DNA of 64,000 nucleotides from Candidatus Poribacteria bacterium (GTDB taxonomy: Bacteria; Poribacteria; WGA-4E; PCPOR2b), in contig OZ242326.1 in assembly GCA_965208325.1 (NCBI GenBank), positions 1,600,001-1,664,000 of the forward strand, written 5' to 3'. Of this stretch, positions 1-64,000 are shown one piece after another (within the stretch, counting starts at the first letter, position 1; the number at the start of each line of letters is the position of its first letter). A model generated the notes under the pieces. It had not been told where the DNA came from, ran no database searches, and saw only the letters and a program-made list of their open reading frames with translations. The position numbers and the translations under genes were made by a program.

Positions 1-91
1 AACGAGTAAATGTATAAATATTAGTCGCAATGACTATAAAAGACTCAAATAGAACTGATACACCAAGAAATGCATGATTCGCCGTGCGTAG

Positions 92-486
92 TTTGGGTTT
101 TACCCGCTCTTACTCCCCCTTGTTAGTCGAACTATTACCATCATTTTAATGGAGGGTGCTAGAAACAGCGCTCAACCCAACCCGCAAGAATCATAAAAGA
201 CTATCGCCTTCCCTATTCGGTCAGTTGATCCTCTTCAGTATGAAGGGGAATAAAACAGAAAAATTCTCCCCCTTGCCAAGGGGGAGTTAGAGGGGGTCTG
301 TCAGACTGCCGTTTTAACCTTTACAAAAACTATCGCCTTCCCTATTCGGTCAGTTGATCCTTCGCTATTCGCTCAGTTGATCGTTGGGTTACGCTCCACG
401 TATTTTGCGATCCACGTCGCACATGAATCGGAACGGAACTTGACGTTGGACTGCCTATGGAATTACCCGCTTAACCCAACCTACAA
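92..486. repeat. Cluster of REP-like palindromic intergenic repeats
   Basis: GTTGGGTT...AACCCAAC(CTAC) inverted pairs at ~92-182 and ~383-484; hairpin CTCCCCCTTGCCAAGGGGGAG at ~266-286; direct repeat CTATCGCCTTCCCTATTCGGTCAGTTGATCC at ~201 and ~330. Related sequence recurs at 5015-5045 and 7337-7415. Confidence 0.75.
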
Positions 487-503
487 GAACTTCGAGATAA
501 TCA

Positions 504-653
504 TAGGAGTTACGCAGTTGATCGTCCAAGGGTTCGTAGTAGGGCAATTCATTGCCCGTTTCTACAAAATACAATATGTCAGGTCAAGGAAGTGAACGAC
601 CTGCCGGACGCGCAATAAATTGCGCTACTACAAACTGAACTGCGTAAGTCCTA
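504..653. mobile_element. 150-bp MITE with 16-bp TIRs and 6-bp TSD
   Basis: TAGGAGTTACGCAGTT (504-519) and AACTGCGTAAGTCCTA (638-653) are inverted, 15/16 match; TAATCA is duplicated at 498-503 and 654-659; there is an internal GTAG-type REP pair. Confidence 0.8.
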
Positions 654-720
654 TAATCAATTGCCTCCTGAAGGTCGGAAAGTTCTTTCATCCGGTAATC
701 GTGATAATTTATCATTGTCT

Positions 721-1642
721 CTAAGATCTGTAATAGCTATGCAGCAGTTTCATCGGGTCGATCTTTCGGTCGCGATAGACCTGTTTTAAGCCCGCGGTTT
801 CGTCGTAGCGCAGGGCGCCGTCGGTGAGGGTTTCCATCTCGTCAAGAAATTCGACGACGGAATCCACGTCTAGCTTAAATATCTTTCCGGGGCTTTTTGG
901 TGAATAGGCGATTTCACCCAGTGCTAGGGAGTTTCTATCGTCAAAATTAGACTCCCAGAATTCGGACAGTCCAGCGGCGAAAACTGCGGTCGGCAAGGAA
1001 TCTTTTGGGCCGCGATGAAACTGAAATGCCATTTCGTCGGAAAAATCGGAGATGAGGTTTAATTCAACAAGCGGACAGTTGAAAGTATCTTCCAAAACCG
1101 TCGACTTGGTTAGCCGAGAAGGAACGTAGGTGCGGAGAAAGCAATCGACATCGCGTTTAATCGAATTTTCTGCGGTATTTTTCGCTCCACTCCTTTCGGA
1201 CCAATCAATTAGATCTGAGGCAAATCTTTCCGTTTTGAACTCACTCTGTGCAAAAACTCCAAACGCCCAATACCACGTGGTTGCGCGGTTGGCGTTCGTC
1301 GCGAGTTGCGCGTGGATGTGCCAGAGGGTCGCGGTGTCCTCAAGGTATGGGTCGAATCCGTCGTCGGTGAAGATGGCGCTGTCGAGGGGGAGGCGGTTCA
1401 AAACGCGTGCGATCCGCCAGTGCGCGAATGTGTCCCGCAGTCATGCACCAGTGGCGAATGGAATGCACCATGTTTTTGCCGACGCCGAGCGTGATTGTGG
1501 CGCGGTCACTGGTGAAGACGGCGGGGTCATGTGTCACCGCGTCAACGCCTTTTTTGAGCCAGGTGTGACGGAACGGGAAGGTTTGGTGACCCGAGAAGGA
1601 GGGTTTGATTTTTTCCGGGGGAGTGTTTGAACTCTGCATCAC
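721..1642 (-). pseudogene. DUF4007 family (SspB-like) protein, frameshifted
   Basis: The N-part (1340..1642) has FSGHQTFPFRHTWLKKG...LGVGKNMV.SIRHW. The C-part (721..1401) has DPYLED..TLW.IH...LEDTFNCPLVELNLI...SPGKIFKL. The frames join at a C-rich run near 1385-1395. Co-linear with 45871..46788. Confidence 0.85.
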
Positions 1643-1764
1643 ATCATCCCCTGCGATATTGTGATTGACTCCATATCGGACTAGACATTGACGAAGGCGT
1701 TAACGCATTTCAGAATTTAGTGTTCGTCGCGTGTATTAGGCAAGTGGACGGTTTGGATATGGCG

Positions 1765-2103
1765 TTATAAATTGGCGATGGCGGCGCCTTCATTCGGGAA
1801 GATACCGGCGTGTTGGACTAGCCCCATGATTTTGAACGTCCGCTGGATTACCGGCGTCAAGCTGCAGAAGTGTACCACGCCCTCTTGTTGGTGTATCAAT
1901 TCAATAATCTCGATTAATATTGAGATGCCAATGCTGTTAATGAGCCGCGTTTGTTCAAGGTTAATGACAAGTTTGGTATAGCCTTCAGCGATGAGTTCTT
2001 TTGCCGTATCCGCAAGTTTCTCGCCGGAGGGGCCGTTCAAGTACCCCTCGGTTTGAATCACCGCATACGCGTCTTCTGTTCGCGTGACCAGATTGAATCG
2101 CAT
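1765..2103 (-). CDS. STAS-domain anti-sigma factor antagonist
   Basis: LVINLEQTRLINSIGISILI and RTFKIMGL motifs; adjacent to an anti-sigma kinase. Confidence 0.9.
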   Translation of the reverse strand: MRFNLVTRTEDAYAVIQTEGYLNGPSGEKLADTAKELIAEGYTKLVINLEQTRLINSIGISILIEIIELIHQQEGVVHFCSLTPVIQRTFKIMGLVQHAGIFPNEGAAIANL

Positions 2104-2134
2104 TTACCGTCACTCCTCGTTCGATGCTCCATCT

Positions 2135-2584
2135 TCAAGCGTTGGAGAACGCCTCACTATGAATCGGAGTCACTTTCCGCTTAATCATGGTTATGGTCGT
2201 TCCCTTATCGCTGCTTTCGATGCTGACTTCGTCCATCATGTTCCGGATAATCTCCAGTCCCCAACCGCGTTTCTTTAATCCGACCTCGCCGATTTTTGCG
2301 GGCTTGGCATGATCGAGCCGAAAGCCGACGCCGCAATCCGTAATTTTCAGTTCCAACTCATTATCCCTCATGATAAATTTTATGGAGACCCGGTTGTCCT
2401 CACTTTTGCTGTGCTCAAAGGCGTTAATGCAAGTTTCGATAATCGCGAGTTGAATCTCATCAATATCGTCTTCGTCAAAATCCATCATCTCGGCGAGGCT
2501 AAAGGCGGTTTGCGCGGCGGCGAGTTCAATGTTGGGAAACATTGGGATAATGAGAATGACTTCGCGATTGACTTGATTCGACAC
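2135..2584 (-). CDS. Anti-sigma factor Ser/Thr kinase (RsbW-like, HATPase_c_2)
   Basis: LAIIETCINAFEH, ITDCGVGF, RGWGLEII, GTTITM motifs. Confidence 0.9.
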   Translation of the reverse strand: MSNQVNREVILIIPMFPNIELAAAQTAFSLAEMMDFDEDDIDEIQLAIIETCINAFEHSKSEDNRVSIKFIMRDNELELKITDCGVGFRLDHAKPAKIGEVGLKKRGWGLEIIRNMMDEVSIESSDKGTTITMIKRKVTPIHSEAFSNA

Positions 2585-2615
2585 CCTAAAATCTCCTCAT
2601 ACAAGACATTACATT

Positions 2616-3323
2616 CTACTGATTCTCCCATTCCATGAAAAGAAACAGCGGAAACTGACGAAGTTTTTTTAACCGGGGGGCAACTTGTATCTGCTCATCC
2701 GTCGGAACGGGTTCATGAAAGCGTTTCAATCGAAATCCTAGGTCAACCAGCGGGTTAATAAAGTCTGAAAGCGGTTTGTGCCATCGCAGTACGGGATGAC
2801 TAAATTCGGTAGTAATATGTTCGTGCCAGACGCGTTGATTGAAATAGGACTGGCGATTTGTAAAGCGATCTGAAAAGCAGGGATGAAGAATGCTCATCAA
2901 CAGGTAACCGTCCTGCTTTAGGACGCGCCGCACTTCAGAAATACTCCCTTCGTAGTCCTCTACATCCATCAGACTCATAGCAGCGACGACGATTTCAAAC
3001 GAGTTTTCCACGATTCCGTCAAGATTATTGGCATTCCTCACCAGAAACTTAATTGAATTGTCCGAGCGCGCCTTTGCGATGTTAATCATCTTTTCACTAC
3101 CGTCAATTCCGGTGACATCTGCTCCCCGTTTCTTGAGTACGCGGCAATAACCTCCCTCGCCGCACCCCAGGTCGAGAATCCTCTTGCCAGACACGTCATC
3201 AAGCCGCTCAAGCGTAGCAGGCGTCAGAAACACATTGCGATAGTCGTTCGTTTCAACATGTTGCACCCAGTCGTCGGCAACTCTATCCCATGAGCGAATT
3301 GAACTGTCTACTCTCTTTAACAT
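2616..3323 (-). CDS. Class I SAM-dependent methyltransferase
   Basis: ILDLGCGEG motif I; start placed at ATG 3323 after a GAGG RBS. Confidence 0.88.
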   Translation of the reverse strand: MLKRVDSSIRSWDRVADDWVQHVETNDYRNVFLTPATLERLDDVSGKRILDLGCGEGGYCRVLKKRGADVTGIDGSEKMINIAKARSDNSIKFLVRNANNLDGIVENSFEIVVAAMSLMDVEDYEGSISEVRRVLKQDGYLLMSILHPCFSDRFTNRQSYFNQRVWHEHITTEFSHPVLRWHKPLSDFINPLVDLGFRLKRFHEPVPTDEQIQVAPRLKKLRQFPLFLFMEWENQ

Positions 3324-3376
3324 TTTTCCTCGCGGGCAGCCTCGCAGCAGTTGATACGGCGTTGCGTCTTGCGATA

Positions 3377-3405
3377 AATATATCATTGCTATTTGCGAAT
3401 GTCAA
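3377..3405 (-). promoter_or_regulatory. Sigma70-type promoter of the methyltransferase/anti-sigma operon
   Basis: TTGACA-17 nt-TATATT on the minus strand. Confidence 0.5.
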
Positions 3406-3477
3406 CGCCGAAATGTGATTTTAAACGCCGTCTATGTTGGGGCTAAGAACGATTGCTCATTTCGGTATGGCATAAAC

Positions 3478-3532
3478 TGTAGGAGGGACATCCCTGTCCC
3501 GATAATCAGGGCTAGGAAGCCCTTCCCACAGG
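3478..3532. repeat. Dispersed REP-like repeat (copy of 7484-7537)
   Basis: GGAGGGACATCCC(T)GTCCCGATAATCAGGGCTAGGAAGCCCTTCCCACAGG is nearly identical at both sites; a degenerate copy lies at ~9500-9532. Confidence 0.8.
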
Positions 3533-3682
3533 AGCTTCACAGCATGGTTAAGTCAAGAATGAGGGGAGAAAACCCGTACCCTATCCGACTTTGCGGCCTT
3601 GTGGGTAATAGTAAGCTTATGAGTGTGGACTTTTGAACTTATTGCATAAGTCCTATTCTTTAGTGACCGACTGATACAGGTT

Positions 3683-4819
3683 TCACGAGAGGACGACGAC
3701 CTGTCCGCTGGCTGCGGAGCGATAGCCTGCTGCAATGACGGCGATGGACTGCGCCGCCAACTCCGCGTTCATCTCGCTTTCTACCTCGGATTCGATACAG
3801 TCGACGAATGCACGGGAATCGTAATGCTGGGTACGTTCTACCGCGAAAGGAACCCACGGGCGTTTGGGCAGGGGTTTATTGACCTGCGTGCTGCGCCACA
3901 TGCTCATGGGATCGGCTGAAGGAGGCGGAGGCGGTTGGAAGGGCGGTTCATCCGCAAGAATTTCGAGCCGAGGCTGCCAAGCGTCAAAGGTCAACACCCC
4001 GCGGGTTCCGACCAGATGGAGACACTGCACGCCGCGGCTCATCCAGCCGATGCGGCCTCCCGAGATGGTGGCAGTGATACCGTCATCCAGCGTTAATACT
4101 AACGCACCGAGATCTTCGATATCGCGGGACAAGTGCTCCTCGAAGAAGTAGTTTGCCGTGGTTCCAAAGACGGCTTTTACCGATTTTCGGCTAAGCCAAT
4201 TCACCATAGTCACTGCATAGACGCCGATGTCAAACATTTCCCGCTTCGCCTCGACGAAGGTATAACGCTCAACATCTGGCTTTTCGATCCGTTTGCGGCC
4301 GACCGGTGCGGTGCCCGCGTTGCCTTTACCGAACAGGACATCGCAGTGGATGGCGCGCAGTTCACCGATTTCACCGTCTTCAAGTGCTCGCCGAGCGGCG
4401 CCCGCCCATCGGCTGTACACGTTGCTGAACATCTGGCTCCGGACGCCGGCGCGTTTAACCGCAGCGACAATCGCCTGTGCGTCTTCAACAGTTTTTGCAA
4501 GCGGCTTATCCAGGTAGAGGTGTTTACCCGCTTGAGCGCACTGGACAGCGACCCGGCCGCGCCGTTCGGTTTCGACGCAGACGCTAACGATGTGGACATC
4601 ATCGCGCGCTAGGGCTTCGCCGAGATTGCGGATATAGGGGATTTGCAATTCCTCTGCGAGCCCTCGATTGAGTCCGATACGCTCCGATGGGGCATCAGGT
4701 TCATCCGAAACGGCGATTAGGCGGCAGCGCGGATCTGCCGCAAACCCCAGGGCGTAATTTTCTTGGTGCGTCCGGAGTCCGCCGAGGAGTAGTACGCCGT
4801 ATTTTTCTTGGATTGGCAT
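3683..4819 (-). CDS. Gfo/Idh/MocA family oxidoreductase
   Basis: AGKHLYLDKPLA, GEIGELRAIH and DIGVYAV motifs. Confidence 0.9.
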   Translation of the reverse strand: MPIQEKYGVLLLGGLRTHQENYALGFAADPRCRLIAVSDEPDAPSERIGLNRGLAEELQIPYIRNLGEALARDDVHIVSVCVETERRGRVAVQCAQAGKHLYLDKPLAKTVEDAQAIVAAVKRAGVRSQMFSNVYSRWAGAARRALEDGEIGELRAIHCDVLFGKGNAGTAPVGRKRIEKPDVERYTFVEAKREMFDIGVYAVTMVNWLSRKSVKAVFGTTANYFFEEHLSRDIEDLGALVLTLDDGITATISGGRIGWMSRGVQCLHLVGTRGVLTFDAWQPRLEILADEPPFQPPPPPSADPMSMWRSTQVNKPLPKRPWVPFAVERTQHYDSRAFVDCIESEVESEMNAELAAQSIAVIAAGYRSAASGQVVVLS

Positions 4820-4875
4820 TTTTTGCAGACCTTTTTCGGAGTTTAACAGGTCGGGGCTTATATACGCAGTTTACT

Positions 4876-5672
4876 GGTCCGACGTTTTCTTCATAACGAG
4901 AGGTTAAAAAGCGTTGGGTTTCGCTACGTCTTGAAATTATCAATCGGCACGCACTACCGCAACTCAATAACACTATGGTACGCATTTCACCAAGACCGCT
5001 CTACCCAACCTACAAGACTATCGCCCTCCCTATTCGGTGGTTGATTTCTACCCAACCTACAAGAGCTAATTGTAGATTACTCACATCGTGCACAGGTCCG
5101 ATGTTTTCTTCATAACGAGAGGGTAAAAAGCGTTGGGTTTCGCTACGTCTTGAAATTATCAATCGGCACGCACTACCGCAACTCAATAACACTATGGTAC
5201 GCATTTCACCAAGACCGCTCTACCCAACCTACAAGACTATCGCCCTCCCTATTCGGTGGTTGATTTCTACCCAACCTACAAGAGCTAATTGTAGATTACT
5301 CACATCGTGCACAGGTCCGATGTTTTCTTCATAACGAGAGGGTAAAAAGCGTTGGGTTTCGCTACGTCTTGAAATTATCAATCGGCACGCACTACCGCAA
5401 CTCAATAACACTATGGTACGCATTTCACCAAGACCGCTCTACCCAACCTACAAGACTATCGCCCTCCCTATTCGGTGGTTGATCTCTACCCAACCTACAA
5501 GAGCTAATTGTAGATTGCGCACATCGTGCACAGGTCCGGCGTTTTCTTCATAACGAGAGGTTAAAAAGCGTTGGGTTTCGCTATGTCTTGAAATTTTCAA
5601 TCGTCACGCACTACCGCAACGCAATAACACTATGGTACGCATTTCACCAAGACCGCTCTACCCAACCTACAA
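4876..5672. repeat. Tandem array of a 219-bp REP-containing unit (~3.6 copies)
   Basis: Units start at 4876, 5095, 5314 and 5533; each has GTTGGGTTTCGCT...CGCTCTACCCAACCTAC; a few substitutions separate the copies. Confidence 0.95.
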
Positions 5673-5790
5673 AAACCATTCGGTCGGTTGATCTCTAGCC
5701 AACGTACGAGAACTGACGACTATTTCTCGCTTAGTCTCAATTGCTAGATTCAGACTGGATGTCGGACTTAGCGCGAGTGCAAAGTACCTG

Positions 5791-5823
5791 ACCCCCTCTA
5801 ACTCCCCCTTAGCAAGGGGGAGG
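5791..5823. repeat. Palindromic CCCCCTT..AAGGGGG repeat
   Basis: ACCCCCTCTAACTCCCCCTTAGCAAGGGGGAG; same family at ~266-296, ~7335-7356, ~7418-7448 and ~42050-42073. Confidence 0.75.
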
Positions 5824-5899
5824 ATTTACCGATGCAAGCAGCAACGTGCGCAAACTTTCCTCTTTACCATTACCGTTTTTTCAAAAACTCGGTTTCTGT

Positions 5900-6346
5900 C
5901 TAGTTGAATTCTACCGGGGTGTTGGTTTTGAGTGCCCTCTCTATCAGCGCTGTTAACTCCTCGCCGCCGCTGAATTCAATCGGCGGCTGCATGCGGCGGT
6001 GACGCTCAGCCGGCGTGTCATGATGGATTACGCCCTTATTTCCGACTAGCATTAGGTTTACGGATGCTTCACCCACTGCTGGGATACGGTTAAGGCTGAG
6101 CATGGCGGTCTGTCCTCCGGCATATTGAACCATCGCTGTCATCCGCGTTGCGGCTGATTTATCCGGAATGTAAATGCGTTCCGGTTCGGACGGCATCCAA
6201 GTGTTTGCGACGGCAGCCACAGCCGCCATGCTACTCACAACACTTCCGCCGGTTAACGGGATCTGCACCATACACCGCAGGAATACCGGGCTGCCAATTC
6301 GCCCTTCGGCGATTACCGAGCTAACGGATTGTTGAAGTAATTTCAC
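5900..6346 (-). CDS. Hypothetical protein resembling the C-terminal half of Gfo/Idh/MocA enzymes
   Basis: IAEGRIGSPVFLR and LMLVGNKGVIHH motifs; GTG start after GGAGAGG. Confidence 0.6.
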   Translation of the reverse strand: MKLLQQSVSSVIAEGRIGSPVFLRCMVQIPLTGGSVVSSMAAVAAVANTWMPSEPERIYIPDKSAATRMTAMVQYAGGQTAMLSLNRIPAVGEASVNLMLVGNKGVIHHDTPAERHRRMQPPIEFSGGEELTALIERALKTNTPVEFN

Positions 6347-6638
6347 GATCCGACCTCTCCCGTTGAACCTTCCCACACGCTGAAATGCTTAACGACACTT
6401 GACGGCGTTGGGCGTTTGTGTTAAACTTCCGCAATATATAGTCACTTGGAGCTTGTTTGAATAATGGGTGACAAAGCCATTCTTGGGCGTTTAAGTTGCT
6501 ATAATCTGTCGCCCCGCTGGGGCTTTGGATGTATGGTGAATTGACGTTTCTACACACCTATCGCCCCGCCGGGGCTTTGGCTTAAGACAACTGGTGCTGT
6601 ATAAAATGAATTTTCAGACAGGTTCTTAATCATTATAT

Positions 6639-7097
6639 ATGGAGACAGAATTTATGCGCGGAAAAACCTTGGAACAACTTGTTTCTGAAGCTAAGGCGAA
6701 CATCGGACGTGTCTCCGATGAGGAACTCAAGTCGGCTATCGAAAACGACGAGCCGATTGTAATTTTGGATGTTCGCGACAAAGACTTGTATCTAGCGGGA
6801 CATCTTCCCGGCGCGATTTCACTTCCACGCGCCGGCATTGAACTCGATATTGATGAGGTTGTGCCTGACCAAGATACGAAGGTGGTCACGTATTGCGGCG
6901 GCGAAACTCGCGGCTCTCTGTCGGCGCATACCCTTCAAATCATGGGGTACGAGAATGCGTCTGTGTTGAGCGGTGGATTTCGAGGTTGGAAATCTGCAGG
7001 GTTGCCGCTTGAAAATTCCGTGGTGACAAGCGGACCTCAAAACTGGACACCTCTAGAATTGGCGGCTGAAGAGGAAGGCAGTCAGGATCCATCCTAG
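6639..7097 (+). CDS. Rhodanese-like domain protein
   Basis: ILDVR, GHLPGA, YCGGETRG, LSGGFRGW motifs. Confidence 0.9.
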   Translation: METEFMRGKTLEQLVSEAKANIGRVSDEELKSAIENDEPIVILDVRDKDLYLAGHLPGAISLPRAGIELDIDEVVPDQDTKVVTYCGGETRGSLSAHTLQIMGYENASVLSGGFRGWKSAGLPLENSVVTSGPQNWTPLELAAEEEGSQDPS

Positions 7098-7579
7098 ACG
7101 CAAAATGCCTACACCCGCACCCCTTATACCGCGTCTTGTATTCAATGCGATCCCATCAGTTGACATCATTGCCCCTTAATCCGACAATACCGCCTTAGAT
7201 GGACTTTAGAACGAGTTATCGCTGTGAGGGAGTATATCATAAGGTTGCTGTGGCAGACAACGCCTATTCTGGCGTGAATGTCCACAAGCTTTAGCAGTCA
7301 AGCTAATAGCGGATTTAAAACAAAACACGAAACACCCTCTAACTCCCCCTTAGCAAGCGTACTATTATCCACAGCTTAATGAGGGTGCTAGAAACAGCGC
7401 TCAACGCAACCTACAACCTCCCCTAACCCCTCCTTGGTAAGGAGGGGAATGATTATGGTAATGAATCGACAAGACATCCCCGCTGTGGGAGGGACATCCC
7501 GTCCCGATAATCAGGGCTAGGAAGCCCTTCCCACAGGTGAAAACCACAGAATATTTGTGTGTTGGTAAAGGAATTACAG

Positions 7580-8602
7580 ATGTTGAAACGGCTGATGCTG
7601 GTTTTACTCCTCACGATTACTTTGTTGGGTTGCGGCAGTGAGCAGAAATCGCTCCATGTCTTCACGTGGGCAAATTACGTCGGTGATGAGATTAGAACGG
7701 GATTCGAGAAAGAATTCGGCGTGCGGGTCGTTGTCGATGTGTTCGCGAGCAACGAAGATTTGCTGGCTAAATTGAAATCGGGCGCCTCCGGTTACGATGT
7801 TATAATGCCGTCGGATTATATGGTTGCGATAATGGTCAAAGAGAACCTGCTATCGCCTCTGGATTTGTCCAAGATCCCGAACTTCAATAACATTAGCGGG
7901 CAGTTTCTGAAACGGGATTTCGATCCGGAAAACCGGCATTCCATTCCGTACACGTGGGGAACAGCGGGCATCGGTTACGATTCGTCCGTTGTTAATCCGC
8001 CGCCCGACAGCTTGTCTACGCTGTGGGACAAGCGGTACAGCGGCAGGTTTAGTATGCTGGACGATCAACGCGAATCCATCGGCGCAGCGCTTAAACTGTT
8101 GGGGTATTCCGTCAACAGCACCGATCTCAGTGCGCTCGCCGAAGCCAAGGCGAAGATAATTGAGCAGAAACCGATGGTCAAACAGTATAAGAACGAGGCG
8201 GACGAAATTCTAGGCTCCGGTGATGTGGTGATGGCGCACTGCTGGAGCGGCGACGCCTTCCGAGCAGCCGCCCGACGTCCAAGTATTAAGTATGTGATTC
8301 CCAAAGAGGGCGCAACCCAGTTCATTGACACCGTCTGCATTCCGGCATCAGCACCGAATAAAGCGGCCGCAGCACTGTTTATCAACTATCTACTTCGTCC
8401 GAAGATTAACGCGAAGGTTACCGAATTTACAAAATACGGCACTTGCGTGCCCGCGGCGCGAGAACACCTGCCCGATGCGCTGCGTAATCATCCCGGCATC
8501 TACCCCCCGGAGGAAGTTTTAAATAAGCTTGAATCGCTGAGGGATCTTGGAGAATTCACTCGGAATTACGATCGGGCTTGGACCGAGGTCAAGGCGAAGT
8601 GA
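7580..8602 (+). CDS. potD: Spermidine/putrescine ABC transporter substrate-binding lipoprotein
   Basis: Lipobox LLGC; FTWANY, YDVIMPSDYMV, IPYTWGT, YVIPKEG motifs. Confidence 0.88.
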   Translation: MLKRLMLVLLLTITLLGCGSEQKSLHVFTWANYVGDEIRTGFEKEFGVRVVVDVFASNEDLLAKLKSGASGYDVIMPSDYMVAIMVKENLLSPLDLSKIPNFNNISGQFLKRDFDPENRHSIPYTWGTAGIGYDSSVVNPPPDSLSTLWDKRYSGRFSMLDDQRESIGAALKLLGYSVNSTDLSALAEAKAKIIEQKPMVKQYKNEADEILGSGDVVMAHCWSGDAFRAAARRPSIKYVIPKEGATQFIDTVCIPASAPNKAAAALFINYLLRPKINAKVTEFTKYGTCVPAAREHLPDALRNHPGIYPPEEVLNKLESLRDLGEFTRNYDRAWTEVKAK

Positions 8603-8647
8603 CAACGTCATGGGATTTTGTTCTGAGTGAAATCGCCTTGAATAGCC

Positions 8648-9463
8648 TTATGACCTGCATTCCTCGGCATGAATAACTTCCCCTACCAAAAACTTCCGGA
8701 CACATCCGTGTTCATCTCGTATCAGGAGCCCGCCATCTTGAGCGATTCCCTCATCTTTACCCTCAATAATCTTAAATGCCGTTTGAACCTTTACGCCTCG
8801 CCCAATCGTGGCTGAGAGCGTATTTGCACGCGCGATTAAAGATGCAACTTCGCCGTTTTTCAGGTGCAGATAGTATTCTTCCAGCCGATGCAAAACGGTT
8901 TGGATCAGTTCGACACGAGAGAATGCCGTTCCTGTTTCGATACGTAAGGACGTCGCGGAAGCCTGTAATTCCTGCGGAAATTCGGTAAGTATTGTGTTGA
9001 CATTGACGCCGAATCCCATGACCAGGAAGGGTTGCCGCTCCTGATCATACTCCAACTCTGTCAAGACGCCGCTCAATTTTTTTCCGCGGATGAGCACATC
9101 GTTGGGCCACCGAATCGCCGCGTCGAGATTTGTCAGTTTGCGAATTGCCGCGGCAATGGCGGTAGCACCGGCGATGCTGGGCAACCCTATTTGGTTCGCC
9201 AACAGCCGATGCCGTAGGATTAGCGATGCGAGGATACTTGAACCGGGCGGCGCGTGCCACCGCCTCCCGTGCCGTCCGCGGCCGGCGATTTGGCTTTCTG
9301 CCAAGATTAGCGTCCCATCCGGGGCGCCCTCAACCCCGTGTTTTCGAGCAAGATCATTTGTCGATTGAACTTCGCCGTAACTTTCAATCTCGCGCCCGAC
9401 GGTTTGGGTTCGGAGTCCCTCCTGGATTTCAGATGCCGTCATTTTCATCGCTGCTAAGGTCAT
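8648..9463 (-). CDS. birA: Biotin--[acetyl-CoA-carboxylase] ligase
   Basis: STND, AESQIAGRGRHGRRW, WPND, KKLSGVLTE, GVNVN motifs; no N-terminal HTH. Confidence 0.92.
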   Translation of the reverse strand: MTLAAMKMTASEIQEGLRTQTVGREIESYGEVQSTNDLARKHGVEGAPDGTLILAESQIAGRGRHGRRWHAPPGSSILASLILRHRLLANQIGLPSIAGATAIAAAIRKLTNLDAAIRWPNDVLIRGKKLSGVLTELEYDQERQPFLVMGFGVNVNTILTEFPQELQASATSLRIETGTAFSRVELIQTVLHRLEEYYLHLKNGEVASLIARANTLSATIGRGVKVQTAFKIIEGKDEGIAQDGGLLIRDEHGCVRKFLVGEVIHAEECRS

Positions 9464-9549
9464 TTAGGTTCAAAATTTGCACAATGAGAAATCGACTCAT
9501 TGATAATCGAGGCTGGGAAGTTTCTCCCACAGACCAATGCGTTTCGGGG

Positions 9550-12405
9550 TTACGGTTTCGCGCCGAGTTGCCGTAAACGCTCTTCTGCGTCTTCTTTCCA
9601 TTGGGTAGGGGGATTTAACTTGAGAAATTTCTTCCATCGATCAATGGCTTGTTGCTTTTTGCCGTTGTATTCATACATCAACGCGAGATTGTAGTTAGCA
9701 CTGATGTCTTTGGGGGTTAACTGCAGCACGCGCTCAAACTGCTCCGCCGCGGAACCGAGTTGATTCAGATAATAGAGGGTATTCCCGTAGTTAAGAAGCG
9801 TCTCCGCATGGTCAGGCTCTAGCTCGAGTGCCTTCTCTAGAGTTTCTTTGGCGCGCCCCATATTCAGCCCAAACATACCGTAGAGATCGCCGAGACGTTG
9901 ATAGGAACGAACTGATTTCGGATTGACAGTGACCTCTGCCTCGTAATGTTGGATGGCTTCTTTAAATTTTTGTCCTTTCTCGGCAATCGATCCAAGCTGA
10001 AAGGATACGTCTTTATATGCCGGCTCGAGTTCGCGGGTTATTTGGAACACCTCTTTGGCTTTTTCAAATTGATCGAGGTCGAGGTAGGTCATACCGAGAA
10101 AGTAGTGGGCATCGACATGCTTCGGTTCGAGAGCGATGACCTTTTTGAAATCTTCCGCAATCTGGCTGCTGCGGTAAAGCGCGTCGCCAATCTGTTTGTA
10201 ATTGCGGGTAAGCACGCCGCGATGAAAGTAGGCGGGTGCATAATCTGATTTGAGTTCAATCGTTTTGCCGTACTCTTCAACCGCCATCGCGGCGTATTTG
10301 TCATAGTCCTCCAGCGTCCGGGCGTGGCGATCCAGCAGGCGGGCATAACGAAAATGCCAATCATATCGGCTGTCGCCGTGTTGGTTGGCAAGCCCAAAGT
10401 GCACGATTGCCTTTTCAACTTCCGAACGCTCTTCATAGATTGCGCCGAGATCGTATTGCGCCTGCGGATGGTTGGGTTCAATCGCCAATCCCAATTCATA
10501 GACGCGGACGACGTTATCCATTTCACCCCGTTGATGATAGATTGCCCCTAGCCGCATGAAAGTTTCGGCTCTGGATTCATCAAGCAAGATTGTTTTTTCG
10601 TACCGAGCGACAGCGTTGTCAATGTCGCCCATTTGCTCATACAACATGCCTGCCTGAAACTGTGCGCCAACGTGGTTCGAATCTAGGTGCACCGCCTGTA
10701 GGAATGCGTCGAGGGCGTCAGTAGGGCGATTCAACTGGATGTGCGACAAGCCCGAAATATAGTGCGCCTCGACGTTCGCCGAATCGATAGCAATTAGCTG
10801 CCGAAGCGGTTCGATCGCGCTTTGCGGGTCGTTCCGTTTCACGTAAATTTTCGCGGTTCGCATTAAGGCATCCTGATAATGCGGATCCAGTTGGATTACT
10901 TGGCCGTAACGATGAAGCGCTTTGTCCAGAAATTCTCCCGCCTCGTAGCTGCGCCCAAGAATGTAGGCGGCTTCGATGTGTTCCGGATATATGAGGAGGA
11001 ATTTGTTGAGCGGTTCGATAGCCTGATGATACCGTTCCTTGTCGTAAGCGGCTTTGCCCCGGTCGAAAAAATGCTGTTCCCGTTCCGGCGCTAATTCTAT
11101 TGCGCGTCGATATACCGCTGCCGCACGCTCATTGTTGCCGTGTTGATAGTAGAGATTTCCCAATGACTCATAGGCGTCGCGAAAATCGCCCCCCGGTAAT
11201 TTTGTCTTCAAGTGTGTTTGATCCGCCTCAATGAGTTCCACCGTTTTTTCGTAATGCCGGATAGCCGCCGACGGATTTCCAGCGTCAACTTCCATTTGGG
11301 CGTAATAGAAATATCCGCGCGGATCGGCTGGATTCAGCGCCACCGCTCTATCTAGCAGCGATTTCGCCGCATCGATTCCAATTTGATTTGTGTGATATTG
11401 CGCAAATTGCTGAATGAAGTAATCTTTGATTGCAGCATCGGCATCGAACGCATATTTATAGTGTTTCAGGGCAAGGCCGCGCTGATTATTGTCGTAGTAG
11501 ATATCGCCAAGTTGAAGGTGAGCCAACACGTAGCCTGGGTCAATTTCAATTGCGCGCCGGTATAAGTCAATCGCACCGTCTGGTTTGCCTTTTTGCTCAA
11601 AAATCTCGCCTAGTTCATACAAGACCTCCGCTGTGTAGGCTTGGTGCTTGGCGGCGCTCTCGTAGGTCTTGAGCGCCTCCTCGAAGCGATTTTCACTGGC
11701 GAGCACCTGCCCGAGTTTGTAATATGCAGGCGCAAATTTCTTGTCTCGACGAATGGTACCCTCAAGCGCCGTTCGTGCGGCGTTCAACTCGCCTCGTTTG
11801 AGATAGACTGCCGCCAGCCCGTAGTGGGCATAAACCCAGTTGGGATTGATTCCCAACGCCATCTGAAAGGATTTGAACGCATCATCGAATTTGTCTAGCT
11901 GAAGTTGAATTTCTCCCTGTTTATAGTAAGCGGGATAAAATTCGGAGTTCAAGCGGAGGCAGGTTTCTATCTCTCGCAGCGCATCATCATACCGCCCTGT
12001 TTGTTGGTAGACGCCGCTCAGGCTATAGTGCGCCATGGGTAAATTCGCTTGCAGGGAAATGGCGCGTTGAAACTGCGATTCGGCTTTTTCTAGCGCCTCG
12101 TCACCGCCGCCAATCGCGTAAGCATAACCCAATCCATAATGCACATCGGCATCCGCGCCGCCAGCGGTGACATCTGACTCGTACAAGCTGATGAGGTCTG
12201 TGAGACGCCCCTTTTCCCGCCATTTGTTGACTAAGCCGCGATGACGCTCCAACTTCTTATGGGCAGCGTTGAGTATCTCGGCGTAGTCTTTCTCCAATGC
12301 TTCGCGCCATTTCTCCGCGTTATCTCCGTACGCCGATAAAATCCATACGTTTACCCAGACGGATATTGCGAATATGCATATCGAAGTGAAACTAGATTTA
12401 CTCAT
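9550..12405 (-). CDS. Large secreted tetratricopeptide repeat protein
   Basis: Hydrophobic N-terminus followed by many 34-aa AHY.LG..Y...G....A...Y..A....P repeats. Confidence 0.9.
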   Translation of the reverse strand: MSKSSFTSICIFAISVWVNVWILSAYGDNAEKWREALEKDYAEILNAAHKKLERHRGLVNKWREKGRLTDLISLYESDVTAGGADADVHYGLGYAYAIGGGDEALEKAESQFQRAISLQANLPMAHYSLSGVYQQTGRYDDALREIETCLRLNSEFYPAYYKQGEIQLQLDKFDDAFKSFQMALGINPNWVYAHYGLAAVYLKRGELNAARTALEGTIRRDKKFAPAYYKLGQVLASENRFEEALKTYESAAKHQAYTAEVLYELGEIFEQKGKPDGAIDLYRRAIEIDPGYVLAHLQLGDIYYDNNQRGLALKHYKYAFDADAAIKDYFIQQFAQYHTNQIGIDAAKSLLDRAVALNPADPRGYFYYAQMEVDAGNPSAAIRHYEKTVELIEADQTHLKTKLPGGDFRDAYESLGNLYYQHGNNERAAAVYRRAIELAPEREQHFFDRGKAAYDKERYHQAIEPLNKFLLIYPEHIEAAYILGRSYEAGEFLDKALHRYGQVIQLDPHYQDALMRTAKIYVKRNDPQSAIEPLRQLIAIDSANVEAHYISGLSHIQLNRPTDALDAFLQAVHLDSNHVGAQFQAGMLYEQMGDIDNAVARYEKTILLDESRAETFMRLGAIYHQRGEMDNVVRVYELGLAIEPNHPQAQYDLGAIYEERSEVEKAIVHFGLANQHGDSRYDWHFRYARLLDRHARTLEDYDKYAAMAVEEYGKTIELKSDYAPAYFHRGVLTRNYKQIGDALYRSSQIAEDFKKVIALEPKHVDAHYFLGMTYLDLDQFEKAKEVFQITRELEPAYKDVSFQLGSIAEKGQKFKEAIQHYEAEVTVNPKSVRSYQRLGDLYGMFGLNMGRAKETLEKALELEPDHAETLLNYGNTLYYLNQLGSAAEQFERVLQLTPKDISANYNLALMYEYNGKKQQAIDRWKKFLKLNPPTQWKEDAEERLRQLGAKP

Positions 12406-12685
12406 ACCCCGCGCCTTCCTTATTGCGCGCTTTACACTGCGAAGTCCTTTTACATTGTGTATAAAGATACCATATTTGATTGGGGTTTGCCATGTTTGTT
12501 ATGCCGCCACTATACTGTTTTAGTGTAAGAACCAACCTGCTTGTATTAGTCTCCTCGGTAAAAGAGGTGCATCTTCCTCTTGACAGATTCAAGGGATAAA
12601 GTGTATCCTTGATTTAGATTTTCTTTGTACCGCTTTAAGTCAAAAACCACGGTTATTACCGGACGTTTACGAGGGGACATCATTT

Positions 12686-13663
12686 ATGAATTATTCGAAT
12701 AATTTGAGATTCTTGCGAATACTAATGGTGATTGCCGGAATACTCTTTGCGGCGAAGAGCGCACCAGCCGAAAAACGTCAATTTCTCAGTGTTGGGACTG
12801 CGCCGCCCGGTGGGGCGTTTTTCGTCGTGGGCAGCGCGATCGCGCTAGTTGTCAGCGAGAATCAGGCTGACCGCGGATGGATAGTTTCCGCGGAAGCAAC
12901 GAAGGGCACACAGGAGAATATCCGACGCTTGAGCAAGGGTGAGTTGGAGTTTGCCCTGGCCAACGCAGCCATCTCCTACTTTGCCGTTCGCGGCGAAGGT
13001 GCATGGAAACAGAAACACGCCGTTCAAACTGTAATGACGCTTGCGCCGAACGTTGCGCTATTCATTACGCCAAAACGCTCCGGAGTAAAACGAATCGCTG
13101 ATTTGAAAGGGAAGCGCGTGGTTGTCGGACCGGCAGGTGCGGGATTCGAGTATTTTCTGAAGCCTATTTTGGCGGCTCACGGCGTGGCGTACGAAGATTT
13201 CACACCGCTCCATAACACGCAGTCGGGCGCCGTCGATATGCTCGCAGACGGTTCCGCTGCCGCCGCGTTTCTGGGCGGAGCTGTGCCTACGGCATCAATT
13301 CTGCAGGCGTGCGCTTCGCAGGATATCCACTTCATTCCTTATGAAGAGTCGGCGAAACAGCGGCTGTTTGAAGACTACCCGTTCTTTAACGCCGCCACGA
13401 TTCCTGCGGCGACATACCGGAACCAAAACGAACCGTTCAAGGGCGTGAATGTTGGCGCGATGCACCTGATCGCCAGCACATCTGTAGATGAAGAAACGGT
13501 TTACGAATTCACCAAAATCCTTTACGAACACCAAGCGGACGTTGCTGAAATTCATCCTGCGGGCAAAGCGATTAACCCCAAAAACGTCGTTAAGCACACC
13601 GGTACACCGTTCCACCCCGGCGCAATTCGTTACTACAAGGATATCGGGATATGGCCGGAGTAG
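12686..13663 (+). CDS. TAXI family TRAP transporter solute-binding subunit
   Basis: GTAPPGG, ATKGTQEN, DLKGKRV.VG..G.G, PFHPGA.RYY motifs. Confidence 0.92.
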   Translation: MNYSNNLRFLRILMVIAGILFAAKSAPAEKRQFLSVGTAPPGGAFFVVGSAIALVVSENQADRGWIVSAEATKGTQENIRRLSKGELEFALANAAISYFAVRGEGAWKQKHAVQTVMTLAPNVALFITPKRSGVKRIADLKGKRVVVGPAGAGFEYFLKPILAAHGVAYEDFTPLHNTQSGAVDMLADGSAAAAFLGGAVPTASILQACASQDIHFIPYEESAKQRLFEDYPFFNAATIPAATYRNQNEPFKGVNVGAMHLIASTSVDEETVYEFTKILYEHQADVAEIHPAGKAINPKNVVKHTGTPFHPGAIRYYKDIGIWPE

Positions 13664-13725
13664 CATTATTCCGATATCAGCCCTAGCCGCATTAGACCGC
13701 ATAATAAAGTTACGTTCGTGAATAG

Positions 13726-15696
13726 ATGAACTTCCTCCAACCAATCCGCAACACTCTTTTCCCAATCCTCGCCGTGCTTCTCAGTCTGTTTATCTTGATT
13801 GAGGTCAATTTTCCTCACCTGTTACCGCAATCTCAGTTGGCAATCTTTGGGATGTTGGGATTAATCTTGGTCTTTCTAAAATATCCCCTGCACCGCAGAT
13901 TTGAAGGCCGGGCTGCGTTTCAGATTCTCGATTACATTTTTGTTATCGCCACCGTGGTCAGCTTCGGTTATATTCTGGTTCAGACCGAACCCATGTTTGA
14001 ACGGCTTTGGATTGACGACCAGCCGCTTGGGCAACGCGCAGGCTCGGAACGATTTGGAGATTACTTCATCGGGTTGATTGGCGTCCTATTGGTTTTGGAG
14101 GTGACACGGCGCGCTATCGGCCTGGCTTTGCCGATTCTTTCATTGATTTTTTTACTTTATGCGGGTTTTCGGTCGTCCATGCCCATTTGGCTATTTCCTC
14201 ACAAGGATCAGTCTTTAGAACGCATCATTAGCCACACTTTTTTGCAAAGCCAGGGTGTTTTTGGCATCGCCCTGAATGTCATGTTTAAGTATGTATTTCT
14301 CTTCGTTCTGTTCGGGACATTATTGGAAAAAACCGGGGCAACTGGATATATCATTGGCTTTGCTAAGCGTCTTTTTCGCTCAAGCTCGGGGGGCGCCGCC
14401 AAGATTGCGGTCCTCAGCAGTGGAATGATGGGGTCCCTGTCCGGCAGTGCCGTCGCCAATACAGCTACCACCGGCACCTTCACTATCCCGTTGATGAGAA
14501 GCGTCGGTTTCAAACCTGATATCGCGGGCGGCGTAGAAGCGGCTGCCAGTTCAGGCGGCGCATTGGTTCCGCCCATTATGGGTGCGGGAGCTTACATGAT
14601 GCTTGAGATTGTTCAACCGTCGGTTACCTATCTTGAAATCATCAAATCGGCGCTGATTCCTGCCGTTCTCTATTACACGGCGCTCTTGTTGATTGTTCAC
14701 TTTTACGCCGGACGTGCCAATTCAAGCACAGATGCCGGCACAACATCAGGAGCGAATGCCGAAGTTTCAGATTTGCCCGCGGGAGCGTCGGCACGCGCCG
14801 CACCGATTCAGGGGTTCATTTTTTTGAGCGCATTTGCCTCGCTCATAGTCTTTTTGATTATCGGGTACACGCCTTTCCGGTCAGTCAGCTTAAGTTTGCT
14901 CCTAGTTTTGGTTCTGAGTGCGTTTAATAAACAAACTCGGGTCGACATCAAGGGGATTGCTGCAGCTATGGAAAAGGCTGCCCATGGCGGCGTTTCGCTG
15001 GTTGCGGCGGCGTCGTGTGTGGGGCTGATCCTCGGCGTTGTGACGCTGACAGACATCGGCAGGAATCTGGCGGGCGTCCTTTTGCCGCTTGCCGAAAACA
15101 ACCTAATCCTCGCATTGATGCTTTTGATGGTCTCGACCATCATCCTGGGGATGGGGCTGCCTTCGTCGGTGTGTTATCTGCTGATGGCAACCTTGGTCGG
15201 TCCAATTCTGCGGGATTTGGGACTCGTACCGCTCGCCGCACATCTGTTCATCTTTTATTTCGGCATGATGTCCATGGTGACACCGCCGGTGGCGTTAGCA
15301 GCTTATACGGCGGCTGCAATCGCGGACGCGGGTATCATGAAAACGGCATTTGCCGCTTTCCGTTTCGCACTTGTGGGATTTGCCCTACCCTACGCGTTCG
15401 TTCTGCGTCCGGAATTGTTGCTCTTATCTCCAGATGGAGGCTCGGCGGGGTTCTTCGCTATCGCGGGCGGCGTCCTAATCACCGCTATTGGCATCGTTCC
15501 GTTGGCGGCGAGTGTTTCCGGCTATTGGTTCGGACCGCTTAATTTATGGCAGCGCGGCGTATTGCTTGGCGCCGCAATCACCTTCTTTTTTGCCCCCTCG
15601 GCGGGTACACAGATTTGGACGCAAGCGATGGCAATCATCGCCGTGGGGGCTGTCGGTAATATTAATCGGCGTGCCGCACTTTCGAGAGGTGTTTAA
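13726..15696 (+). CDS. TRAP transporter fused 4TM/12TM permease
   Basis: SGSAVAN..TTG.FTIPLM, EAAASSGG..VPPIMGA, HLFIFYFG...VTPPVALA motifs. Confidence 0.92.
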   Translation: MNFLQPIRNTLFPILAVLLSLFILIEVNFPHLLPQSQLAIFGMLGLILVFLKYPLHRRFEGRAAFQILDYIFVIATVVSFGYILVQTEPMFERLWIDDQPLGQRAGSERFGDYFIGLIGVLLVLEVTRRAIGLALPILSLIFLLYAGFRSSMPIWLFPHKDQSLERIISHTFLQSQGVFGIALNVMFKYVFLFVLFGTLLEKTGATGYIIGFAKRLFRSSSGGAAKIAVLSSGMMGSLSGSAVANTATTGTFTIPLMRSVGFKPDIAGGVEAAASSGGALVPPIMGAGAYMMLEIVQPSVTYLEIIKSALIPAVLYYTALLLIVHFYAGRANSSTDAGTTSGANAEVSDLPAGASARAAPIQGFIFLSAFASLIVFLIIGYTPFRSVSLSLLLVLVLSAFNKQTRVDIKGIAAAMEKAAHGGVSLVAAASCVGLILGVVTLTDIGRNLAGVLLPLAENNLILALMLLMVSTIILGMGLPSSVCYLLMATLVGPILRDLGLVPLAAHLFIFYFGMMSMVTPPVALAAYTAAAIADAGIMKTAFAAFRFALVGFALPYAFVLRPELLLLSPDGGSAGFFAIAGGVLITAIGIVPLAASVSGYWFGPLNLWQRGVLLGAAITFFFAPSAGTQIWTQAMAIIAVGAVGNINRRAALSRGV

Positions 15697-15775
15697 TGAT
15701 TCGGAGTGGTAACTTCACTCAGCAGAAATCCAATCACACGCGTCGATACCTGATAATCGGTGTTCAACCGCCACT

Positions 15776-17068
15776 ATGAAAATTGCTTATATTGCTGCTG
15801 GTGCTGCAGGTATGTATTGCGGCACCTGCATCCATGATAATACGCTTGCCGCAGCTTTGCAAGAGAAGGGGCACGAGGTTGCCCTCATTCCTACCTATAC
15901 TCCAATTCGGACCGATGAGGTCGATGTCAGCATAGATCGCATCTTTTTCGGCGGGATCAATGTGTATCTTCAACAGAAGTTAGCGCTATTCCGCCATACC
16001 CCTTGGTTGTTCGATCGATTATTCGATGCGCCTACACTGTTGAACGGGTTATCTCGTTTTAGCGCCTCGACCAATGCTAAGGATTTGGGTGAACTCACCG
16101 TGTCTGTGCTTCAGGGAGAGGATGGGCGGCAGAAAAAGGAACTGGCGAAACTCGTCAAATGGCTGCAGGATTCCTATCGGCCGGATATTGTCCAGCTTAC
16201 CAATTCAATGTTTGTGGGGTTTGCTAAGGAGATAAAGAGGGAGATGGATGTACCTGTCGTTTGCGCATTTCAAGGGGAGGATATTTTTCTGGAAGCACTT
16301 ATCGAACCGTACAAATCTCATGCGCTAGATTTGCTTCGGGCGCGGGCGTCTGACGTCGATGCGTTCATTGCGCCCTGCCGATACTATGCCGAATTTATGG
16401 CAAGATTTCTGGACATCCCTATCGAGCGGATAAACGTCGTGAAGTTGGGATTGAACCTTGATGGGCACGGCGTGAATCAAGGGGAGCCAATCGGCGATAC
16501 GCCTTTTGTTATCGGTTACTTAGCCCGTATTTGCCCGGAAAAAGGGTTGCATCTGCTAGTGGATGCCTTTCACCAGCTCACACAGCAAGTGGGCGCGAAC
16601 CAGATTCGGCTGAAGGCCGCCGGTTACCTGAACAAGAGAGATGAGGCTTATTTTAAAGAGATTGTTAAGCAAATTGAAGTGTGGGGATTGACCGATTCAT
16701 TCGAATATTGGGGCGAGATTGACCGCACACAAAAGATTCAGTTTCTCAACGGCCTTCACGTATTGTCTGTACCGACAACCTACAGGGAATCTAAAGGGCT
16801 TTACGTCTTGGAAGCACTCGCCAACGGCGTCCCGGTCGTTCAGCCGCGGCACGGCGCCTTCCCCGAATTGATAGCGGAGACCGGCGGCGGCATACTGGTG
16901 GACGCCCATTCTCCTGACGCAATCGCTACTGGTATTCATCAATTGATGACAAACAAAACCCATCGGCGTGAATTGGGATCCGCGGGAAAAGAAACTGTAC
17001 ATAGAGCGTACAGCGATGATGCTATGGCAAATGCAATTCTAGAGGTATATAGCGTCATCCTGCGGTAA
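15776..17068 (+). CDS. Glycosyltransferase family 4
   Basis: ARICPEKG and ESKGLYVLEALANGVPVV (GT-B ExxxxxxxE) motifs. Confidence 0.9.
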   Translation: MKIAYIAAGAAGMYCGTCIHDNTLAAALQEKGHEVALIPTYTPIRTDEVDVSIDRIFFGGINVYLQQKLALFRHTPWLFDRLFDAPTLLNGLSRFSASTNAKDLGELTVSVLQGEDGRQKKELAKLVKWLQDSYRPDIVQLTNSMFVGFAKEIKREMDVPVVCAFQGEDIFLEALIEPYKSHALDLLRARASDVDAFIAPCRYYAEFMARFLDIPIERINVVKLGLNLDGHGVNQGEPIGDTPFVIGYLARICPEKGLHLLVDAFHQLTQQVGANQIRLKAAGYLNKRDEAYFKEIVKQIEVWGLTDSFEYWGEIDRTQKIQFLNGLHVLSVPTTYRESKGLYVLEALANGVPVVQPRHGAFPELIAETGGGILVDAHSPDAIATGIHQLMTNKTHRRELGSAGKETVHRAYSDDAMANAILEVYSVILR

Positions 17069-17225
17069 CTCAACTGTGACGAGGAAGGTGGAAGCGTTCA
17101 GGGTAATGAGACAGGGAATAGAAGTTGGATGCACGTAAATTGGAGGATTGGTGAAACCTTAGAAATAACGTGAGACGCTTGACACCTTCTCATGCCACTC
17201 TTCCATTTTCTTTCGCCGTTTATCA

Positions 17226-18536
17226 TCAATTTTTACGTTTTTCCCGCATTGCCGCTTGTGCGATTGCGTGAAAGACTTCATCAATCTCTGATATTTCGAT
17301 ACAAGAAAACGCTACGCGCAGATCCGATTCCCCAATCGAAATTACACCGATGCCGTAGTCGTCGAGAAGTCGTTGGCGCACAGTCTCCGCTTTCGCAAAC
17401 TTCAGGCGTAAACACATGAAATATCCTGCGTTGAATGGATAAACATCCCAAAGATGTGCGTACTGCTTGTGAGCAGCTACCGTTCTCACTCTCAAAGCTC
17501 GATTTTTCAATATCTCATACTTCTGATTTTTCTCAAGAGTGTATTGCGGAGAATCCATCGCTTCCAAAATCAGAGTTTGAGAGAGTTGAGATGCCCCTGA
17601 CGTATTTGCACGAATCAACGCGGTCACTTTTTCCTCCAGCCATTTCATCAACTCCCCATCCAGACCAAATGTAAGAAACCCTATCCGCAGCCCCCATGCA
17701 TACTCCTCTTTGGTTGCGCCGTCAATTTTGACCGGTAGGACGTTCGGATGGGTATCCACCAGCCAGCCGAAGATCGACTCCCGCAGGGCGCTGTCATCGT
17801 ACCATAGTCCAAAGTAGGCATCATCGACAACCACAAGTAAGCGGCAGCCCGATGCTGCAACTTGATTAATGGCTTGTGTCATCTCTGCGGCTTCTTCCGC
17901 CGTAATTGCGTAGCCGGTGGGATTGTGCGGGAAGTTTAGAAGCACAATTAGCTTGTCGGTAGTTCGGCTAATTTCAAAAAGCGCGTCGCGAAAACCTGTC
18001 GTGTTAAATTGTCTAACCGTATTATAGAAGGGATAGGTCTGAATGTTTGCCCTGCACTTCGTTTGGAAAATCAGCCGGTAATTTCCCCAGATTTTGTCCG
18101 GCATAACAAGTGTATCATCCGAATTAACGAAGAGATCGCCAATTAAACTGAAACCGTGCGTCAGTCCACACGTAACAATGGGTAGACTAAACCCCTTGCC
18201 CTTGAGCGATGGGTTCTCAACTTCCAATCTGGCTTTCCATCGCAACCGCAACCCCATTTGCCCAAGCGCCGGTGCATACCCGTAGACGCGGCTCGGATCG
18301 ATTTCCGGTACAAATTGATGTGAACTCGGGAGATGCATAACCTCCCCGTTTTCAAGCGCGATCGCCCGCGACGCATTGAATCGGTTTGCGCGTTGGGCTG
18401 CTTCAGCACTCTGGCTCAAAATACCCTTCGGAAGGTAAATTCGCGTTCCGAGTGATGAGAGCAAATCAGCGGCAATTGGGGTCGCCAATCGAATTTTTTC
18501 ATTCAGTTCAACAGCAAAACGGGTTAACGTTTCCAT
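17226..18536 (-). CDS. PLP-dependent aminotransferase class I/II
   Basis: NFPHNPTGY, DDAYFGL, DGATKEEYAWGLRIG motifs. Confidence 0.9.
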   Translation of the reverse strand: METLTRFAVELNEKIRLATPIAADLLSSLGTRIYLPKGILSQSAEAAQRANRFNASRAIALENGEVMHLPSSHQFVPEIDPSRVYGYAPALGQMGLRLRWKARLEVENPSLKGKGFSLPIVTCGLTHGFSLIGDLFVNSDDTLVMPDKIWGNYRLIFQTKCRANIQTYPFYNTVRQFNTTGFRDALFEISRTTDKLIVLLNFPHNPTGYAITAEEAAEMTQAINQVAASGCRLLVVVDDAYFGLWYDDSALRESIFGWLVDTHPNVLPVKIDGATKEEYAWGLRIGFLTFGLDGELMKWLEEKVTALIRANTSGASQLSQTLILEAMDSPQYTLEKNQKYEILKNRALRVRTVAAHKQYAHLWDVYPFNAGYFMCLRLKFAKAETVRQRLLDDYGIGVISIGESDLRVAFSCIEISEIDEVFHAIAQAAMREKRKN

Positions 18537-18768
18537 CTTTATCTTTTCCGTGGGATTGTGTCGGCGGCTTTCTTGTATACACCTTCTTCTTGATAGTAAT
18601 TGAAACCGAATCATTTGTAAAGTGTAAATTGCCAATCGCAACAACCCATTAGAATTAAGGCATGATTAACTGCCCTAACTTTCACGCGATCCACAATAGA
18701 TGCGTACGGCGAGGTCATCAGCAACATGTGCGGAATACTATACATGCTGCAGGAGGTCTAAATCGGGA

Positions 18769-20331
18769 ATGACAGGCGGCGAATTGATTGTTAAATTGCT
18801 CGAATTGCACGGTATCCGCCACATCTTTGGCACGCCCAGCGACCAAGTCAAGACTATATGCGATGCCCTGCACAGTTGCCAAAAGATTGGGTATTACACA
18901 GCTCAAACCAGCCAAGCCGCGTCGTTTATGGCGGATGGGTACGCACGTGCAACGGGCAATGTCGGTGTGTGCATTACTCCCGGCGGTGGCTCGGCGGTTA
19001 ATACTGCCGTCAGCCTTGCGGCGGCTTATGCTGATAGCATTCCGTTATTGCTTATCACTGGACAAGTCCCGTCGCCGGGGTTGCCGTCTACGGGAACCAA
19101 AGAGAAACATAAGGGATACAATGAGCATGTCAATCTTTTCGACCTGTTCAAACCAATCGTCAAATGGAACGCAAGGATTGACAGCGCTGCTTCGCTCCCA
19201 TCAGCGACGGCTCGGGCGTTCAAAGCGTTGCAAACCGGGAGGCGTAGGCCTGTCCATCTGGAAATCCCTGTGGATTTACTGGCTAGCGAAATGAATGAAC
19301 CTGTTGCCTTAAAGGCGGCGCCTATTCGAAAAACGCCCGGTGGTTCACCCTCGCTGAACGCGTTTGCGGCTGAAATATTGGTACGTGCGAAATCGCCGCT
19401 TATTATTGCTGGCGGGGGAGTGGTGTCGGCAAAGGCAGAGGTAGAACTCATGCAAATTGCTGAACAGCTGAAAGCTCCTGTTTGTACAACTCCAATGAGC
19501 AAGGGGGTGGTTCCGCCAGGCCATTTACTGTCCGCGGGATTAACATTGCATGCTCCATCACCAGAAACGCATGAGAATCACCAGATTCTTCCACTGATCA
19601 AACGAGCAGATGTGGTTTTATCCGTTGGGTGCAGTTTGTCTCAACGAACAGCGGGGAATTGGAACACGCACAAGCTGCCAAATCTTATCCAGATTGATAT
19701 TGACGAAAAAGAGATTGGCCGGAACTACCCTGTCCGGATTGGTATTGTCGCCGACGCAAAAGAAGCGCTCGCTCAACTCGTCCAAGCCATTGACAACGGT
19801 GCGGGAACAGTTCAGAGCCATTGGCACGATTTCAGGCCTGAATTGAAGCCGCTTCCGAACCGAAACGGATTCAACCTGAAGGCGATGGAAATACTTCGAA
19901 ACGTATTGGATGAAAGTGCAATTATTTCGGTCGGTGGGACGCACTTAGTAGATTCTATGCTCATGAATTTCGAGGTTGCCCACGCTCGGTTGTTGTTGCA
20001 CACTTGTGATTTGCGGCCGATGGGATATGCACTCCCTGCGGCGATTGGCGCCAAGTGCGCACACCGTGACCGCCAAGTGGTTGCCGTGACAAATACTGAG
20101 GAATTCTCAATGACGGGACGAGAACTGATTGAGGCGAATCAATACGGGTTAGGGATTCCTGTGATCGTCATCAATAATCACGAATCCGGCGAAAAGCCTG
20201 AAAGCGTGAAGTTTGCCGAAATGTTCGGCGTACCCGGATTACTCGTACGCAATGACGACGAGTTTGCACCCGCGTTGAAAGAGGCGCTAATGTCAAGAGA
20301 ATGTGTCCTTATTGATGTGCAGCTTTCGTAG
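18769..20331 (+). CDS. Thiamine-diphosphate enzyme family (acetolactate synthase-like) protein with degenerate catalytic motifs
   Basis: FMADGYARATG, PVHLEIP, QIDID, MGYALPAAIGAK present; HEQ and GDG motifs absent. Confidence 0.85.
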   Translation: MTGGELIVKLLELHGIRHIFGTPSDQVKTICDALHSCQKIGYYTAQTSQAASFMADGYARATGNVGVCITPGGGSAVNTAVSLAAAYADSIPLLLITGQVPSPGLPSTGTKEKHKGYNEHVNLFDLFKPIVKWNARIDSAASLPSATARAFKALQTGRRRPVHLEIPVDLLASEMNEPVALKAAPIRKTPGGSPSLNAFAAEILVRAKSPLIIAGGGVVSAKAEVELMQIAEQLKAPVCTTPMSKGVVPPGHLLSAGLTLHAPSPETHENHQILPLIKRADVVLSVGCSLSQRTAGNWNTHKLPNLIQIDIDEKEIGRNYPVRIGIVADAKEALAQLVQAIDNGAGTVQSHWHDFRPELKPLPNRNGFNLKAMEILRNVLDESAIISVGGTHLVDSMLMNFEVAHARLLLHTCDLRPMGYALPAAIGAKCAHRDRQVVAVTNTEEFSMTGRELIEANQYGLGIPVIVINNHESGEKPESVKFAEMFGVPGLLVRNDDEFAPALKEALMSRECVLIDVQLS

Positions 20332-20389
20332 CGTATGATTCGTAAATATAACGTTCAACCAGAACGCGGCTCCCGTGCGTCCAATTCAA

Positions 20390-20418
20390 TTGACACACTT
20401 GGGGGTTTATGATAGAAT
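20390..20418 (+). promoter_or_regulatory. Sigma70-type promoter of the peroxiredoxin gene
   Basis: TTGACA-17 nt-TAGAAT with extended TG. Confidence 0.65.
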
Positions 20419-20459
20419 TTGAAACAGTTTTAAGGCTGCTGTAGAAAGGATTATATGGC

Positions 20460-20933
20460 ATGGAAAACTTGAGTGTTGGCGATCTCGCGCCTGACTTTAC
20501 GCTTAGCGGCTCTATCGGTTCCGAGGATACCGAAGTTTCGTTGAGCGATTTCAAAGGGAAAAATTTGGTGGTAGTGTTTTATCCTCTTGATTTCTCTCCG
20601 GTGTGCTCAGTTCAGATTCCGGACTTCAATGAAGATTTGGACGAAATCCGTTCAAAAAACGCAGACGTGGTTGCGATAAACCGTGACTCGGTGTTTGCTC
20701 ACAAGGCATGGAGCGAACATCTTGGGGGTGTGAATTTTCCGCTCTTGTCTGATATGAATCTAGAAGTATCAGCGAAGTTTGGGATGGCGCTTGGCGACGT
20801 GGGGATTACAAATCGCGGCGTAATAATCATTGATGGTGAAGGAAGGATTGCTTTCAAGCATATTGAAAACGCACCGCCGGATAATACACTCGCAGTTAAG
20901 CAGGTCATACGCGAACTTGATGCATTAAATTAG
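20460..20933 (+). CDS. Peroxiredoxin (AhpC/TSA, 1-Cys type)
   Basis: APDFTL and FYPLDFSPVC motifs. Confidence 0.9.
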   Translation: MENLSVGDLAPDFTLSGSIGSEDTEVSLSDFKGKNLVVVFYPLDFSPVCSVQIPDFNEDLDEIRSKNADVVAINRDSVFAHKAWSEHLGGVNFPLLSDMNLEVSAKFGMALGDVGITNRGVIIIDGEGRIAFKHIENAPPDNTLAVKQVIRELDALN

Positions 20934-21061
20934 GGGCGCGATTTCAACGGTTTCACGCCGCTATGAAACCAGCTTTAGTAGGATCATAATCCAGAGTGCG
21001 TTATTGAATTGAAATTTGCTGAAAATCATGCGTTGAACTAGAAGAATCAGGAGACAAAGCC

Positions 21062-22027
21062 ATGCACCTCGGTGCGGTATCATCGGTGTTTATGACGCGC
21101 CCGTTGAGGGAGGCGGCCCAAAAAATGCATGCATTGGGGCTGGAGTCCATCGAACTCGGGGCGGGCGGATACTTTCCCAAAACCCACTGCAATCCGGCAG
21201 AGTTGTTAACGGATTCGGCTGCGCTAGCAACGTTCCAAGAGACGCTCGCGGAATTTGAATTGGCAATCAGTGCCTTTGCTATGCACGGCGAACCGCTGCA
21301 CCCCGACCCGGCAATTGCTGCACCCTACGACCAAGACTTTCGCGATACCTGCAAACTGGCGGAAAAGATTGGCGTCACACGCATAACGCTCTTGGGCGGG
21401 TTGCCTGAAGCGGTTCCCGGAGACAAGGAGCCGAATTGGATTCTATATCCGTTTCCGCCGCGCAACATGGACATGCACGAATGGCAGTGGGAAGCGCGGC
21501 TCATCCCATATTGGAAAGAACACGGACGAATTGCCGAAGATCACGGCGTTCGCCTCTGCTTTGAAATGCACCCCGGTGACATGATATTTAAACCCGAAGC
21601 GCTTCTGCGTCTGCGCGACGCGGTCGGACCGGTCGTCGGCTGCAACCTTGACCCGTCTCACCTGTTTTGGCAGGGCATGGACATTCACGAGGTGATTCGG
21701 ACAATTGGCGGCGATATAATTTACCATACGCACGCCAAAGACAGCTTGCCCGATCCGCATGTAGTCCGAGTGAACGGGATTTTAGATGCCAAAGACTTCC
21801 AAGATTGCGAGAACAGGAGTTGGATCTTTCGTACTGTCGGATACGGGCACGACGAGGAATTCTGGCGTAAATTTGTTAGTGCACTGAGGACAGTGGGTTA
21901 CGATGATGTATTATCTATCGAACACGAAGATCCGTTGATTGATCCTGAAGAAGGATTTGAGCTTGCTGTCGGTGTGTTGCAGAAGGTGCTCATCCGTAAG
22001 CCGGCGGCGAAGCTGTGGTATGAGTAG
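21062..22027 (+). CDS. Sugar phosphate isomerase/epimerase (xylose isomerase-like TIM barrel)
   Basis: FEMHPG, NLDPSHLFWQG, HTHAKD, SIEHED motifs. Confidence 0.9.
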   Translation: MHLGAVSSVFMTRPLREAAQKMHALGLESIELGAGGYFPKTHCNPAELLTDSAALATFQETLAEFELAISAFAMHGEPLHPDPAIAAPYDQDFRDTCKLAEKIGVTRITLLGGLPEAVPGDKEPNWILYPFPPRNMDMHEWQWEARLIPYWKEHGRIAEDHGVRLCFEMHPGDMIFKPEALLRLRDAVGPVVGCNLDPSHLFWQGMDIHEVIRTIGGDIIYHTHAKDSLPDPHVVRVNGILDAKDFQDCENRSWIFRTVGYGHDEEFWRKFVSALRTVGYDDVLSIEHEDPLIDPEEGFELAVGVLQKVLIRKPAAKLWYE

Positions 22028-22043
22028 CAATGTGGAGATTGCT

Positions 22044-22901
22044 ATGAAAATCGGCGTGAATCTATGGATATGGGGTTCGCCCTTTCGAACCGACGAACAT
22101 TTGGAACTCATCCCTCAGATTAAAGCGTGGGGCGGCGAGGTAATTGAACTTGCTACAGAAGATGACGCAGAGATTGACACCAGAGCGGTGCGTCAAGCAC
22201 TTGACGGGGAAGGGATGTCTGCATCCGTGATCGGCGTTTTCGGGTCGGTTCGAGATCTGTCGCACCCCGATGCCGCCGTTAGGCAGAACGGCATTGATTA
22301 CGCCAAACGCTCCGTTGATACGTGTGCCGAGATTGGCGCAACGATATTTTCCGGAGCCGTCGCCGGCGTTGGCGGCGGGGAGTTGCTTTTGGGGGATGCA
22401 CGCCAATCTCGTATCAATCAGGCTGCGGAGTGCTTGCATGAACTTGGGGATTATTCCGCCCAAGCGGGCGTGCAATTTGTGATTGAGATACTCAATCGCT
22501 ACGAGACCAATTTCCTCAACACCGCGGCAGAGGCTCGTGAACTTATAAATCTCGTCAATCACCCCGCCGTTGGAATACATCTTGATACATTCCACATGAG
22601 TCATGAGGAGAAAAATCTAGGCGATGCCATTCGGCAGGCAGACAATAAACTAATGCACTTTCACGGCAGCGCTAGTCACCGTGGAACCCCGGGAACCGGG
22701 CTAGTGCAGTGGGATGACGTGGCAACCGCATTGAGGGACATCAACTACGACGGATATGTGGTTATTGAGTCGTTTAACCCACGGAGCCCGATAGGTCCGC
22801 TTGCACGATTTTGGCGTTTTTTCACTGAGTCGCCGGAGACTCTCGCACGAGAGGGCATTGCCTTCCTGAAAGGGGCGCTGCTCGGAGAAGGAGAGATGTG
22901 A
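22044..22901 (+). CDS. D-psicose/D-tagatose 3-epimerase family protein
   Basis: EILNRYETNFLNT, HLDTFHM, HRGTPGTG, VIESF motifs. Confidence 0.85.
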   Translation: MKIGVNLWIWGSPFRTDEHLELIPQIKAWGGEVIELATEDDAEIDTRAVRQALDGEGMSASVIGVFGSVRDLSHPDAAVRQNGIDYAKRSVDTCAEIGATIFSGAVAGVGGGELLLGDARQSRINQAAECLHELGDYSAQAGVQFVIEILNRYETNFLNTAAEARELINLVNHPAVGIHLDTFHMSHEEKNLGDAIRQADNKLMHFHGSASHRGTPGTGLVQWDDVATALRDINYDGYVVIESFNPRSPIGPLARFWRFFTESPETLAREGIAFLKGALLGEGEM

Positions 22902-23006
22902 ACACTACGCTAACCGGTGGCATGACGCACATAAAAACAAAAAAACTAAGTTGAGCTGAGTAAACTATATTGCCATGTTAGAATATTTAAATCAAGGAGA
23001 AAACTA

Positions 23007-24056
23007 ATGAAACAGTTGTTGAAGGTTACTTTTTTTGCGGCAATCGTCTGCTTGTCGATTCCAGCGTCCAGTCTTGCACAGACGGTCGTGTCGTTCAATC
23101 CCCCTGTAATGGAATCACCTGACGCCGCACAGCAATTCACTATTGATGTTCAAATCTCAAATGCAACCGATGTCTTCGGATATCAAATCGCGCTTACCTT
23201 TGACTCTACCGCACTCGCATACGTCAGCGTCCAAAATGGAGACTTCTTAGCGGGATCTATCGGTCCGCCAACACTCCCCCCAATCGTCGCTGACGGTGAA
23301 ATCAAGTTCGGCGCAACCCTATTAGGTGCAGTGCCCGGTGTCAATGGAGACGGAACACTCGCAACCGTTACATTTGAGGTCGTTGCTGTGAAAGCATCGA
23401 CTCTCGGACTTGATGTTAAGGTTATTGATTCAAACGACCAGCAGTTGGAATTGACAACTGAATCAGGTACGATTACCGGCGCACCGCTCGAACCTGTGAG
23501 AACTGAACCGGAAGGCGATGTGTTATCGTTTGAAGCGTCGATTTCGAGTGCAAACACACCAGCCAAAGGCTTTATCGCTGTATGGGAAGGGGTAATGGAG
23601 ATACAGGCGGGTACGTTCATTGAATATCAGGTGATGTTCTCAGGGATTAGCGTCCACACACAAGGCGGTGTCTACGCTCACACTGCCGACGGTAGAATCG
23701 TTGGTCTCGTTGATGATGCTGCTGGGTCGGATTGGCAGCACCGCAAGGTCTCACTCGACGATATTGTCGGCAGTGAAATTGTTGCGATTACAGTTGGCAC
23801 GGATAACGGAGGCAATCCGGATAATCCAGCGGGGTTATTTGGAATGGTGATTGACAACGTGCAGATAACCAGCGATGCGGGTGTTTTGACGAAGGTATGG
23901 GTTGACGAAAGTACGATTGGCGGTGCGCAGGAGGCGGCTGCAGCGTATGGAGATTCTACAGGTGTTGAGGGCATGCGGGCATTCATCTCTGCCGTTTCTG
24001 TTGAACCCCAATCAAAGATGTTGACAAGTTGGGGTCATCTTAAAGCAGCGCGTTGA
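23007..24056 (+). CDS. Secreted protein with cohesin-like domain and conserved C-terminal tail
   Basis: Signal peptide; GYQIALTFD..L.YVS..NGDFL...G.GTLATVTF cohesin pattern; ends SVEPQSKMLTSWGHLKAAR. Confidence 0.8.
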   Translation: MKQLLKVTFFAAIVCLSIPASSLAQTVVSFNPPVMESPDAAQQFTIDVQISNATDVFGYQIALTFDSTALAYVSVQNGDFLAGSIGPPTLPPIVADGEIKFGATLLGAVPGVNGDGTLATVTFEVVAVKASTLGLDVKVIDSNDQQLELTTESGTITGAPLEPVRTEPEGDVLSFEASISSANTPAKGFIAVWEGVMEIQAGTFIEYQVMFSGISVHTQGGVYAHTADGRIVGLVDDAAGSDWQHRKVSLDDIVGSEIVAITVGTDNGGNPDNPAGLFGMVIDNVQITSDAGVLTKVWVDESTIGGAQEAAAAYGDSTGVEGMRAFISAVSVEPQSKMLTSWGHLKAAR

Positions 24057-24075
24057 ACGAACAACTCATTGTATG

Positions 24076-24229
24076 TAGGACTTGCGCACTTCAGATTGAA
24101 GTTGCCCGATTCATAAGGCGTCGAAGCGCATTGGCAAACTCAACACCCATTGTAGGTGGGGCATCTTGCCCCGCATTGGAGGTGAAGCATCGAATTACCA
24201 CACTTCATCCTTCAACTGCGAAAGTTCGA
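24076..24229. mobile_element. Degenerate copy of the TAGGACTTACGCA-type MITE
   Basis: TAGGACTTGCGCACTT ... AACTGCGAAAGTTCGA, similar in length to 504-653, with an internal GTAG palindrome; no clear TSD. Confidence 0.45.
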
Positions 24230-24368
24230 ATAAGTAAAACCCCTTCAATTAGGCGCTCAGTTCGCCGATAAATTCTAGTGTGCATGGATAGGAGTTCGTG
24301 GACTGGCAATTCACTTCTGATGTGTTAGGAAAACCAGCAGTAATTTTACCGCCAAAGGAGAAGAATTT

Positions 24369-25148
24369 ATGTACCGTTTATCCGCCTGTGCTGATACACT
24401 TTTTCTCAATCTGCCGTTTGAGGAGCGCGTAAAGAAAATTTGTGCGGCGGGATTCTTAGCTGAGTTTTGGCTCTGGGACGGGCGCGACATGGATGCCCTA
24501 GCTGCTGACTCAACAATTCAGGTCAATAACTTTGTCATTGGTCCCGGCGACGGTTGTATCGTTCATCCGGACTATGTGGAGGGATACTTTGCCAACGTCG
24601 AAGAGGGGCTTACGATAGCCAAAAAGCTGCGGTGCCGGCGATTCATTGCCCTGAGCGGAGGACTTAGCCCGGAAACAGGTGCGTCGACACACCCGGTTGC
24701 CGCACATCCGATTGCCCGATGGGTGACAGCCTACAAAGCCTTGCGCCGATTGGGCGACATCGCTGAACAACACGATGTTGTCTTCAGCCTAGAACACCTG
24801 AACATCAAATTAGACCATCCTGGATATCCACTGGCAAATGTAGAAGACGCAGCCCGTTTGGTGAGGGAGGTCGACAGCCCCGGGATAAAGTTGCTCCTAG
24901 ACCTTTATCACGCCCAGGTCCAGGAAGGAAACCTGATTGAGCTAATTCGAGAATATCATGACATTGTCGGGCACATTCACGTCGCAGACGTTCCCGGACG
25001 ACATGAGCCAGGTACGGGAGAGATAAATTATCCCCAGGTGGTCGAAACGCTGCACGAGGTTGGCTACGATGGCGTCGTCGGCTTGGAGGCCTTCCCCAAG
25101 AATGACGACTATGAGGCAATGGATCGCTTCCGCGACATATTCGGCTAG
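24369..25148 (+). CDS. Hydroxypyruvate isomerase-like TIM barrel protein
   Basis: LEHLN...DHPG, DLYHAQ..EGN, ADVPGRHEPGTGEINY motifs. Confidence 0.9.
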   Translation: MYRLSACADTLFLNLPFEERVKKICAAGFLAEFWLWDGRDMDALAADSTIQVNNFVIGPGDGCIVHPDYVEGYFANVEEGLTIAKKLRCRRFIALSGGLSPETGASTHPVAAHPIARWVTAYKALRRLGDIAEQHDVVFSLEHLNIKLDHPGYPLANVEDAARLVREVDSPGIKLLLDLYHAQVQEGNLIELIREYHDIVGHIHVADVPGRHEPGTGEINYPQVVETLHEVGYDGVVGLEAFPKNDDYEAMDRFRDIFG

Positions 25149-25202
25149 AAGAATCTACCACAAAAACTCAGTTTACAGTCCAAGCTGAAAAGAAAAAAAT
25201 AC

Positions 25203-26249
25203 ATGCAGAGATATTCCCCCGAATTCCTTACTACTGTGACACAGGACGTGTTTATTGCCTGTGGGTCGCCGCCGGGCGAAGCTGCAATCGTGGCGGAGCA
25301 GTTGGTTGGCAATAACCTAATGGGTATGGATTCTCACGGGGTGGTGAGAATTCCCCAGTACGTAGGGTGGGTTGAGCAGGGCACCGTCAAAGCGGGCGCA
25401 CAGGTTTCACTGGTCGAGGAAAATGGCGGTACTGCGGTTGTTGATTGTGGATTTAATTTTGGCCAGGTTGGCGGACTCCGGGCGATGGAGATAGCCATTA
25501 CAAAGGCTAAGGAATATAAGGTTGCCTGCGTCGTTACCCGCCGCTGCACTCACGTGGGGCGTTTAGGTTACTTCACCCAAATTGCGGCTGAAAACGGCAT
25601 GTTCGCGATGGCAATGGTCAACGGCTGTAAGGACGTACATTGGGTGGTGCCGTTTGGCGGACGGGAAGGACGGCTGGCAACCAATCCAATATCGTATGCG
25701 GTGCCCGGAGTGGACCACCCAATTGTGTCTGATATGGCAACAAGCATGACTGCCGAGGGAAAGGTCCGCGTTCACCGGAATCGGGGGCAAATGCTGCCAG
25801 AAGGGTGGATACTTGATGCGGACGGCAATCCGAGTGTAGACCCCCACGACCTTTACGGTCCTCCTCATGGCTGGATTCTACCGCTTGGGGGCAGCGCGGG
25901 ACATAAAGGATTTGCATTAGGATTGCTGGTGGATTTGCTGAGCGGAACCCTGGCTGGTGATTTCATCACGGAAGACAGGCCTCGAGGAACTCAAGGAGTA
26001 TGCTTTTTTGTAATTGATATCTCGGCGTTTGTGCCTACCGACCGGTTCCGCCATCTAATGGACGACTTCATTTCGTATTTCAAATCTACCCCGCCCATGC
26101 CGGGTCTTCAAGAAGTGATGATGCCGGGAGAAGTTGAATTAAAAACTCTCGCAGACCGGCAAGAGAACGGCATCCCTATTGAATCGTTCACTTGGGGTCA
26201 GATTCAGGAAACTGCCAATAAACTCAACGTTGAGATTGCAGAACACTAA
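25203..26249 (+). CDS. Ldh_2 family (malate/L-lactate/ureidoglycolate) dehydrogenase
   Basis: DSHGV.RI, H.GRLG, TNPI, DMATS, GHKGFAL, PGE.E motifs. Confidence 0.92.
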   Translation: MQRYSPEFLTTVTQDVFIACGSPPGEAAIVAEQLVGNNLMGMDSHGVVRIPQYVGWVEQGTVKAGAQVSLVEENGGTAVVDCGFNFGQVGGLRAMEIAITKAKEYKVACVVTRRCTHVGRLGYFTQIAAENGMFAMAMVNGCKDVHWVVPFGGREGRLATNPISYAVPGVDHPIVSDMATSMTAEGKVRVHRNRGQMLPEGWILDADGNPSVDPHDLYGPPHGWILPLGGSAGHKGFALGLLVDLLSGTLAGDFITEDRPRGTQGVCFFVIDISAFVPTDRFRHLMDDFISYFKSTPPMPGLQEVMMPGEVELKTLADRQENGIPIESFTWGQIQETANKLNVEIAEH

Positions 26250-26503
26250 AGTCGTCGTAATATTTTACCTTTTCTCTGCACTAACAGAATCACTTCAGAT
26301 AATATAAACCTCATTCCGAATTGTTAATTTCGCAATAACCTCGTCAGATAGTCTAACTACCCTACACTATCATAACACAACTAAGTGGAATTCATGTAAA
26401 TCGGTCGAACCATTGTGCACTGCCTAGGTTCGATTCGATTCATGTGCAAGTGCTCTCCCTTCCATCGGGCAATACACAGGCTTTGACTTAGGGCGGGCTC
26501 AAA

Positions 26504-26790
26504 CGGGTGCGACGAAACGATTGCGCGGCAGCACACACTGGCTTTATCGCCATCTAATCACAGGTGTCCTAACCCACAGGTGTAGTTGACATGAGTTCTT
26601 AGTCGACGGTTTCATCTGTTGAACATAAGGCGATGCTAGTGGGATTGGCACCTGAGAGCGTCATTGCCGTGGCTGCTCTGACTGTTGTTGCGTGTCCATG
26701 ATGGCAGCGGTTATTTAGATTTACTTAATTTTTGACATAAAATCGAAAGAATTCATTAAAATTACTTGGTTTGAATTTCGTCACGCCCCG
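26504..26790. mobile_element. Putative 287-bp MITE / internally deleted IS
   Basis: Imperfect TIRs CGGGTGCGACGAAA / TTTCGTCACGCCCCG; TCAAA repeated at 26499-26503 and 26791-26795. Confidence 0.5.
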
Positions 26791-26908
26791 TCAAATTTCA
26801 TTGATTTGAGCGCGGTAGAGCGCTTCTTTTTGGAAAACGGCGAAATATGCAGCGTTGAACAGTAAATTCAATGACATACAACGAATATCAATTTGAGGAG
26901 CAATAGTA

Positions 26909-27796
26909 ATGAATGTTAAAATCGGTAGTGCGCCGGACAATTGGGGCGTCTGGTTTGCGGATGATCCCAAGCAAACCCCATGGCACCGATTCCTAGATGA
27001 AATGGTCGAAGCTGAATATGAGTGGACCGAACTTGGGCCTTACGGTTATCTACCAACCGATTTGCCTACACTTCGGTCTGAACTGGACAAACGGGATATG
27101 AAGGTGTCTGGTACGTTTGCCATGGATCATCTCGAAGATCCTGAGTCATGGCCGACGTTGGAAAGGCAGCTGCTTGGCGCAGGCGAATCGCTGGCGTTTC
27201 TCGGTGCTGTATACCTTGTGTTGATCGACGATACCTACACCAATCCCTTTACGGGTGATCTACAGAGACCTAAGTCACTCGATGAAAGTTCGTGGAAACG
27301 ACTAATTGACACAACGCACAAGGTGGCGGATATCGCACGCGACCGATTCGCGCTCCAGGTGGTCTTTCACCCTCACGCTGATACACATGTCGAATACGAA
27401 GATCAGATAGAGATGTTTCTGGAACAGACCGATCCCGATCGGGTGAAGATTTGCTTCGATACGGGCCATCATGCTTATCGCCACGGCGACCCGGTGGATT
27501 TCATGCGGCGGCACCACAACCGAGTGCCCTACTTGCATCTCAAGAGCATTGATGAGAACATACGGCAGAAGGTCGAAGCCGAAGACATTCCGTTCGCCAC
27601 TGCTGTGAGTATGGATATGTTCTGTGAACCAGCCGCTGGCGCCGTGGATTTTCTTGCGTTCCGGGACGTGCTCCGCGAGGTTGATTACGACGGCTTTGCA
27701 ATCGTGGAACAGGACATGTACCCTGCACCGTTTGACAAACCTCTGCCCATCGCCAAACGCACCCGCGCATACCTGCGTGAAATTGGCATCGGTTGA
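26909..27796 (+). CDS. Inosose dehydratase (IolE)-like TIM barrel protein
   Basis: APDNWGVWF, ELGPYGYLP, FHPHADT.VE, DTGH, YLHLK, IVEQDMYP motifs. Confidence 0.85.
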   Translation: MNVKIGSAPDNWGVWFADDPKQTPWHRFLDEMVEAEYEWTELGPYGYLPTDLPTLRSELDKRDMKVSGTFAMDHLEDPESWPTLERQLLGAGESLAFLGAVYLVLIDDTYTNPFTGDLQRPKSLDESSWKRLIDTTHKVADIARDRFALQVVFHPHADTHVEYEDQIEMFLEQTDPDRVKICFDTGHHAYRHGDPVDFMRRHHNRVPYLHLKSIDENIRQKVEAEDIPFATAVSMDMFCEPAAGAVDFLAFRDVLREVDYDGFAIVEQDMYPAPFDKPLPIAKRTRAYLREIGIG

Positions 27797-27880
27797 AGTT
27801 GATGCGGCAGCGTAAATACGCCAATCAACTTGCGCCTGTTGGTAAAAACACTCATCTCTACAATTATTAGGAGTAGGACT

Positions 27881-29137
27881 ATGCTCTTCAACAAAGACCG
27901 GGCAGCAGATTATATGCGGCGTTGCGACGTTGATGTTCTCATTGCAACGTCACCCGTGAACATCACATATTTTTCAGGTTATTTTTCCTGGCTGGATCCA
28001 CTGTTCAGAGAGTATATGATGGCGCCAGGGAAGTCGAGCAATTTGGATCAAACGGCGCCGTACGCCATCTTCCCGCTTGAAGGCGAGCCCGCGCTCGTTA
28101 TCACCCCATTGTTTGCGGTTAATGCCGCCGATTTGTGGGTAAAGGATTTGCATATTTTTGGCGATGCGCTCTTAGATGAATCGGTGCCGCCCACAGCCTT
28201 GTCCGACTCGGACCGCCGTTTTTTCGAGTTGCTTCATGGGAAGCAACAAAATGCAACACCGACCGACGCAGTTTTGAGCGTCTTAAAAGCGCGTGGATTG
28301 ACGGATGCGCGGATTGGCTTGGATATGGAAGGGTTAACGCCGTTATCGAAAACACAAATTGAGCGTGGGTTGCCAAGGGCAACGATTAAGGATTGCTCAA
28401 ACCTCATTCGCCTCATTCGGATGGTCAAAACAGAAGATGAACTATCGAAACTGACCCGCGCCGCCGAAATCAGCGAGCGGGCGGCAATGGAAAGTTTTGC
28501 AATCGCGAAACCCGGCCGACCCATATCTGAAATCGTTCAGCACTACCGTGCGCAGGTAGCTAGCAATGGCGCATATTTCGACCACTTCGCGTACGGTGTT
28601 CGGGGTCTAGGCATTGCCACAGAGTCAAACCATGTCTTGACCGAAGACGATTTTCTCTACGTGGATTTTGGCTGCATTTATAATTACTGTTTCTCGGACA
28701 CCGGTACGACTTTGGCGATGCGCGAGCCTTCTGCATCAATCCTCGAAAGGCATGCAGCACTGCGCGCTTGTACACGTGCAGGTGTAGAGGTTATGCAGCC
28801 GGGAGTGAAAACCTCGGAGGTTCAAGCCGCTATGTGGCAAACCCTCAACGAACACGGAGTCACCGCCTCGTTTCCACACGGGCACGGCTTGGGTCTGGAA
28901 GTGCGGGACTACCCAATCATCGTTGCTGACAACGGCCAACGTATCAGAGACGATTGCGTGGACGTGCCATCGGACCTGCCGCTCGAAGCGGACATGGTAA
29001 TAAACTTGGAGGCAATGATCTCCATTCCGGGCGTCGGGACATTGCACATCGAGCAATCATTTGTCGTTACCGCTGACGGGAGTCGTCCGCTCGTGCCGCA
29101 GTACCGTGAGCGCCCCATTCTACCTAACTCGGCCTAA
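27881..29137 (+). CDS. M24 family Xaa-Pro peptidase-like protein
   Basis: RMVKTEDEL, D.G.....SD, HGHGLGLE, NLE, IEQ metal ligands. Confidence 0.88.
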   Translation: MLFNKDRAADYMRRCDVDVLIATSPVNITYFSGYFSWLDPLFREYMMAPGKSSNLDQTAPYAIFPLEGEPALVITPLFAVNAADLWVKDLHIFGDALLDESVPPTALSDSDRRFFELLHGKQQNATPTDAVLSVLKARGLTDARIGLDMEGLTPLSKTQIERGLPRATIKDCSNLIRLIRMVKTEDELSKLTRAAEISERAAMESFAIAKPGRPISEIVQHYRAQVASNGAYFDHFAYGVRGLGIATESNHVLTEDDFLYVDFGCIYNYCFSDTGTTLAMREPSASILERHAALRACTRAGVEVMQPGVKTSEVQAAMWQTLNEHGVTASFPHGHGLGLEVRDYPIIVADNGQRIRDDCVDVPSDLPLEADMVINLEAMISIPGVGTLHIEQSFVVTADGSRPLVPQYRERPILPNSA

Positions 29138-29153
29138 CGCTTGTAAGGATCCC

Positions 29154-29885
29154 ATGAGCAAATCAAGCATACTAGTTTTTAGTGCGCATGCCGCCGACTT
29201 TTGCTCACGCAGCGGCGGGACAATAGCGCTGTACGTCCGCAGCGGTGCACAAGTTCACGTAATTGACTTGACCTTCGGTGAACGCGGGGAATCCGAAGAT
29301 TATTGGGCGCGAGTTCAGTCTAAATCAATGAGTCAGGCGAGGGAAACACGCACACAAGAAGCCGAAGAAGCCGCTTCTATTCTTGGGGCAAGTATCGAGT
29401 TTATGGATTACGGCGACTATCCTCTGATGATCGATAGAGCCCGCCTAGATTCGATGGCGAGGCTAATCCGGCAGCGGCGCCCGGACATTATATTGACTCA
29501 CTGGAAGATAGACCCTCACAACATAGACCATGAAGTAACGACAGCATCGGTCATACGTGCAGCTACAATGGCTGCCGCACCCGGTTTTGACCACGACGGC
29601 GAAACAGTTCATCCCTTTCCACATCTTTTTGGTTTTGAACCGTCGGTTCCGCGCGATGACATAACAGGCTTTGTACCGGACACCTACGTAGATATTACAG
29701 AGGTCTTCGAGACCAAAATCACCGCGCTACACGCTCTCCGATCGCAAACAAAGTTGGTCTCGCGGTACACACAATGGGCGGAATACCGAGGTGCGCAGGC
29801 AACACAGTGGAGTGGACAACAAATAAAATACGCGGAAGCCTTTAAACGGTACACAGCGTCCGTGGGAACTCGATTGCCGTGCTAA
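29154..29885 (+). CDS. PIG-L/LmbE family protein, GalB (4-oxalomesaconate hydratase)-like
   Basis: SAHAADF..RSGG, TFGERGES, THW..DP.N.DH, AEAF motifs. Confidence 0.8.
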   Translation: MSKSSILVFSAHAADFCSRSGGTIALYVRSGAQVHVIDLTFGERGESEDYWARVQSKSMSQARETRTQEAEEAASILGASIEFMDYGDYPLMIDRARLDSMARLIRQRRPDIILTHWKIDPHNIDHEVTTASVIRAATMAAAPGFDHDGETVHPFPHLFGFEPSVPRDDITGFVPDTYVDITEVFETKITALHALRSQTKLVSRYTQWAEYRGAQATQWSGQQIKYAEAFKRYTASVGTRLPC

Positions 29886-29921
29886 GGTCTAAATCATAAC
29901 GATTTGATACTCTCAGAGCGG

Positions 29922-31142
29922 TCATCGGTTGTAGAGATATTTGGGGGAGGTGTATTGCGGATGCGGGGGATCTTTACGCGACTGGATCGATTTTTGCCCA
30001 AATGCCGTTCTGATACAGATTGCAATGCCGATGACGCTGGCAATAATGAAGGTAAAATGCTTGATTGGAGGAATCCAAGTTGCCATCCAATAAATAACAT
30101 ATCCGGTTGTTACGGCAACAATTTTGGATCGCTTTGGAAAGATGGTTTTGCCAATGGAAAGAAAAATTGCGGTTTTGCCATAAATTGCCATCGGGAATAA
30201 AACAGACAAAGACAGCAGCACCAGTGGGATGCCGATAATCGAAAGTATTAACATCATACCGAGATAGGGAACAACGATTAACAAGATTAACGCAAGTAAC
30301 GTGCTTCCGATTGGGTGGTGGGAAATCGCGCGTGCCATGTTGTCCATTTGCCGCGGGAAGGTGGTAACGATTAGTACGTGAACGAGCGTAAGGGTCAGAA
30401 ACGTAAGCGCGCTCCAAAACCGCTTTTGTGTCGGCGTTCCCCACCATATTTCCTGTGGGTGCATCATTAATTCGATTGCAAGCAGCACATCTCTCCAGCT
30501 ATTTATTTCTTGATAGGCCTCCGCTGTCCAATCATTGTCCATCTTTCCAAGGATATTCCCCAAAACTACCGTTACCCTTCCCGGAATCTGCGCATGATCG
30601 TAGATTTCAAGCCTATCCGCTGCTTTTCTTATGATATACGTCTTCCTATTGTCTTCATCATTTATCATCCATTTGCTGCGTTTATTTGCGACCGACACGG
30701 TGACACTTTCAGAAAGTGAAAAACCGTTTTTCTTAAACGCTTGCCGAAAGTCCGCAAGGATGAGCCCATTTTCTAAATTCTTTCTTAACTGAGAATCCAC
30801 GCTGAACAGTAACGCACGATCTTGGAATTCGACATCTCCACTCAAGACGAATATGTTACCGTTCACCCGTCCCCGAATCTTTGCCGTACCTCCGATTAAA
30901 ACAATGCTATCCACAGTTTCTGTTGTACCGAGATCAAAATCTCCGAACCGCACAACCCGATTCCGATTAACGGTTTTAACGTTGGGTTCTAACGGCCTTG
31001 ATAGCGTTGCTCGTGCTAAAGTGTCATCCTTTGGCGAAGAGTCCGTCGAAGCAGAAGGATTGGTTTGGCTGGGGCTTACTTGAGGATTGAGGATTTGAAA
31101 GCACAACCACAAGGTTACGACTAAAAATTTAGTTTTCCTCAT
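29922..31142 (-). CDS. Membrane protein with beta-helix (polymer-forming cytoskeletal-like) repeats, an inserted 71-aa module and a multi-TM C-terminus
   Basis: Signal peptide; VVRFGDF...IVLIGG..KIRGRVNGNIFVLSGDV repeats; LSIIGIPL TM motif. Confidence 0.75.
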   Translation of the reverse strand: MRKTKFLVVTLWLCFQILNPQVSPSQTNPSASTDSSPKDDTLARATLSRPLEPNVKTVNRNRVVRFGDFDLGTTETVDSIVLIGGTAKIRGRVNGNIFVLSGDVEFQDRALLFSVDSQLRKNLENGLILADFRQAFKKNGFSLSESVTVSVANKRSKWMINDEDNRKTYIIRKAADRLEIYDHAQIPGRVTVVLGNILGKMDNDWTAEAYQEINSWRDVLLAIELMMHPQEIWWGTPTQKRFWSALTFLTLTLVHVLIVTTFPRQMDNMARAISHHPIGSTLLALILLIVVPYLGMMLILSIIGIPLVLLSLSVLFPMAIYGKTAIFLSIGKTIFPKRSKIVAVTTGYVIYWMATWIPPIKHFTFIIASVIGIAICIRTAFGQKSIQSRKDPPHPQYTSPKYLYNR

Positions 31143-31218
31143 TTGACAACCTGACGGGGGAATAGGAACCGGCGAAATACGTGCAAGTCATGGGGGTCTA
31201 TAGCTTGCTTCCGCTCTA

Positions 31219-31327
31219 TGTCCACATATTGTGTTAAATATTGTGACTAATCACAATATATTGCCAACGCCAAAGTGGCATACACTATATGTTGGGGCAT
31301 TATGAATTGAACAACTACATATTGAAT
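31219..31327. promoter_or_regulatory. Four phased NrdR-box-like palindromes
   Basis: tgtCCACATATTGtgt (31219), tcaCAATATATTGcca (31251), acaCTATATGTTGggg (31282), caaCTACATATTGaat (31312); spacings 32, 31 and 30 bp. Confidence 0.65.
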
Positions 31328-31328
31328 T

Positions 31329-31357
31329 ATGATAAAGCAATTCAAGTCTTTTGTCAA
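31329..31357 (-). promoter_or_regulatory. Sigma70-type promoter reading through the box array
   Basis: TTGACA (31357-31352)-17 nt-TATCAT (31334-31329). Confidence 0.6.
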
Positions 31358-31523
31358 GCATTTCCTTTGTGTTTTAGAGGATATAACATAAGTTGAAAAT
31401 GTTTGTAAATTAAAAATCTGAATTTCTACAAAATACCGGCGACTTACCGTATCATTTTTAATTATATTGGATAGCCAACGATTACTTCCGAGTATGCAAA
31501 TTAACCGTTCAACTTTTGAAAAA

Positions 31524-31552
31524 TTGACACTAAATCGAAAGTCTGTTACTAT
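31524..31552 (+). promoter_or_regulatory. Sigma70-type promoter of 31600..32292
   Basis: TTGACA-17 nt-TACTAT with extended TG. Confidence 0.6.
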
Positions 31553-31599
31553 TTCACCGTCAACACAGTCAGACTAAACTCGAAAAGGCAGCAATGTAA

Positions 31600-32292
31600 A
31601 TGAATGCCCAGCGCGCCGCAAACGACATTATTGATTTTATACGCCAGCACATCCTCCGTCACGCCACCAAACCGGCAGAAAGACAGACCACTGAAAACAT
31701 TTGGGCGCTCCGCAGCCATCTACACGCGCTTCACCACTACTTCATGCGATCCAGTCTTCCGACAGATTTACCTGCACACGTCGAGGCAATGCTTGCGACT
31801 AGTTCGGGGTTTTGGAAGCTGCTTTCCGATAATGAAGTCACCTTGATGAATCTCAAAGATTATTCGAACGTCCGAACGCTCTCTGCTGAAGCTGAGGGAC
31901 TGGTCAACCTCGAAGAGCTAATTTCGGGAGAAGACACGCTGCGCGATGTAATCATTAACGGTATTGCATTCATGCTAAACTGGAAATCTAACACGCTTTG
32001 GATTGATTCTGCAAAACGCGCGCGTCGAGCGATGACTCAAAACTATATGCTTGAGATTCAAGATCGGATTTGGCAATTTGTCAAAGAAGGTGCTGACAGT
32101 ACCGGGGAGATTGACTTGGCACGGGCGAATCAGATACGTCAACGCGCTGAAGATTTTTCACGTATGATTCAGGAGAGTACGCTCACGGTTGAAGTGCAGG
32201 TCGTTTTGCTTATGCAGATTTATTCGTTATTGATACGCCTTCAACTCGGCAAACTGATCGTCAGGCTTGAGGAGATTTCCGAAAACCATTAG
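31600..32292 (+). CDS. Hypothetical alpha-helical protein
   Basis: 230-aa ORF with its own promoter; no motif recognised. Confidence 0.7.
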   Translation: MNAQRAANDIIDFIRQHILRHATKPAERQTTENIWALRSHLHALHHYFMRSSLPTDLPAHVEAMLATSSGFWKLLSDNEVTLMNLKDYSNVRTLSAEAEGLVNLEELISGEDTLRDVIINGIAFMLNWKSNTLWIDSAKRARRAMTQNYMLEIQDRIWQFVKEGADSTGEIDLARANQIRQRAEDFSRMIQESTLTVEVQVVLLMQIYSLLIRLQLGKLIVRLEEISENH

Positions 32293-32440
32293 GTTAACAC
32301 GTCTAAAACCCATGGGCGGCGAAAGTGGGAGAGATTGAAGAATGTGAATGCTCTTCAGACTCAAGCCAGACGAGTTGCAACCGTTTATTACGCTTGCAAA
32401 GAAGAGTCATGCCTCGCGGCAGGCTTAGGATTAGAATCAA

Positions 32441-33364
32441 ATGCGAACGCAAACGCCAATGGGACACCATACCTGTTGGGACTTTACACTCATCGCCAAC
32501 CCGGTTGCGGGAAAAGGCAAAGCAGCCGTAATTGCCGAGAAAGCCTATCGCCGACTCACGGGGCAAGGGTTAAAAGGCGTAATTGAGTTTACAACTCAAC
32601 CGGGTGATGCGAATCGCATTGCTCGGGAAATTGTTCAAAACGGTGGGCGGTGGATCATTGCATGCGGCGGTGACGGGACAGTGCATGAGATTGTCAACGC
32701 AATTGCAGAAAAGCCCGATGTTGTATTGGGGATGCTTCCGTGCGGTAAGGGAAACGACCTCGCAGGAGCATTAGGAATTCCAAAATCGCTCGCTTCCGCA
32801 GTTGACGTACTTTTGTATGGAGTTACTCGCCAGATTGATCTCGGGAGAATTGGAAATCGTTATTTCGATACAATTGTAACATGCGGTTATGATTCTGAAG
32901 TGAACCGGCGTGTTGCCGTAGAGGGGGCACCCTTCTCCGGAACTCTGTCTTATGTCTACACCGCAATTACAACGCTTTTCAGTTTTGAATCGCCTTCCGC
33001 TCGGGTTGAGGGAGACTTCGGGGTTTATGACGGGGGCATCCTGCTCACTGCAACGGGAAATACGCGCCGCTATGGCGGTGGGTTGACGATTTTACCGGAC
33101 GCAGTTCTCGACGACGGGCTTCTTGATGTCTGCATCATCAAACCAGTTCCACGCAGGACGGTGCTGTGCATGATGATTTCGCTGTTTTGGGGCGGACATA
33201 CGTCGCACCCCGCTGTGAGAATACACCGAACCAAATCGTTAACCATTCATGCAGATCCGCCAATCCTGCTTTTTGCTGATGGAGAACAGGTGTGTTACAC
33301 GCCTGCGACCATTCAAGTTGTCGAACGCGGCCTGACGGCTCTAGCGTCGCCTGATGCGAGGTAG
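32441..33364 (+). CDS. Diacylglycerol/lipid kinase family (YegS/DagK)
   Basis: ANPVAG, GGDGTVHE, PCGKGNDLA, DDGLLDV, DGE motifs. Confidence 0.92.
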   Translation: MRTQTPMGHHTCWDFTLIANPVAGKGKAAVIAEKAYRRLTGQGLKGVIEFTTQPGDANRIAREIVQNGGRWIIACGGDGTVHEIVNAIAEKPDVVLGMLPCGKGNDLAGALGIPKSLASAVDVLLYGVTRQIDLGRIGNRYFDTIVTCGYDSEVNRRVAVEGAPFSGTLSYVYTAITTLFSFESPSARVEGDFGVYDGGILLTATGNTRRYGGGLTILPDAVLDDGLLDVCIIKPVPRRTVLCMMISLFWGGHTSHPAVRIHRTKSLTIHADPPILLFADGEQVCYTPATIQVVERGLTALASPDAR

Positions 33365-33397
33365 GAGGATAGACGGCGGGCAATACACCAGTAGACG

Positions 33398-34585
33398 CTA
33401 GAATGCCGCCTCAAACAGACGTTTCATGTCAGTTTCATTGCACGGACGGGGGTTAACCTTGTAACAGTGATCGAGCATGGCGTCTTTCGCTAGCCTCGGA
33501 ATGTGTTCTTTTTTCAAGCCTGCCTCGCCCAAACCAGTGGGCATTCCTAGCTCTCTGTTCAACAAATGTATTTTCTCAATTGCCGCACGAGCCATTTCTT
33601 CCTTTGAATTGCCCGGTGCACTCACACCTAAGGCAGCGGCGACTTCCGCATAGCGATCTACGGCATACGTTAAATTAAACGCCATAACATGCGGCAGCAG
33701 GATTGCATTCGCTATGCCATGTGGAATATTGGCTTCCTCTGACGACAGTTGATGGGCGAGCGAGTGAACTGCGCCAAGCCCTTTCTGGAATGAGACTGCT
33801 GCCATTGAAGCGGCGAGTAACATCTCGCCGCGCGCCTCAATATCGTTGCCGTGATGATAGACGCGGCAGATGTTTCTGCCCAGCATCCTCAAGGTTTGCA
33901 GCGCGATTCCCTCCGAAATAGGGTGATACCGTGTCGCTACATAAGCCTCTACGCCATGTGTAACGGCATCCATACCTGTCGCCGCAGTCAAGGCGGGCGG
34001 CATACCCAGCGTCAATTCCGCATCTAGCAGCGCTAGGGATGACATCATGTGCGGCGAGACTATCGCACGTTTGCGCCACCGGTCGGTCGTTTGGTGTGTA
34101 GTGTCAGTAATGATTGCGGCTTGCGACACCTCGCTGCCGGTTCCGGCGGTTGTTGGCACGGATATTAGCGGCGGAAGGTTGCCGGTAATGTTTTCAATAC
34201 CTCCCCCATCAAGAAAGTAGCGTTCTAACGGAGGTTCGTGTGTTGCGAGCAGGCGAATCGCCTTCGCCGCGTCCATCACACTTCCGCCGCCGATGGCAAT
34301 CACTAAATCGCACGCTTCAGCGCGGTAAACTTCAAGTCCCTTGAGCGCCATGCGGTCTGTGGGGTTGGGCTCAATTTCGTCGAAAACTACATGGTGGATT
34401 TGTTTGCTTGCTAATGATTTTACGGCATTGGATAAAATGCCCGCCCTTACAACGCCCGCGTCGGTTGCGATGAACGGTTTTTTCTTACCAAACGATTTGA
34501 CGTGATTTCCCAAGTTGCCGATTGCCCCAACCCCGAACTCAATTCGCGGGGGTAAGAAGTAATTAATAATTGCATGATATGTCAT
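33398..34585 (-). CDS. Iron-containing alcohol dehydrogenase
   Basis: GGGSVMD, PTTAGTGSE, DAVTHGVE, HSLAH, HG.ANA motifs. Confidence 0.93.
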   Translation of the reverse strand: MTYHAIINYFLPPRIEFGVGAIGNLGNHVKSFGKKKPFIATDAGVVRAGILSNAVKSLASKQIHHVVFDEIEPNPTDRMALKGLEVYRAEACDLVIAIGGGSVMDAAKAIRLLATHEPPLERYFLDGGGIENITGNLPPLISVPTTAGTGSEVSQAAIITDTTHQTTDRWRKRAIVSPHMMSSLALLDAELTLGMPPALTAATGMDAVTHGVEAYVATRYHPISEGIALQTLRMLGRNICRVYHHGNDIEARGEMLLAASMAAVSFQKGLGAVHSLAHQLSSEEANIPHGIANAILLPHVMAFNLTYAVDRYAEVAAALGVSAPGNSKEEMARAAIEKIHLLNRELGMPTGLGEAGLKKEHIPRLAKDAMLDHCYKVNPRPCNETDMKRLFEAAF

Positions 34586-34745
34586 ATTTGCTTCCTTGTT
34601 TTAAGATGAATAATAACGGTTTTGGAAGAAAACACGGTAATTTTTTCGTGGGCGGCGAAAATTTCTAGTCAAGATTTTCAATTCATTTCGATTGTATGAA
34701 AAAACAATCGGGCCGTATCTTCTCTCTACTGGCTGTTTACGGTTC

Positions 34746-36143
34746 TCATGCCGTATGCTTATTCTTAAAATCCTGGCTATTTAATCCATAGTTCTGCATA
34801 CGGTTTTGCAGTTGGCGCCGGGAGATTCCCAAGAGTTCAGCAGCTTTAGTCTGGTTGCCGCGGCTTTGCCTCAAGGCTGTACGGATGTATTCCATCACAA
34901 TTTCTTCCAGTGAAACGCCTTCCTCTTGAATTTCAACGAGAACGTTTGACGGCGGCAAGGAACTATCCGAAATTTCGAGCGGCAAATCTTCGATATCGAT
35001 TACATCCCCTTCTCGAAGCACGAATGTTCTTAACAAGCAATTTTCCAATTGCCGCACATTACCCGGCCATTCGTATCGGCGAAGCGCTGACATCGATCTT
35101 GGCGTCATACGCTTCGGCATTGCATCCGGATATTCTTCGCTGAATTTTTGGAGGAAGAAATCAACTAAAATTTGAATGTCGCTTTTCCTTTCACGGAGCG
35201 GGGGCATCTGAAGTTGAATGACATTTAAGCGAAAATAGAGATCTTCACGGAACGCACCTGCTTCGACCGCCGCTTGCAAATCTTGATTTGTCGCGGCAAT
35301 GACACACACATCAACTTTAATGGGTTCGATTCCCCCCACTCTCATAATCTCCCGGTCCTGCAGAACGCGCAGAAACTTGCTCTGTGCAGACATGGAGATG
35401 TCCCCTATTTCATCGAGGAAAATTACCCCGCCGCTTGCGACCTCGAACAGCCCTTTCTTCTGGCGGTCCGCTCCCGTAAAGGAGCCCTTTTCATGCCCGA
35501 ACAGCTCGCTTTCAATCAACTCGTGGGGCACAGAACTACAGTTGACCGCGACGAATGGCTGATCTTTCCGCTTCCCTTTTTCATGGATGGCTCTTGCAAC
35601 CAAATCCTTTCCAGTGCCGGTCTCTCCTGTGATTAAAACTTGATTGACGCCTCGATGAATAATGCGGGACATGGTTTTAAACAACTGATTCATTCGTTCG
35701 CTCTGACCGATAATCCGCTCGAAGTGAACCATTTGTACGGGTTGATTTACTTCCTTGGGTTTACCATCAGTAAGCGCACCCCGCTCTTCTAACGCGCGTT
35801 TAATCTGCGTTTTAAGTTCATCGTTATTGATGGGTTTCTGAAGATAATAGAATGCGCCTTCACGGGCTACCAAATCAACTGCATCCTTTAATTCGGCGAA
35901 AGCTGTCACGATGAGTACGGGCAGGTCTGGATCCGTCTCCTTAATTTCGCGCAGGAGGTCTCGCCCTGTCATCCCGGGCATTCGCATGTCACTGATGACC
36001 AGGTCAAACATCGTGCCTTCAATTTTTTCAAGCGCGTTGAGGCCGTTTTCCGCTAACGTCACCTCGTAACCTTCACGTTCCAATATGCGCTGTAAAACTT
36101 TTCGCTGCCCCGATTCATCCTCAACAACTAAAATTGATGGCAT
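34746..36143 (-). CDS. Sigma-54-dependent response regulator (NtrC family)
   Basis: REC domain (DMRMP), GETGTGK, ELFGHEKGSFTGA, WPGNVRQL, Fis-type HTH. Confidence 0.93.
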   Translation of the reverse strand: MPSILVVEDESGQRKVLQRILEREGYEVTLAENGLNALEKIEGTMFDLVISDMRMPGMTGRDLLREIKETDPDLPVLIVTAFAELKDAVDLVAREGAFYYLQKPINNDELKTQIKRALEERGALTDGKPKEVNQPVQMVHFERIIGQSERMNQLFKTMSRIIHRGVNQVLITGETGTGKDLVARAIHEKGKRKDQPFVAVNCSSVPHELIESELFGHEKGSFTGADRQKKGLFEVASGGVIFLDEIGDISMSAQSKFLRVLQDREIMRVGGIEPIKVDVCVIAATNQDLQAAVEAGAFREDLYFRLNVIQLQMPPLRERKSDIQILVDFFLQKFSEEYPDAMPKRMTPRSMSALRRYEWPGNVRQLENCLLRTFVLREGDVIDIEDLPLEISDSSLPPSNVLVEIQEEGVSLEEIVMEYIRTALRQSRGNQTKAAELLGISRRQLQNRMQNYGLNSQDFKNKHTA

Positions 36144-36166
36144 ATAGAATCCCCCTTTCCGAACCG

Positions 36167-37900
36167 TCAATCACCGATATCGGCCGCGCTCAACGGAAAA
36201 GTAACCATAAACGCAGTTCCCATCCCAACCTGACTCTTGAACTCAACCTCTCCGTGATGCGCCATGATGATTTGATGTGAAATTGCAAGTCCCAGCCCCA
36301 TACCGCCATCTTTCTCTTTCGTTGTGAAATAGGCGTCGAATATGCGTTCTTGAATCTCATTCGGAATGCCGATGCCTGTATCACGAATTTCCAAAGCAAC
36401 CTGTTTCGCGCCGCCGATTGGCATTTCCAGTTCGGTGGTGATGTAAATGCTGCCGCCTTTAGGCATGGCTTGAATACTGTTGCGGATAAAATTAAAAATA
36501 GCTTGCCGAATCAACCCTGCATCAAGGTTTAGGCGGGGAAGATTTTCATATTTTTTGACCACTTGGACGTTGGCATTCTCCATCGTAAGTGTAAATTCCG
36601 CTAGCACCCGATCCAGGAGTTCATTGAGTTTGGTTGGCTCAAGATTAAGTTCCTTGGGGCGGTTCAGTGTCAAGAACTGTTCAGAGATATGCCTCAACTG
36701 TTCAATCTCATAATTGACTATATTCAGAAACTCTCTCGTTTCTTCAATATCTTGCGGTTTTATCTCCTTTTCCGAGAAGAGGTCCTTAAGATGTTGAGCG
36801 GTCATTCCGATAGTATTAAGCGGATTTCGGATTTCGTGGGCAACTCCCGCCGCAAGTTGTCCAAGCGCGGCGATTCGCTTCGACTGAGTCTGTTGTAATT
36901 GCCGCAGCATTCGCACAAGGGTTGCGGTGATGCGGCTAATTTCGCCCGATGAATAGGATTCCGGTACGGATTCCAATTCGCCGGATTCTGCACGTTTTAT
37001 TATCTCCATCATTCGCTCAAGTGGCCGGATGATAAGACGAGTTGTTGTCATGTCAATGATAATCACAAGTAATACACTAACGATAATGACCGATAGGAGG
37101 TGCATCTGACGCGAATTTGTGATTAATCTGGCAATGTCGGGCACCTCAAAAAGGACTTGGATATATCCTTTTATCTTTGGGGAAGTATCTTTATCTATGA
37201 GGAAACTGAGTCGATCTTCATATTTCCATACGACATATCTCTGGTCGTTAACTGTGTCAGTGATTAGCCAGCGTTTGCCCTTCTCCGTACTTGCCACATT
37301 AACATCCTGGGATAGTATAACCTCTTGGCTATCAAGCTCATGCCTAAGCGCCTCTGAAATAGTCTCGTTTTCCAAGTCGCTTTGGTGGTGCAAACCAACG
37401 CTAGCTTCCAGCGACAAATCTGGTTGGATATAAAGTTGCACCTCGTAAGGAATGATTACCGCCGTTGCATATTTGTTGCCGTTAATCGGGGGCGTATCAT
37501 ACACCGTCACACCGTTCAGGTCAATCTCAAGTCGGTCTTGCGCATTCAAGTTAATGCGATCTTCGGCATTGTTGTTTGGAACAAGGCTTGCCTGAATTCG
37601 AGAATCGCCGACTGTGACGTGAATGTCCAATATGTTTTCCATATGCTGAGGATCCAATGCCCGTAATGCGTATTCGATTTCATTCCGCTTAAATTCTTGC
37701 CACCGTTCAATTTCAGCTTCAATGCGAGGTCGTACAGTTTTTTCCGCGATTCCTTTGAAGACCGCCCCTCTTTTTACTCCGCCGTCGTGCAGTATTTTCA
37801 AATCCCTCCGCGCAATGAAATCATCATACCAATAAAAAGACACTAAAATCGCCAAGACAGATAGGTTTACAATTAGCGCATACTTCCATTGCAAACGCAT
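36167..37900 (-). CDS. Membrane sensor histidine kinase
   Basis: Two TM segments, HAMP, AHEIRNPL, DTGIGI, FTTK..GG.GLGL. Confidence 0.93.
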   Translation of the reverse strand: MRLQWKYALIVNLSVLAILVSFYWYDDFIARRDLKILHDGGVKRGAVFKGIAEKTVRPRIEAEIERWQEFKRNEIEYALRALDPQHMENILDIHVTVGDSRIQASLVPNNNAEDRINLNAQDRLEIDLNGVTVYDTPPINGNKYATAVIIPYEVQLYIQPDLSLEASVGLHHQSDLENETISEALRHELDSQEVILSQDVNVASTEKGKRWLITDTVNDQRYVVWKYEDRLSFLIDKDTSPKIKGYIQVLFEVPDIARLITNSRQMHLLSVIIVSVLLVIIIDMTTTRLIIRPLERMMEIIKRAESGELESVPESYSSGEISRITATLVRMLRQLQQTQSKRIAALGQLAAGVAHEIRNPLNTIGMTAQHLKDLFSEKEIKPQDIEETREFLNIVNYEIEQLRHISEQFLTLNRPKELNLEPTKLNELLDRVLAEFTLTMENANVQVVKKYENLPRLNLDAGLIRQAIFNFIRNSIQAMPKGGSIYITTELEMPIGGAKQVALEIRDTGIGIPNEIQERIFDAYFTTKEKDGGMGLGLAISHQIIMAHHGEVEFKSQVGMGTAFMVTFPLSAADIGD

Positions 37901-37901
37901 G

Positions 37902-39389
37902 CTAACTCAACACCTTTCCTACAGCTGCCCGCCATGCTTCCAGCTTTTCCGTTCTTTGACGCGCGGATAATTGAGGGGAGAAAACTGTGTCTATTTTGCG
38001 GTGCGATTCCAAGTCCTTGACACTGTGCCAAATACCGACCGTAAGCCCCGCGCAGTAACCTGCCCCAAGTCCTGTTGTTTCGGTTTGGGTTGGAAGCTCG
38101 ACATCAATTCCTAAAACGTCTGCCTGAATCTGCATCAGGAGATTGTTTGCGGCGGCTCCACCGTCAACGCGCAGTCGGTCCAACTCAATCCCTGCATCGG
38201 CAACCATCGCTGTGACAACGTCGGTTGTCTGAAACGCGATCGATTCGAGTGTCGCCCGGACTATGTGCGCGCGGGTCGTTCCGCGAGTCAAACCGAGAAT
38301 CGCTCCCCGTGCGTTCGAATCCCAATACGGCGCGCCAAGTCCGGTAAATGCGGGAACGACGAAAACGCCGCCTAAATCCGCAACACTGGCGGCAATAGTT
38401 TCAGTTTCTGAGGCGGATTTGATGACCTGCAGTCCATCTCTCAACCACTGTATTGCGGCTCCGGCGATAAACACGCTGCCTTCAAGCGCGTAAACCGGTT
38501 TTTCATCCATACCGCACGCCAAGGTGGTCAATAATCCCGACTTTGAATGGACGCGCCTGTCTCCGGTGTTGAGCATCAAAAAACAACCGGTGCCGTACGT
38601 ATTTTTCGCCATTGGCGGCTGTGTGCAGAGTTGTCCAAATAACGCGGCTTGTTGATCACCGGCGATTCCGGAAATCGGGATGCCGTTCGGTAAAGGGTCG
38701 ATATTCTTCGTTTTACCAAAAACGCTCGCAGAGGGTTGCACTTCGGGTAAGACGCGTTTAGGCACACGAAACTCGGCTAACAGCTCATCGTCCCATGCGA
38801 GGGCGTCGATGTTGAACAACATCGTGCGAGACGCGTTCGTATAGTCCGTTGCATGAACTTCGCCTGCAGTCAAATTCCATAGAAGCCATGCGTCAATTGT
38901 ACCAAAAGCGAGTTCTCCGCGTTCAGCGCGCCCGCGAGCGCCATCGACGCTATCTAATATCCACGCAACCTTTGTCGCGGAGAAATACGCGTCAAGCACC
39001 AATCCGGTTTTGGCGCGTACGCAATTTTCAACTCCCCGCGCCTTTAAATCTTCGCACACCCCGGATGTGCGGCGGCATTGCCACACGATTGCAGGATGAA
39101 TCGGTTTTCCTGTACTCCGATCCCACACCACCGTGGTCTCACGCTGATTTGCTAAACCAATTGCCGCAATTTGCTGCGCAACTCCGTGGGCGTTGACGAG
39201 ATTGGTTATGACGTTGCGGGTTACTTCCCAGATTTCCGTGGCATCATGTTCGACCCAGCCGGGGTGAGGATACCGCTGGGTAAATTCGCAATAGCCGCGC
39301 GCCGCAATTTCTCCGTATGTATCGATAAGTAACACTGTCGATCCTGTTGTACCCTGATCGATTGAGAGAATGTAACGGCGCCTCGCCAT
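37902..39389 (-). CDS. glpK: Glycerol kinase
   Basis: DQGTT, NQRETT, WQCRRT, DAYFSATK, GDQQAALFG, KNTYGTGCF, YALEGS motifs. Confidence 0.95.
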   Translation of the reverse strand: MARRRYILSIDQGTTGSTVLLIDTYGEIAARGYCEFTQRYPHPGWVEHDATEIWEVTRNVITNLVNAHGVAQQIAAIGLANQRETTVVWDRSTGKPIHPAIVWQCRRTSGVCEDLKARGVENCVRAKTGLVLDAYFSATKVAWILDSVDGARGRAERGELAFGTIDAWLLWNLTAGEVHATDYTNASRTMLFNIDALAWDDELLAEFRVPKRVLPEVQPSASVFGKTKNIDPLPNGIPISGIAGDQQAALFGQLCTQPPMAKNTYGTGCFLMLNTGDRRVHSKSGLLTTLACGMDEKPVYALEGSVFIAGAAIQWLRDGLQVIKSASETETIAASVADLGGVFVVPAFTGLGAPYWDSNARGAILGLTRGTTRAHIVRATLESIAFQTTDVVTAMVADAGIELDRLRVDGGAAANNLLMQIQADVLGIDVELPTQTETTGLGAGYCAGLTVGIWHSVKDLESHRKIDTVFSPQLSARQRTEKLEAWRAAVGKVLS

Positions 39390-39611
39390 GCTATCGGCTC
39401 CACGGAATTGAATCGACCGTCTCTTGGTATTTGTGAGGTCTTTTTCGGCAGATCTTGGAGGAACTGTACAAATGTAGGTGAGGAATGCGCCAATTCCTTG
39501 TTCGCCAACCCGGTTGAGGACAATTTACACGGCTCATACACAGCCGTGGACAAGGAATGATTGCCAATATCAATATGATGACACTATATCACAGAGGTAA
39601 GTGACCGTCAA
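39390..39611 (-). promoter_or_regulatory. glpK promoter and ~185-nt structured 5' leader
   Basis: TTGACG (39611-39606)-17 nt-TATAGT (39588-39583); several perfect inverted repeats in the leader. Confidence 0.5.
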
Positions 39612-39883
39612 TAAGAAATTCAAGGCTTACACCGTTGAGCACTCAGTGTCCCGCAGCGAGATGGTTCACCGCACGCGATTAACTCCTGAACTTAAAAGGG
39701 CTTAGTCAACGGCCGAAGATCTTATGTTGTTAATTCAGGCGAGTCGGTTTCTCCACCCATGACGCACACTAGTCTTCTTGTTTCCACCCCTCCCTTGTGG
39801 TATAATGTCCCAATTAAAGCACGAACCGGCTTACTTGACATCATAACCGTAAACAGCAGCATTAAATAGAGAAGGAGTTTCAT

Positions 39884-40903
39884 ATGGAGTATCGTAGTCT
39901 TGGAAGAACAGGAACCAAGGTGAGCATGTTATGCTTGGGCTGTTTGATGTTTGGCCGTCGAACCGAGGAACCCGAAGCCATGGACATGGTAAATGTGGCA
40001 ATTGACGCCGGGATTAACTTTTTTGACACGGCAAATATGTACAGCCGCGGCGTCAGTGAAGAAATGGTCGGCACAGCGTTGAAGCGCAACGGTAAACGGT
40101 CACGAATCGTGCTCGCTACCAAGGTCCACTTCCCTATGGACGACGAAGATCCCAATGCACGGGGCAACAGCCGCCGACACATCATAGAGCAGTGCGAGTC
40201 GTCACTGAGGCGGTTACAAACTGACTACATCGATTTGTACCAAATCCATCGTCCATGTCCCGATATCCCGATTGATGAGACGCTTCGCGCGTTGGACGAT
40301 TTGATTCGTGCCGGCAAGGTGCGTTACATCGGGTGCAGCACTTTTGCAGCTTGGCAGGTAGTTGAATCGTTGTGGGTTTCAGAAGAGCTAAGACTGAATC
40401 GTTTCATCTGTGAACAGCCGCCGTATCATCTCTTGGATCGAAGCATTGAGCGGGAATTGGTCCCAATGGCGCAAACGTATGGGCTGGCAATGATTCCCTG
40501 GGCGCCGCTAGCGGGTGGATTTCTAACGGGGAAATACCGTCGAGACCAGCCGCCTCCGGCGAACTCCAGGTATCGCGACGATAACAGTTTTGCGTTGTTA
40601 TCTTCGGACGCTGCCTTTAACGTACTAGATGTCGTCTCAGCGATAGCCGCGGAGAAGGGTTGTACGCCCAGTCAGGTTGCCCTGGCTTGGTGCGCACAAC
40701 AGCCAGGCATTACCAGCCCGATTATCGGTCCCCGATCAATGGAACAACTGCAGGACAATCTCGAAGCCGTCTCCGTGTCGGTGACTGATGCAGATCGGGC
40801 TCGCCTCGATAAGGTTGCCCCTCCCGGGCGGTCGACATCCTATGGGACGGTGATTTCCTACGAGTATCATCAATCCGGTTTTGGCCCCCACACCTACCGG
40901 TAA
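39884..40903 (+). CDS. Aldo/keto reductase
   Basis: DTANMY, LATKV, SLRRLQTDYIDLYQIH, GKVRYIG motifs. Confidence 0.95.
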   Translation: MEYRSLGRTGTKVSMLCLGCLMFGRRTEEPEAMDMVNVAIDAGINFFDTANMYSRGVSEEMVGTALKRNGKRSRIVLATKVHFPMDDEDPNARGNSRRHIIEQCESSLRRLQTDYIDLYQIHRPCPDIPIDETLRALDDLIRAGKVRYIGCSTFAAWQVVESLWVSEELRLNRFICEQPPYHLLDRSIERELVPMAQTYGLAMIPWAPLAGGFLTGKYRRDQPPPANSRYRDDNSFALLSSDAAFNVLDVVSAIAAEKGCTPSQVALAWCAQQPGITSPIIGPRSMEQLQDNLEAVSVSVTDADRARLDKVAPPGRSTSYGTVISYEYHQSGFGPHTYR

Positions 40904-40941
40904 TTAGAAGGGTGCCCTAGCAGATAGAGAAAGCGAGGAAC

Positions 40942-41949
40942 ATGCAAATGGAGTACCGCAGCCTTGGACGTACAGGCACGAAGGTAAGCGCTCTGTGTCT
41001 TGGAAGCGTGACATTTGGGGATCGAACGAGCGAATCCGACGCCATGGATATCATCGATCGGGGAGTTGACGCGGGAATCAATTTTTTGGATACAGCCAAT
41101 GTCTACAATCGCGGCCGGAGTGAAGAAGTCATCGGCAAAGCGCTCGAGCGCAATGGGAAACGTCCTCACATCGTGTTAGCGACCAAAGTGCACAGCCGCA
41201 TGAACGACATCGACCCCAACGCAGCGGGGAATCACCGCCGACATATCATCGAGCAGTGCGAGGCGTCACTGAGACGTTTGCAGACGGATTACATTGACCT
41301 ATACCAAATCCATCGTCCTACATCAGACGTGCCAATTGACGAAACACTCGGCGCGCTAGATGACCTCATCCGAAGTGGAAAGGTACGCTACATCGGTACG
41401 AGTACGTACGGGGCTTGGCAAGTTATGGAATCGCTGTGGACTTCGAAAGCGCTGGGGTTGAATCGCTTTGTAAGTGAGCAACCGCCATATCACCTGTTGG
41501 ATCGACGTATTGAGCTTGAGTTAGTCCCCATGGCGCAGACGTATGGGCTTGCGTTGATTCCGTGGTCGCCGTTGGCTGGTGGTTTCTTAACAGGCAAATA
41601 CAACCGTGACGGCTCACGCCCCGCAAGCGCCCGTTTCCAACCGGAAAATGAAGACCGTGACCTATTTTCGGACGCTGCGTTCGATGTCTTGGATGTTGTG
41701 TCAAATATCGCTAAAGAGAAGAATTGTACACCGAGCCAGTTTGCACTAGCATGGTGTGCCCAACAACCTGGCATTACCAGTCCAATAATTGGCCCAAGAA
41801 CAATGGCTCAGCTAGAAGACAACTTGGGTGCAATACACCTGCGGGTGACTGATGAGGATAGGGCGAGCCTTGATGAAAAAATCCCGCCCAATCAATGCAT
41901 TGCCTCCTACTATGAGGCAGATTTCGGCCCGCATGCGTTTCGACGGTAA
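40942..41949 (+). CDS. Aldo/keto reductase (tandem paralogue)
   Basis: Same motifs; closely similar to 39884..40903. Confidence 0.95.
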   Translation: MQMEYRSLGRTGTKVSALCLGSVTFGDRTSESDAMDIIDRGVDAGINFLDTANVYNRGRSEEVIGKALERNGKRPHIVLATKVHSRMNDIDPNAAGNHRRHIIEQCEASLRRLQTDYIDLYQIHRPTSDVPIDETLGALDDLIRSGKVRYIGTSTYGAWQVMESLWTSKALGLNRFVSEQPPYHLLDRRIELELVPMAQTYGLALIPWSPLAGGFLTGKYNRDGSRPASARFQPENEDRDLFSDAAFDVLDVVSNIAKEKNCTPSQFALAWCAQQPGITSPIIGPRTMAQLEDNLGAIHLRVTDEDRASLDEKIPPNQCIASYYEADFGPHAFRR

Positions 41950-42049
41950 TGCCCTTTTCGGTCACATCATTGGTAGAATTTATTTTCAAAGGCAAAGGTA
42001 ACCTAGACCCGTCACAATTCTCGCGTTCCTAGCGTGTTTTTTTCCCCGC

Positions 42050-42290
42050 TAACTCCCCCTTATCAAGGGGGAGGATTGGGATTATTATTGCGCAGCCCCT
42101 AACCGTAGGGCGGGGTTCCCCCGCCCATTGATTTACTCCGGACAGGTAACGCACAACGCTACTGATTTGATTCGAAACAGAAGGTTGGGAGCCCCTACCC
42201 CTACGAAATGTCATGGTACGGCGCACTGTCCTTAAATTGATATTTTACTCATCTCTGTGGAAGCGTCCTCCCGGACGCGATAATCTCCGA
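42050..42290. repeat. REP-like repeat cluster
   Basis: CTCCCCCTTATCAAGGGGGAG; GTAGGGCGGGGTTCCCCCGCCC paired with GGGAGCCCCTACCCCTAC. Confidence 0.65.
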
Positions 42291-42418
42291 ATTCCGAGGC
42301 AACGACGCTTTTTCCGCCGGTGGAATTTATGCAAACACAAAAAGACAAAACTCGGCATGACAGGTCTACACAAAATCTTGGCGAGCCACCCTAAAGAACT
42401 AGCACCAAGGGCTAATGA

Positions 42419-43060
42419 ATGGGAATGATATTAGAGCGTTTAGTTGTAAGTCCTTTCGAATCTAACTGCTGGATACTTGGTTGTGAAAAAACACGCGAGG
42501 GCGTTTTCATAGACCCGGGAGACGACGCGGAGCGTATCCTAGAGGTCGTGAATCGGCACAGCCTATCGCTGAAATACGCTATCCAGACGCATGCTCATCT
42601 AGATCATATCTCTGCAACGGCCGCTATTCAAGTTGAGACCGGCGCCGAAGTACTAATCCACGAAGCGGAGCAACTCCTCTTGGATAATCTATCGGCGCAA
42701 GCGTCGCTGTTTGGGCTACCCGCACCAGCCGCCCCTACGGTAAATGGGTACATCAGGGAAGGGGATAAAATCTCTTTCGCGGGATACACCTTATCCGTCA
42801 TTGAAACTCCCGGCCACAGTCCGGGCGGTGTCTCCCTAAAATTGGAAGGCTCGGAAAAACTGCTTTTCACCGGCGATGCGCTTTTTCAAGGAAGTATAGG
42901 CCGCACGGATTTGATGGGCGGTTCTTATTCCCAATTGATTGATTCCATCCGGGAAAAACTGTTTCCGCTTGATGACGACACGGTAATCCACCCAGGCCAC
43001 GGAGAAAGTTCCACGTTGGGCGCGGAGAAGCGTTTCAATCCGTTTTTGCGAGAATTGTAG
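42419..43060 (+). CDS. MBL-fold metallo-hydrolase (glyoxalase II-like)
   Basis: THAHLDH, TPGHSPG, TGDALF.GSIGRTDL, PGHG motifs. Confidence 0.93.
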   Translation: MGMILERLVVSPFESNCWILGCEKTREGVFIDPGDDAERILEVVNRHSLSLKYAIQTHAHLDHISATAAIQVETGAEVLIHEAEQLLLDNLSAQASLFGLPAPAAPTVNGYIREGDKISFAGYTLSVIETPGHSPGGVSLKLEGSEKLLFTGDALFQGSIGRTDLMGGSYSQLIDSIREKLFPLDDDTVIHPGHGESSTLGAEKRFNPFLREL

Positions 43061-43230
43061 CGGCTCGAACATCCGCGTACTTCTATGCCGATTGCCCTTT
43101 GGTGTCTGGTCGTAAGCGCAAACGGTACGCTTTTCCTGAACACACATATCTAGGCAAAATTTCTGGCATTATTCAGAATTCCCGCGCATTTAAGCAGTGG
43201 ATTCAGAAAACACGGTCTGAGGTACAATCC

Positions 43231-44664
43231 ATGAATTTCCTGTTTCGCCAATTTTGCATACGATTGGCGCGAAAATTCTATTCCCGCACGCTCGTAGCGA
43301 TTTTGTTCATTACGTGGGCGGGTGCGCAGAACGCAGCCGCGGCGTGGATAAAGGATTTGAACCAAAATACGCCGGTCTGTACGGCGAAGAACGACCAATA
43401 CTTTCCCAATCTCACGTCCGATGGCGCAGGGGGCGTCATCGTTGTATGGCAGGATACGAGACATGGTAATCAAGATGTGTTTGCCCAACGTGTCAGCGCC
43501 GAGGGCGAAATGCTCTGGATGGAAAACGGAGTCGCGATTTGCGGCTTGCCGAGCCACCAAAGCTGGCCCCTTATCATCACCGACCAAACCGGTGGCGCAA
43601 TAATTATCTTCAGGGATTCGCGGCACGGCAACCAAGACGTTTACGCCCAGCGAATTAGCGCTGATGGACAGCTGCTTTGGGATGAAGGCGGTGTGCCGGT
43701 CTGTGTAGATCGGTCGTTTCAAGATGATGTCGACGCCATTCCCAACGGCAGCGGCGGCGCAATTATCGTATGGGAGGATTGGCGGCATGGAAACCAGGAT
43801 ATCTATGCGCAGTGTATTGACGGGAACGGAAAATCCGTTTGGACGCAGAACGGTGTTCCCGTTAATCGGAGCGAGGGGCATCAATATGACTGCGTCTTAA
43901 CAGCGGATGGCAGCGGGGGCGCAATTTTTGCCTGGTGGAATCTTACACCTGATTGGAACGTCTTCGCGCAGCGTCTCAATGCGAAAGGCGAAACGGTTTG
44001 GGATGCTGAAGGTATTCCCGTGTGTGTTGCGCCGGGGAATCAGGGGGCACCTCTCATTGTTGCCGATAACGAAGGAGGCGCCTTTTTTGTTTGGTCCGAC
44101 TACCGAAACGCGCCGAGTCCATTCTCCATCAGTGCCGATCTATTCGCCCAGCGCATCAATGCGGAGGGCAACGTCCTTTGGGAAACGGACGGAATCAGCG
44201 TTTGCAATCAGCCGTCAAATCAACAGCAGCCTGCGGGTGTAAGCGATGGTGCGGGAGGCTTGATTGTTGCCTGGTGGGATGAGCGCGACATTTTTTCCGA
44301 CATTTATGCGCAGCGCGTCAGTCCTGAAGGCGTGATGATGTGGGAGATGAACGGCATTCCTGTGTGTGCGGCGGGCGGTGAGCAGCGTAACCCGGGGTGC
44401 GTCCCCGATGGCTCACAAGGAGCCGTTGTCTACTGGCTGGATTATCGCGAGGATTTCGGAAACACCACAGCGGACGCAATCTACGCCCAACGGATTGACC
44501 CAAACGGCAAATCCCTATGGCCGCTCAACGGCATTCCAATCTGTACGGCTGATGGGAATCAAATTACGCCGCAAGCCAGCCCCGACGGTCAAGGCGGTGC
44601 TTTCATCATTTGGAGCGACGGCCGAACCGACGAACCAGATATTTACATCCATCGCGCACCGTAA
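43231..44664 (+). CDS. Secreted repeat protein (probable 7-bladed beta-propeller)
   Basis: About 7 repeats of DG.GGA...W.D.R....D.YAQR....G..LW...G..VC after a signal peptide. Confidence 0.8.
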   Translation: MNFLFRQFCIRLARKFYSRTLVAILFITWAGAQNAAAAWIKDLNQNTPVCTAKNDQYFPNLTSDGAGGVIVVWQDTRHGNQDVFAQRVSAEGEMLWMENGVAICGLPSHQSWPLIITDQTGGAIIIFRDSRHGNQDVYAQRISADGQLLWDEGGVPVCVDRSFQDDVDAIPNGSGGAIIVWEDWRHGNQDIYAQCIDGNGKSVWTQNGVPVNRSEGHQYDCVLTADGSGGAIFAWWNLTPDWNVFAQRLNAKGETVWDAEGIPVCVAPGNQGAPLIVADNEGGAFFVWSDYRNAPSPFSISADLFAQRINAEGNVLWETDGISVCNQPSNQQQPAGVSDGAGGLIVAWWDERDIFSDIYAQRVSPEGVMMWEMNGIPVCAAGGEQRNPGCVPDGSQGAVVYWLDYREDFGNTTADAIYAQRIDPNGKSLWPLNGIPICTADGNQITPQASPDGQGGAFIIWSDGRTDEPDIYIHRAP

Positions 44665-44755
44665 GCACAATGTGTGTCGAAAACCGCTGACCAAGAACAC
44701 CCAAATTTGACGAGAATTACGGTGCAGTTTGCTTGGAATTCAAGATTGGCGGCGT

Positions 44756-45460
44756 ATGGTATCTGATATAGAACTGATGAAAATACGGGTTGAGGTGCTA
44801 TTCACGCTGAATAAGAATAGGCGTATGCTGGGTATCAACCAACTAGGCAGTGATGTAGGACCTGCACCACGTTTCTTCATTGGATACACCAACCAAGGTT
44901 CAATCTGCAGATTCCGGTTTGACCTCCCCGAAAATGTGGTTGCCCAGTTAAAGGAGGTTGCCGCTGCAGAACCGGCGCCTATGGATTCGCGGGCATTTCC
45001 AAGTCGCCGCAACCAATTCGTGGACATCCTTCAAAGTCATGCGCCGATTGAACGTATATGGTTAGGCCCCGCCTACCGCTTTCCCAAACACATTTCACCC
45101 CCGCCAAACGTTGTTCGGTTATCACCTGAGAACGTTGGACTTCTGAAGGGTGACTTCGCGATGCTAGCGCCGGAGATTGATTATGGGCGGCTCTGTTTTG
45201 CAGTCATTGAGGACTCGCAAGCGGTGTCGATTTGCCGAAGCGTCCGCATTTCATCAAAAGCGCATGAAGCAGGGATTGATACACTGGAGGCTTATCGCCG
45301 ATGTGGGTATGCAGCTGCTACTGTTGCCGCGTGGGCGCTTGCCGTTCGCTCCAAAAACCTCATCCCGCTCTACAGCACCTCATGGAACAATGCGGCGTCG
45401 CTGAGGTTAGCACAACGATTAGGTTTAGTGCAATATGGTGTGGACTATCATTTGACGTGA
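44756..45460 (+). CDS. GNAT family N-acetyltransferase
   Basis: EAGIDT..AYRRCGYA, YSTSWNN.AS..LA.RLG motifs. Confidence 0.88.
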   Translation: MVSDIELMKIRVEVLFTLNKNRRMLGINQLGSDVGPAPRFFIGYTNQGSICRFRFDLPENVVAQLKEVAAAEPAPMDSRAFPSRRNQFVDILQSHAPIERIWLGPAYRFPKHISPPPNVVRLSPENVGLLKGDFAMLAPEIDYGRLCFAVIEDSQAVSICRSVRISSKAHEAGIDTLEAYRRCGYAAATVAAWALAVRSKNLIPLYSTSWNNAASLRLAQRLGLVQYGVDYHLT

Positions 45461-45870
45461 TAGCTGCAAGAATTGGACTTCCGTGGCATAACCTACTGCC
45501 GCACAACAAGCACCTGAAGCACAACATATTTGTGCTCAGACGAGGGAAAACATCTCGTTTTTTTTCAACACACCGATAGTGATGTTAAATCGGATTCTTG
45601 TTGATTCGTTACAGTAACTATGCTACACTTGGATATATATGATGCAATAGCAAGGAGCATTCTGTAGAAAAAATAAATTTGCAATTTTACGCCGAGAATT
45701 TGATTTAATAAAGGCTTGCAGGATAAAATCTCCAATCGGCGGCGACATTCAGTGATGAATGATAGGACGAAGATGCGATTGAAGCACGTGTGAAGAACTG
45801 TCAATTGAATGATAGAAAAAAGACTATTGACATACAGCGATATCTTATTGGTTTCCGGGCAAAACTAATT

Positions 45871-46788
45871 ATGAGGTTTACTGGACACGAAACCTTCCCT
45901 TGTCGATATACTTGGCTCCCTAAGGCAGTTGCCGCTTTAAACAAAAATCGCCATTTGTTTAGGGATATAGACGAAGCGATAGTTGCGCTGGGCGTTGGCA
46001 AGCAAATGGCTCAAGCGATAAGATTTTGGGTTGAAGCTGCAAAGGTTGTCGAAAGAAAAGAAAAAGGGGATTTCAAAGTCACTTGGTTGGGTGAAAAATT
46101 GTTGGGCGAAGGCGGATATGATTCATATCTGGAGAACATCCAAACGCTTTGGCTCATTCATTGGAATTTTTCGACTCACCCTGACAACCCCATTTTCGCT
46201 TGGGATTTTCTTATGAATCAGTGGCAAGAACCCGAGATTGCTCCATCGATCGTAGTGAAGGCTTTCGAAAATAAGGCGAATGCTCAAGACCGAAAACTGT
46301 CTCCGGCCACACTCAAACAGCACTTCAAAATTTTTCTTCATACTTACGTACCAACGCGGGGAAAAAAAGGGGACATACTCGAAGATAACCTCGATTGCCC
46401 TTTGACTGAACTGAATTTGATTCAACGGATTGGAGATAGGGTTTTAGACGGGGAAGATGGAAAGCGGGAACCGGTCTACACCTTCAACCGTGACCCCAAA
46501 CCGAAAATAAGCCAGAAGCTATTTGCCTTTTGCTTAAACGACTTTTGGGAAACTTATCACCCCACAGATCAGACATTGTCATTCCGTGAAGTCGCGTCTG
46601 GACATGGCAGCCCAGGTCAAATCTTCAAGTTGCCAGAACGAGAAATTCGGGGCCGTCTAGGAGCGATTGAAGATTTTACGGACGGCGCGATAGTCTTTCA
46701 TGAATCGGTAAACTTGAGGCAGATTCAAAAACAGGAAGACATTGACAGGGAAGATTTATTGGATGCTATTTATTTGCAAAGGGATTAG
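45871..46788 (+). CDS. sspB: DUF4007 family protein (SspB-like)
   Basis: FTGHETF.CRY.WL.K, LGVGK.M..AIRFW, EDNLDCPL.EL.LI, SPGQIFKL motifs; first gene of the operon. Confidence 0.85.
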   Translation: MRFTGHETFPCRYTWLPKAVAALNKNRHLFRDIDEAIVALGVGKQMAQAIRFWVEAAKVVERKEKGDFKVTWLGEKLLGEGGYDSYLENIQTLWLIHWNFSTHPDNPIFAWDFLMNQWQEPEIAPSIVVKAFENKANAQDRKLSPATLKQHFKIFLHTYVPTRGKKGDILEDNLDCPLTELNLIQRIGDRVLDGEDGKREPVYTFNRDPKPKISQKLFAFCLNDFWETYHPTDQTLSFREVASGHGSPGQIFKLPEREIRGRLGAIEDFTDGAIVFHESVNLRQIQKQEDIDREDLLDAIYLQRD

Positions 46789-46791
46789 CAC

Positions 46792-49700
46792 GTGGACAAA
46801 ACCATAGCCCGCTTATTTCATATTAACCCCCGCTTCTTGCGTTCGACCCACCTTGAACGAGATTTTCCCGCCCCGGACGGTTGTACAGGATACATACCGA
46901 CGGATTTTTCCGTGTCCTGCCTTGAGCGTTTGGCTGAGGGGCTCATAGCAAATTCTACTCGGCGAGCATGGCGGTTAACCGGGGATTATGGCACCGGAAA
47001 ATCAAGTTTCGCTTTGTTCCTCGCTCACCTGTTTTCAGGTCATCAGAATGGGCAACTTGAAAAGTTACGACAGTCTATTAACATAGAGGCGTTCTGCTTT
47101 GACAACCTGAATCTGATACCCATTCTGGTCACCGGAAGCCAATTGCCCTTGGGGACTGCTCTCCAGTCGGCATTGCGGGAATCCATTGCCACCACCGGCA
47201 CCAATGGTTCTAATGTGACACTTCCGCCTCGACTTCAAAACCTTGTGAAGAATTTAGATGGGGGTACACCGTCACATGTTGAACCCCGCTCGGATCGAAA
47301 CGAAATCCCGGGCATCAGGGACCAAGAGATTGTCGAAGGTCTGAGCCAGTTTGGTGAATTCATCAAATCGGAGTCTAAAGGATCGGGTGTTCTTCTTATC
47401 CTTGATGAGTTGGGTAAATTCCTTGAATTTGCGGCAATGTATCCTGAACGTCAGGACATTTATCTACTTCAGCAATTGGCAGAAGCGGCCTCACGCAGCG
47501 GTGACACACCGTTGTTCGTCTTAGGTCTATTACATCAAGGGTTCAGTGCCTATGCCGACCATCTGGATGGGACATCTAAGCAGGAGTGGGAAAAGGTGGC
47601 GGGGAGGTTTGAAGAGATTCTTTTCAATCAACCGCTCGATCAGGCAGTCCCGCTGCTGTCATCTGCTTTGGGGATTCAAATGTCAGACGTTCCCGAACAG
47701 TACCAAATACAGGCAAGAACTCAAATGGAATGTGCCCTTGAGCAGGGATGGTATGGTCCTGTACCACTACGCAAAGAATTGCGGAATAAAGCGGTGCAGT
47801 TATTTCCGCTGGATCCGTTAGCTGTACCTATTATCGTGCGTACCATGCACCGCTTTGGACAGAATGACAGGTCGCTGTTTAGTTTTCTTCAATCCTCGGA
47901 GCCATTCGGCCTACAAGCCTATGCTTCACAACATTCCCTTGAAAATGCACTTCCTTACCGAATCGCCGACTTCTACGATTATGTCCGGGCGAATCTGAGC
48001 CATTCGCTCAATCTGAGCAGCACACAGACCCATTGGAGTGTGGTTGATTCCATCGTTTCTAGTCACATATCCAGCGACCGTTTGGAAATGGAGGTGCTGA
48101 AAACGGTTGGGATGTTGAATCTACTGAACGCCAATGACTTACTTCCAATAGAGTCGATTGTCTTACAAGCGGTGGCGGGAATTCAGGAAGACTTGCGTAG
48201 AGGTGTCAGCCATGCAATAGACGCGCTGAAACATGAGAAACGCCTACTATACGACCGAGGCATTGCCGGAGGTTTATGTCTTTGGCCCCATACCAGTGTG
48301 GACTTGGATGCCGCGTACAAAAAGGCAGGGCGTGCAGTCGGGAGTATTCAGCGGGTCAGTGAGCTAATTAAAACCCATCTTGATCCGAGACCGATCGTTG
48401 CTCGCCGACACTACATACAAACCGGGAATTTGCGTCATTTTAAAATTCAGTATCTGTCGGAACCCGAATTTGCCGAATCCGTGCTTGAGTTTGCTGACGG
48501 TGTAGATGGAAAGATAATTATCGTGCTATGTGATTCACGTCAAGAACAGCGGCAGGCGGTACAGGTCGCTGAATCCATTAACCATCCACAAGTAATTATC
48601 GCCATCCCTGCCCCATTGCGAAGCGTTGCCGGCTATCTGAAGGACTTTCTGCGTTGGGAATGGGTCGGGAAAAACACGTTGGAACTCAATACCGATCCTT
48701 ACGCGAGTGAGGAGGTCGCACGTCAGCGGGATGCGGTCCGTATCCGTCTTGAAAAGCGAGTCGGCGACTTAAACGATCTGCGCGGATATTCAGGAGAAAT
48801 GAGGTTCAAGTGGTTTTCTGAAGGGAAACAGCTGTCGTTTTCTACAGGTCAACAACTCTTGAATCACCTTTCAGATCTTTGCGACAGGATTTTCGCCAAA
48901 GCCCCCACCATTCAAAACGAACTCATCAATAGACAAAACTTGAGCTCTGCGGCAGCCGGTGCACTGGGGCGTTTGATTGGAGCAATGTTTGAAAAGGAAT
49001 CTCAGGAGAACTTGGGAATGCAAGGACACAAACGACTACCTGAGATGTCATTGTACCTTTCGATTTTGCAGCCGGGAAATATCCATGTTGAAGGAAAAAA
49101 AACGTGGTATATTGAAAAGCCCCCTCCCGAGGCAGACCCGTGTCATATCCTACCGACACTGGGACAAATCGATGCACTGTTGAAGTCCAAGATTGATAAG
49201 AAGATTCCGATTCAAGAGTTATTTGCAGAACTTCGAAAACCGCCGTTTGGAATTCGAGACGGACTAATTCCTTTACTGCTAGCAATCTATATTGTCGCTC
49301 ACCGACAGGACATTGCGATTTTTGAAGACGGCACATTCTTGCGTGAGGTAAGGGGAGATGATTTCCTTCGCCTGACAAAAGCCCCCGAGTATTTTGAAAT
49401 TCAACATAGTGAAATCCAAGGGATTCGTGCCTCAGTTTTCGATCAACTCATCAAGGTACTTGGCATTCAGCGAACATCAGGAGAGCGGGATTCGCGAATC
49501 CTTGATGTTGTTCAACCCTTGTGTACCTTTGTTGTGGAACTGCCTGAATATGTCCATAACACGAAGAAACTCTCTCAAGAAGCCATTGCTGTCCGCAATT
49601 CGCTCATGTCGGCAGGCGAACCTGCCCCACTAATTTTCCGGGACTTGCCAATCGCCTGCGGTGATGCTCCGTTTGATGCAACCGAATCCATCGACGACAG

Positions 49701-50325
49701 TCGGGTGCAGGACTTTGCGGAAAGACTCAAAACCTATCTGGCTGAACTGCGGAACTCCTACACCGAGTTACTTGAACGTCTAAAATCTGCTATTTTTGAG
49801 GCATTTGAGGTGTCAGGTAGTTTTTCACAAGCACGCGGTTTGCTGTCAAGCCACGCCCAGGATTTACGAATTCATGTCAGCGAATCTCAACTCAAAGCTT
49901 TGTGTGGTCGCCTGAGTGACAGGACCTTGTCTGAAACGAAGTGGATTGAATCGGCTGCGAGTTTCGTTGCTTCAAAACCGCCATCCTATTGGGACGATGC
50001 CGACGAAGGCGTGTTCCAACATAAACTTTCAGACCTCGCAGAGCGCTTTAAGCATGTTGACAGTTTGTATTTCGGGACGGTAGATAGACCCGATGGGGGA
50101 GAAGGAGTTCGCCTCGCAATCACGTGTTCAGATGGCAATGAAAGAGCTGCGGTCATGTATCTCCGACCTGAAGAAGAAGACACATTGGAAAATATCCAAA
50201 AGCAGATTCGCACTATATTGAGAAGTCACAATCGTTTGGGATTAGTAGCTGTCGCTCGGGCGGTTTGGGAGGAAATCAAAGAAGGTACTGTCAGTTCAGA
50301 CCAACAAGGAGGCCAATTCAAGTAG
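46792..50325 (+). CDS. sspC: Large P-loop ATPase (SspC-like)
   Basis: GDYGTGKS, LILDELGKFLE, EWEKV.GRF, QNDRSLFSFL, PPFGIR.G motifs; between DUF4007 and PAPS reductase genes. Confidence 0.8.
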   Translation: MDKTIARLFHINPRFLRSTHLERDFPAPDGCTGYIPTDFSVSCLERLAEGLIANSTRRAWRLTGDYGTGKSSFALFLAHLFSGHQNGQLEKLRQSINIEAFCFDNLNLIPILVTGSQLPLGTALQSALRESIATTGTNGSNVTLPPRLQNLVKNLDGGTPSHVEPRSDRNEIPGIRDQEIVEGLSQFGEFIKSESKGSGVLLILDELGKFLEFAAMYPERQDIYLLQQLAEAASRSGDTPLFVLGLLHQGFSAYADHLDGTSKQEWEKVAGRFEEILFNQPLDQAVPLLSSALGIQMSDVPEQYQIQARTQMECALEQGWYGPVPLRKELRNKAVQLFPLDPLAVPIIVRTMHRFGQNDRSLFSFLQSSEPFGLQAYASQHSLENALPYRIADFYDYVRANLSHSLNLSSTQTHWSVVDSIVSSHISSDRLEMEVLKTVGMLNLLNANDLLPIESIVLQAVAGIQEDLRRGVSHAIDALKHEKRLLYDRGIAGGLCLWPHTSVDLDAAYKKAGRAVGSIQRVSELIKTHLDPRPIVARRHYIQTGNLRHFKIQYLSEPEFAESVLEFADGVDGKIIIVLCDSRQEQRQAVQVAESINHPQVIIAIPAPLRSVAGYLKDFLRWEWVGKNTLELNTDPYASEEVARQRDAVRIRLEKRVGDLNDLRGYSGEMRFKWFSEGKQLSFSTGQQLLNHLSDLCDRIFAKAPTIQNELINRQNLSSAAAGALGRLIGAMFEKESQENLGMQGHKRLPEMSLYLSILQPGNIHVEGKKTWYIEKPPPEADPCHILPTLGQIDALLKSKIDKKIPIQELFAELRKPPFGIRDGLIPLLLAIYIVAHRQDIAIFEDGTFLREVRGDDFLRLTKAPEYFEIQHSEIQGIRASVFDQLIKVLGIQRTSGERDSRILDVVQPLCTFVVELPEYVHNTKKLSQEAIAVRNSLMSAGEPAPLIFRDLPIACGDAPFDATESIDDSRVQDFAERLKTYLAELRNSYTELLERLKSAIFEAFEVSGSFSQARGLLSSHAQDLRIHVSESQLKALCGRLSDRTLSETKWIESAASFVASKPPSYWDDADEGVFQHKLSDLAERFKHVDSLYFGTVDRPDGGEGVRLAITCSDGNERAAVMYLRPEEEDTLENIQKQIRTILRSHNRLGLVAVARAVWEEIKEGTVSSDQQGGQFK

Positions 50326-50338
50326 TAGGGTGGAAACG

Positions 50339-51148
50339 ATGAATCGGAAAGATCGCCACATCCTCAGCCTTTCAGGTGGAAAGGATAGTACGGCATTAGC
50401 CATCTACATGCGTGACCGCGTTTCAGAAATGGAATACATCTTCCACGACACTGACAAGGAATTGCCGGACACCATCGAATATCTCAAGCGTTTGGAAGCA
50501 TATCTAGGTGTGCCCATTGAGCGAACCACCAAACACACCGGTTTTGACAAAATGCTGAGAGTGTATGGTGGCATGCTCCCTTCAAATCATCGACGCTGGT
50601 GTACCAGAATGCTGAAGCTCAAGCCGTTTGAGGCGTACGTCGGTGATGACCCTGTGGTTAACTACGTAGGTCTTCGAGCGGACGAAAATCGAACCGGATA
50701 TATCAGCCACAAACCCAACATCAAAGTGGTCTATCCATTCAAAGAGGATGGAATCGTTTATGAGGATGTGGTTCGCATCCTAGAAGAGTCCGGGCTAGGA
50801 ATGCCACCGTACACTAGTTGGGGGCGAACACATTCAGGCTGCTTTTTCTGCTTCTATCAACAAAAGATTGAGTGGGTTAGGTTAAAACAGAGGTATCCCG
50901 AACTGTACGAACAGGCAAAGGAATACGAAAAACCCAACAAGATTAACGGGAATATTTTTTATTGGAATGATGACGAATCTCTTGAAGAACTTGAACAACC
51001 GGAGCGAACTGCGGAGATTATTGCCAACTGGGAAAAGAATCAAGATCGTCTGAAAGCCAAGCGAAAAAATAAACCGTTAGTGTCGGTTTTAGCTGGATAT
51101 GAGTCTGAAGATGATGAAGATCAGGGCTGTTTGACGTGCTTTTTATAG
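50339..51148 (+). CDS. sspD: PAPS reductase family protein (SspD-like)
   Basis: PP-loop SGGKDS, RWCT..LK.KP, GLRADE.R, SGCFFC, C-terminal CxxC. Confidence 0.85.
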   Translation: MNRKDRHILSLSGGKDSTALAIYMRDRVSEMEYIFHDTDKELPDTIEYLKRLEAYLGVPIERTTKHTGFDKMLRVYGGMLPSNHRRWCTRMLKLKPFEAYVGDDPVVNYVGLRADENRTGYISHKPNIKVVYPFKEDGIVYEDVVRILEESGLGMPPYTSWGRTHSGCFFCFYQQKIEWVRLKQRYPELYEQAKEYEKPNKINGNIFYWNDDESLEELEQPERTAEIIANWEKNQDRLKAKRKNKPLVSVLAGYESEDDEDQGCLTCFL

Positions 51149-51336
51149 TGCAATTAACCCACCCGCCACATTTACCTTCAATTTCAAATTAGCTTGATGC
51201 AAACTCAATGAAAGGTCGGTTTTCGGGTATTCATTTCGCTAACTGGCACATGTATTGGTATGTGATTGAATAGAATTGGTTGAAGATGAAACCAGTGCAA
51301 AATTGCATATGTATGTTTATATGAGAGAATGGACGA

Positions 51337-53232
51337 ATGAATTACAATCAAGGTTTCCCGTTAGTTGAACTAGCTACCGCCTACCAGTCACTCCGTGATT
51401 CGGGTTTTGATTTTTCCACTGCCATCGGCGAGTTAATTGACAATTCTGTCCAAGCAAATGCACAGAGGATTGACGTTATTCCAAGAATTGTGCAGAAAGA
51501 AATTGATGGCGAACCAGGAGTGATTCCGGTCATCACCCAGATTGCTGTTGTCGATGATGGTGACGGGATGGATGAGAGAACCCTCAATGGATGTTTACAG
51601 TTAGGTTTTTCTACACGCTATAACGACAGGAAAGGCTTGGGGCGTTTCGGTGTAGGTGCAACTTCCGCTAGTATTTCTCAGTGCAAGCGCACGACTTTCT
51701 GCTCTCGCCCCAAAGGCACAAGTGATTTTCTCGCGACCTACATTGATTTGGACGAAATAGCAGACCATACCCAGACAGTCATCCCGAAACCAAGTCCGAT
51801 TCATTTGCCAAGGGATTTAAAGGACATCAGTTTTGACGATTCGAATACTATTGTAGTATGGAGTCAATGCGATCGTTTACAGCATGATGCAAATGGACGA
51901 CCTACCCAAGCAAACATACTCTTATCGGATCTGCAGAAGTGGGTATCAAGGGCATATAGGTACATCACATGGAACGGGGTGAAAATATTCATAAACGGTG
52001 AGACAGTATTGGCGCATGACCCGTTATATTTGAACGCCAGTCAAACTAGATTTCCAGATGATCCACTTGCCACAGAAGTGTATTCAGAATCCTTTGAATG
52101 GGAAGTGCCTAGGGAGCCAGAAAAAACTTCATCTATATCCGTGAAACTGTCCCTATTGCCGGAAGTGTGGCGTCAGGAACAAGGCGCTGGCGGTAGCGAA
52201 CTTGCTCGCGAACGCAGGATACCTGATAATCAAGGTATTTCAATTCTACGGAATCGTCGTGAGATTGAATATGGAAATCTTTACCCTATGGTTCCGAGTC
52301 AAGCGCACATTGATCGATGGTGGGGCCTCGAAATTAACTTTGAGCCAGTATTAGACGAGTGTTGGAAAGTAAGGAATATAAAACGGGGTGTAACTCCGAT
52401 TGAAGAATTGAGGAACAGACTCAAAAAATTACTAACTCCAAAAATCCATAAACTTCGCAAAGAAATACAGAGTTATTGGAAAACACGTATCTCAACAACT
52501 GTTGTTCATAGGATACGCGAGATAGCGTCCATGTTAATGCAAAATAGCAACATCGTGACCGTTCCTAAAGTTAAGGCTTATCTAGAAGAAACCGCGATAT
52601 CCACAGACGACATGTCGTTGGTAATAGAAGAATTAGCGTTTGAGCAAGCATGGGATTGGCGATCGAACGGTACACACAGAGAATATACACACTCCCATCC
52701 TGAGCTAACTGAATCAGAAAGAGAAATATGTTTTGAACACATCCGAAGTGCAATCGAAAATAGCGATATTGATACACAATTCAAAGATGTCGCTTTGTAT
52801 GATCTTGAACAAGCAAGAGTTTGCTATAAGTCAAAAGCGTTCAAAGCCTGCATTGTTATGTTCGGCGCAGTAATCGAAGGTTTAATGTTGGGCACGATTA
52901 GGAATGATAATACTACTCTTACTAATATCATTAAGGATCCGCACGGGGCTCCCAACATTTTCAAACCTCTTAAATTGAACCAACTTTCTAAACCGGAGGA
53001 ACTGGCGGACAGAATAAGCGAGAAAATGAAATTTGAGGATTATAAGAACATGATTTCGGTTTTCAAACCGGAAATCGAAAAACCGAAGATTGAGGAGATT
53101 CAGGGCTTTCGAAACGCTATTCATCCGTGGAAGTCTATCAAAGAACCTTACATCTTTCGAGATCCTTCTCAAATCAGAGCCCTGAACTATTTGTCATCTC
53201 TATCACTTCTGGCTAACGAAATTTTAACTTAA
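51337..53232 (+). CDS. MORC-type GHKL ATPase fused to a C-terminal HEPN-like domain
   Basis: ELIDNS, DDGDGM, GRFGVG, G.SILRN.REI (S5-fold MORC pattern); C-terminal A..CY...AFKAC.VM.GAVIEG.....FRNAIHP. Confidence 0.75.
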   Translation: MNYNQGFPLVELATAYQSLRDSGFDFSTAIGELIDNSVQANAQRIDVIPRIVQKEIDGEPGVIPVITQIAVVDDGDGMDERTLNGCLQLGFSTRYNDRKGLGRFGVGATSASISQCKRTTFCSRPKGTSDFLATYIDLDEIADHTQTVIPKPSPIHLPRDLKDISFDDSNTIVVWSQCDRLQHDANGRPTQANILLSDLQKWVSRAYRYITWNGVKIFINGETVLAHDPLYLNASQTRFPDDPLATEVYSESFEWEVPREPEKTSSISVKLSLLPEVWRQEQGAGGSELARERRIPDNQGISILRNRREIEYGNLYPMVPSQAHIDRWWGLEINFEPVLDECWKVRNIKRGVTPIEELRNRLKKLLTPKIHKLRKEIQSYWKTRISTTVVHRIREIASMLMQNSNIVTVPKVKAYLEETAISTDDMSLVIEELAFEQAWDWRSNGTHREYTHSHPELTESEREICFEHIRSAIENSDIDTQFKDVALYDLEQARVCYKSKAFKACIVMFGAVIEGLMLGTIRNDNTTLTNIIKDPHGAPNIFKPLKLNQLSKPEELADRISEKMKFEDYKNMISVFKPEIEKPKIEEIQGFRNAIHPWKSIKEPYIFRDPSQIRALNYLSSLSLLANEILT

Positions 53233-53249
53233 ACCGCATATCGTTTATT

Positions 53250-55127
53250 ATGTCTATGAAAGCTGCTGAAGATTGGATTCGTTTTCTGAGAAAATATGGA
53301 CCCATTGCTCAAAATGGCAACATGTTTGATGAGGAGATTTGGCGGACGGCAAAACGGACTGGGATCGAACCAATCACGTTTGAGCATCCATTAGCCAAAC
53401 AACTTTTCCGGTGCTTTGATTACTCCTGCAATGAATGGAAATCAGTTATTCTAACGGGAACAGCGGGTGATGGCAAAACCCATCTATGCCGTCAAGTATG
53501 GGAAAAAATTGGCGGAAGCGACGAGGAATGGCAATCAGATGAACCTTTTGTTATGACGACGGTCCAGCATCCGAACAGAGGCGAAGTCCGGCTTAATGTA
53601 ATACGAGATCTCAGCGCGTGGGTTCCACAACAGGGAATGGATTGGCCTCGAGAAAAGGCAGAACTGTTGTTGAAATTTAGTAAGTTACTCTCTGAGATTG
53701 AACCTAGGGATTTCTTTCTGATTGCAGCGAACGACGGTCAGCTTATTGAAACCTGGCGGCGATTGGAAGAGCACACGAAAAACGAAGATGTTGCAAATGC
53801 ACATAGGGAGTTTCACGATTTACTTTTTAAAGGAGAAGTAGAGGGAATTGGTCTAAGATTTTTCAACTTAAGCCAGATGAAATCTTCAGACTTATTTCAA
53901 CTGGCTTTAAAAGAGCTTTTATCACACGAACGTTGGCAGGAGTGTTTTGAGGGCGAAGCCGCACAGACAATTACTTTCGGTCCACAATCACCTATCCGGC
54001 GAAATTACGAGCTACTACGCGAACCATTGATACAGTCTCGCCTTAGCACACTATTTGAATTTTGCGACTACAATGAATTTCATGTGCCAATTCGGGAAAT
54101 TTTACTGCTTTTGGCAAACGCGATTCTTGGTCATCCCGAATGTCGGGAAAGATTGATGATTCCCAAGGATGTCGAAAGAATTCTCAACAACGGAACATTG
54201 GCAAAAGCCAGTTTATACAGCAACATCTTCGGCGGCAATCTATCTGCTACTCGTCAAGAGTCTATTCCTGTCTTCCGTTACCTGAACTTGCTGCGTATCG
54301 GCTATGAAACGACCAACAGAATTGATAATATCCTAATTTTCGGCGACACAGATGAACGGCTGCGCCTCTATTTCCAGGAATTGGTTGATAACGATGCGTT
54401 TTACGGTGCGGACAAATCTTACGAGGAAGCACGAAATGCCTACATTGAGGGGTCGGAGGAAGACGACGAGAGAAGTGTAAAATTTTTGGAATCGTTGGTC
54501 GCGCAACGCCGTGCTTTGTTCTTTAAAATCCCAACTGAATGGGAAGATGAACTAAAGCTATGGGATTTGACGGTATTCAAACACGCTGGCGCCTATCGGA
54601 CTAAGGTATTCCTAGCTTTGAAAGAAGGTAAGGAGATTGAAAGGCAAATCATCCGGCGTTTAGTCAAGGGACTCAACCGCATCTGGGTGGGTATGTTGGT
54701 TGATAGGGATCAAGATGTCTATCTGGCAACCGGACTTGCATTCTCTAACGCACGGGTGAGTCGCATTCTTGAGGAGCATATTTCGGTCGCGCCCCGATTG
54801 GGACAGAAGGTTGAGATTATCTTGAGAAACAGTGATGAGATGCCAATGATTCAGGTCGTGTTGGCCCCAACAATTGAACGATCTTTTGCGCTGACTTTGA
54901 CCCGTTTCGAGTTTCTCAACAGGGTTGCCGACGGTGCGCTCCCCAACAGTTTCTCCAAAGAATGTTACGAAGATGTCATGACTTTCAAGAGTCGGGTATT
55001 GGCGGCGCTTGCGGAGCGCCGTATCCGGGATGAAGAAGCACAATATTCAGAACTAACCCTTCGTCTTTTAGGTGTTGACGAACACGGAAATCCCACCGAG
55101 GAAATCGTGGAGTTGCCAAATGTCTGA
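53250..55127 (+). CDS. sspF: P-loop protein, SspF/DptF-like
   Basis: FLRKYGP, VILTGTAGDGKT, AANDGQL motifs; position in an F-G-H triad. Confidence 0.65.
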   Translation: MSMKAAEDWIRFLRKYGPIAQNGNMFDEEIWRTAKRTGIEPITFEHPLAKQLFRCFDYSCNEWKSVILTGTAGDGKTHLCRQVWEKIGGSDEEWQSDEPFVMTTVQHPNRGEVRLNVIRDLSAWVPQQGMDWPREKAELLLKFSKLLSEIEPRDFFLIAANDGQLIETWRRLEEHTKNEDVANAHREFHDLLFKGEVEGIGLRFFNLSQMKSSDLFQLALKELLSHERWQECFEGEAAQTITFGPQSPIRRNYELLREPLIQSRLSTLFEFCDYNEFHVPIREILLLLANAILGHPECRERLMIPKDVERILNNGTLAKASLYSNIFGGNLSATRQESIPVFRYLNLLRIGYETTNRIDNILIFGDTDERLRLYFQELVDNDAFYGADKSYEEARNAYIEGSEEDDERSVKFLESLVAQRRALFFKIPTEWEDELKLWDLTVFKHAGAYRTKVFLALKEGKEIERQIIRRLVKGLNRIWVGMLVDRDQDVYLATGLAFSNARVSRILEEHISVAPRLGQKVEIILRNSDEMPMIQVVLAPTIERSFALTLTRFEFLNRVADGALPNSFSKECYEDVMTFKSRVLAALAERRIRDEEAQYSELTLRLLGVDEHGNPTEEIVELPNV

Positions 55128-56700
55128 GTATCTGAAGGCGGGAAATATCGTATCGAATATGCATTGTCGAAGTGACCATCCGAGCATCTCCCCTTGGTTG
55201 GACGAACAGATTTGGGGACACCGCATTTTGGACGACCAGAGTCCTTGGCTACTTTTTCTGGAATTCTTAACGGTTGCCGAAGCCTGTCATCGTGAACATA
55301 GACTATTTGACGAATGCGGGGTGGCGTTTCCATTACAATTTAGACCTTATCAACGACTTTACTTGAGAAACATCCTTTTCAAAAATGGGTTTGTTGATGG
55401 TGTTGACGCGACACACAGCGATGGCGGCGTTTGGGAGGAGTGGATTCAACGAATGAACACCGAAGCGGATGGGGTCACAACACGTACTTTTTCGTATCTC
55501 AAAGACAAGTTTTCATCATTTCACGATTTCGTGACCATCGTCGGAACACTTAGTGACACCGCGATTGAAGGTGACAGGAATAGGAGATGGTCGTCGCGTT
55601 TTGTATTTCCTTTCGGGCGGCACGGTCTGTACGAAGACCTTAATGTAAGAGGTAGCAGTGTTTCTCGCGAATACATCTACTTCGGGCGGACCGGTGAACT
55701 CCTCTACCTGATGCTCTGTCGCTCAAAGTTTGCAGAAGATCTGCGCGAGCCTATAAAACTGTTGTTTGACGAGGATAACTACCTCAATAAATTGCTCCAA
55801 CGCCTACAACCTGATGAAGATGACGACCTGCATCGTAGAGGACAGAGCTATCTTCCTTATATAAAGCATCACTGCTTTGATTTGCTTGGTGAGGATTGGA
55901 AGAACATCTTCGACCTGAATCTACCGGGATTTGATTCCTACCAGTTTTTGGTAGAACTCAGCGCATTACATGTGATGCTGTACCAGCTTAACACGGCCAC
56001 GTGGTTCATACCGGAGTGCCGGAAGGTTCACTTCATTTGCGAGGTGATTGCCCCTCAAAAAACACTCATCCGAGAATTGTCGATTGCCAGCTACCAAGAA
56101 AACAGCGTGTTGACGACGAAGGCCGTTGATACATACATCTCCCGTATTTCGGAGTCCAAGGATTGGTTGGCGATTACTGAAGGTTCTACAGGGGAAGATG
56201 CGTTTATTAAATGCTGGGAGATTCTTCAAGATGTATTCTGGTGGCCGCCTACCCAATCTAACGCTTCCAATAGGTACGATGGGCCATCAAACCCATCCGA
56301 ACTTCTCAAACAACTCAGAGAGATTGCTCGAAAAGGACATCTGCAACACGCAGGCAAAGTTCACCGCTCTTATGGAGGCGCGGTCGGATTGATCTCTCGG
56401 CGCGGCACAAATCGACTTCGCTATGCTCCAAACGACACCTTCCTCAAAACCATGGTGGTCGCCAATGTTCGAGAACGTAAGGAATTTAACCAATTCTTAA
56501 GCGATCTCTACAGGCGGTATGGGCTAGTTTTTGGAGAGAAAGAAGCCTCGGATGCTCTTCCAACTAAAGCATTTGACCAGAAAGTCTTTCAAGCAAATAC
56601 CGAGCGTTTGGAACGACGACTTTCCAGCATGGGCATGTTGCGCCGCCTTTCCGACTCCTGCGCTTACGTCATAAATCCATTTGGGAAGGAACAAAAATGA
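55120..56700 (+). CDS. sspG: SspG/DptG-like protein
   Basis: FGRTGELLYLML; C-terminal RL.SMGML.RLSD...YV.NP; overlaps both neighbours. Confidence 0.65.
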   Translation: MSEYLKAGNIVSNMHCRSDHPSISPWLDEQIWGHRILDDQSPWLLFLEFLTVAEACHREHRLFDECGVAFPLQFRPYQRLYLRNILFKNGFVDGVDATHSDGGVWEEWIQRMNTEADGVTTRTFSYLKDKFSSFHDFVTIVGTLSDTAIEGDRNRRWSSRFVFPFGRHGLYEDLNVRGSSVSREYIYFGRTGELLYLMLCRSKFAEDLREPIKLLFDEDNYLNKLLQRLQPDEDDDLHRRGQSYLPYIKHHCFDLLGEDWKNIFDLNLPGFDSYQFLVELSALHVMLYQLNTATWFIPECRKVHFICEVIAPQKTLIRELSIASYQENSVLTTKAVDTYISRISESKDWLAITEGSTGEDAFIKCWEILQDVFWWPPTQSNASNRYDGPSNPSELLKQLREIARKGHLQHAGKVHRSYGGAVGLISRRGTNRLRYAPNDTFLKTMVVANVRERKEFNQFLSDLYRRYGLVFGEKEASDALPTKAFDQKVFQANTERLERRLSSMGMLRRLSDSCAYVINPFGKEQK

Positions 56701-59700
56701 CGACTGACCAACTGATTGGACAAGTTGGCGCAAGATATCTGCGAGTAAAACTTGATGAAGCTGACGACTCCGACGATACTGCTCGATACCTCATAGATCG
56801 GCTCTCGAAGGGACAGACCGCAGCCATTGCACGGGCGATATTGGCCGATGCAGTGCTTAGCGAAAAGGTTGAGATTAAGTTGCCAACTCGTTTCATGCAG
56901 GGGCAGAAGCTACCCGATTTGGTTCTGACCGAAGAAAGGGCAACATACTATCGTAATGCTCGATGCAGCAAGGCAGCTCTCTTACTCGCTACGACGGGTG
57001 ATGACGAAGCGCAATCGCTCAATCACCTCACCCCGATTGGTATTGCCCAGCTGATGGATAACCCCAATTTTTGGGTTGATGTTGCCTCAACAGATGCAAA
57101 TCTTTCGGAGAGTAATCAAAAATGGTGGGAGAAGGCGCTCAATGCGCTATTCCAGTTAAACATCTGCTCGCTAGCGCAGATTGCCCAGTACATTCTGCAA
57201 ACCCGCAACGCTATTGTCGATGATGGACACCCTGTTGTACATGCGCTTGACGCGGCACTACCGGCACTTCAAATTCCCAGAGGCACGGGGGATTTCAATG
57301 GAATTAGGGACAATTATCGAGGTCATACCGCCCAATGGCGGAGACGTTTCGAGTCTGCTCATCGCAAATATGCTTGTTACCTTCGCAAATATACCCCAAA
57401 CCAGACGCTCCTGAATGAGGATGAACTCACGGCGGCTTTCGCCGCGGCAAAGGATGCCATCCCCGAAAATTACCATTCTCTGATTGTGGCGTTCATCGGA
57501 GCCCCAACCGGGTGGAATTACCACGCCCAGGAATTGGCTGGATGTGAATGGAGCGTCGTTGGTCAACCGTTGTTTGAACGGCTGAAGCCAGAAAAGAAGA
57601 GTATTGGGGAACTGACTTTTGCATTCTATGATGAGCGTGAACCGGAACTTCTCACTGAATCCGAGCGGGATTATTTGCAGCGACTCAAGCGGCGCGGGAG
57701 ACTTCCAAAAAATGATGATGAAGAGGATAAAGAGTTTTACGAAGACCATCGAAATGAACTCAAGGAAGACCGCAAACTTAAGTCGTTATGGGACCGGTTT
57801 ATTTTCAAAACCCCGCTGGAGTCAGACGATTTCTTGGTTGGGCTAATACAATGCATCGAAAGACTTCTTGGCGCAAAATCGACCAGCGGGGAAACGCGAA
57901 TGACAATTCGTTGTGACCGTCGATCGAGAAAAGATCTCAGAGACCTCAACGTCGAGGCAGGGCTTTATTTTGCCACGCGCTATCGTGGATTGCCAACGTT
58001 GTTCGGACCGAAAGTAACTTGGGCACCGGAGTTCGATCAACTCTTTTCTTTTTCAGAATTGGTAGAAACTTGGCGTGGTGAAAGTGGTTCAAGACTGTGT
58101 GTTTCAACGGCGAAAGCATCGCGACAGATTAAATTCACGATCGAACTTAGTGCCCCAGATGATACTGCAAAGCACGCAACCCAACTTATTTGGGACTTTA
58201 ACCTTAATAGCATCACCACCCAATTTCACAGCGATTTTAATCGTCTTGTGGAACACCCGCTAGTCTTTTGTCATACAACGCGCGAGCCTATCAGTACCAA
58301 AGGCGAATTCCAACCCCTTGACCTTTCCAACGTGAAGTCATTTGGCCCGGCCTATGGAAAGGAGCGTGGTTCTTTTGTCTCCGTCTACACAGAGGACAAC
58401 GATGTCGCTGAAACATGGCTTGAAAATTTGAAAGAAGCAAAACACCAACACCTTCGGACCGACGACGATGCACAACAGATTCGGTCGAGATTTGAAGTCT
58501 TTCGCGCATCCTATGCCGCGGCAATTGCCGGATTCATGAAGCGTGGAGTGGCTTGCGCCGAACTGCTAGATCAGTTATCCGATTACGCGGAACTTTTGGA
58601 GACATTATGCCGCAACGCCAAAGGGGACCGTAATCGGGAGTTGCTCTTAAACCCACTTTTGAAAATCGGCGCTGTTACGGTGGATGGCGGACAGCTTGCA
58701 ACAGTTGTTACTCCGTGGAATCCGCTTCGCTTGGCCGCCATGGCAGTAAAGGCAAAACAAGTAGCAGAACTTCTTCAACGTTTGCTTACCGCTGAAGACC
58801 TAGCTTTTGGCAATGCAGAGCGATTCTATTTCCGCGAAATTGAAGAAGCCTTGGCGCATCCCTATTACCCTGAAGTTGTTATAGGTTGGGATCGCGGTGA
58901 ACCCAAACTGTTGTCACTGACCGATTTTGTGGGAGATTACAGTCTACACGAACACCCGGTTGTGACCGACGAGGCTAGCGATGGCACAAATGACAACCCT
59001 GAAGGAGCTTCCAACCTTGTAACTGATCAAATTGACCGTTATTTGCAACTTCAACCCCATGCTCAGACTAACCTCTCTGTCGTCCTGTACAACTGCGATT
59101 CTGTTCGCCTTCCGCAAGCGGTTGTCGAGAAAATTCTTAAGAAGTACGAAGAAAACGAAGATGTTCTTTGCCAGATTGTGCTTCGGCATCGGAATAAGAA
59201 ACGTCTGCGTGGACTCTATGAGCAGATTATCCAAAGTAGTGGTGAAGAAGTTGATGCCTTCAGTGCCAGCGAAGCAACCAAGGATTTCATGGCTCGTCTG
59301 CGCATCAATATCATCGCTGATCAGGTGTCGCAACCAGATAAACGGGATGGCTGCCCTATGGACATCGTGTTTTCCCAAGATGTCATCGCTCGTCATGCCG
59401 GAATCGAGTGGTACAGTGAAGATGCTCGACCTGTCGAACTTCTCAAGGTCTTCCCTTCTCGCTGGTCGCGCCGCCGTCCCGCGTTCAAAGACGATATGAA
59501 GTCTGTTGTTTATCTCTGCTGTCCCGTTCAAAGCCGTGAAGTCTGGACGTATTTGACAACAATGGCAACTATACTAAAGAGTGATTGGGACGAAAACGAA
59601 ACAAGGCGACTATTGCCCGCCAGACAATTAGATTTTCAAAAACAAGAAATGACCAGTATTTTTGAGGAGACACACAATCTTGGAAACTGGGTAATTAACT

Positions 59701-62009
59701 ACGATGAAATTCTTGATCGCCGCCAAGTGGAGAATCAAAATGCTCGTGTCATTCGATACAAGCAGTCCGCCACGCAGGGACGGAATACAATCATTTCATC
59801 AAAGGCGAATCTCGAATTTCTCGAAAACATGCTTGTACGTCGTTTAAAGGCACTCGCACTTGATTTGGACGAAGCCGCATACCAACGACTTGCAGGGGAG
59901 TTTTGTGACGATGCCAACAGGATTTCCGGCGACATAGTGCTCCGTGCCGCCAGACGCGGACGAAACGCCAGTGAGCTCATCGGAGTAGTTTTGAGCCGAT
60001 TCCTTATCCGGCATGAGCTGAATGATAATGACTACTTTGGCTGGTATTTTCTTGACGATTATGCGGAATGGTTGGGGTTACGAGAAGGACGAATTGCAGA
60101 TATATTGGCAATGAGTCCATCTCAGTCACAAAACGGTAAATTGAGACTAGACATCGTTGTTTCTGAAGCGAAATACATCAGTGCTAGCAATCTGTTAAGA
60201 AAAAAGGAAGAATCCCAAAAGCAACTCCGCGACACTCTTAACCGAATTGCTGACGCACTCTTCGGTCAACCGGAACGTTTGGATAAGCCAATTTGGTTGT
60301 CTCGGTTGTCCGACTTGGTTGTTGAAGGGCTCCAATTGCCGGCGAGCGCGAATATTAATCTTTCCCATTGGCGCTACTCCATGAGAGAAGGTAAATGTGA
60401 AATTTTCCTGCGCGGTTATTCACATGTTTTTGTTTCAGACTCTCCAAGCGTGGAGTGTTCAGATCTGATTTCGGTAGCAAATTGTGATGACGCATACCAG
60501 GAAGTTTTTTCACATGCAAAGGTCCGAGAGCTTGTCCTGTTATACATGAAGGATGGCGACCCGATTTCGATCAGGCGAGATAACCTAGCAGAGGAAATTT
60601 GGACAATCAAAAACTATCGTGAACCATTAGATGGCACGCGAACTGTTGTAAGCTCTGCCGAATTTCGTAACATTCAATCTGAAGCGGAACGCGAAGAAAT
60701 GGAAGTTGAAGTTCAATCTGCTGCGGAATCGGTTCATCTGAACGATGAATCGAATCCAGCGGGCAAGGACGAATGTCAAAATCAAAACAGTAACAATCTG
60801 CATGCCGTCATTTCTGAAATCTGGTCATATAAGGGAGTCACTAAGTTTTTAGCCAGATATCATGGAAGCGAAGTTGAATCCCAATATGGCGAACAGTGGT
60901 TAGATCAAACGGCGCGACAATGCAGAGCCGCGCTTCAACAGTTTCAGCTTCAAGCCAAACTGCTTAACAGCATTCTCACTCCGAACGCCGCATTGCTGAA
61001 GTTCCAAGGAAGCGCGGATCTGACCGTGGAACAGGTGTCAAGGCGACGCAGTGAGTTCTTGACAACTTATGGACTCAATCTAATTTCAGTACGACCTGAA
61101 CCGGGGAAAGTAGCAATCTCAGTTGCCCGTCCAGAACGCCGGATCTTGTACCTGCCACAAATCTGGCGAAACTGGGCTAAGTACGCACCCAACCACGATG
61201 AGGGAGTCCGCAACGGAGGCAACCAAAAACTCCTAATCGGTCTGAAGGAAGAAGACAGTAGTCCACTTTTTTTATCACCCAGAGAGAATGCCCCGCACAC
61301 GTTGATTGCAGGTTCGACCGGTAGCGGCAAGTCTGTTCTGATGCAAAACATTATCCTTGGCATCGCCGCCACCAATACGCCGGAGCAAGCCCACATCGTT
61401 CTAATAGATCCGAAGATGGGCGTGGATTATTTTGCGTTTGAGGATTTACCTCACTTGCAAGGAGGTGTGATTGACGACCAAGAAGCGGCCGTTGAACATC
61501 TGAACCAGCTGATATCAGAAATGAATCGTCGATACAAAGTGCTTCGGCAGAACCGGGTGAGCGACATTTTCGACCTTAATGCTAAGCCAAGTGCGACGGA
61601 ACATTTGCCGGTCCTTTGGATCATCCACGATGAATTTGCGGAGTGGATGATGACTGAAGAATACAAGAATACAGTTACTAATGTTGTGTCGCGTCTAGGT
61701 GTAAAGGCAAGGGCGGCAGGAATCTTCCTCGTCTTCGCAGCCCAGCGCCCAGACAATCACGTTATGCCAATGCAGCTACGAGCAAACTTAGGCAACCGAT
61801 TAATCCTTCAGGTCGATGGCGAAGGTACATCCGAAATTGCCCTAGGTGAACCCGGAGCTGAACGTCTGTTGGGCAAAGGACATTTGGCAGCAAAATTGGT
61901 GGGGGAATCTACCGTTATTACGGCTCAAGTGCCATTCGTGAACACCGAGGACTTGGAAGAGATTGTCAGACGGATTCAACTGGAAGAGATGCAAGAGACC
62001 ACGCCATGA
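56697..62009 (+). CDS. sspH: SspH/DptH-like 1770-aa protein with PD-(D/E)xK-like motif and C-terminal FtsK/SpoIIIE ATPase
   Basis: IADIL...VSEAKY; PHTLIAGSTGSGKS, LIDPK, HDEFAE, KARAAGI.L.FAAQRP, GAE.LLGKG. Confidence 0.7.
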   Translation: MTTDQLIGQVGARYLRVKLDEADDSDDTARYLIDRLSKGQTAAIARAILADAVLSEKVEIKLPTRFMQGQKLPDLVLTEERATYYRNARCSKAALLLATTGDDEAQSLNHLTPIGIAQLMDNPNFWVDVASTDANLSESNQKWWEKALNALFQLNICSLAQIAQYILQTRNAIVDDGHPVVHALDAALPALQIPRGTGDFNGIRDNYRGHTAQWRRRFESAHRKYACYLRKYTPNQTLLNEDELTAAFAAAKDAIPENYHSLIVAFIGAPTGWNYHAQELAGCEWSVVGQPLFERLKPEKKSIGELTFAFYDEREPELLTESERDYLQRLKRRGRLPKNDDEEDKEFYEDHRNELKEDRKLKSLWDRFIFKTPLESDDFLVGLIQCIERLLGAKSTSGETRMTIRCDRRSRKDLRDLNVEAGLYFATRYRGLPTLFGPKVTWAPEFDQLFSFSELVETWRGESGSRLCVSTAKASRQIKFTIELSAPDDTAKHATQLIWDFNLNSITTQFHSDFNRLVEHPLVFCHTTREPISTKGEFQPLDLSNVKSFGPAYGKERGSFVSVYTEDNDVAETWLENLKEAKHQHLRTDDDAQQIRSRFEVFRASYAAAIAGFMKRGVACAELLDQLSDYAELLETLCRNAKGDRNRELLLNPLLKIGAVTVDGGQLATVVTPWNPLRLAAMAVKAKQVAELLQRLLTAEDLAFGNAERFYFREIEEALAHPYYPEVVIGWDRGEPKLLSLTDFVGDYSLHEHPVVTDEASDGTNDNPEGASNLVTDQIDRYLQLQPHAQTNLSVVLYNCDSVRLPQAVVEKILKKYEENEDVLCQIVLRHRNKKRLRGLYEQIIQSSGEEVDAFSASEATKDFMARLRINIIADQVSQPDKRDGCPMDIVFSQDVIARHAGIEWYSEDARPVELLKVFPSRWSRRRPAFKDDMKSVVYLCCPVQSREVWTYLTTMATILKSDWDENETRRLLPARQLDFQKQEMTSIFEETHNLGNWVINYDEILDRRQVENQNARVIRYKQSATQGRNTIISSKANLEFLENMLVRRLKALALDLDEAAYQRLAGEFCDDANRISGDIVLRAARRGRNASELIGVVLSRFLIRHELNDNDYFGWYFLDDYAEWLGLREGRIADILAMSPSQSQNGKLRLDIVVSEAKYISASNLLRKKEESQKQLRDTLNRIADALFGQPERLDKPIWLSRLSDLVVEGLQLPASANINLSHWRYSMREGKCEIFLRGYSHVFVSDSPSVECSDLISVANCDDAYQEVFSHAKVRELVLLYMKDGDPISIRRDNLAEEIWTIKNYREPLDGTRTVVSSAEFRNIQSEAEREEMEVEVQSAAESVHLNDESNPAGKDECQNQNSNNLHAVISEIWSYKGVTKFLARYHGSEVESQYGEQWLDQTARQCRAALQQFQLQAKLLNSILTPNAALLKFQGSADLTVEQVSRRRSEFLTTYGLNLISVRPEPGKVAISVARPERRILYLPQIWRNWAKYAPNHDEGVRNGGNQKLLIGLKEEDSSPLFLSPRENAPHTLIAGSTGSGKSVLMQNIILGIAATNTPEQAHIVLIDPKMGVDYFAFEDLPHLQGGVIDDQEAAVEHLNQLISEMNRRYKVLRQNRVSDIFDLNAKPSATEHLPVLWIIHDEFAEWMMTEEYKNTVTNVVSRLGVKARAAGIFLVFAAQRPDNHVMPMQLRANLGNRLILQVDGEGTSEIALGEPGAERLLGKGHLAAKLVGESTVITAQVPFVNTEDLEEIVRRIQLEEMQETTP

Positions 62010-63148
62010 AAGCAGTCTACGCAGACAATAACGCCACAACTCCCGTTGCACCAGAAGTGATGGAAACAATGAAATTATACTTTGCGGATGCGTTTTACAA
62101 TCCGAGTGCAATCAGTGGACGGGCGTATGGCATTGATACGGCCATAGCTCAAGCCAGGCGGGCCGTGGCGGAATTTCTAGGCACATCAGACGCGAATGAA
62201 ATTGTCTTCACTTCCTGCGCGACCGAGAGCAACAACTGGGCAATTTTCGGAGCAACTCGGGGGAATCCTGAACGCCGGCACATTATCACATCGAAAGTAG
62301 AACACCCCTCCGTTTTGGAAACTTGCAAGTCAATAAATAAGAATGGGTATGATGTCACGTATCTCAAGGTAGATGGTGACGGCAACCTGAACATGAATGA
62401 ACTAATTGATGCCATCCGTAGCGATACGCTTTTGGTTTCGCTAATGGCGGCGAACAATGAGACAGGAGTAACATTCCCAGTTGACCGATTATCGGCTGCC
62501 GTGAAAGAGCAAGATCCGAACATAATCTTTCACACGGATGCTACCCAATATATTGGAAAGTTACCTGTTGACCTTAGCCGTGAGTTTGAACATATAGATT
62601 TATTGTCCTTTTCCGGTCATAAATTTCATGGGCCGAAAGGGATAGGTGGGCTTTTTATTCGTAAAGGCACTCCACTGGCGCCACTACTTTATGGCGGAAA
62701 TCAAGAAAATGGCCGCCGGAGCGGTACTGAAAATGTGCCAGGAATTATTGGCATGGCTGAAGCGTGCAAGCTAGCTGACCGTAACATCACGCGTGTGAAG
62801 AATGTGGAGACTCTACGTGATGAATTAGAGGGCGAACTGCTTGGCCTGGCCCCCACGGCTTTAGTAAATGGAGGAAATGCAAACCGCTTGCCCAATACAC
62901 TCAATATTGCATTCAAAGACATGGACAGTGAAACGCTTCTCCATCAACTGTCGATGGGCGGTGTATATGCTTCAAACGGTTCGGCGTGCTCCACAGGTTC
63001 GCTGGACTACTCTCACGTTCTATCGGCGATGCAAGTGCCGTATGATTACATTGCCAGCAGCGTACGATTTAGTTTTAGTCATCTAAATAGTTCAGAGGAT
63101 GTGAATATAATCGTGGAGAGGATGAAACAGATTCGAGGGTTGGGCTAG
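62006..63148 (+). CDS. sspA: Cysteine desulfurase (SspA/DndA/IscS-like)
   Basis: Y.DNNATT, FTSCATESNN, SGHKFHGPKG, RSGTEN, GSAC motifs; ATGA overlap with the upstream gene. Confidence 0.85.
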   Translation: MKAVYADNNATTPVAPEVMETMKLYFADAFYNPSAISGRAYGIDTAIAQARRAVAEFLGTSDANEIVFTSCATESNNWAIFGATRGNPERRHIITSKVEHPSVLETCKSINKNGYDVTYLKVDGDGNLNMNELIDAIRSDTLLVSLMAANNETGVTFPVDRLSAAVKEQDPNIIFHTDATQYIGKLPVDLSREFEHIDLLSFSGHKFHGPKGIGGLFIRKGTPLAPLLYGGNQENGRRSGTENVPGIIGMAEACKLADRNITRVKNVETLRDELEGELLGLAPTALVNGGNANRLPNTLNIAFKDMDSETLLHQLSMGGVYASNGSACSTGSLDYSHVLSAMQVPYDYIASSVRFSFSHLNSSEDVNIIVERMKQIRGLG

Positions 63149-63288
63149 CCGAATCTTTCCAATACCTTGCTAATTCGCGGTGGATTTGCATGGTGAACTT
63201 AGGATTATGGTAGGTAAGATTTCGCCTTCGGAACCGTTTGCTGGCAACGATAAAGCCTACGAAGATAGAACCACATTCCGAATGCCCG

Positions 63289-63999
63289 CTAAATCAATAA
63301 GTCGTCGCCGATTGGAAAGAACTGGTCGGCGGCGCGAAGCAGATCCATTGATGTATTATGTTCAAAGGCTACAATCTCTATACGCTTCTGCTGCTGCTTT
63401 ATGGTTTCAGCAAGTGCGCAGAAATCCCCATCGCCGCTCGCCAGAATGACGACATCCAGAGCGTCCAGCCTTGAAACCACGTCTATCGTGATTCCAACGT
63501 CCCAATCCCCCTTTGCCGACCCATCCCCGCGCAGCCGCAAATCCTTACTCTTTATGGTATACCCGTTGTGTTCCAGAAGCGACAAGAAACCCGCTTGGTT
63601 AATTTCAGGGATTTGGACGACATACGCATACGCCAAAACCAGCTTTCGGGGACCAACGATGAGGTCGAGCAGCTTAATGTAATCCAGGCGTCCGGAGTAC
63701 CGGTCTTTTGCTGCATAGAACATGTTCTGTACATCAACAAAAACCCCGACGGCGGGTTGGTTTTCCGCTATACGCGTACGGGTTCCACCGCCAATCGCCT
63801 GTCTGTCAACAAAATTGTTTGAAATCCTTTCCTCTTCGTGCGTTATTACGACTCTCGAATTCCTGTGACTCTCCCGCAAATTAGCAAGATTAGCTTGGGG
63901 ATCCGAGCGATTCCGACCGATAATTTCCAGACTCCGGTAGGCGGCATTTTCAACGGATTTTAGTTCCAGCGCAAGCTGCGTTCTCTCTGCCTTAAGTTG
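63289..63999 (-). CDS. NYN domain (LabA/DUF88) protein, 5'-partial
   Basis: VFVDVQN, KGDWDVGI.ID, LASGDGDF motifs; the frame stays open to the window edge. Confidence 0.9.
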   Translation of the reverse strand, partial: QLKAERTQLALELKSVENAAYRSLEIIGRNRSDPQANLANLRESHRNSRVVITHEEERISNNFVDRQAIGGGTRTRIAENQPAVGVFVDVQNMFYAAKDRYSGRLDYIKLLDLIVGPRKLVLAYAYVVQIPEINQAGFLSLLEHNGYTIKSKDLRLRGDGSAKGDWDVGITIDVVSRLDALDVVILASGDGDFCALAETIKQQQKRIEIVAFEHNTSMDLLRAADQFFPIGDDLLI

Positions 64000-64000
64000 A

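Follow-up and report, generated by a model that had tools for sequence, protein, structure and literature searches.

The 71-residue segment that interrupts a 406-aa gene product in the window (the 64,000-nucleotide stretch of Candidatus Poribacteria contig OZ242326.1 analysed here) is most probably encoded by an IS66-type MITE, tolerated by its host as a folded passenger domain. The element shows the features of a MITE: it is short (214 bp), has no transposase, and exists in many copies with inverted repeats, a target-site duplication and empty sites. Points against this assignment include that no out-of-frame or intergenic copies are found, that the transposase is absent from the window genome (G000) and that the interior of the element is unmatched. 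The description as an in-frame intragenic MITE with a named, testable mobilisation route is well supported. With less assurance, we favour a broader reading, in which the fitness of the MITE depends on the fold of the encoded peptide. The inverted repeats would double as terminal β-strands of a domain that folds on its own and has not been described before; a single base change would have opened the frame, and length plus duplication would make up whole codons. Such an element would be a 'non-splicing intein' that colonises essential proteins phylum-wide, remains mobile in some lineages and has given rise to a family of more than 2,600 clusters at 50% identity. The features in the window are listed below.

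29922..31142, minus strand: host gene, 406 aa, with a repeat-like N-terminal part, a putative β-helix, and a hydrophobic C-terminal part; precomputed Pfam PF26514.
30600..30813, minus strand: 214-bp element, most probably IS66-type MITE-derived; bases 2-214 (30600-30812) encode the 71-aa domain.
30801..30813, minus strand: left terminal inverted repeat GTTACTGTTCAGC; 10/13 to the Poribacteria IS66 repeat; encodes LLFS.
30600..30612, minus strand: right terminal inverted repeat, eroded, 7/13 in the window copy; encodes the final four residues LEIY.
30814..30821, minus strand: upstream 8-bp target-site duplication GATCGTGC.
30592..30599, minus strand: downstream 8-bp target-site duplication GATCATGC, 7/8.
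36167..37900, minus strand: host gene of the second copy, a HAMP/HisKA/HATPase_c histidine kinase of 577 aa.
37199..37412, minus strand: second module copy, older and more eroded, with no remaining duplication; precedes the HAMP domain of the kinase.

Direct re-reading confirms that the 213 bp at 30600-30812 (minus strand) translate into the 71 residues given in the original prediction. The flanking repeats are present as described, with GATCGTGCG at 30813-30821 and GATCATGCG at 30591-30599. The duplication, taken at that time as 9 bp, exists, but 8 bp is the best reading of its length (GATCGTGC / GATCATGC, 7/8); the ninth base, G at 30813, is base 1 of the 214-bp element and lies outside the duplication. 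The claim that removal of the segment restores an empty site is borne out by the G004 orthologue, which reads GDVAIQ-DSAQIMGRVTVVLG, and the ungapped identity of 22/71 to residues encoded at 37199-37411 in the histidine kinase is reproduced.

The two copies in the window belong to a large family. Starting from these two, an HMM search repeated to convergence on 60,259 six-frame ORFs recovers 24 in-frame copies, distributed over 20 ORFs (E ≤ 3e-8); reversed ORFs give no match better than E 0.55. The mean amino-acid identity among the copies of the window genome is 31%. Their hosts are unrelated and include AspRS, RpoN, CtaA/COX15, RseP (these four are among the 20 host proteins of the window genome), M23 peptidase, UPF0182, DUF255, O-antigen ligase, TamB, HEAT, TPR and an ECF sigma fusion, and several host Pfam models are split in two by the insert. 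The scan of the proteome thus gives many additional copies in unrelated proteins, and the idea of a mobile element that inserts in frame and spreads among unrelated genes holds on the strength of these copies, the empty sites and the duplication. The extracytoplasmic location proposed for the copies does not hold, since AspRS, RpoN and the ECF sigma factor fusion carry the module too.

Module alignment A1 matches 41/41 relatives, with 5-41 matches each. The module is found in 145/151 phylum genomes, another class included, and 2,616 representatives at 50% identity match it at E ≤ 0.001. Pfam assignments for 66 of the best 150 representatives add many more host families. Tandem and nested arrays hold up to several copies in one protein; in RpoN of G005 and G009 (L299, L300) a module is nested within a module, which results in 2-3 matches in RpoN. 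One insertion site (L119, L120, L030, L145) is common to the other class (G041, G043) and family f1 (G005, G009), representing either a very old insertion or gene transfer. The shortest frame containing any of 190 module copies is 162 aa, and a search among proteins of 37-142 aa, which is not proof of absence, gave no stand-alone module. A DNA-profile search of G000 gave no intergenic or out-of-frame copy; the module has no match in plasmids, and its exact end pattern has none in viral contigs.

The 190 copies fall into 92 site clusters, and the 69 with a full-length representative were used for analysis of the duplication (23 were left out). A loose junction scan of the 24 own-genome copies had been weak, with only 3/24 reaching 8/9 versus 3.6% by chance; this result is overturned by the exact-register test on the 69 sites. 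In that register, 9-mers give 3.72 matches versus 2.46 by cross-pairing (z 7.7) and 8-mers give 3.49 versus 2.23 (0/20,000 permutations, and still 0/10,000 when the window copy is omitted), with no signal at lengths 3, 6 or 12. The excess of matches lies at positions -9 to -2 and is lacking at -1 (16/69 versus 0.233 expected), where the match rate is lower than at the other wobble positions (54/138, p 0.03). Base -1 is rich in G (29 G, 7 T), unlike the position with which it would pair in a 9-bp duplication (13 G, 21 T; chi-square p 0.0014). Because the excess spares -1 and the base make-up differs, the element appears to be about 214 bp long, to start with G and to add 222 bp. The duplications suggested earlier are therefore general across the 69 sites, but judged from these junctions their length is probably 8 bp rather than 9 bp. 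By genome, the duplication is found in G009 (0/10,000), G000 (p 0.012) and G005 (p 0.043), but the test fails in the small sets of G141 (p 0.11) and G041/G043 (p 0.16). In the other class the signal is weak: its 7 sites give p 0.16, with a left end of 5.7/13.

The original prediction called for conserved DNA ends, and these are found: the module ends match a 13-bp IS66 inverted repeat in register. The end consensus agrees with the repeat GTAACTGTTTAGT at 11/13 and 10/13 positions. The mean over 69 sites is 8.0/13 at both exact ends versus 3.3 ± 0.7 at other offsets, and none of 20,000 shuffled repeats scores 8 at the two ends together. This repeat forms the ends of multi-copy, single-ORF IS66 elements of genus g11, which are 1.5-1.6 kb long (one is 1,561 bp) and carry a 480-aa frame. 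Among nine g11 copies that were read, six have exact 8-bp duplications, one is unresolved and two do not match. In G111, the flanks of two IS66 copies (L238, L248) form no duplication, perhaps owing to recombination between copies. The exact repeat was seen next to transposases in genus g11 only and was not found at L229, L234, L235 and L239. The IS66 transposase family PF03050 matches 8/151 phylum genomes and has no match in G000 (95.6% complete). The co-occurring transposase that was anticipated is thus lacking in the window genome (0 IS66 matches) while present in those 8/151 genomes, and judging from this gene content the module copies in the window genome are probably immobile today. Mobilisation in trans by a partner transposase is what we infer, from the matching ends only; no described mechanism had been known to the original prediction, and IS66-type MITE mobilisation can now be named.

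The left repeat of the module shows one difference of consequence for coding. It has T at position 3, giving TTA (Leu) where the IS66 repeat would give a TAA stop, and this TAA to TTA change opens the reading frame. Position 3 appears to be variable, because the two repeats of ISDge4, an ISBst12-group IS66 element of Deinococcus geothermalis, differ from each other there; in the covered part of its description, this element is shown to transpose, its repeats are GTAACTGCTCAGCA / GTGACTACTCAGCA and its duplication is 8 bp long (PMC12898284). The two inverted repeats of the module encode the first and last strands of the domain, LLFS and LNIY. Synonymous codon usage is in keeping with the IS66 repeat, since the first Leu codon is TTA in 50% of cases versus 13% in the background and Ser4 is AGY in 37/37, although the codon bias persists in the module interior too. 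The interior has no match to two IS66 elements (compared as DNA) or six loci (compared as protein), and its ~190 bp do not match the interiors of present-day IS66 MITEs; the true parent element may lie outside the IS66 elements compared. The domain had also been considered as a relative of the IS66 accessory protein TnpB, which we had presumed it to resemble; this is not supported, as there is no Pfam hit and PF05717 is found in 0/176 phylum genomes.

Repeat GTAACTGTTTAGT also bounds 19 non-coding MITEs of 203-227 bp in 6/176 genomes. The 15 of these 19 that were examined all lie outside long ORFs, 14/15 with duplications of 7-8/8; inside, they show no relation to the module and are rich in stops. 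Five MITEs of frame-keeping length read *LFS...LNSY, and the module reads LLFS...LNIY. The set (L249-L263) is a young non-coding IS66 MITE family of genus g11 genomes G035, G038, G096, G111, G123 and G137. Halves of these MITEs occur in different combinations, and the left end of L256 already carries the GTT variant.

Young copies of the module itself come from a metagenome scan with a pattern built from the module ends, which fixes part of the end match and not the duplication. It gave seven matches (L346-L352), all of them in-frame modules (7/7). The L352 copy is 214 bp long, with a perfect 8-bp duplication, a differing ninth base and both ends at 12/13. L347 has a duplication of 7/8 and the other five young-looking copies 1-6/8, so 2/7 reach at least 7/8. 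Young copies match the IS66 repeat at 10-12/13 at each end, while old copies are eroded. A copy 86% identical to L352 occupies an unrelated host protein, suggesting a fairly recent wave in some lineage. L349 has its insertion site in common with a G000 gene; the other young metagenome copies may be outside Poribacteria.

Most orthologues are empty, so the segment is not carried by all of them. The search for orthologues of the 406-aa host gene covered 37 genomes, of which 30 gave a match; L078, a weak partial match, was left out of the alignment. Among the 30 aligned sequences, 4 are filled, all from genus g1 and from no other genus, and 26 are empty. The net insertion is 74 residues, made up of 71 plus a repeated D-x-A. 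An insertion of 74 residues is also seen in AspRS (31 sequences: 10 filled, 20 empty, 1 uninformative; G141 was left out as its frame does not cover the insertion site) and in CtaA (23 sequences: 14 filled, 9 empty). In RpoN (30 sequences: 17 filled, 13 empty) three extra residues adjoin the module, and the filled sequences form one clade that retains it across families. RpoN of G030 and G027 (L302, L303) has an insert of ~20 residues at the module site, unscored by the HMM and possibly an eroded module remnant. In AspRS and CtaA the occupancy is patchy on FastTree flank trees, some nodes of which are weak, and this pattern makes loss or allele exchange likely at both loci.

The kinase site is filled in 12 of 26 orthologues (one in a broken frame) and empty in 14. 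The broken frame, in the kinase of G009 (L362), is interrupted within the module to give frames of 233 aa and 363 aa and may come from an assembly error. In the kinases of G006 and G005 (L367, L369), the window site is empty and a second-site module lies ~50 residues upstream in the same gene. G002, a relative with ~96% DNA identity, has no kinase copy: an in-frame 80-codon deletion (L355 / window 37179-37438) has removed the flanking residues too. The joint of this deletion is also present in contigs of run X5.

At the protein level the 71 residues are conserved and under purifying selection. One of the six frames of the element is open; across the 69 sites, each of the remaining five is open in 0-4% of cases. 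The repeat itself puts stops into three frames of young copies. The module dN/dS between G000 and G003 is 0.21 (0.18-0.25; 1,494 codons, 19/20 hosts, range 0.05-0.45) compared with 0.16 for the hosts; the ECF sigma fusion was left out because a G003 orthologue with the module is absent. An alignment of 21 copies has no invariant column. Its near-invariant positions (L13, S34, W48, Y59 and L68) are mostly hydrophobic, and W48 is kept in 68/69 sites. The same alignment has no N-terminal Cys/Ser and no C-terminal His-Asn, and there is no Pfam (Hint) match, in agreement with the reported absence of intein termini.

The module is predicted to fold alone as a compact β-α-α-β-β-β-β domain and to leave the host fold intact. 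AlphaFold (AF2) of the module alone gives a pLDDT of 93.7 and a pTM of 0.79, with strands at both termini; of the compact domain with adjacent termini that was expected, the compact domain is thus predicted. For AspRS with the module the pLDDT is 90.7, and the OB fold matches solved AspRS 5gro_A with a target TM of 0.92. No known vertically inherited domain was found to match the module: there is no Pfam or PHROG match, and NCBIfam gives one chance match (E 0.085). Foldseek against PDB and BFVD gives nothing at E ≤ 0.001, which is not proof of a new fold; the best structural scores are a VIA Z of 4.2 and an ESM Atlas score of 0.78. At the RNA level, there is no signal of the anticipated structure. 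None of three copies has a stable fold relative to mononucleotide shuffles (z -1.0, +0.25 and +0.9), and the module has no Rfam match. Contigs of four runs contain no joint skipping the window copy, a comparison of contigs only that does not address rare forms.

These observations are consistent with the following sequence of events. An IS66 transposase acting in trans would have moved the 214-bp element in several waves, each insertion producing an 8-bp duplication. Since 214 + 8 = 222 bp = 74 codons, insertion preserves the host frame, and one orientation and phase in six would give a read-through fusion. Survivors would be insertions that have the open phase and lie in a tolerant loop, the others being purged or decaying. 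The domain would fold aside so that the gene survives, and copies would then be kept folded by selection, with only such copies persisting. The domain would remain in the mature protein, and selection for folding would act mainly so that it does no harm to the host. Occasional copies would disappear through in-frame deletions or through allele exchange.

The strongest rival accepts the same transposon origin and supposes that the domain is kept for a function such as binding, oligomerisation or a solubility/stability tag, that is, full domestication. Purifying selection near the host level is also expected of a useful domain, and the dN/dS of 0.21, the retention of W48 in 68/69 sites, the tandem and nested arrays in which one protein can hold several copies, and the RpoN copy retained across families (17/30, one clade) all agree with it. 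However, the hosts have no common pathway or compartment, none of the columns in the 21 copies is invariant and the near-invariant ones are mostly hydrophobic, the close relative G002 has lost its kinase copy through the 80-codon deletion, and AspRS and CtaA are occupied patchily on the flank trees. A gained function is possible for particular hosts; as a general account we consider it unlikely. It is much less probable that the module moves by another transposase family making 8-9 bp duplications, with only incidental likeness to the IS66 repeat. Such an origin would suit the lack of an IS66 transposase in G000, the interior unrelated to an IS66 element and the window copy ends of only 10/13 and 7/13, but the two module ends fit that repeat in exact register and in the right orientation, with 0/20,000 shuffles equal, young copies reach 10-12/13 at each end, and the duplication length agrees with IS66.

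Removal of the segment after transcription or translation, by an intron-like process or a new type of intein that restores the host protein, would explain how the module can sit in essential, conserved domains. We regard it as very improbable: the module lacks a Cys/Ser start, a His-Asn end and any invariant residue, it has neither a stable RNA fold (z -1.0 to +0.9) nor an Rfam match, the three duplicated codons would stay or require a second step, and the predicted model folds with the insert in place. The least credible alternative is an ordinary promiscuous domain spread by recombination or domain shuffling without a transposase. Tandem arrays within single proteins do suggest local duplication, but against it, the 69 unrelated sites have fixed boundaries, a duplication in one exact register and ends of transposon type. 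A young copy with a perfect duplication, such as L352, would also be unexpected, so this reading is largely refuted.

The IS66-type MITE, taken as a passenger domain, can be compared with several known systems. The conceptual likeness to Rickettsia palindromic elements (RPEs) pointed out previously is real, as in-frame insertion in unrelated genes is shared. In the passages covered, RPEs and the coding palindromes of Wolbachia and Methanocaldococcus jannaschii are, like the module, small in-frame repeats in unrelated genes, housekeeping genes included, that add a conserved peptide (PMC10969869, PMC2229807, PMC3184786, PMC2996958). RPEs are described there as stem-loop palindromes of 105-150 bp, about half of them outside ORFs and located in unstructured segments, and these passages name no transposase (PMC10969869, PMC2229807, PMC3184786, PMC2996958). 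In contrast, the module is 214 bp long, has no hairpin, is found in frame only, and encodes a predicted folded 71-aa domain that is under purifying selection; it spans the phylum, and its ends point to a named IS family. The IS66 ISBst12 group (ISDge4 as partly covered in PMC12898284, and the 1,561-bp g11 element) shares with it a repeat starting GTAACTG and an 8-bp duplication; the module differs in having no transposase, no detectably related interior and T at left-repeat position 3. The bacterial MITEs RUP (IS630-Spn1), Correia/NEMIS, BRE and QMITE1, in the portions of their descriptions covered, are likewise non-autonomous, with inverted repeats and target duplication; their partner transposase too is inferred from matching ends, and some fuse to ORFs. 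They are mainly intergenic, young and conserved as DNA, whereas module copies are 31% identical and persist as a protein domain.

Inteins have an N-terminal Cys/Ser, a C-terminal His-Asn and the Hint fold. Like the module, they are in-frame parasites of conserved proteins whose harm is limited at the protein level; unlike them, the module has no splicing residues, no Hint match and transposon-type ends, and its harm would be limited by folding aside and not by excision.

The literature covered, including parts of PMC3909097 (Poribacteria) and PMC8024623, describes neither this domain nor any IS66 MITE that functions as one. The passages covered call the role of RPE-like in-frame repeats in protein evolution unexplored and state that their mobilisation is without experimental support (PMC10969869, PMC2229807). 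How proteins acquire inserted domains is an open question on which the module bears, as a rare traceable case of a transposon remnant supplying a new protein domain, in dozens of unrelated Poribacteria proteins. Because every step can be traced (partner IS, ends, duplication, empty sites, young and old copies, selection), the proposal can be put to a direct test with a single transposase and a single 214-bp substrate. Poribacteria annotation and phylogenomics are affected, since the insert is present in marker genes such as AspRS. As a natural, widely tolerated loop insert, the domain may also find use in protein engineering.

Two further proteins of the window were noted. A 474-aa response regulator frame at 34746-36170 converges on the kinase gene with a 4 bp overlap and has what we take to be a sigma-54 activator-like motif; RpoN of the window genome also bears the module. 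The protein at 23007-24056 ends in SWGHLKAAR, which presumably resembles a C-terminal motif common in Poribacteria proteins.

Follow-up and report, generated by a model that had tools for sequence, protein, structure and literature searches.

A gene lying between sspD and sspF in an Ssp operon of Candidatus Poribacteria encodes a 631-aa protein in which a MORC-like GHKL ATPase module is joined to a HEPN-fold-like C-terminal domain. Tentatively, we favor reading this gene, here called X (P0001), as an accessory effector that moves horizontally and accompanies the Ssp phosphorothioate (PT) system, and not as a core Ssp component. The evidence on which we build is computed and comprises the protein's architecture, residue conservation, fold likeness, a predicted dimer, and gene linkage. 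Within the window (the whole 64,000-nucleotide stretch that was analyzed), the operon is ordered sspB-C-D-X-F-G-H-A, with the following features.

45790..46788, + strand: sspB (DUF4007); PADLOC SspB, E 4.6e-105; Pfam DUF4007, E 2.2e-70
46792..50325, + strand: sspC; PADLOC SspC, 1237.9 bits
50330..51148, + strand: sspD (PAPS-reductase family); PADLOC SspD, E 5.2e-114; Pfam PAPS_reduct, E 4.5e-14
51149..51336, + strand: 188-bp intergenic gap between sspD and X; GC 0.372
51337..53232, + strand: X, the GHKL-S5-wHTH-like-HEPN-like protein; ORF of 631 aa with an ATG start
53250..55127, + strand: sspF; PADLOC SspF, E 2.3e-203
55072..56700, + strand: sspG, with a GTG start as listed; PADLOC SspG, E 3.7e-180
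56697..62009, + strand: sspH (FtsK/HerA-like C terminus); PADLOC SspH, 2139 bits; Pfam FtsK_SpoIIIE, E 4.8e-36
62006..63148, + strand: sspA (cysteine desulfurase); PADLOC SspA, E 1.4e-127, and DndA, E 2.7e-129; Pfam Aminotran_5, E 1.4e-72

PADLOC matches for SspB, SspC, SspD, SspF, SspG, SspH, and SspA are all on the order of E 1e-105 or better. Intergenic distances along the operon are, in order, 3, 4, 188, 17, −56, −4, and −4 bp; with the listed start, sspG shares 56 nt with sspF, and as the PADLOC SspG match begins only at aa 39, its real start could be further downstream. X occurs in one copy in the whole genome and ends 17 bp before sspF on the same strand. An earlier, sequence-only reading of this DNA had begun the feature at 51149: the ORF itself is real, but it starts at 51337, and positions 51149-51336 form the gap that follows the sspD stop at 51148. 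That reading was correct in observing that X follows the only sizeable gap of the operon (188 bp, versus −56 to 17 bp elsewhere), that its 3′ half is the AT-richer one (GC 0.397, versus 0.453 in the 5′ half), and that it falls outside the canonical Ssp set. X was tried as a canonical component (SspA-H) and matches no PADLOC Ssp model, its PADLOC matches being limited to REase_II at the C terminus, MzaB at the N terminus, and HEPN_IX at E 0.0082. The GC content of the HEPN-like part is 0.382, compared with 0.437 to 0.486 for the ssp genes and 0.493 for the whole window. The gap upstream of X is conserved: aligned pairwise with its counterpart in locus L001, it shows 85% mean column identity. 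It contains the inverted repeat TGCAA-AA-TTGCA (51296-51307). A consensus scan of 50900-53500 returned one weak + strand promoter-like site near the gap (51321-51348, 9/12), which straddles the X start codon, and no + strand terminator.

The protein divides into four regions.

51337..52011, + strand: GHKL (Bergerat-fold) ATPase domain, aa 1 to about 225; from Pfam HATPase_c_3, invariant motif residues, and the secondary structure of the full model
52012..52491, + strand: S5-like transducer region and long helix, aa about 226-385; from Foldseek alignments to MORC modules and the pLDDT profile
52492..52701, + strand: linker with a winged-helix-like pattern, aa 387-452; from DSSP of the models
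52702..53229, + strand: HEPN-fold-like helical domain, aa 456-631; from the AF2 model, VIA-align, conservation, a predicted homodimer, and PADLOC REase_II

Judged by its sequence, the N terminus of X belongs to the GHKL ATPase superfamily. Pfam HATPase_c_3 matches aa 26-171 at E 7e-21 (75.1 bits against a cutoff of 25), and nine residues (E32, N36, D73, G75, G77, G102, G105, G107, and T171) are invariant in 36 full-length homologs; by our own reading, these would be Bergerat-fold motifs I to IV (ExxxN, DxGxG, GxxGxG, and a conserved T), with E32/N36 of motif I encoded at 51430-51444. Foldseek with the full model of X placed MORC4, MORC2, MORC3, and SMCHD1 on top (E 2.8e-10 to 1e-8 over 400-470 columns), the best match being MORC4 7k7t (E 2.8e-10, TM by target 0.50, 406 columns), and ranked Hsp90/TRAP1 and MLH1 below the MORC ATPase modules. 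The GHKL motifs and S5-like region of the sequence-only reading hold up, the S5 part at the level of fold, and the model supports a GHKL domain and an S5-fold transducer forming one MORC/paraMORC-type ATPase module, in which aa 282-326 are modeled with pLDDT below 50. MORCs share a family-specific motif that paraMORC1 to paraMORC5 lack, as the latter were defined by Iyer et al. 2008 (PMC2292703); the names MORC-like and paraMORC-like are applied to X here on the strength of its modeled fold and not of a MORC-specific motif or family profile. Among plasmids, 54 records of the collection searched match the N-terminal part of X only and are annotated just as “ATP-binding protein” or “hypothetical,” and none of the 54 reaches 80% coverage of the X query. 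The linker follows with the DSSP order helix, strand, two helices, and beta-hairpin, and we infer from the model that it resembles a winged helix.

Orthologs of X are found mostly among Ssp genes, which lie on the same strand in six of the seven ortholog loci with usable context. The layouts are as follows.

Window and L001: sspBCD-X-sspFGH-sspA
L002, L003, and L058: sspE-sspA-X
L079: X, an sspE-like fragment, sspA
L004: type II methyltransferase and, 334 bp further downstream, the X ortholog; Ssp genes absent within 10 kb

Linkage of homologs to defense loci had been set beforehand as a test, and the six Ssp loci answer it in the affirmative. The partner is either SspFGH or SspE (once, methyltransferases); X co-occurs with SspE or with SspFGH and therefore adds to either while replacing neither. 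A survey of the D-F junction, also proposed at the outset, shows that the slot holds different genes in a close relative: G026, of the same genus as the L001 genome, has a DndB-family gene and two small ORFs there, and no X. In L058, a weak DndB-like match follows sspD. Because of its lower GC, the sole sizeable operon gap upstream of it, and the different D-F genes of a close relative, X looks like an inserted cassette.

The ATPase module belongs to a wider family that recurs beside PT genes. Of 46 species-level loci of the family, 26 have PT genes within 10 kb (Ssp in 19, Dnd in 5, and BREX-4-like genes in 2); the PT-linked loci span bacterial and archaeal phyla and are present in each of the three large clades of the ATPase module (by a quick tree, with the L005 row, translated in the wrong frame with 42 stops rendered as the letter X, to be disregarded). 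The ATPase gene is usually followed by a helicase gene (ResIII/DEAD, SF2), often with PC4-like and PLD genes. This four-gene module of the relatives also occurs without any PT gene, for example between IS elements on a Rhodobacteraceae plasmid, and PT linkage is therefore not obligatory. The titles and abstracts of the non-subscription literature searched contain no GHKL/MORC-type partner of Ssp, Dnd, or BREX-4, and a term search of the text of PMC8092258 and PMC12914056 returned no mention of one.

Alternatively, X might be an independent single-gene defense system, or a selfish toxin-like gene, that rides in a defense island and is functionally independent of PT modification. Defense genes cluster in islands; X has its own conserved 188-bp upstream region and a differing GC, its partner varies among SspFGH, SspE, and methyltransferases, its C-terminal domain is mobile across many architectures, and the relatives' module can stand alone on a plasmid. 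We nevertheless consider this improbable, since X sits within an operon, on the same strand and 17 bp from sspF (the L002 ortholog overlaps the sspA ORF by 4 nt), and Ssp genes occur at six of the seven ortholog loci, yet SspF is present in only 4 of the 176 genomes of the phylum. The proportion of ATPase-family loci next to PT genes is, moreover, far above what one would look for from island co-residence alone.

The C-terminal domain is HEPN-fold-like, with fold evidence of moderate strength. Structure modeling, one of the checks proposed for this domain, divided according to method. With the AF2 model of the domain (pLDDT 80.4), a wide VIA-align search returned HEPN proteins as at least 9 of the 12 top chains at Z 9.9 to about 7.5, in a range where, for helical bundles, a Z below about 13 may mean mere common arrangement. 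The top match was 2hsb (Z 9.9, rmsd 3.2, 115 aligned) and the second was the HEPN domain of sacsin, 3o10 (Z 9.2); Roquin, the AbiA C-terminal region, TT1696, 4nqf, SO_3166, HI0074, and ST0689 supplied further HEPN chains near the top, with RnlA, LsoA, Csm6, HepS, AbiV, and Csx1 lower in the list. The DNase folds PD-(D/E)xK, HNH, and PLD are absent from these VIA-align matches. Foldseek of the same model against the PDB, however, gave nothing at E ≤ 0.001 (de novo helical designs and nuclear receptors headed its list). Searches of PDB sequences by phmmer and profile hmmsearch yielded chance-level rows only (E 0.17 to 0.92), and NCBIfam returned no family at E ≤ 1 for the C-terminal 180 aa of X.

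Conservation within the domain is concentrated at a few positions. The helical domain that follows the linker does carry the strings quoted in the sequence-only reading, ARVCYKSKAFKACIVMFGAVIEG at aa 493-515 and FRNAIHP downstream, with the R592 codon at 53110-53112. Their description as typical of HEPN/DUF4145 was overstated: the domain falls outside both DUF4145 and Ymh (see below), and its motif is not the usual HEPN one. The motif, R592-N593-A-I-H596 (encoded at 53110-53124), is RNxxH, that is, Rx3H and not Rx4H: the polar residue after R is present, and the 3-residue spacer is one residue shorter than, and thus outside, the HEPN range of Rx4-6H with a polar residue after R (PMC3710099). 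E514 (52876-52878) is followed by G-L-M-L, with no K/R at +4 as in the frequent HEPN Ex3[KR]. In 33 divergent members of the domain family, G510, E514, and H596 are invariant, and K503, R592, N593, and P597 are at least 90% conserved. Such conservation of R592, N593, H596, and E514 in a family with a mean identity of only 25% amounts to an active-site pattern, and, by analogy, the domain is probably a nuclease domain. It is also predicted to homodimerize with the motif region at the interface. For aa 440-631, the predicted homodimer scored 0.68 (best of 3 controls, 0.00). Of proteins with solved structures, 20 of 30 one-chain pairs and 1 of 23 single chains attain the mark set for this score. 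For X, the runs share no less than 96% of contacts, with a partner pLDDT of 84 or more. The predicted interface comprises aa 503-505, 510-511, 514-515, and 595-598, including K503, G510, E514, and H596-W598, while the listed contacts do not include R592 or N593. As a family, the domain is compact and rare (83 clusters among 1.84 billion representatives) and has no Pfam model. It is a mobile module present in many architectures, and 4 of 52 scanned proteins are fusions to tyrosine-recombinase-like proteins.

Two named families were tried for the C-terminal domain and rejected. X matches DUF4145 (PF13643) at 15.8 bits against a cutoff of 23.1, over profile positions 2-43 of 88 only; 7 of the 33 domain-family members give weak matches (best E 0.011), and hhalign of the domain family with the DUF4145 alignment gave a probability of 1.5%, the latter alignment being narrow (15 domains from one phylum, that of X itself, at 53% mean identity). 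The closest Protein Atlas clusters are unnamed, and one of them (score 0.90) has DUF4145 in 15% of its members. For Ymh/Hypoth_Ymh (PF09509), there was no match at E ≤ 10 to the X domain and none at E ≤ 0.1 in the 33 members.

Were the HEPN-like domain a nucleotide-binding or dimerization module, X could be a regulator and not an effector, with its winged-helix-like part and ATPase tuning PT modification or restraining SspFGH/SspE as DndB does in Dnd. The DndB-family gene in the D-F slot of G026, the weak DndB-like match in L058, and the inverted repeat upstream of X are in keeping with such a role, and several HEPN families are non-catalytic binders (PMC3710099). We regard it as very improbable: HEPN families without catalysis have typically lost the R/H motif (PMC3710099), whereas R592, N593, H596, and E514 are kept across this divergent family, and the genes linked to the ATPase relatives encode helicases and nucleases, not regulators.

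A DNA-directed role, which we hold to be unlikely, is hinted at by the REase_II label, by the position of L004 beside type II methyltransferases, and by the recombinase fusions. X would then be a restriction subunit whose MORC-like clamp loads on DNA and reads its modification (PT, or methylation in L004-type loci), and its C-terminal domain would either cut DNA itself or recruit a nuclease that does. X would then count as the third restriction module acting in parallel in the island, as opposed to a suicide layer aimed at RNA. The PADLOC REase_II model PDLC03485, labeled as a type II restriction enzyme and the one PADLOC model to cover this domain, matches X at aa 461-618 (E 8.6e-22, profile positions 434-591 of 611) and the L004 ortholog at profile positions 343-596 of 611 (E 1.6e-27); both matches are partial, and the relation is therefore one of a common C-terminal domain. 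The GHKL part has a weak match to the NCBIfam BbrUII/HgiDII restriction-enzyme family (E 2e-4), the ATPase relatives work with DNA enzymes (ResIII/DEAD helicase, PLD nuclease, and the PC4-like single-strand-DNA binder), and MORC2 structures 9cdh and 9cdj are, judging by their titles, DNA-bound. However, the best C-terminal fold matches are HEPN proteins, whose characterized members are RNases or nucleotide binders, with no DNase fold among them; the label of a PADLOC/REBASE-type model may reflect gene context alone; and the operon already has a DNA-damaging module in SspFGH (PMC8092258).

Returning to X as a mobile accessory effector, the mechanism that we tentatively propose takes its MORC-like GHKL+S5 module from the ATPase family that recurrently accompanies PT-modification sets (Ssp, Dnd, and BREX-4-like). 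In other lineages, this family would act together with an SF2 helicase, often joined by a PC4-like protein and a PLD nuclease; in the Poribacteria-like lineage, the module is instead fused, via the winged-helix-like linker, to the HEPN-fold-like domain. X would be a dimer whose GHKL heads come together as a clamp once ATP binds, as they do in MORC, MutL, and Hsp90, and pairing of the C-terminal domains would bring two RNxxH motifs and the invariant Glu along one cleft. Cleavage, for which RNA is the favored substrate by analogy with HEPN enzymes, may then be licensed by the nucleotide or nucleic-acid state of this clamp. X could thereby provide a second, abortive or growth-arresting layer behind SspFGH/SspE, as PrrC/RloC may do beside type I R-M. 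ATP gating, substrate, trigger (in the sequence-only reading, an inhibited or bypassed PT system), and phenotype, and with them any RNase or abortive-infection function, are what we infer from the computed features.

Several known systems resemble X in part. (i) Fusions of Ymh-family HEPN domains to paraMORC GHKL ATPases in R-M neighborhoods were proposed as PrrC/RloC analogs (Anantharaman et al. 2013, PMC3710099). Like them, X combines a GHKL+S5 ATPase at the N terminus with a HEPN-like helical domain at the C terminus, lies within a modification-restriction locus, and would have an analogous role as an ATPase-controlled RNase; in contrast, its C-terminal domain is not Ymh and has RNxxH in place of Rx4-6H, a winged-helix-like insert precedes that domain, and the host locus is a PT (Ssp) system and not methylation R-M. 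(ii) PrrC and RloC are thought to form a back-up suicide layer once restriction is neutralized (PMC3710099 and PMC3506569). Like X, they fuse an NTPase to a HEPN-type nuclease (putative in X) and are encoded inside a restriction-modification operon, but their ATPase is of the ABC/Rad50 type and has no sequence relationship to the GHKL ATPase of X. The trigger of PrrC is a phage anti-restriction peptide. (iii) Among eukaryotic proteins, MORC4, MORC2, and MORC3 come closest in fold to the N-terminal two thirds of X, and sacsin has GHKL-type ATPase domains along with a HEPN domain at its C terminus (bioRxiv 10.64898/2026.09.30.754977), the second-best fold match noted above. Sequence identity to these proteins is only 13 to 18%, and X, found in a prokaryotic defense operon, lacks their CW, coiled-coil, J, and ubiquitin-like domains. 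(iv) In VcSduA (paraMORC3-type Shedu), a GHKL ATPase at the N terminus is likewise joined in one polypeptide to a C-terminal nuclease (putative in X), which it is believed to control; phage defense by VcSduA was shown by experiment and needs both ATPase and nuclease residues (PMC12137116). Its effector, however, is a PD-(D/E)xK DNase (DUF4263) and not a HEPN-like helical domain, and it stands alone, whereas X is embedded in a modification operon. (v) X shares with SspE and SspFGH, the known restriction partners of SspABCD (PMC8092258), a position adjoining sspBCD, an NTPase, and a presumed PT dependence, but it has no match to the SspE, SspF, SspG, or SspH models.

The claim of an undescribed defense layer was overstated. 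HEPN-paraMORC fusions were published in 2013 (PMC3710099), and a hypothesis published in 2012 (PMC3506569) already coupled suicide nucleases, HEPN included, to R-M and DNA-phosphorothioation loci; the general design of X was therefore known. What is new is the presence of X orthologs in six of seven cases in Ssp loci with an SspFGH or SspE partner, the DndB-family gene in the D-F slot of a close relative, and the presence of Ssp, Dnd, or BREX-4-like genes no more than 10 kb from the ATPase family in 26 of 46 loci.

These observations touch on a question raised by Wang et al. 2021 (PMC8092258), who asked whether further restriction partners exist and in whose survey 2,211 of 2,678 sspBCD clusters have neither sspE nor sspFGH. 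X and its relatives are concrete candidates for such missing partners. More speculatively, and on a reading that we hold to be unlikely, the ATPase family could be the modification-state sensor of undescribed, widespread PT-coupled restriction modules ordered as GHKL ATPase, often a PC4-like ssDNA binder, SF2 helicase, and often a PLD nuclease. Some of the partners missing from the 84% of sspBCD clusters without sspE/sspFGH would come from this class, and the Poribacteria-type gene would be a sensor rewired onto a new RNxxH HEPN-like nuclease family, turning PT surveillance into an abortive response. In any case, a single family of MORC-like ATPases is found repeatedly next to three different PT-writing systems (Ssp, Dnd, and BREX-4-like), and the C-terminal effector domain, for which there is no Pfam model, has a conserved RNxxH/E signature that is quickly testable. 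A DNA-directed activity, if true, would widen the catalytic range of HEPN-like folds; if X is an RNase, it would be the PT-system counterpart of PrrC/RloC and a case for the hypothesis that immunity and suicide are coupled.

ORF lists and family scans delineate a single co-directional Ssp operon in the window that includes the gene for X (P0001), a 631-aa protein whose gene is single copy in the 4.7-Mb genome. The sequence-only reading had placed a gene joining a MORC-type ATPase to a HEPN-like domain within this operon, and that observation is confirmed. Every Ssp assignment is a PADLOC match with an E value of 1e-105 or better:

45790-46788 (+), sspB
46792-50325 (+), sspC
50330-51148 (+), sspD
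51337-53232 (+), X, 631 aa, no Ssp assignment
53250-55127 (+), sspF
55072-56700 (+), sspG
56697-62009 (+), sspH
62006-63148 (+), sspA

X follows the only sizeable gap of the locus (188 bp, versus at most 17 bp elsewhere, the remaining spacings being 3, 4, 17, −56, −4, and −4 bp), and its gene is AT-richer than its neighbors, most so in its 3′ part (GC, 0.425 overall and 0.382 over the last 176 codons, versus 0.437 to 0.486 for the ssp genes); both features had been noticed from the sequence, and the C-terminal strings and R592 position (53110) reported with them are exact. The gap (51149-51336) is kept in the orthologous gap of L001, another Poribacteria locus, and contains an inverted repeat, TGCAA-AA-TTGCA, at 51296-51307, ~30 bp ahead of the X start codon; the region may be an operator or X's own promoter region. 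The GTG start listed for sspG, which lies 56 nt inside sspF, is probably set too far upstream. Within 55072-62009, SspG weakly matches MAD7 of MADS (NCBIfam E, 1.5e-7; PADLOC mad7 E, 0.0051) and SspH matches mad8 (E, 1.7e-18), hints that SspFGH has an ancestor in common with parts of the methylation-associated defence system.

At the N terminus of X, Pfam HATPase_c_3 covers aa 26 to 171 (E, 7e-21), and the ATP-binding residues are invariant across 36 full-length homologues. The best PDB matches of the whole-protein AlphaFold2 model (36-row alignment; mean pLDDT, 72.8) are the ATPase modules of MORC4, MORC2, and MORC3, plus SMCHD1 (E, 2.8e-10 to 1e-8 over 400 to 470 columns), with Hsp90/TRAP1 and MLH1 ranking below them; therefore, the proposed MORC-type GHKL domain and S5-like transducer are supported at the fold level. 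The models give aa 387 to 452 as a helix, a strand, two helices, and a beta-hairpin, an arrangement that appears winged-helix-like.

Judging from its model, the C-terminal domain is HEPN-fold-like and belongs to a family without a Pfam model. A separate model of aa 440 to 631 (35-row alignment; pLDDT, 80.4) had no Foldseek match in the PDB at an E of ≤0.001. An exhaustive VIA-align search placed HEPN proteins at the top, led by 2hsb (Z, 9.9) and the sacsin HEPN domain (Z, 9.2), values that the tool itself flags as modest for helical bundles, such that we weighed the consistency of the list above single scores: Roquin, the AbiA C-terminal region, TT1696, 4nqf, SO_3166, HI0074, and ST0689 are also at the top, and RnlA, LsoA, Csm6, HepS, AbiV, and Csx1 come lower. 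A homodimer prediction with two copies of this segment passed (score, 0.68; best of 3 controls, 0.00); among proteins of solved structure, 20 of 30 same-chain pairs and 1 of 23 single chains reach the mark used. Contacts agree between runs to at least 96%, and the partner pLDDT is at least 84. The predicted symmetric interface takes in K503, G510, E514, and H596-W598 and, as modeled, is in keeping with the composite-site geometry of HEPN dimers, but R592 and N593 are absent from its listed contacts.

The domain is a mobile one, and its family is rare. Among 1.84 billion cluster representatives, exhaustive searching with phmmer recovered only 83 at an E of ≤0.001, proteins of 82 to 730 aa that all carry the domain at the C terminus. 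Among the 52 representatives scanned against Pfam (those left out being mostly short fragments), the N-terminal partner is HATPase_c_3 in 10, phage-integrase-type in 4, and a STAND NTPase in 1, and most others have no match or single families below cut-offs. The RNxxH domain occurs in tyrosine-recombinase-like fusions (P0136, P0142, P0147, and P0175), in the STAND NTPase fusion (P0129), and at the end of many short proteins (~250 to 320 aa) whose N termini lack a Pfam match. In an alignment of 33 members (mean column identity, 25%), G510, E514, and H596 are invariant, and conservation is 90% or more at K503, R592, N593, and P597; because these polar residues are conserved, the domain is very probably functional. 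The family signature, (I)Q-x-F-R-N-x-(I/V)-H-P, is Rx3H; its spacer falls one residue short of the Rx4-6H range that PMC3710099 gives for HEPN domains. The earlier likening to DUF4145 does not reach that family's threshold: the domain of X scores 15.8 bits against a cut-off of 23.1 (hhalign probability, 1.5%), with weak DUF4145 matches in 7 of the 33 members. The Ymh profile gave zero matches for X (E, ≤10) or the 33 members (E, ≤0.1).

Full-length homologues of X come nearly all from metagenome assemblies, and 64 of the first 66 matches cover at least 97% of X at 56 to 88% identity. A scan of one-genome-per-species contigs yielded 46 loci with a relative; only four, all from Candidatus Poribacteria (L001 to L004), have the full architecture, and in the other 42 homology is confined to aa 1 to ~382. 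Within this phylum, the C-terminal domain occurs in 5 and SspF in 4 of 176 genomes, and neither was found in the three other genomes of the window's genus; therefore, the whole island is sporadic. The orthologues are arranged as follows:

Window and L001: sspB-C-D-X-F-G-H-A
L002, L003, and metagenome locus L058: (sspBCD)-sspE-sspA-X
L079: X, sspE-like fragment, sspA
L004: type II methyltransferase, then X

Six of these seven loci carry Ssp genes, together with one or the other known restriction partner, and bear out the proposed tie to defence; L004 has no Ssp gene within 10 kb of X. The sspA ORF and X overlap by 4 nt in L002. L058 (3271-7511) carries sspC-sspD, a DndB-like gene, an SspF-like piece (first 100 aa, 60% identity), and sspE-sspA-X, as though sspE had taken the place of an sspFGH module and a remnant had stayed behind. 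A genome of L001's genus (G026, locus L057, 7616-9421) has three other ORFs instead of X at the D-F junction of its sspBCD-sspFGH operon (139 aa; 322 aa, DndB family, PF14072 E, 5.7e-20; and 104 aa), and thus the junction is a variable cargo slot.

The wider ATPase family is also associated with DNA phosphorothioation (PT). We searched 10 kb around all 46 loci by tblastn with the window's Ssp proteins plus Dnd, BREX, and helicase proteins from annotated loci. PT-modification genes are present in 26 (19 Ssp, 5 Dnd, and 2 BrxC/PglZ/BrxL with cysteine desulfurase); one more locus, on a 4.4-kb contig, has the desulfurase only, and 8 of the 19 others are contigs of <12 kb. An SF2 helicase adjoins the ATPase gene in 24 of the 46, mostly directly downstream, and the typical module (L013:9989-14990; L021:9977-14904; L008, L010, L015, L029, and L031, ~10000-15000 each) has four parts:

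GHKL-S5 ATPase, ~565 aa
~210-aa ORF, in 7 of 13 loci inspected; PC4-like (PF02229; E, 5.5e-11 and 8e-13) in both scanned
ResIII/DEAD SF2 helicase, ~546 aa
PLD-type protein, ~315 aa; PLDc_2 matches at 29.9 bits (L021) and, short of the cut-off, at 25.9 bits (L013)

The module begins immediately 3′ of sspD in L013 and L021 and, across many bacterial and archaeal phyla, adjoins sspD/sspBCD, dndBCDE, or BREX-4-like genes; we regard it as a candidate PT-coupled restriction module, of which the literature searched gave no description. In two Bacillota genomes (L023:426-11665 and L027:9935-21041), the ATPase gene adjoins a BREX type 4-like cluster (BrxC-PglZ-BrxL) at its cysteine desulfurase gene; in L023 a UG24 reverse-transcriptase defence gene comes next. 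In a quick maximum-likelihood tree (midpoint-drawn, SH-aLRT support only, L005 row mis-framed), PT-linked loci fall in all three large clades, and closely paired loci can have different PT systems, as do L036 (Dnd) and L037 (Ssp) or L014 (Dnd) and L038 (Ssp). The fusion proteins of Poribacteria form a clade that pairs with two Nostoc proteins lacking PT genes nearby, and on a Rhodobacteraceae plasmid (L103, CP049030.1 326134-331053) the four-gene module, here encoding the ATPase, a 210-aa protein, a DEAD helicase, and a 306-aa protein, is flanked by IS3 and IS1380 transposases, with neither ssp nor dnd genes in the 19 kb viewed (the PLSDB table being incomplete); therefore, the PT link is strong, not obligatory. 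That the relatives' partner genes encode DNA enzymes, that one orthologue (L004) is methyltransferase-linked, and that the PADLOC model matching X is labelled "type II restriction enzyme" all suggest the main rival reading, a DNA-directed restriction role for X, which we consider less likely.

Our preferred, still tentative, reading is that X would be a dimeric HEPN-like nuclease under ATP control that would serve the Ssp island as an add-on effector. The first interpretation is supported in part: its architecture, accessory status, and defence link hold, whereas the claim of an undescribed layer was too strong. Iyer et al. 2008 (PMC2292703) describe MORC/paraMORC ATPases, together with SF2 helicases and endonucleases, as restriction-modification (R-M) components, Anantharaman et al. 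2013 (PMC3710099) describe paraMORCs in R-M neighborhoods that carry fused HEPN domains of the Ymh family and propose them as PrrC/RloC analogues, and Makarova et al. 2012 (PMC3506569) hypothesize immunity-coupled suicide nucleases, including HEPN, in R-M, CRISPR, and DNA-phosphorothioation loci. The mechanism first suggested is in essence this published hypothesis (PMC3710099, PMC3506569). Searches of the literature outside subscription journals turned up no account in which a GHKL/MORC-type protein partners Ssp, Dnd, or BREX-4. The new elements are this family of HEPN-like domains, an insert that resembles a winged helix, an Ssp system as host locus, and how broadly the ATPase family is associated with PT writers.
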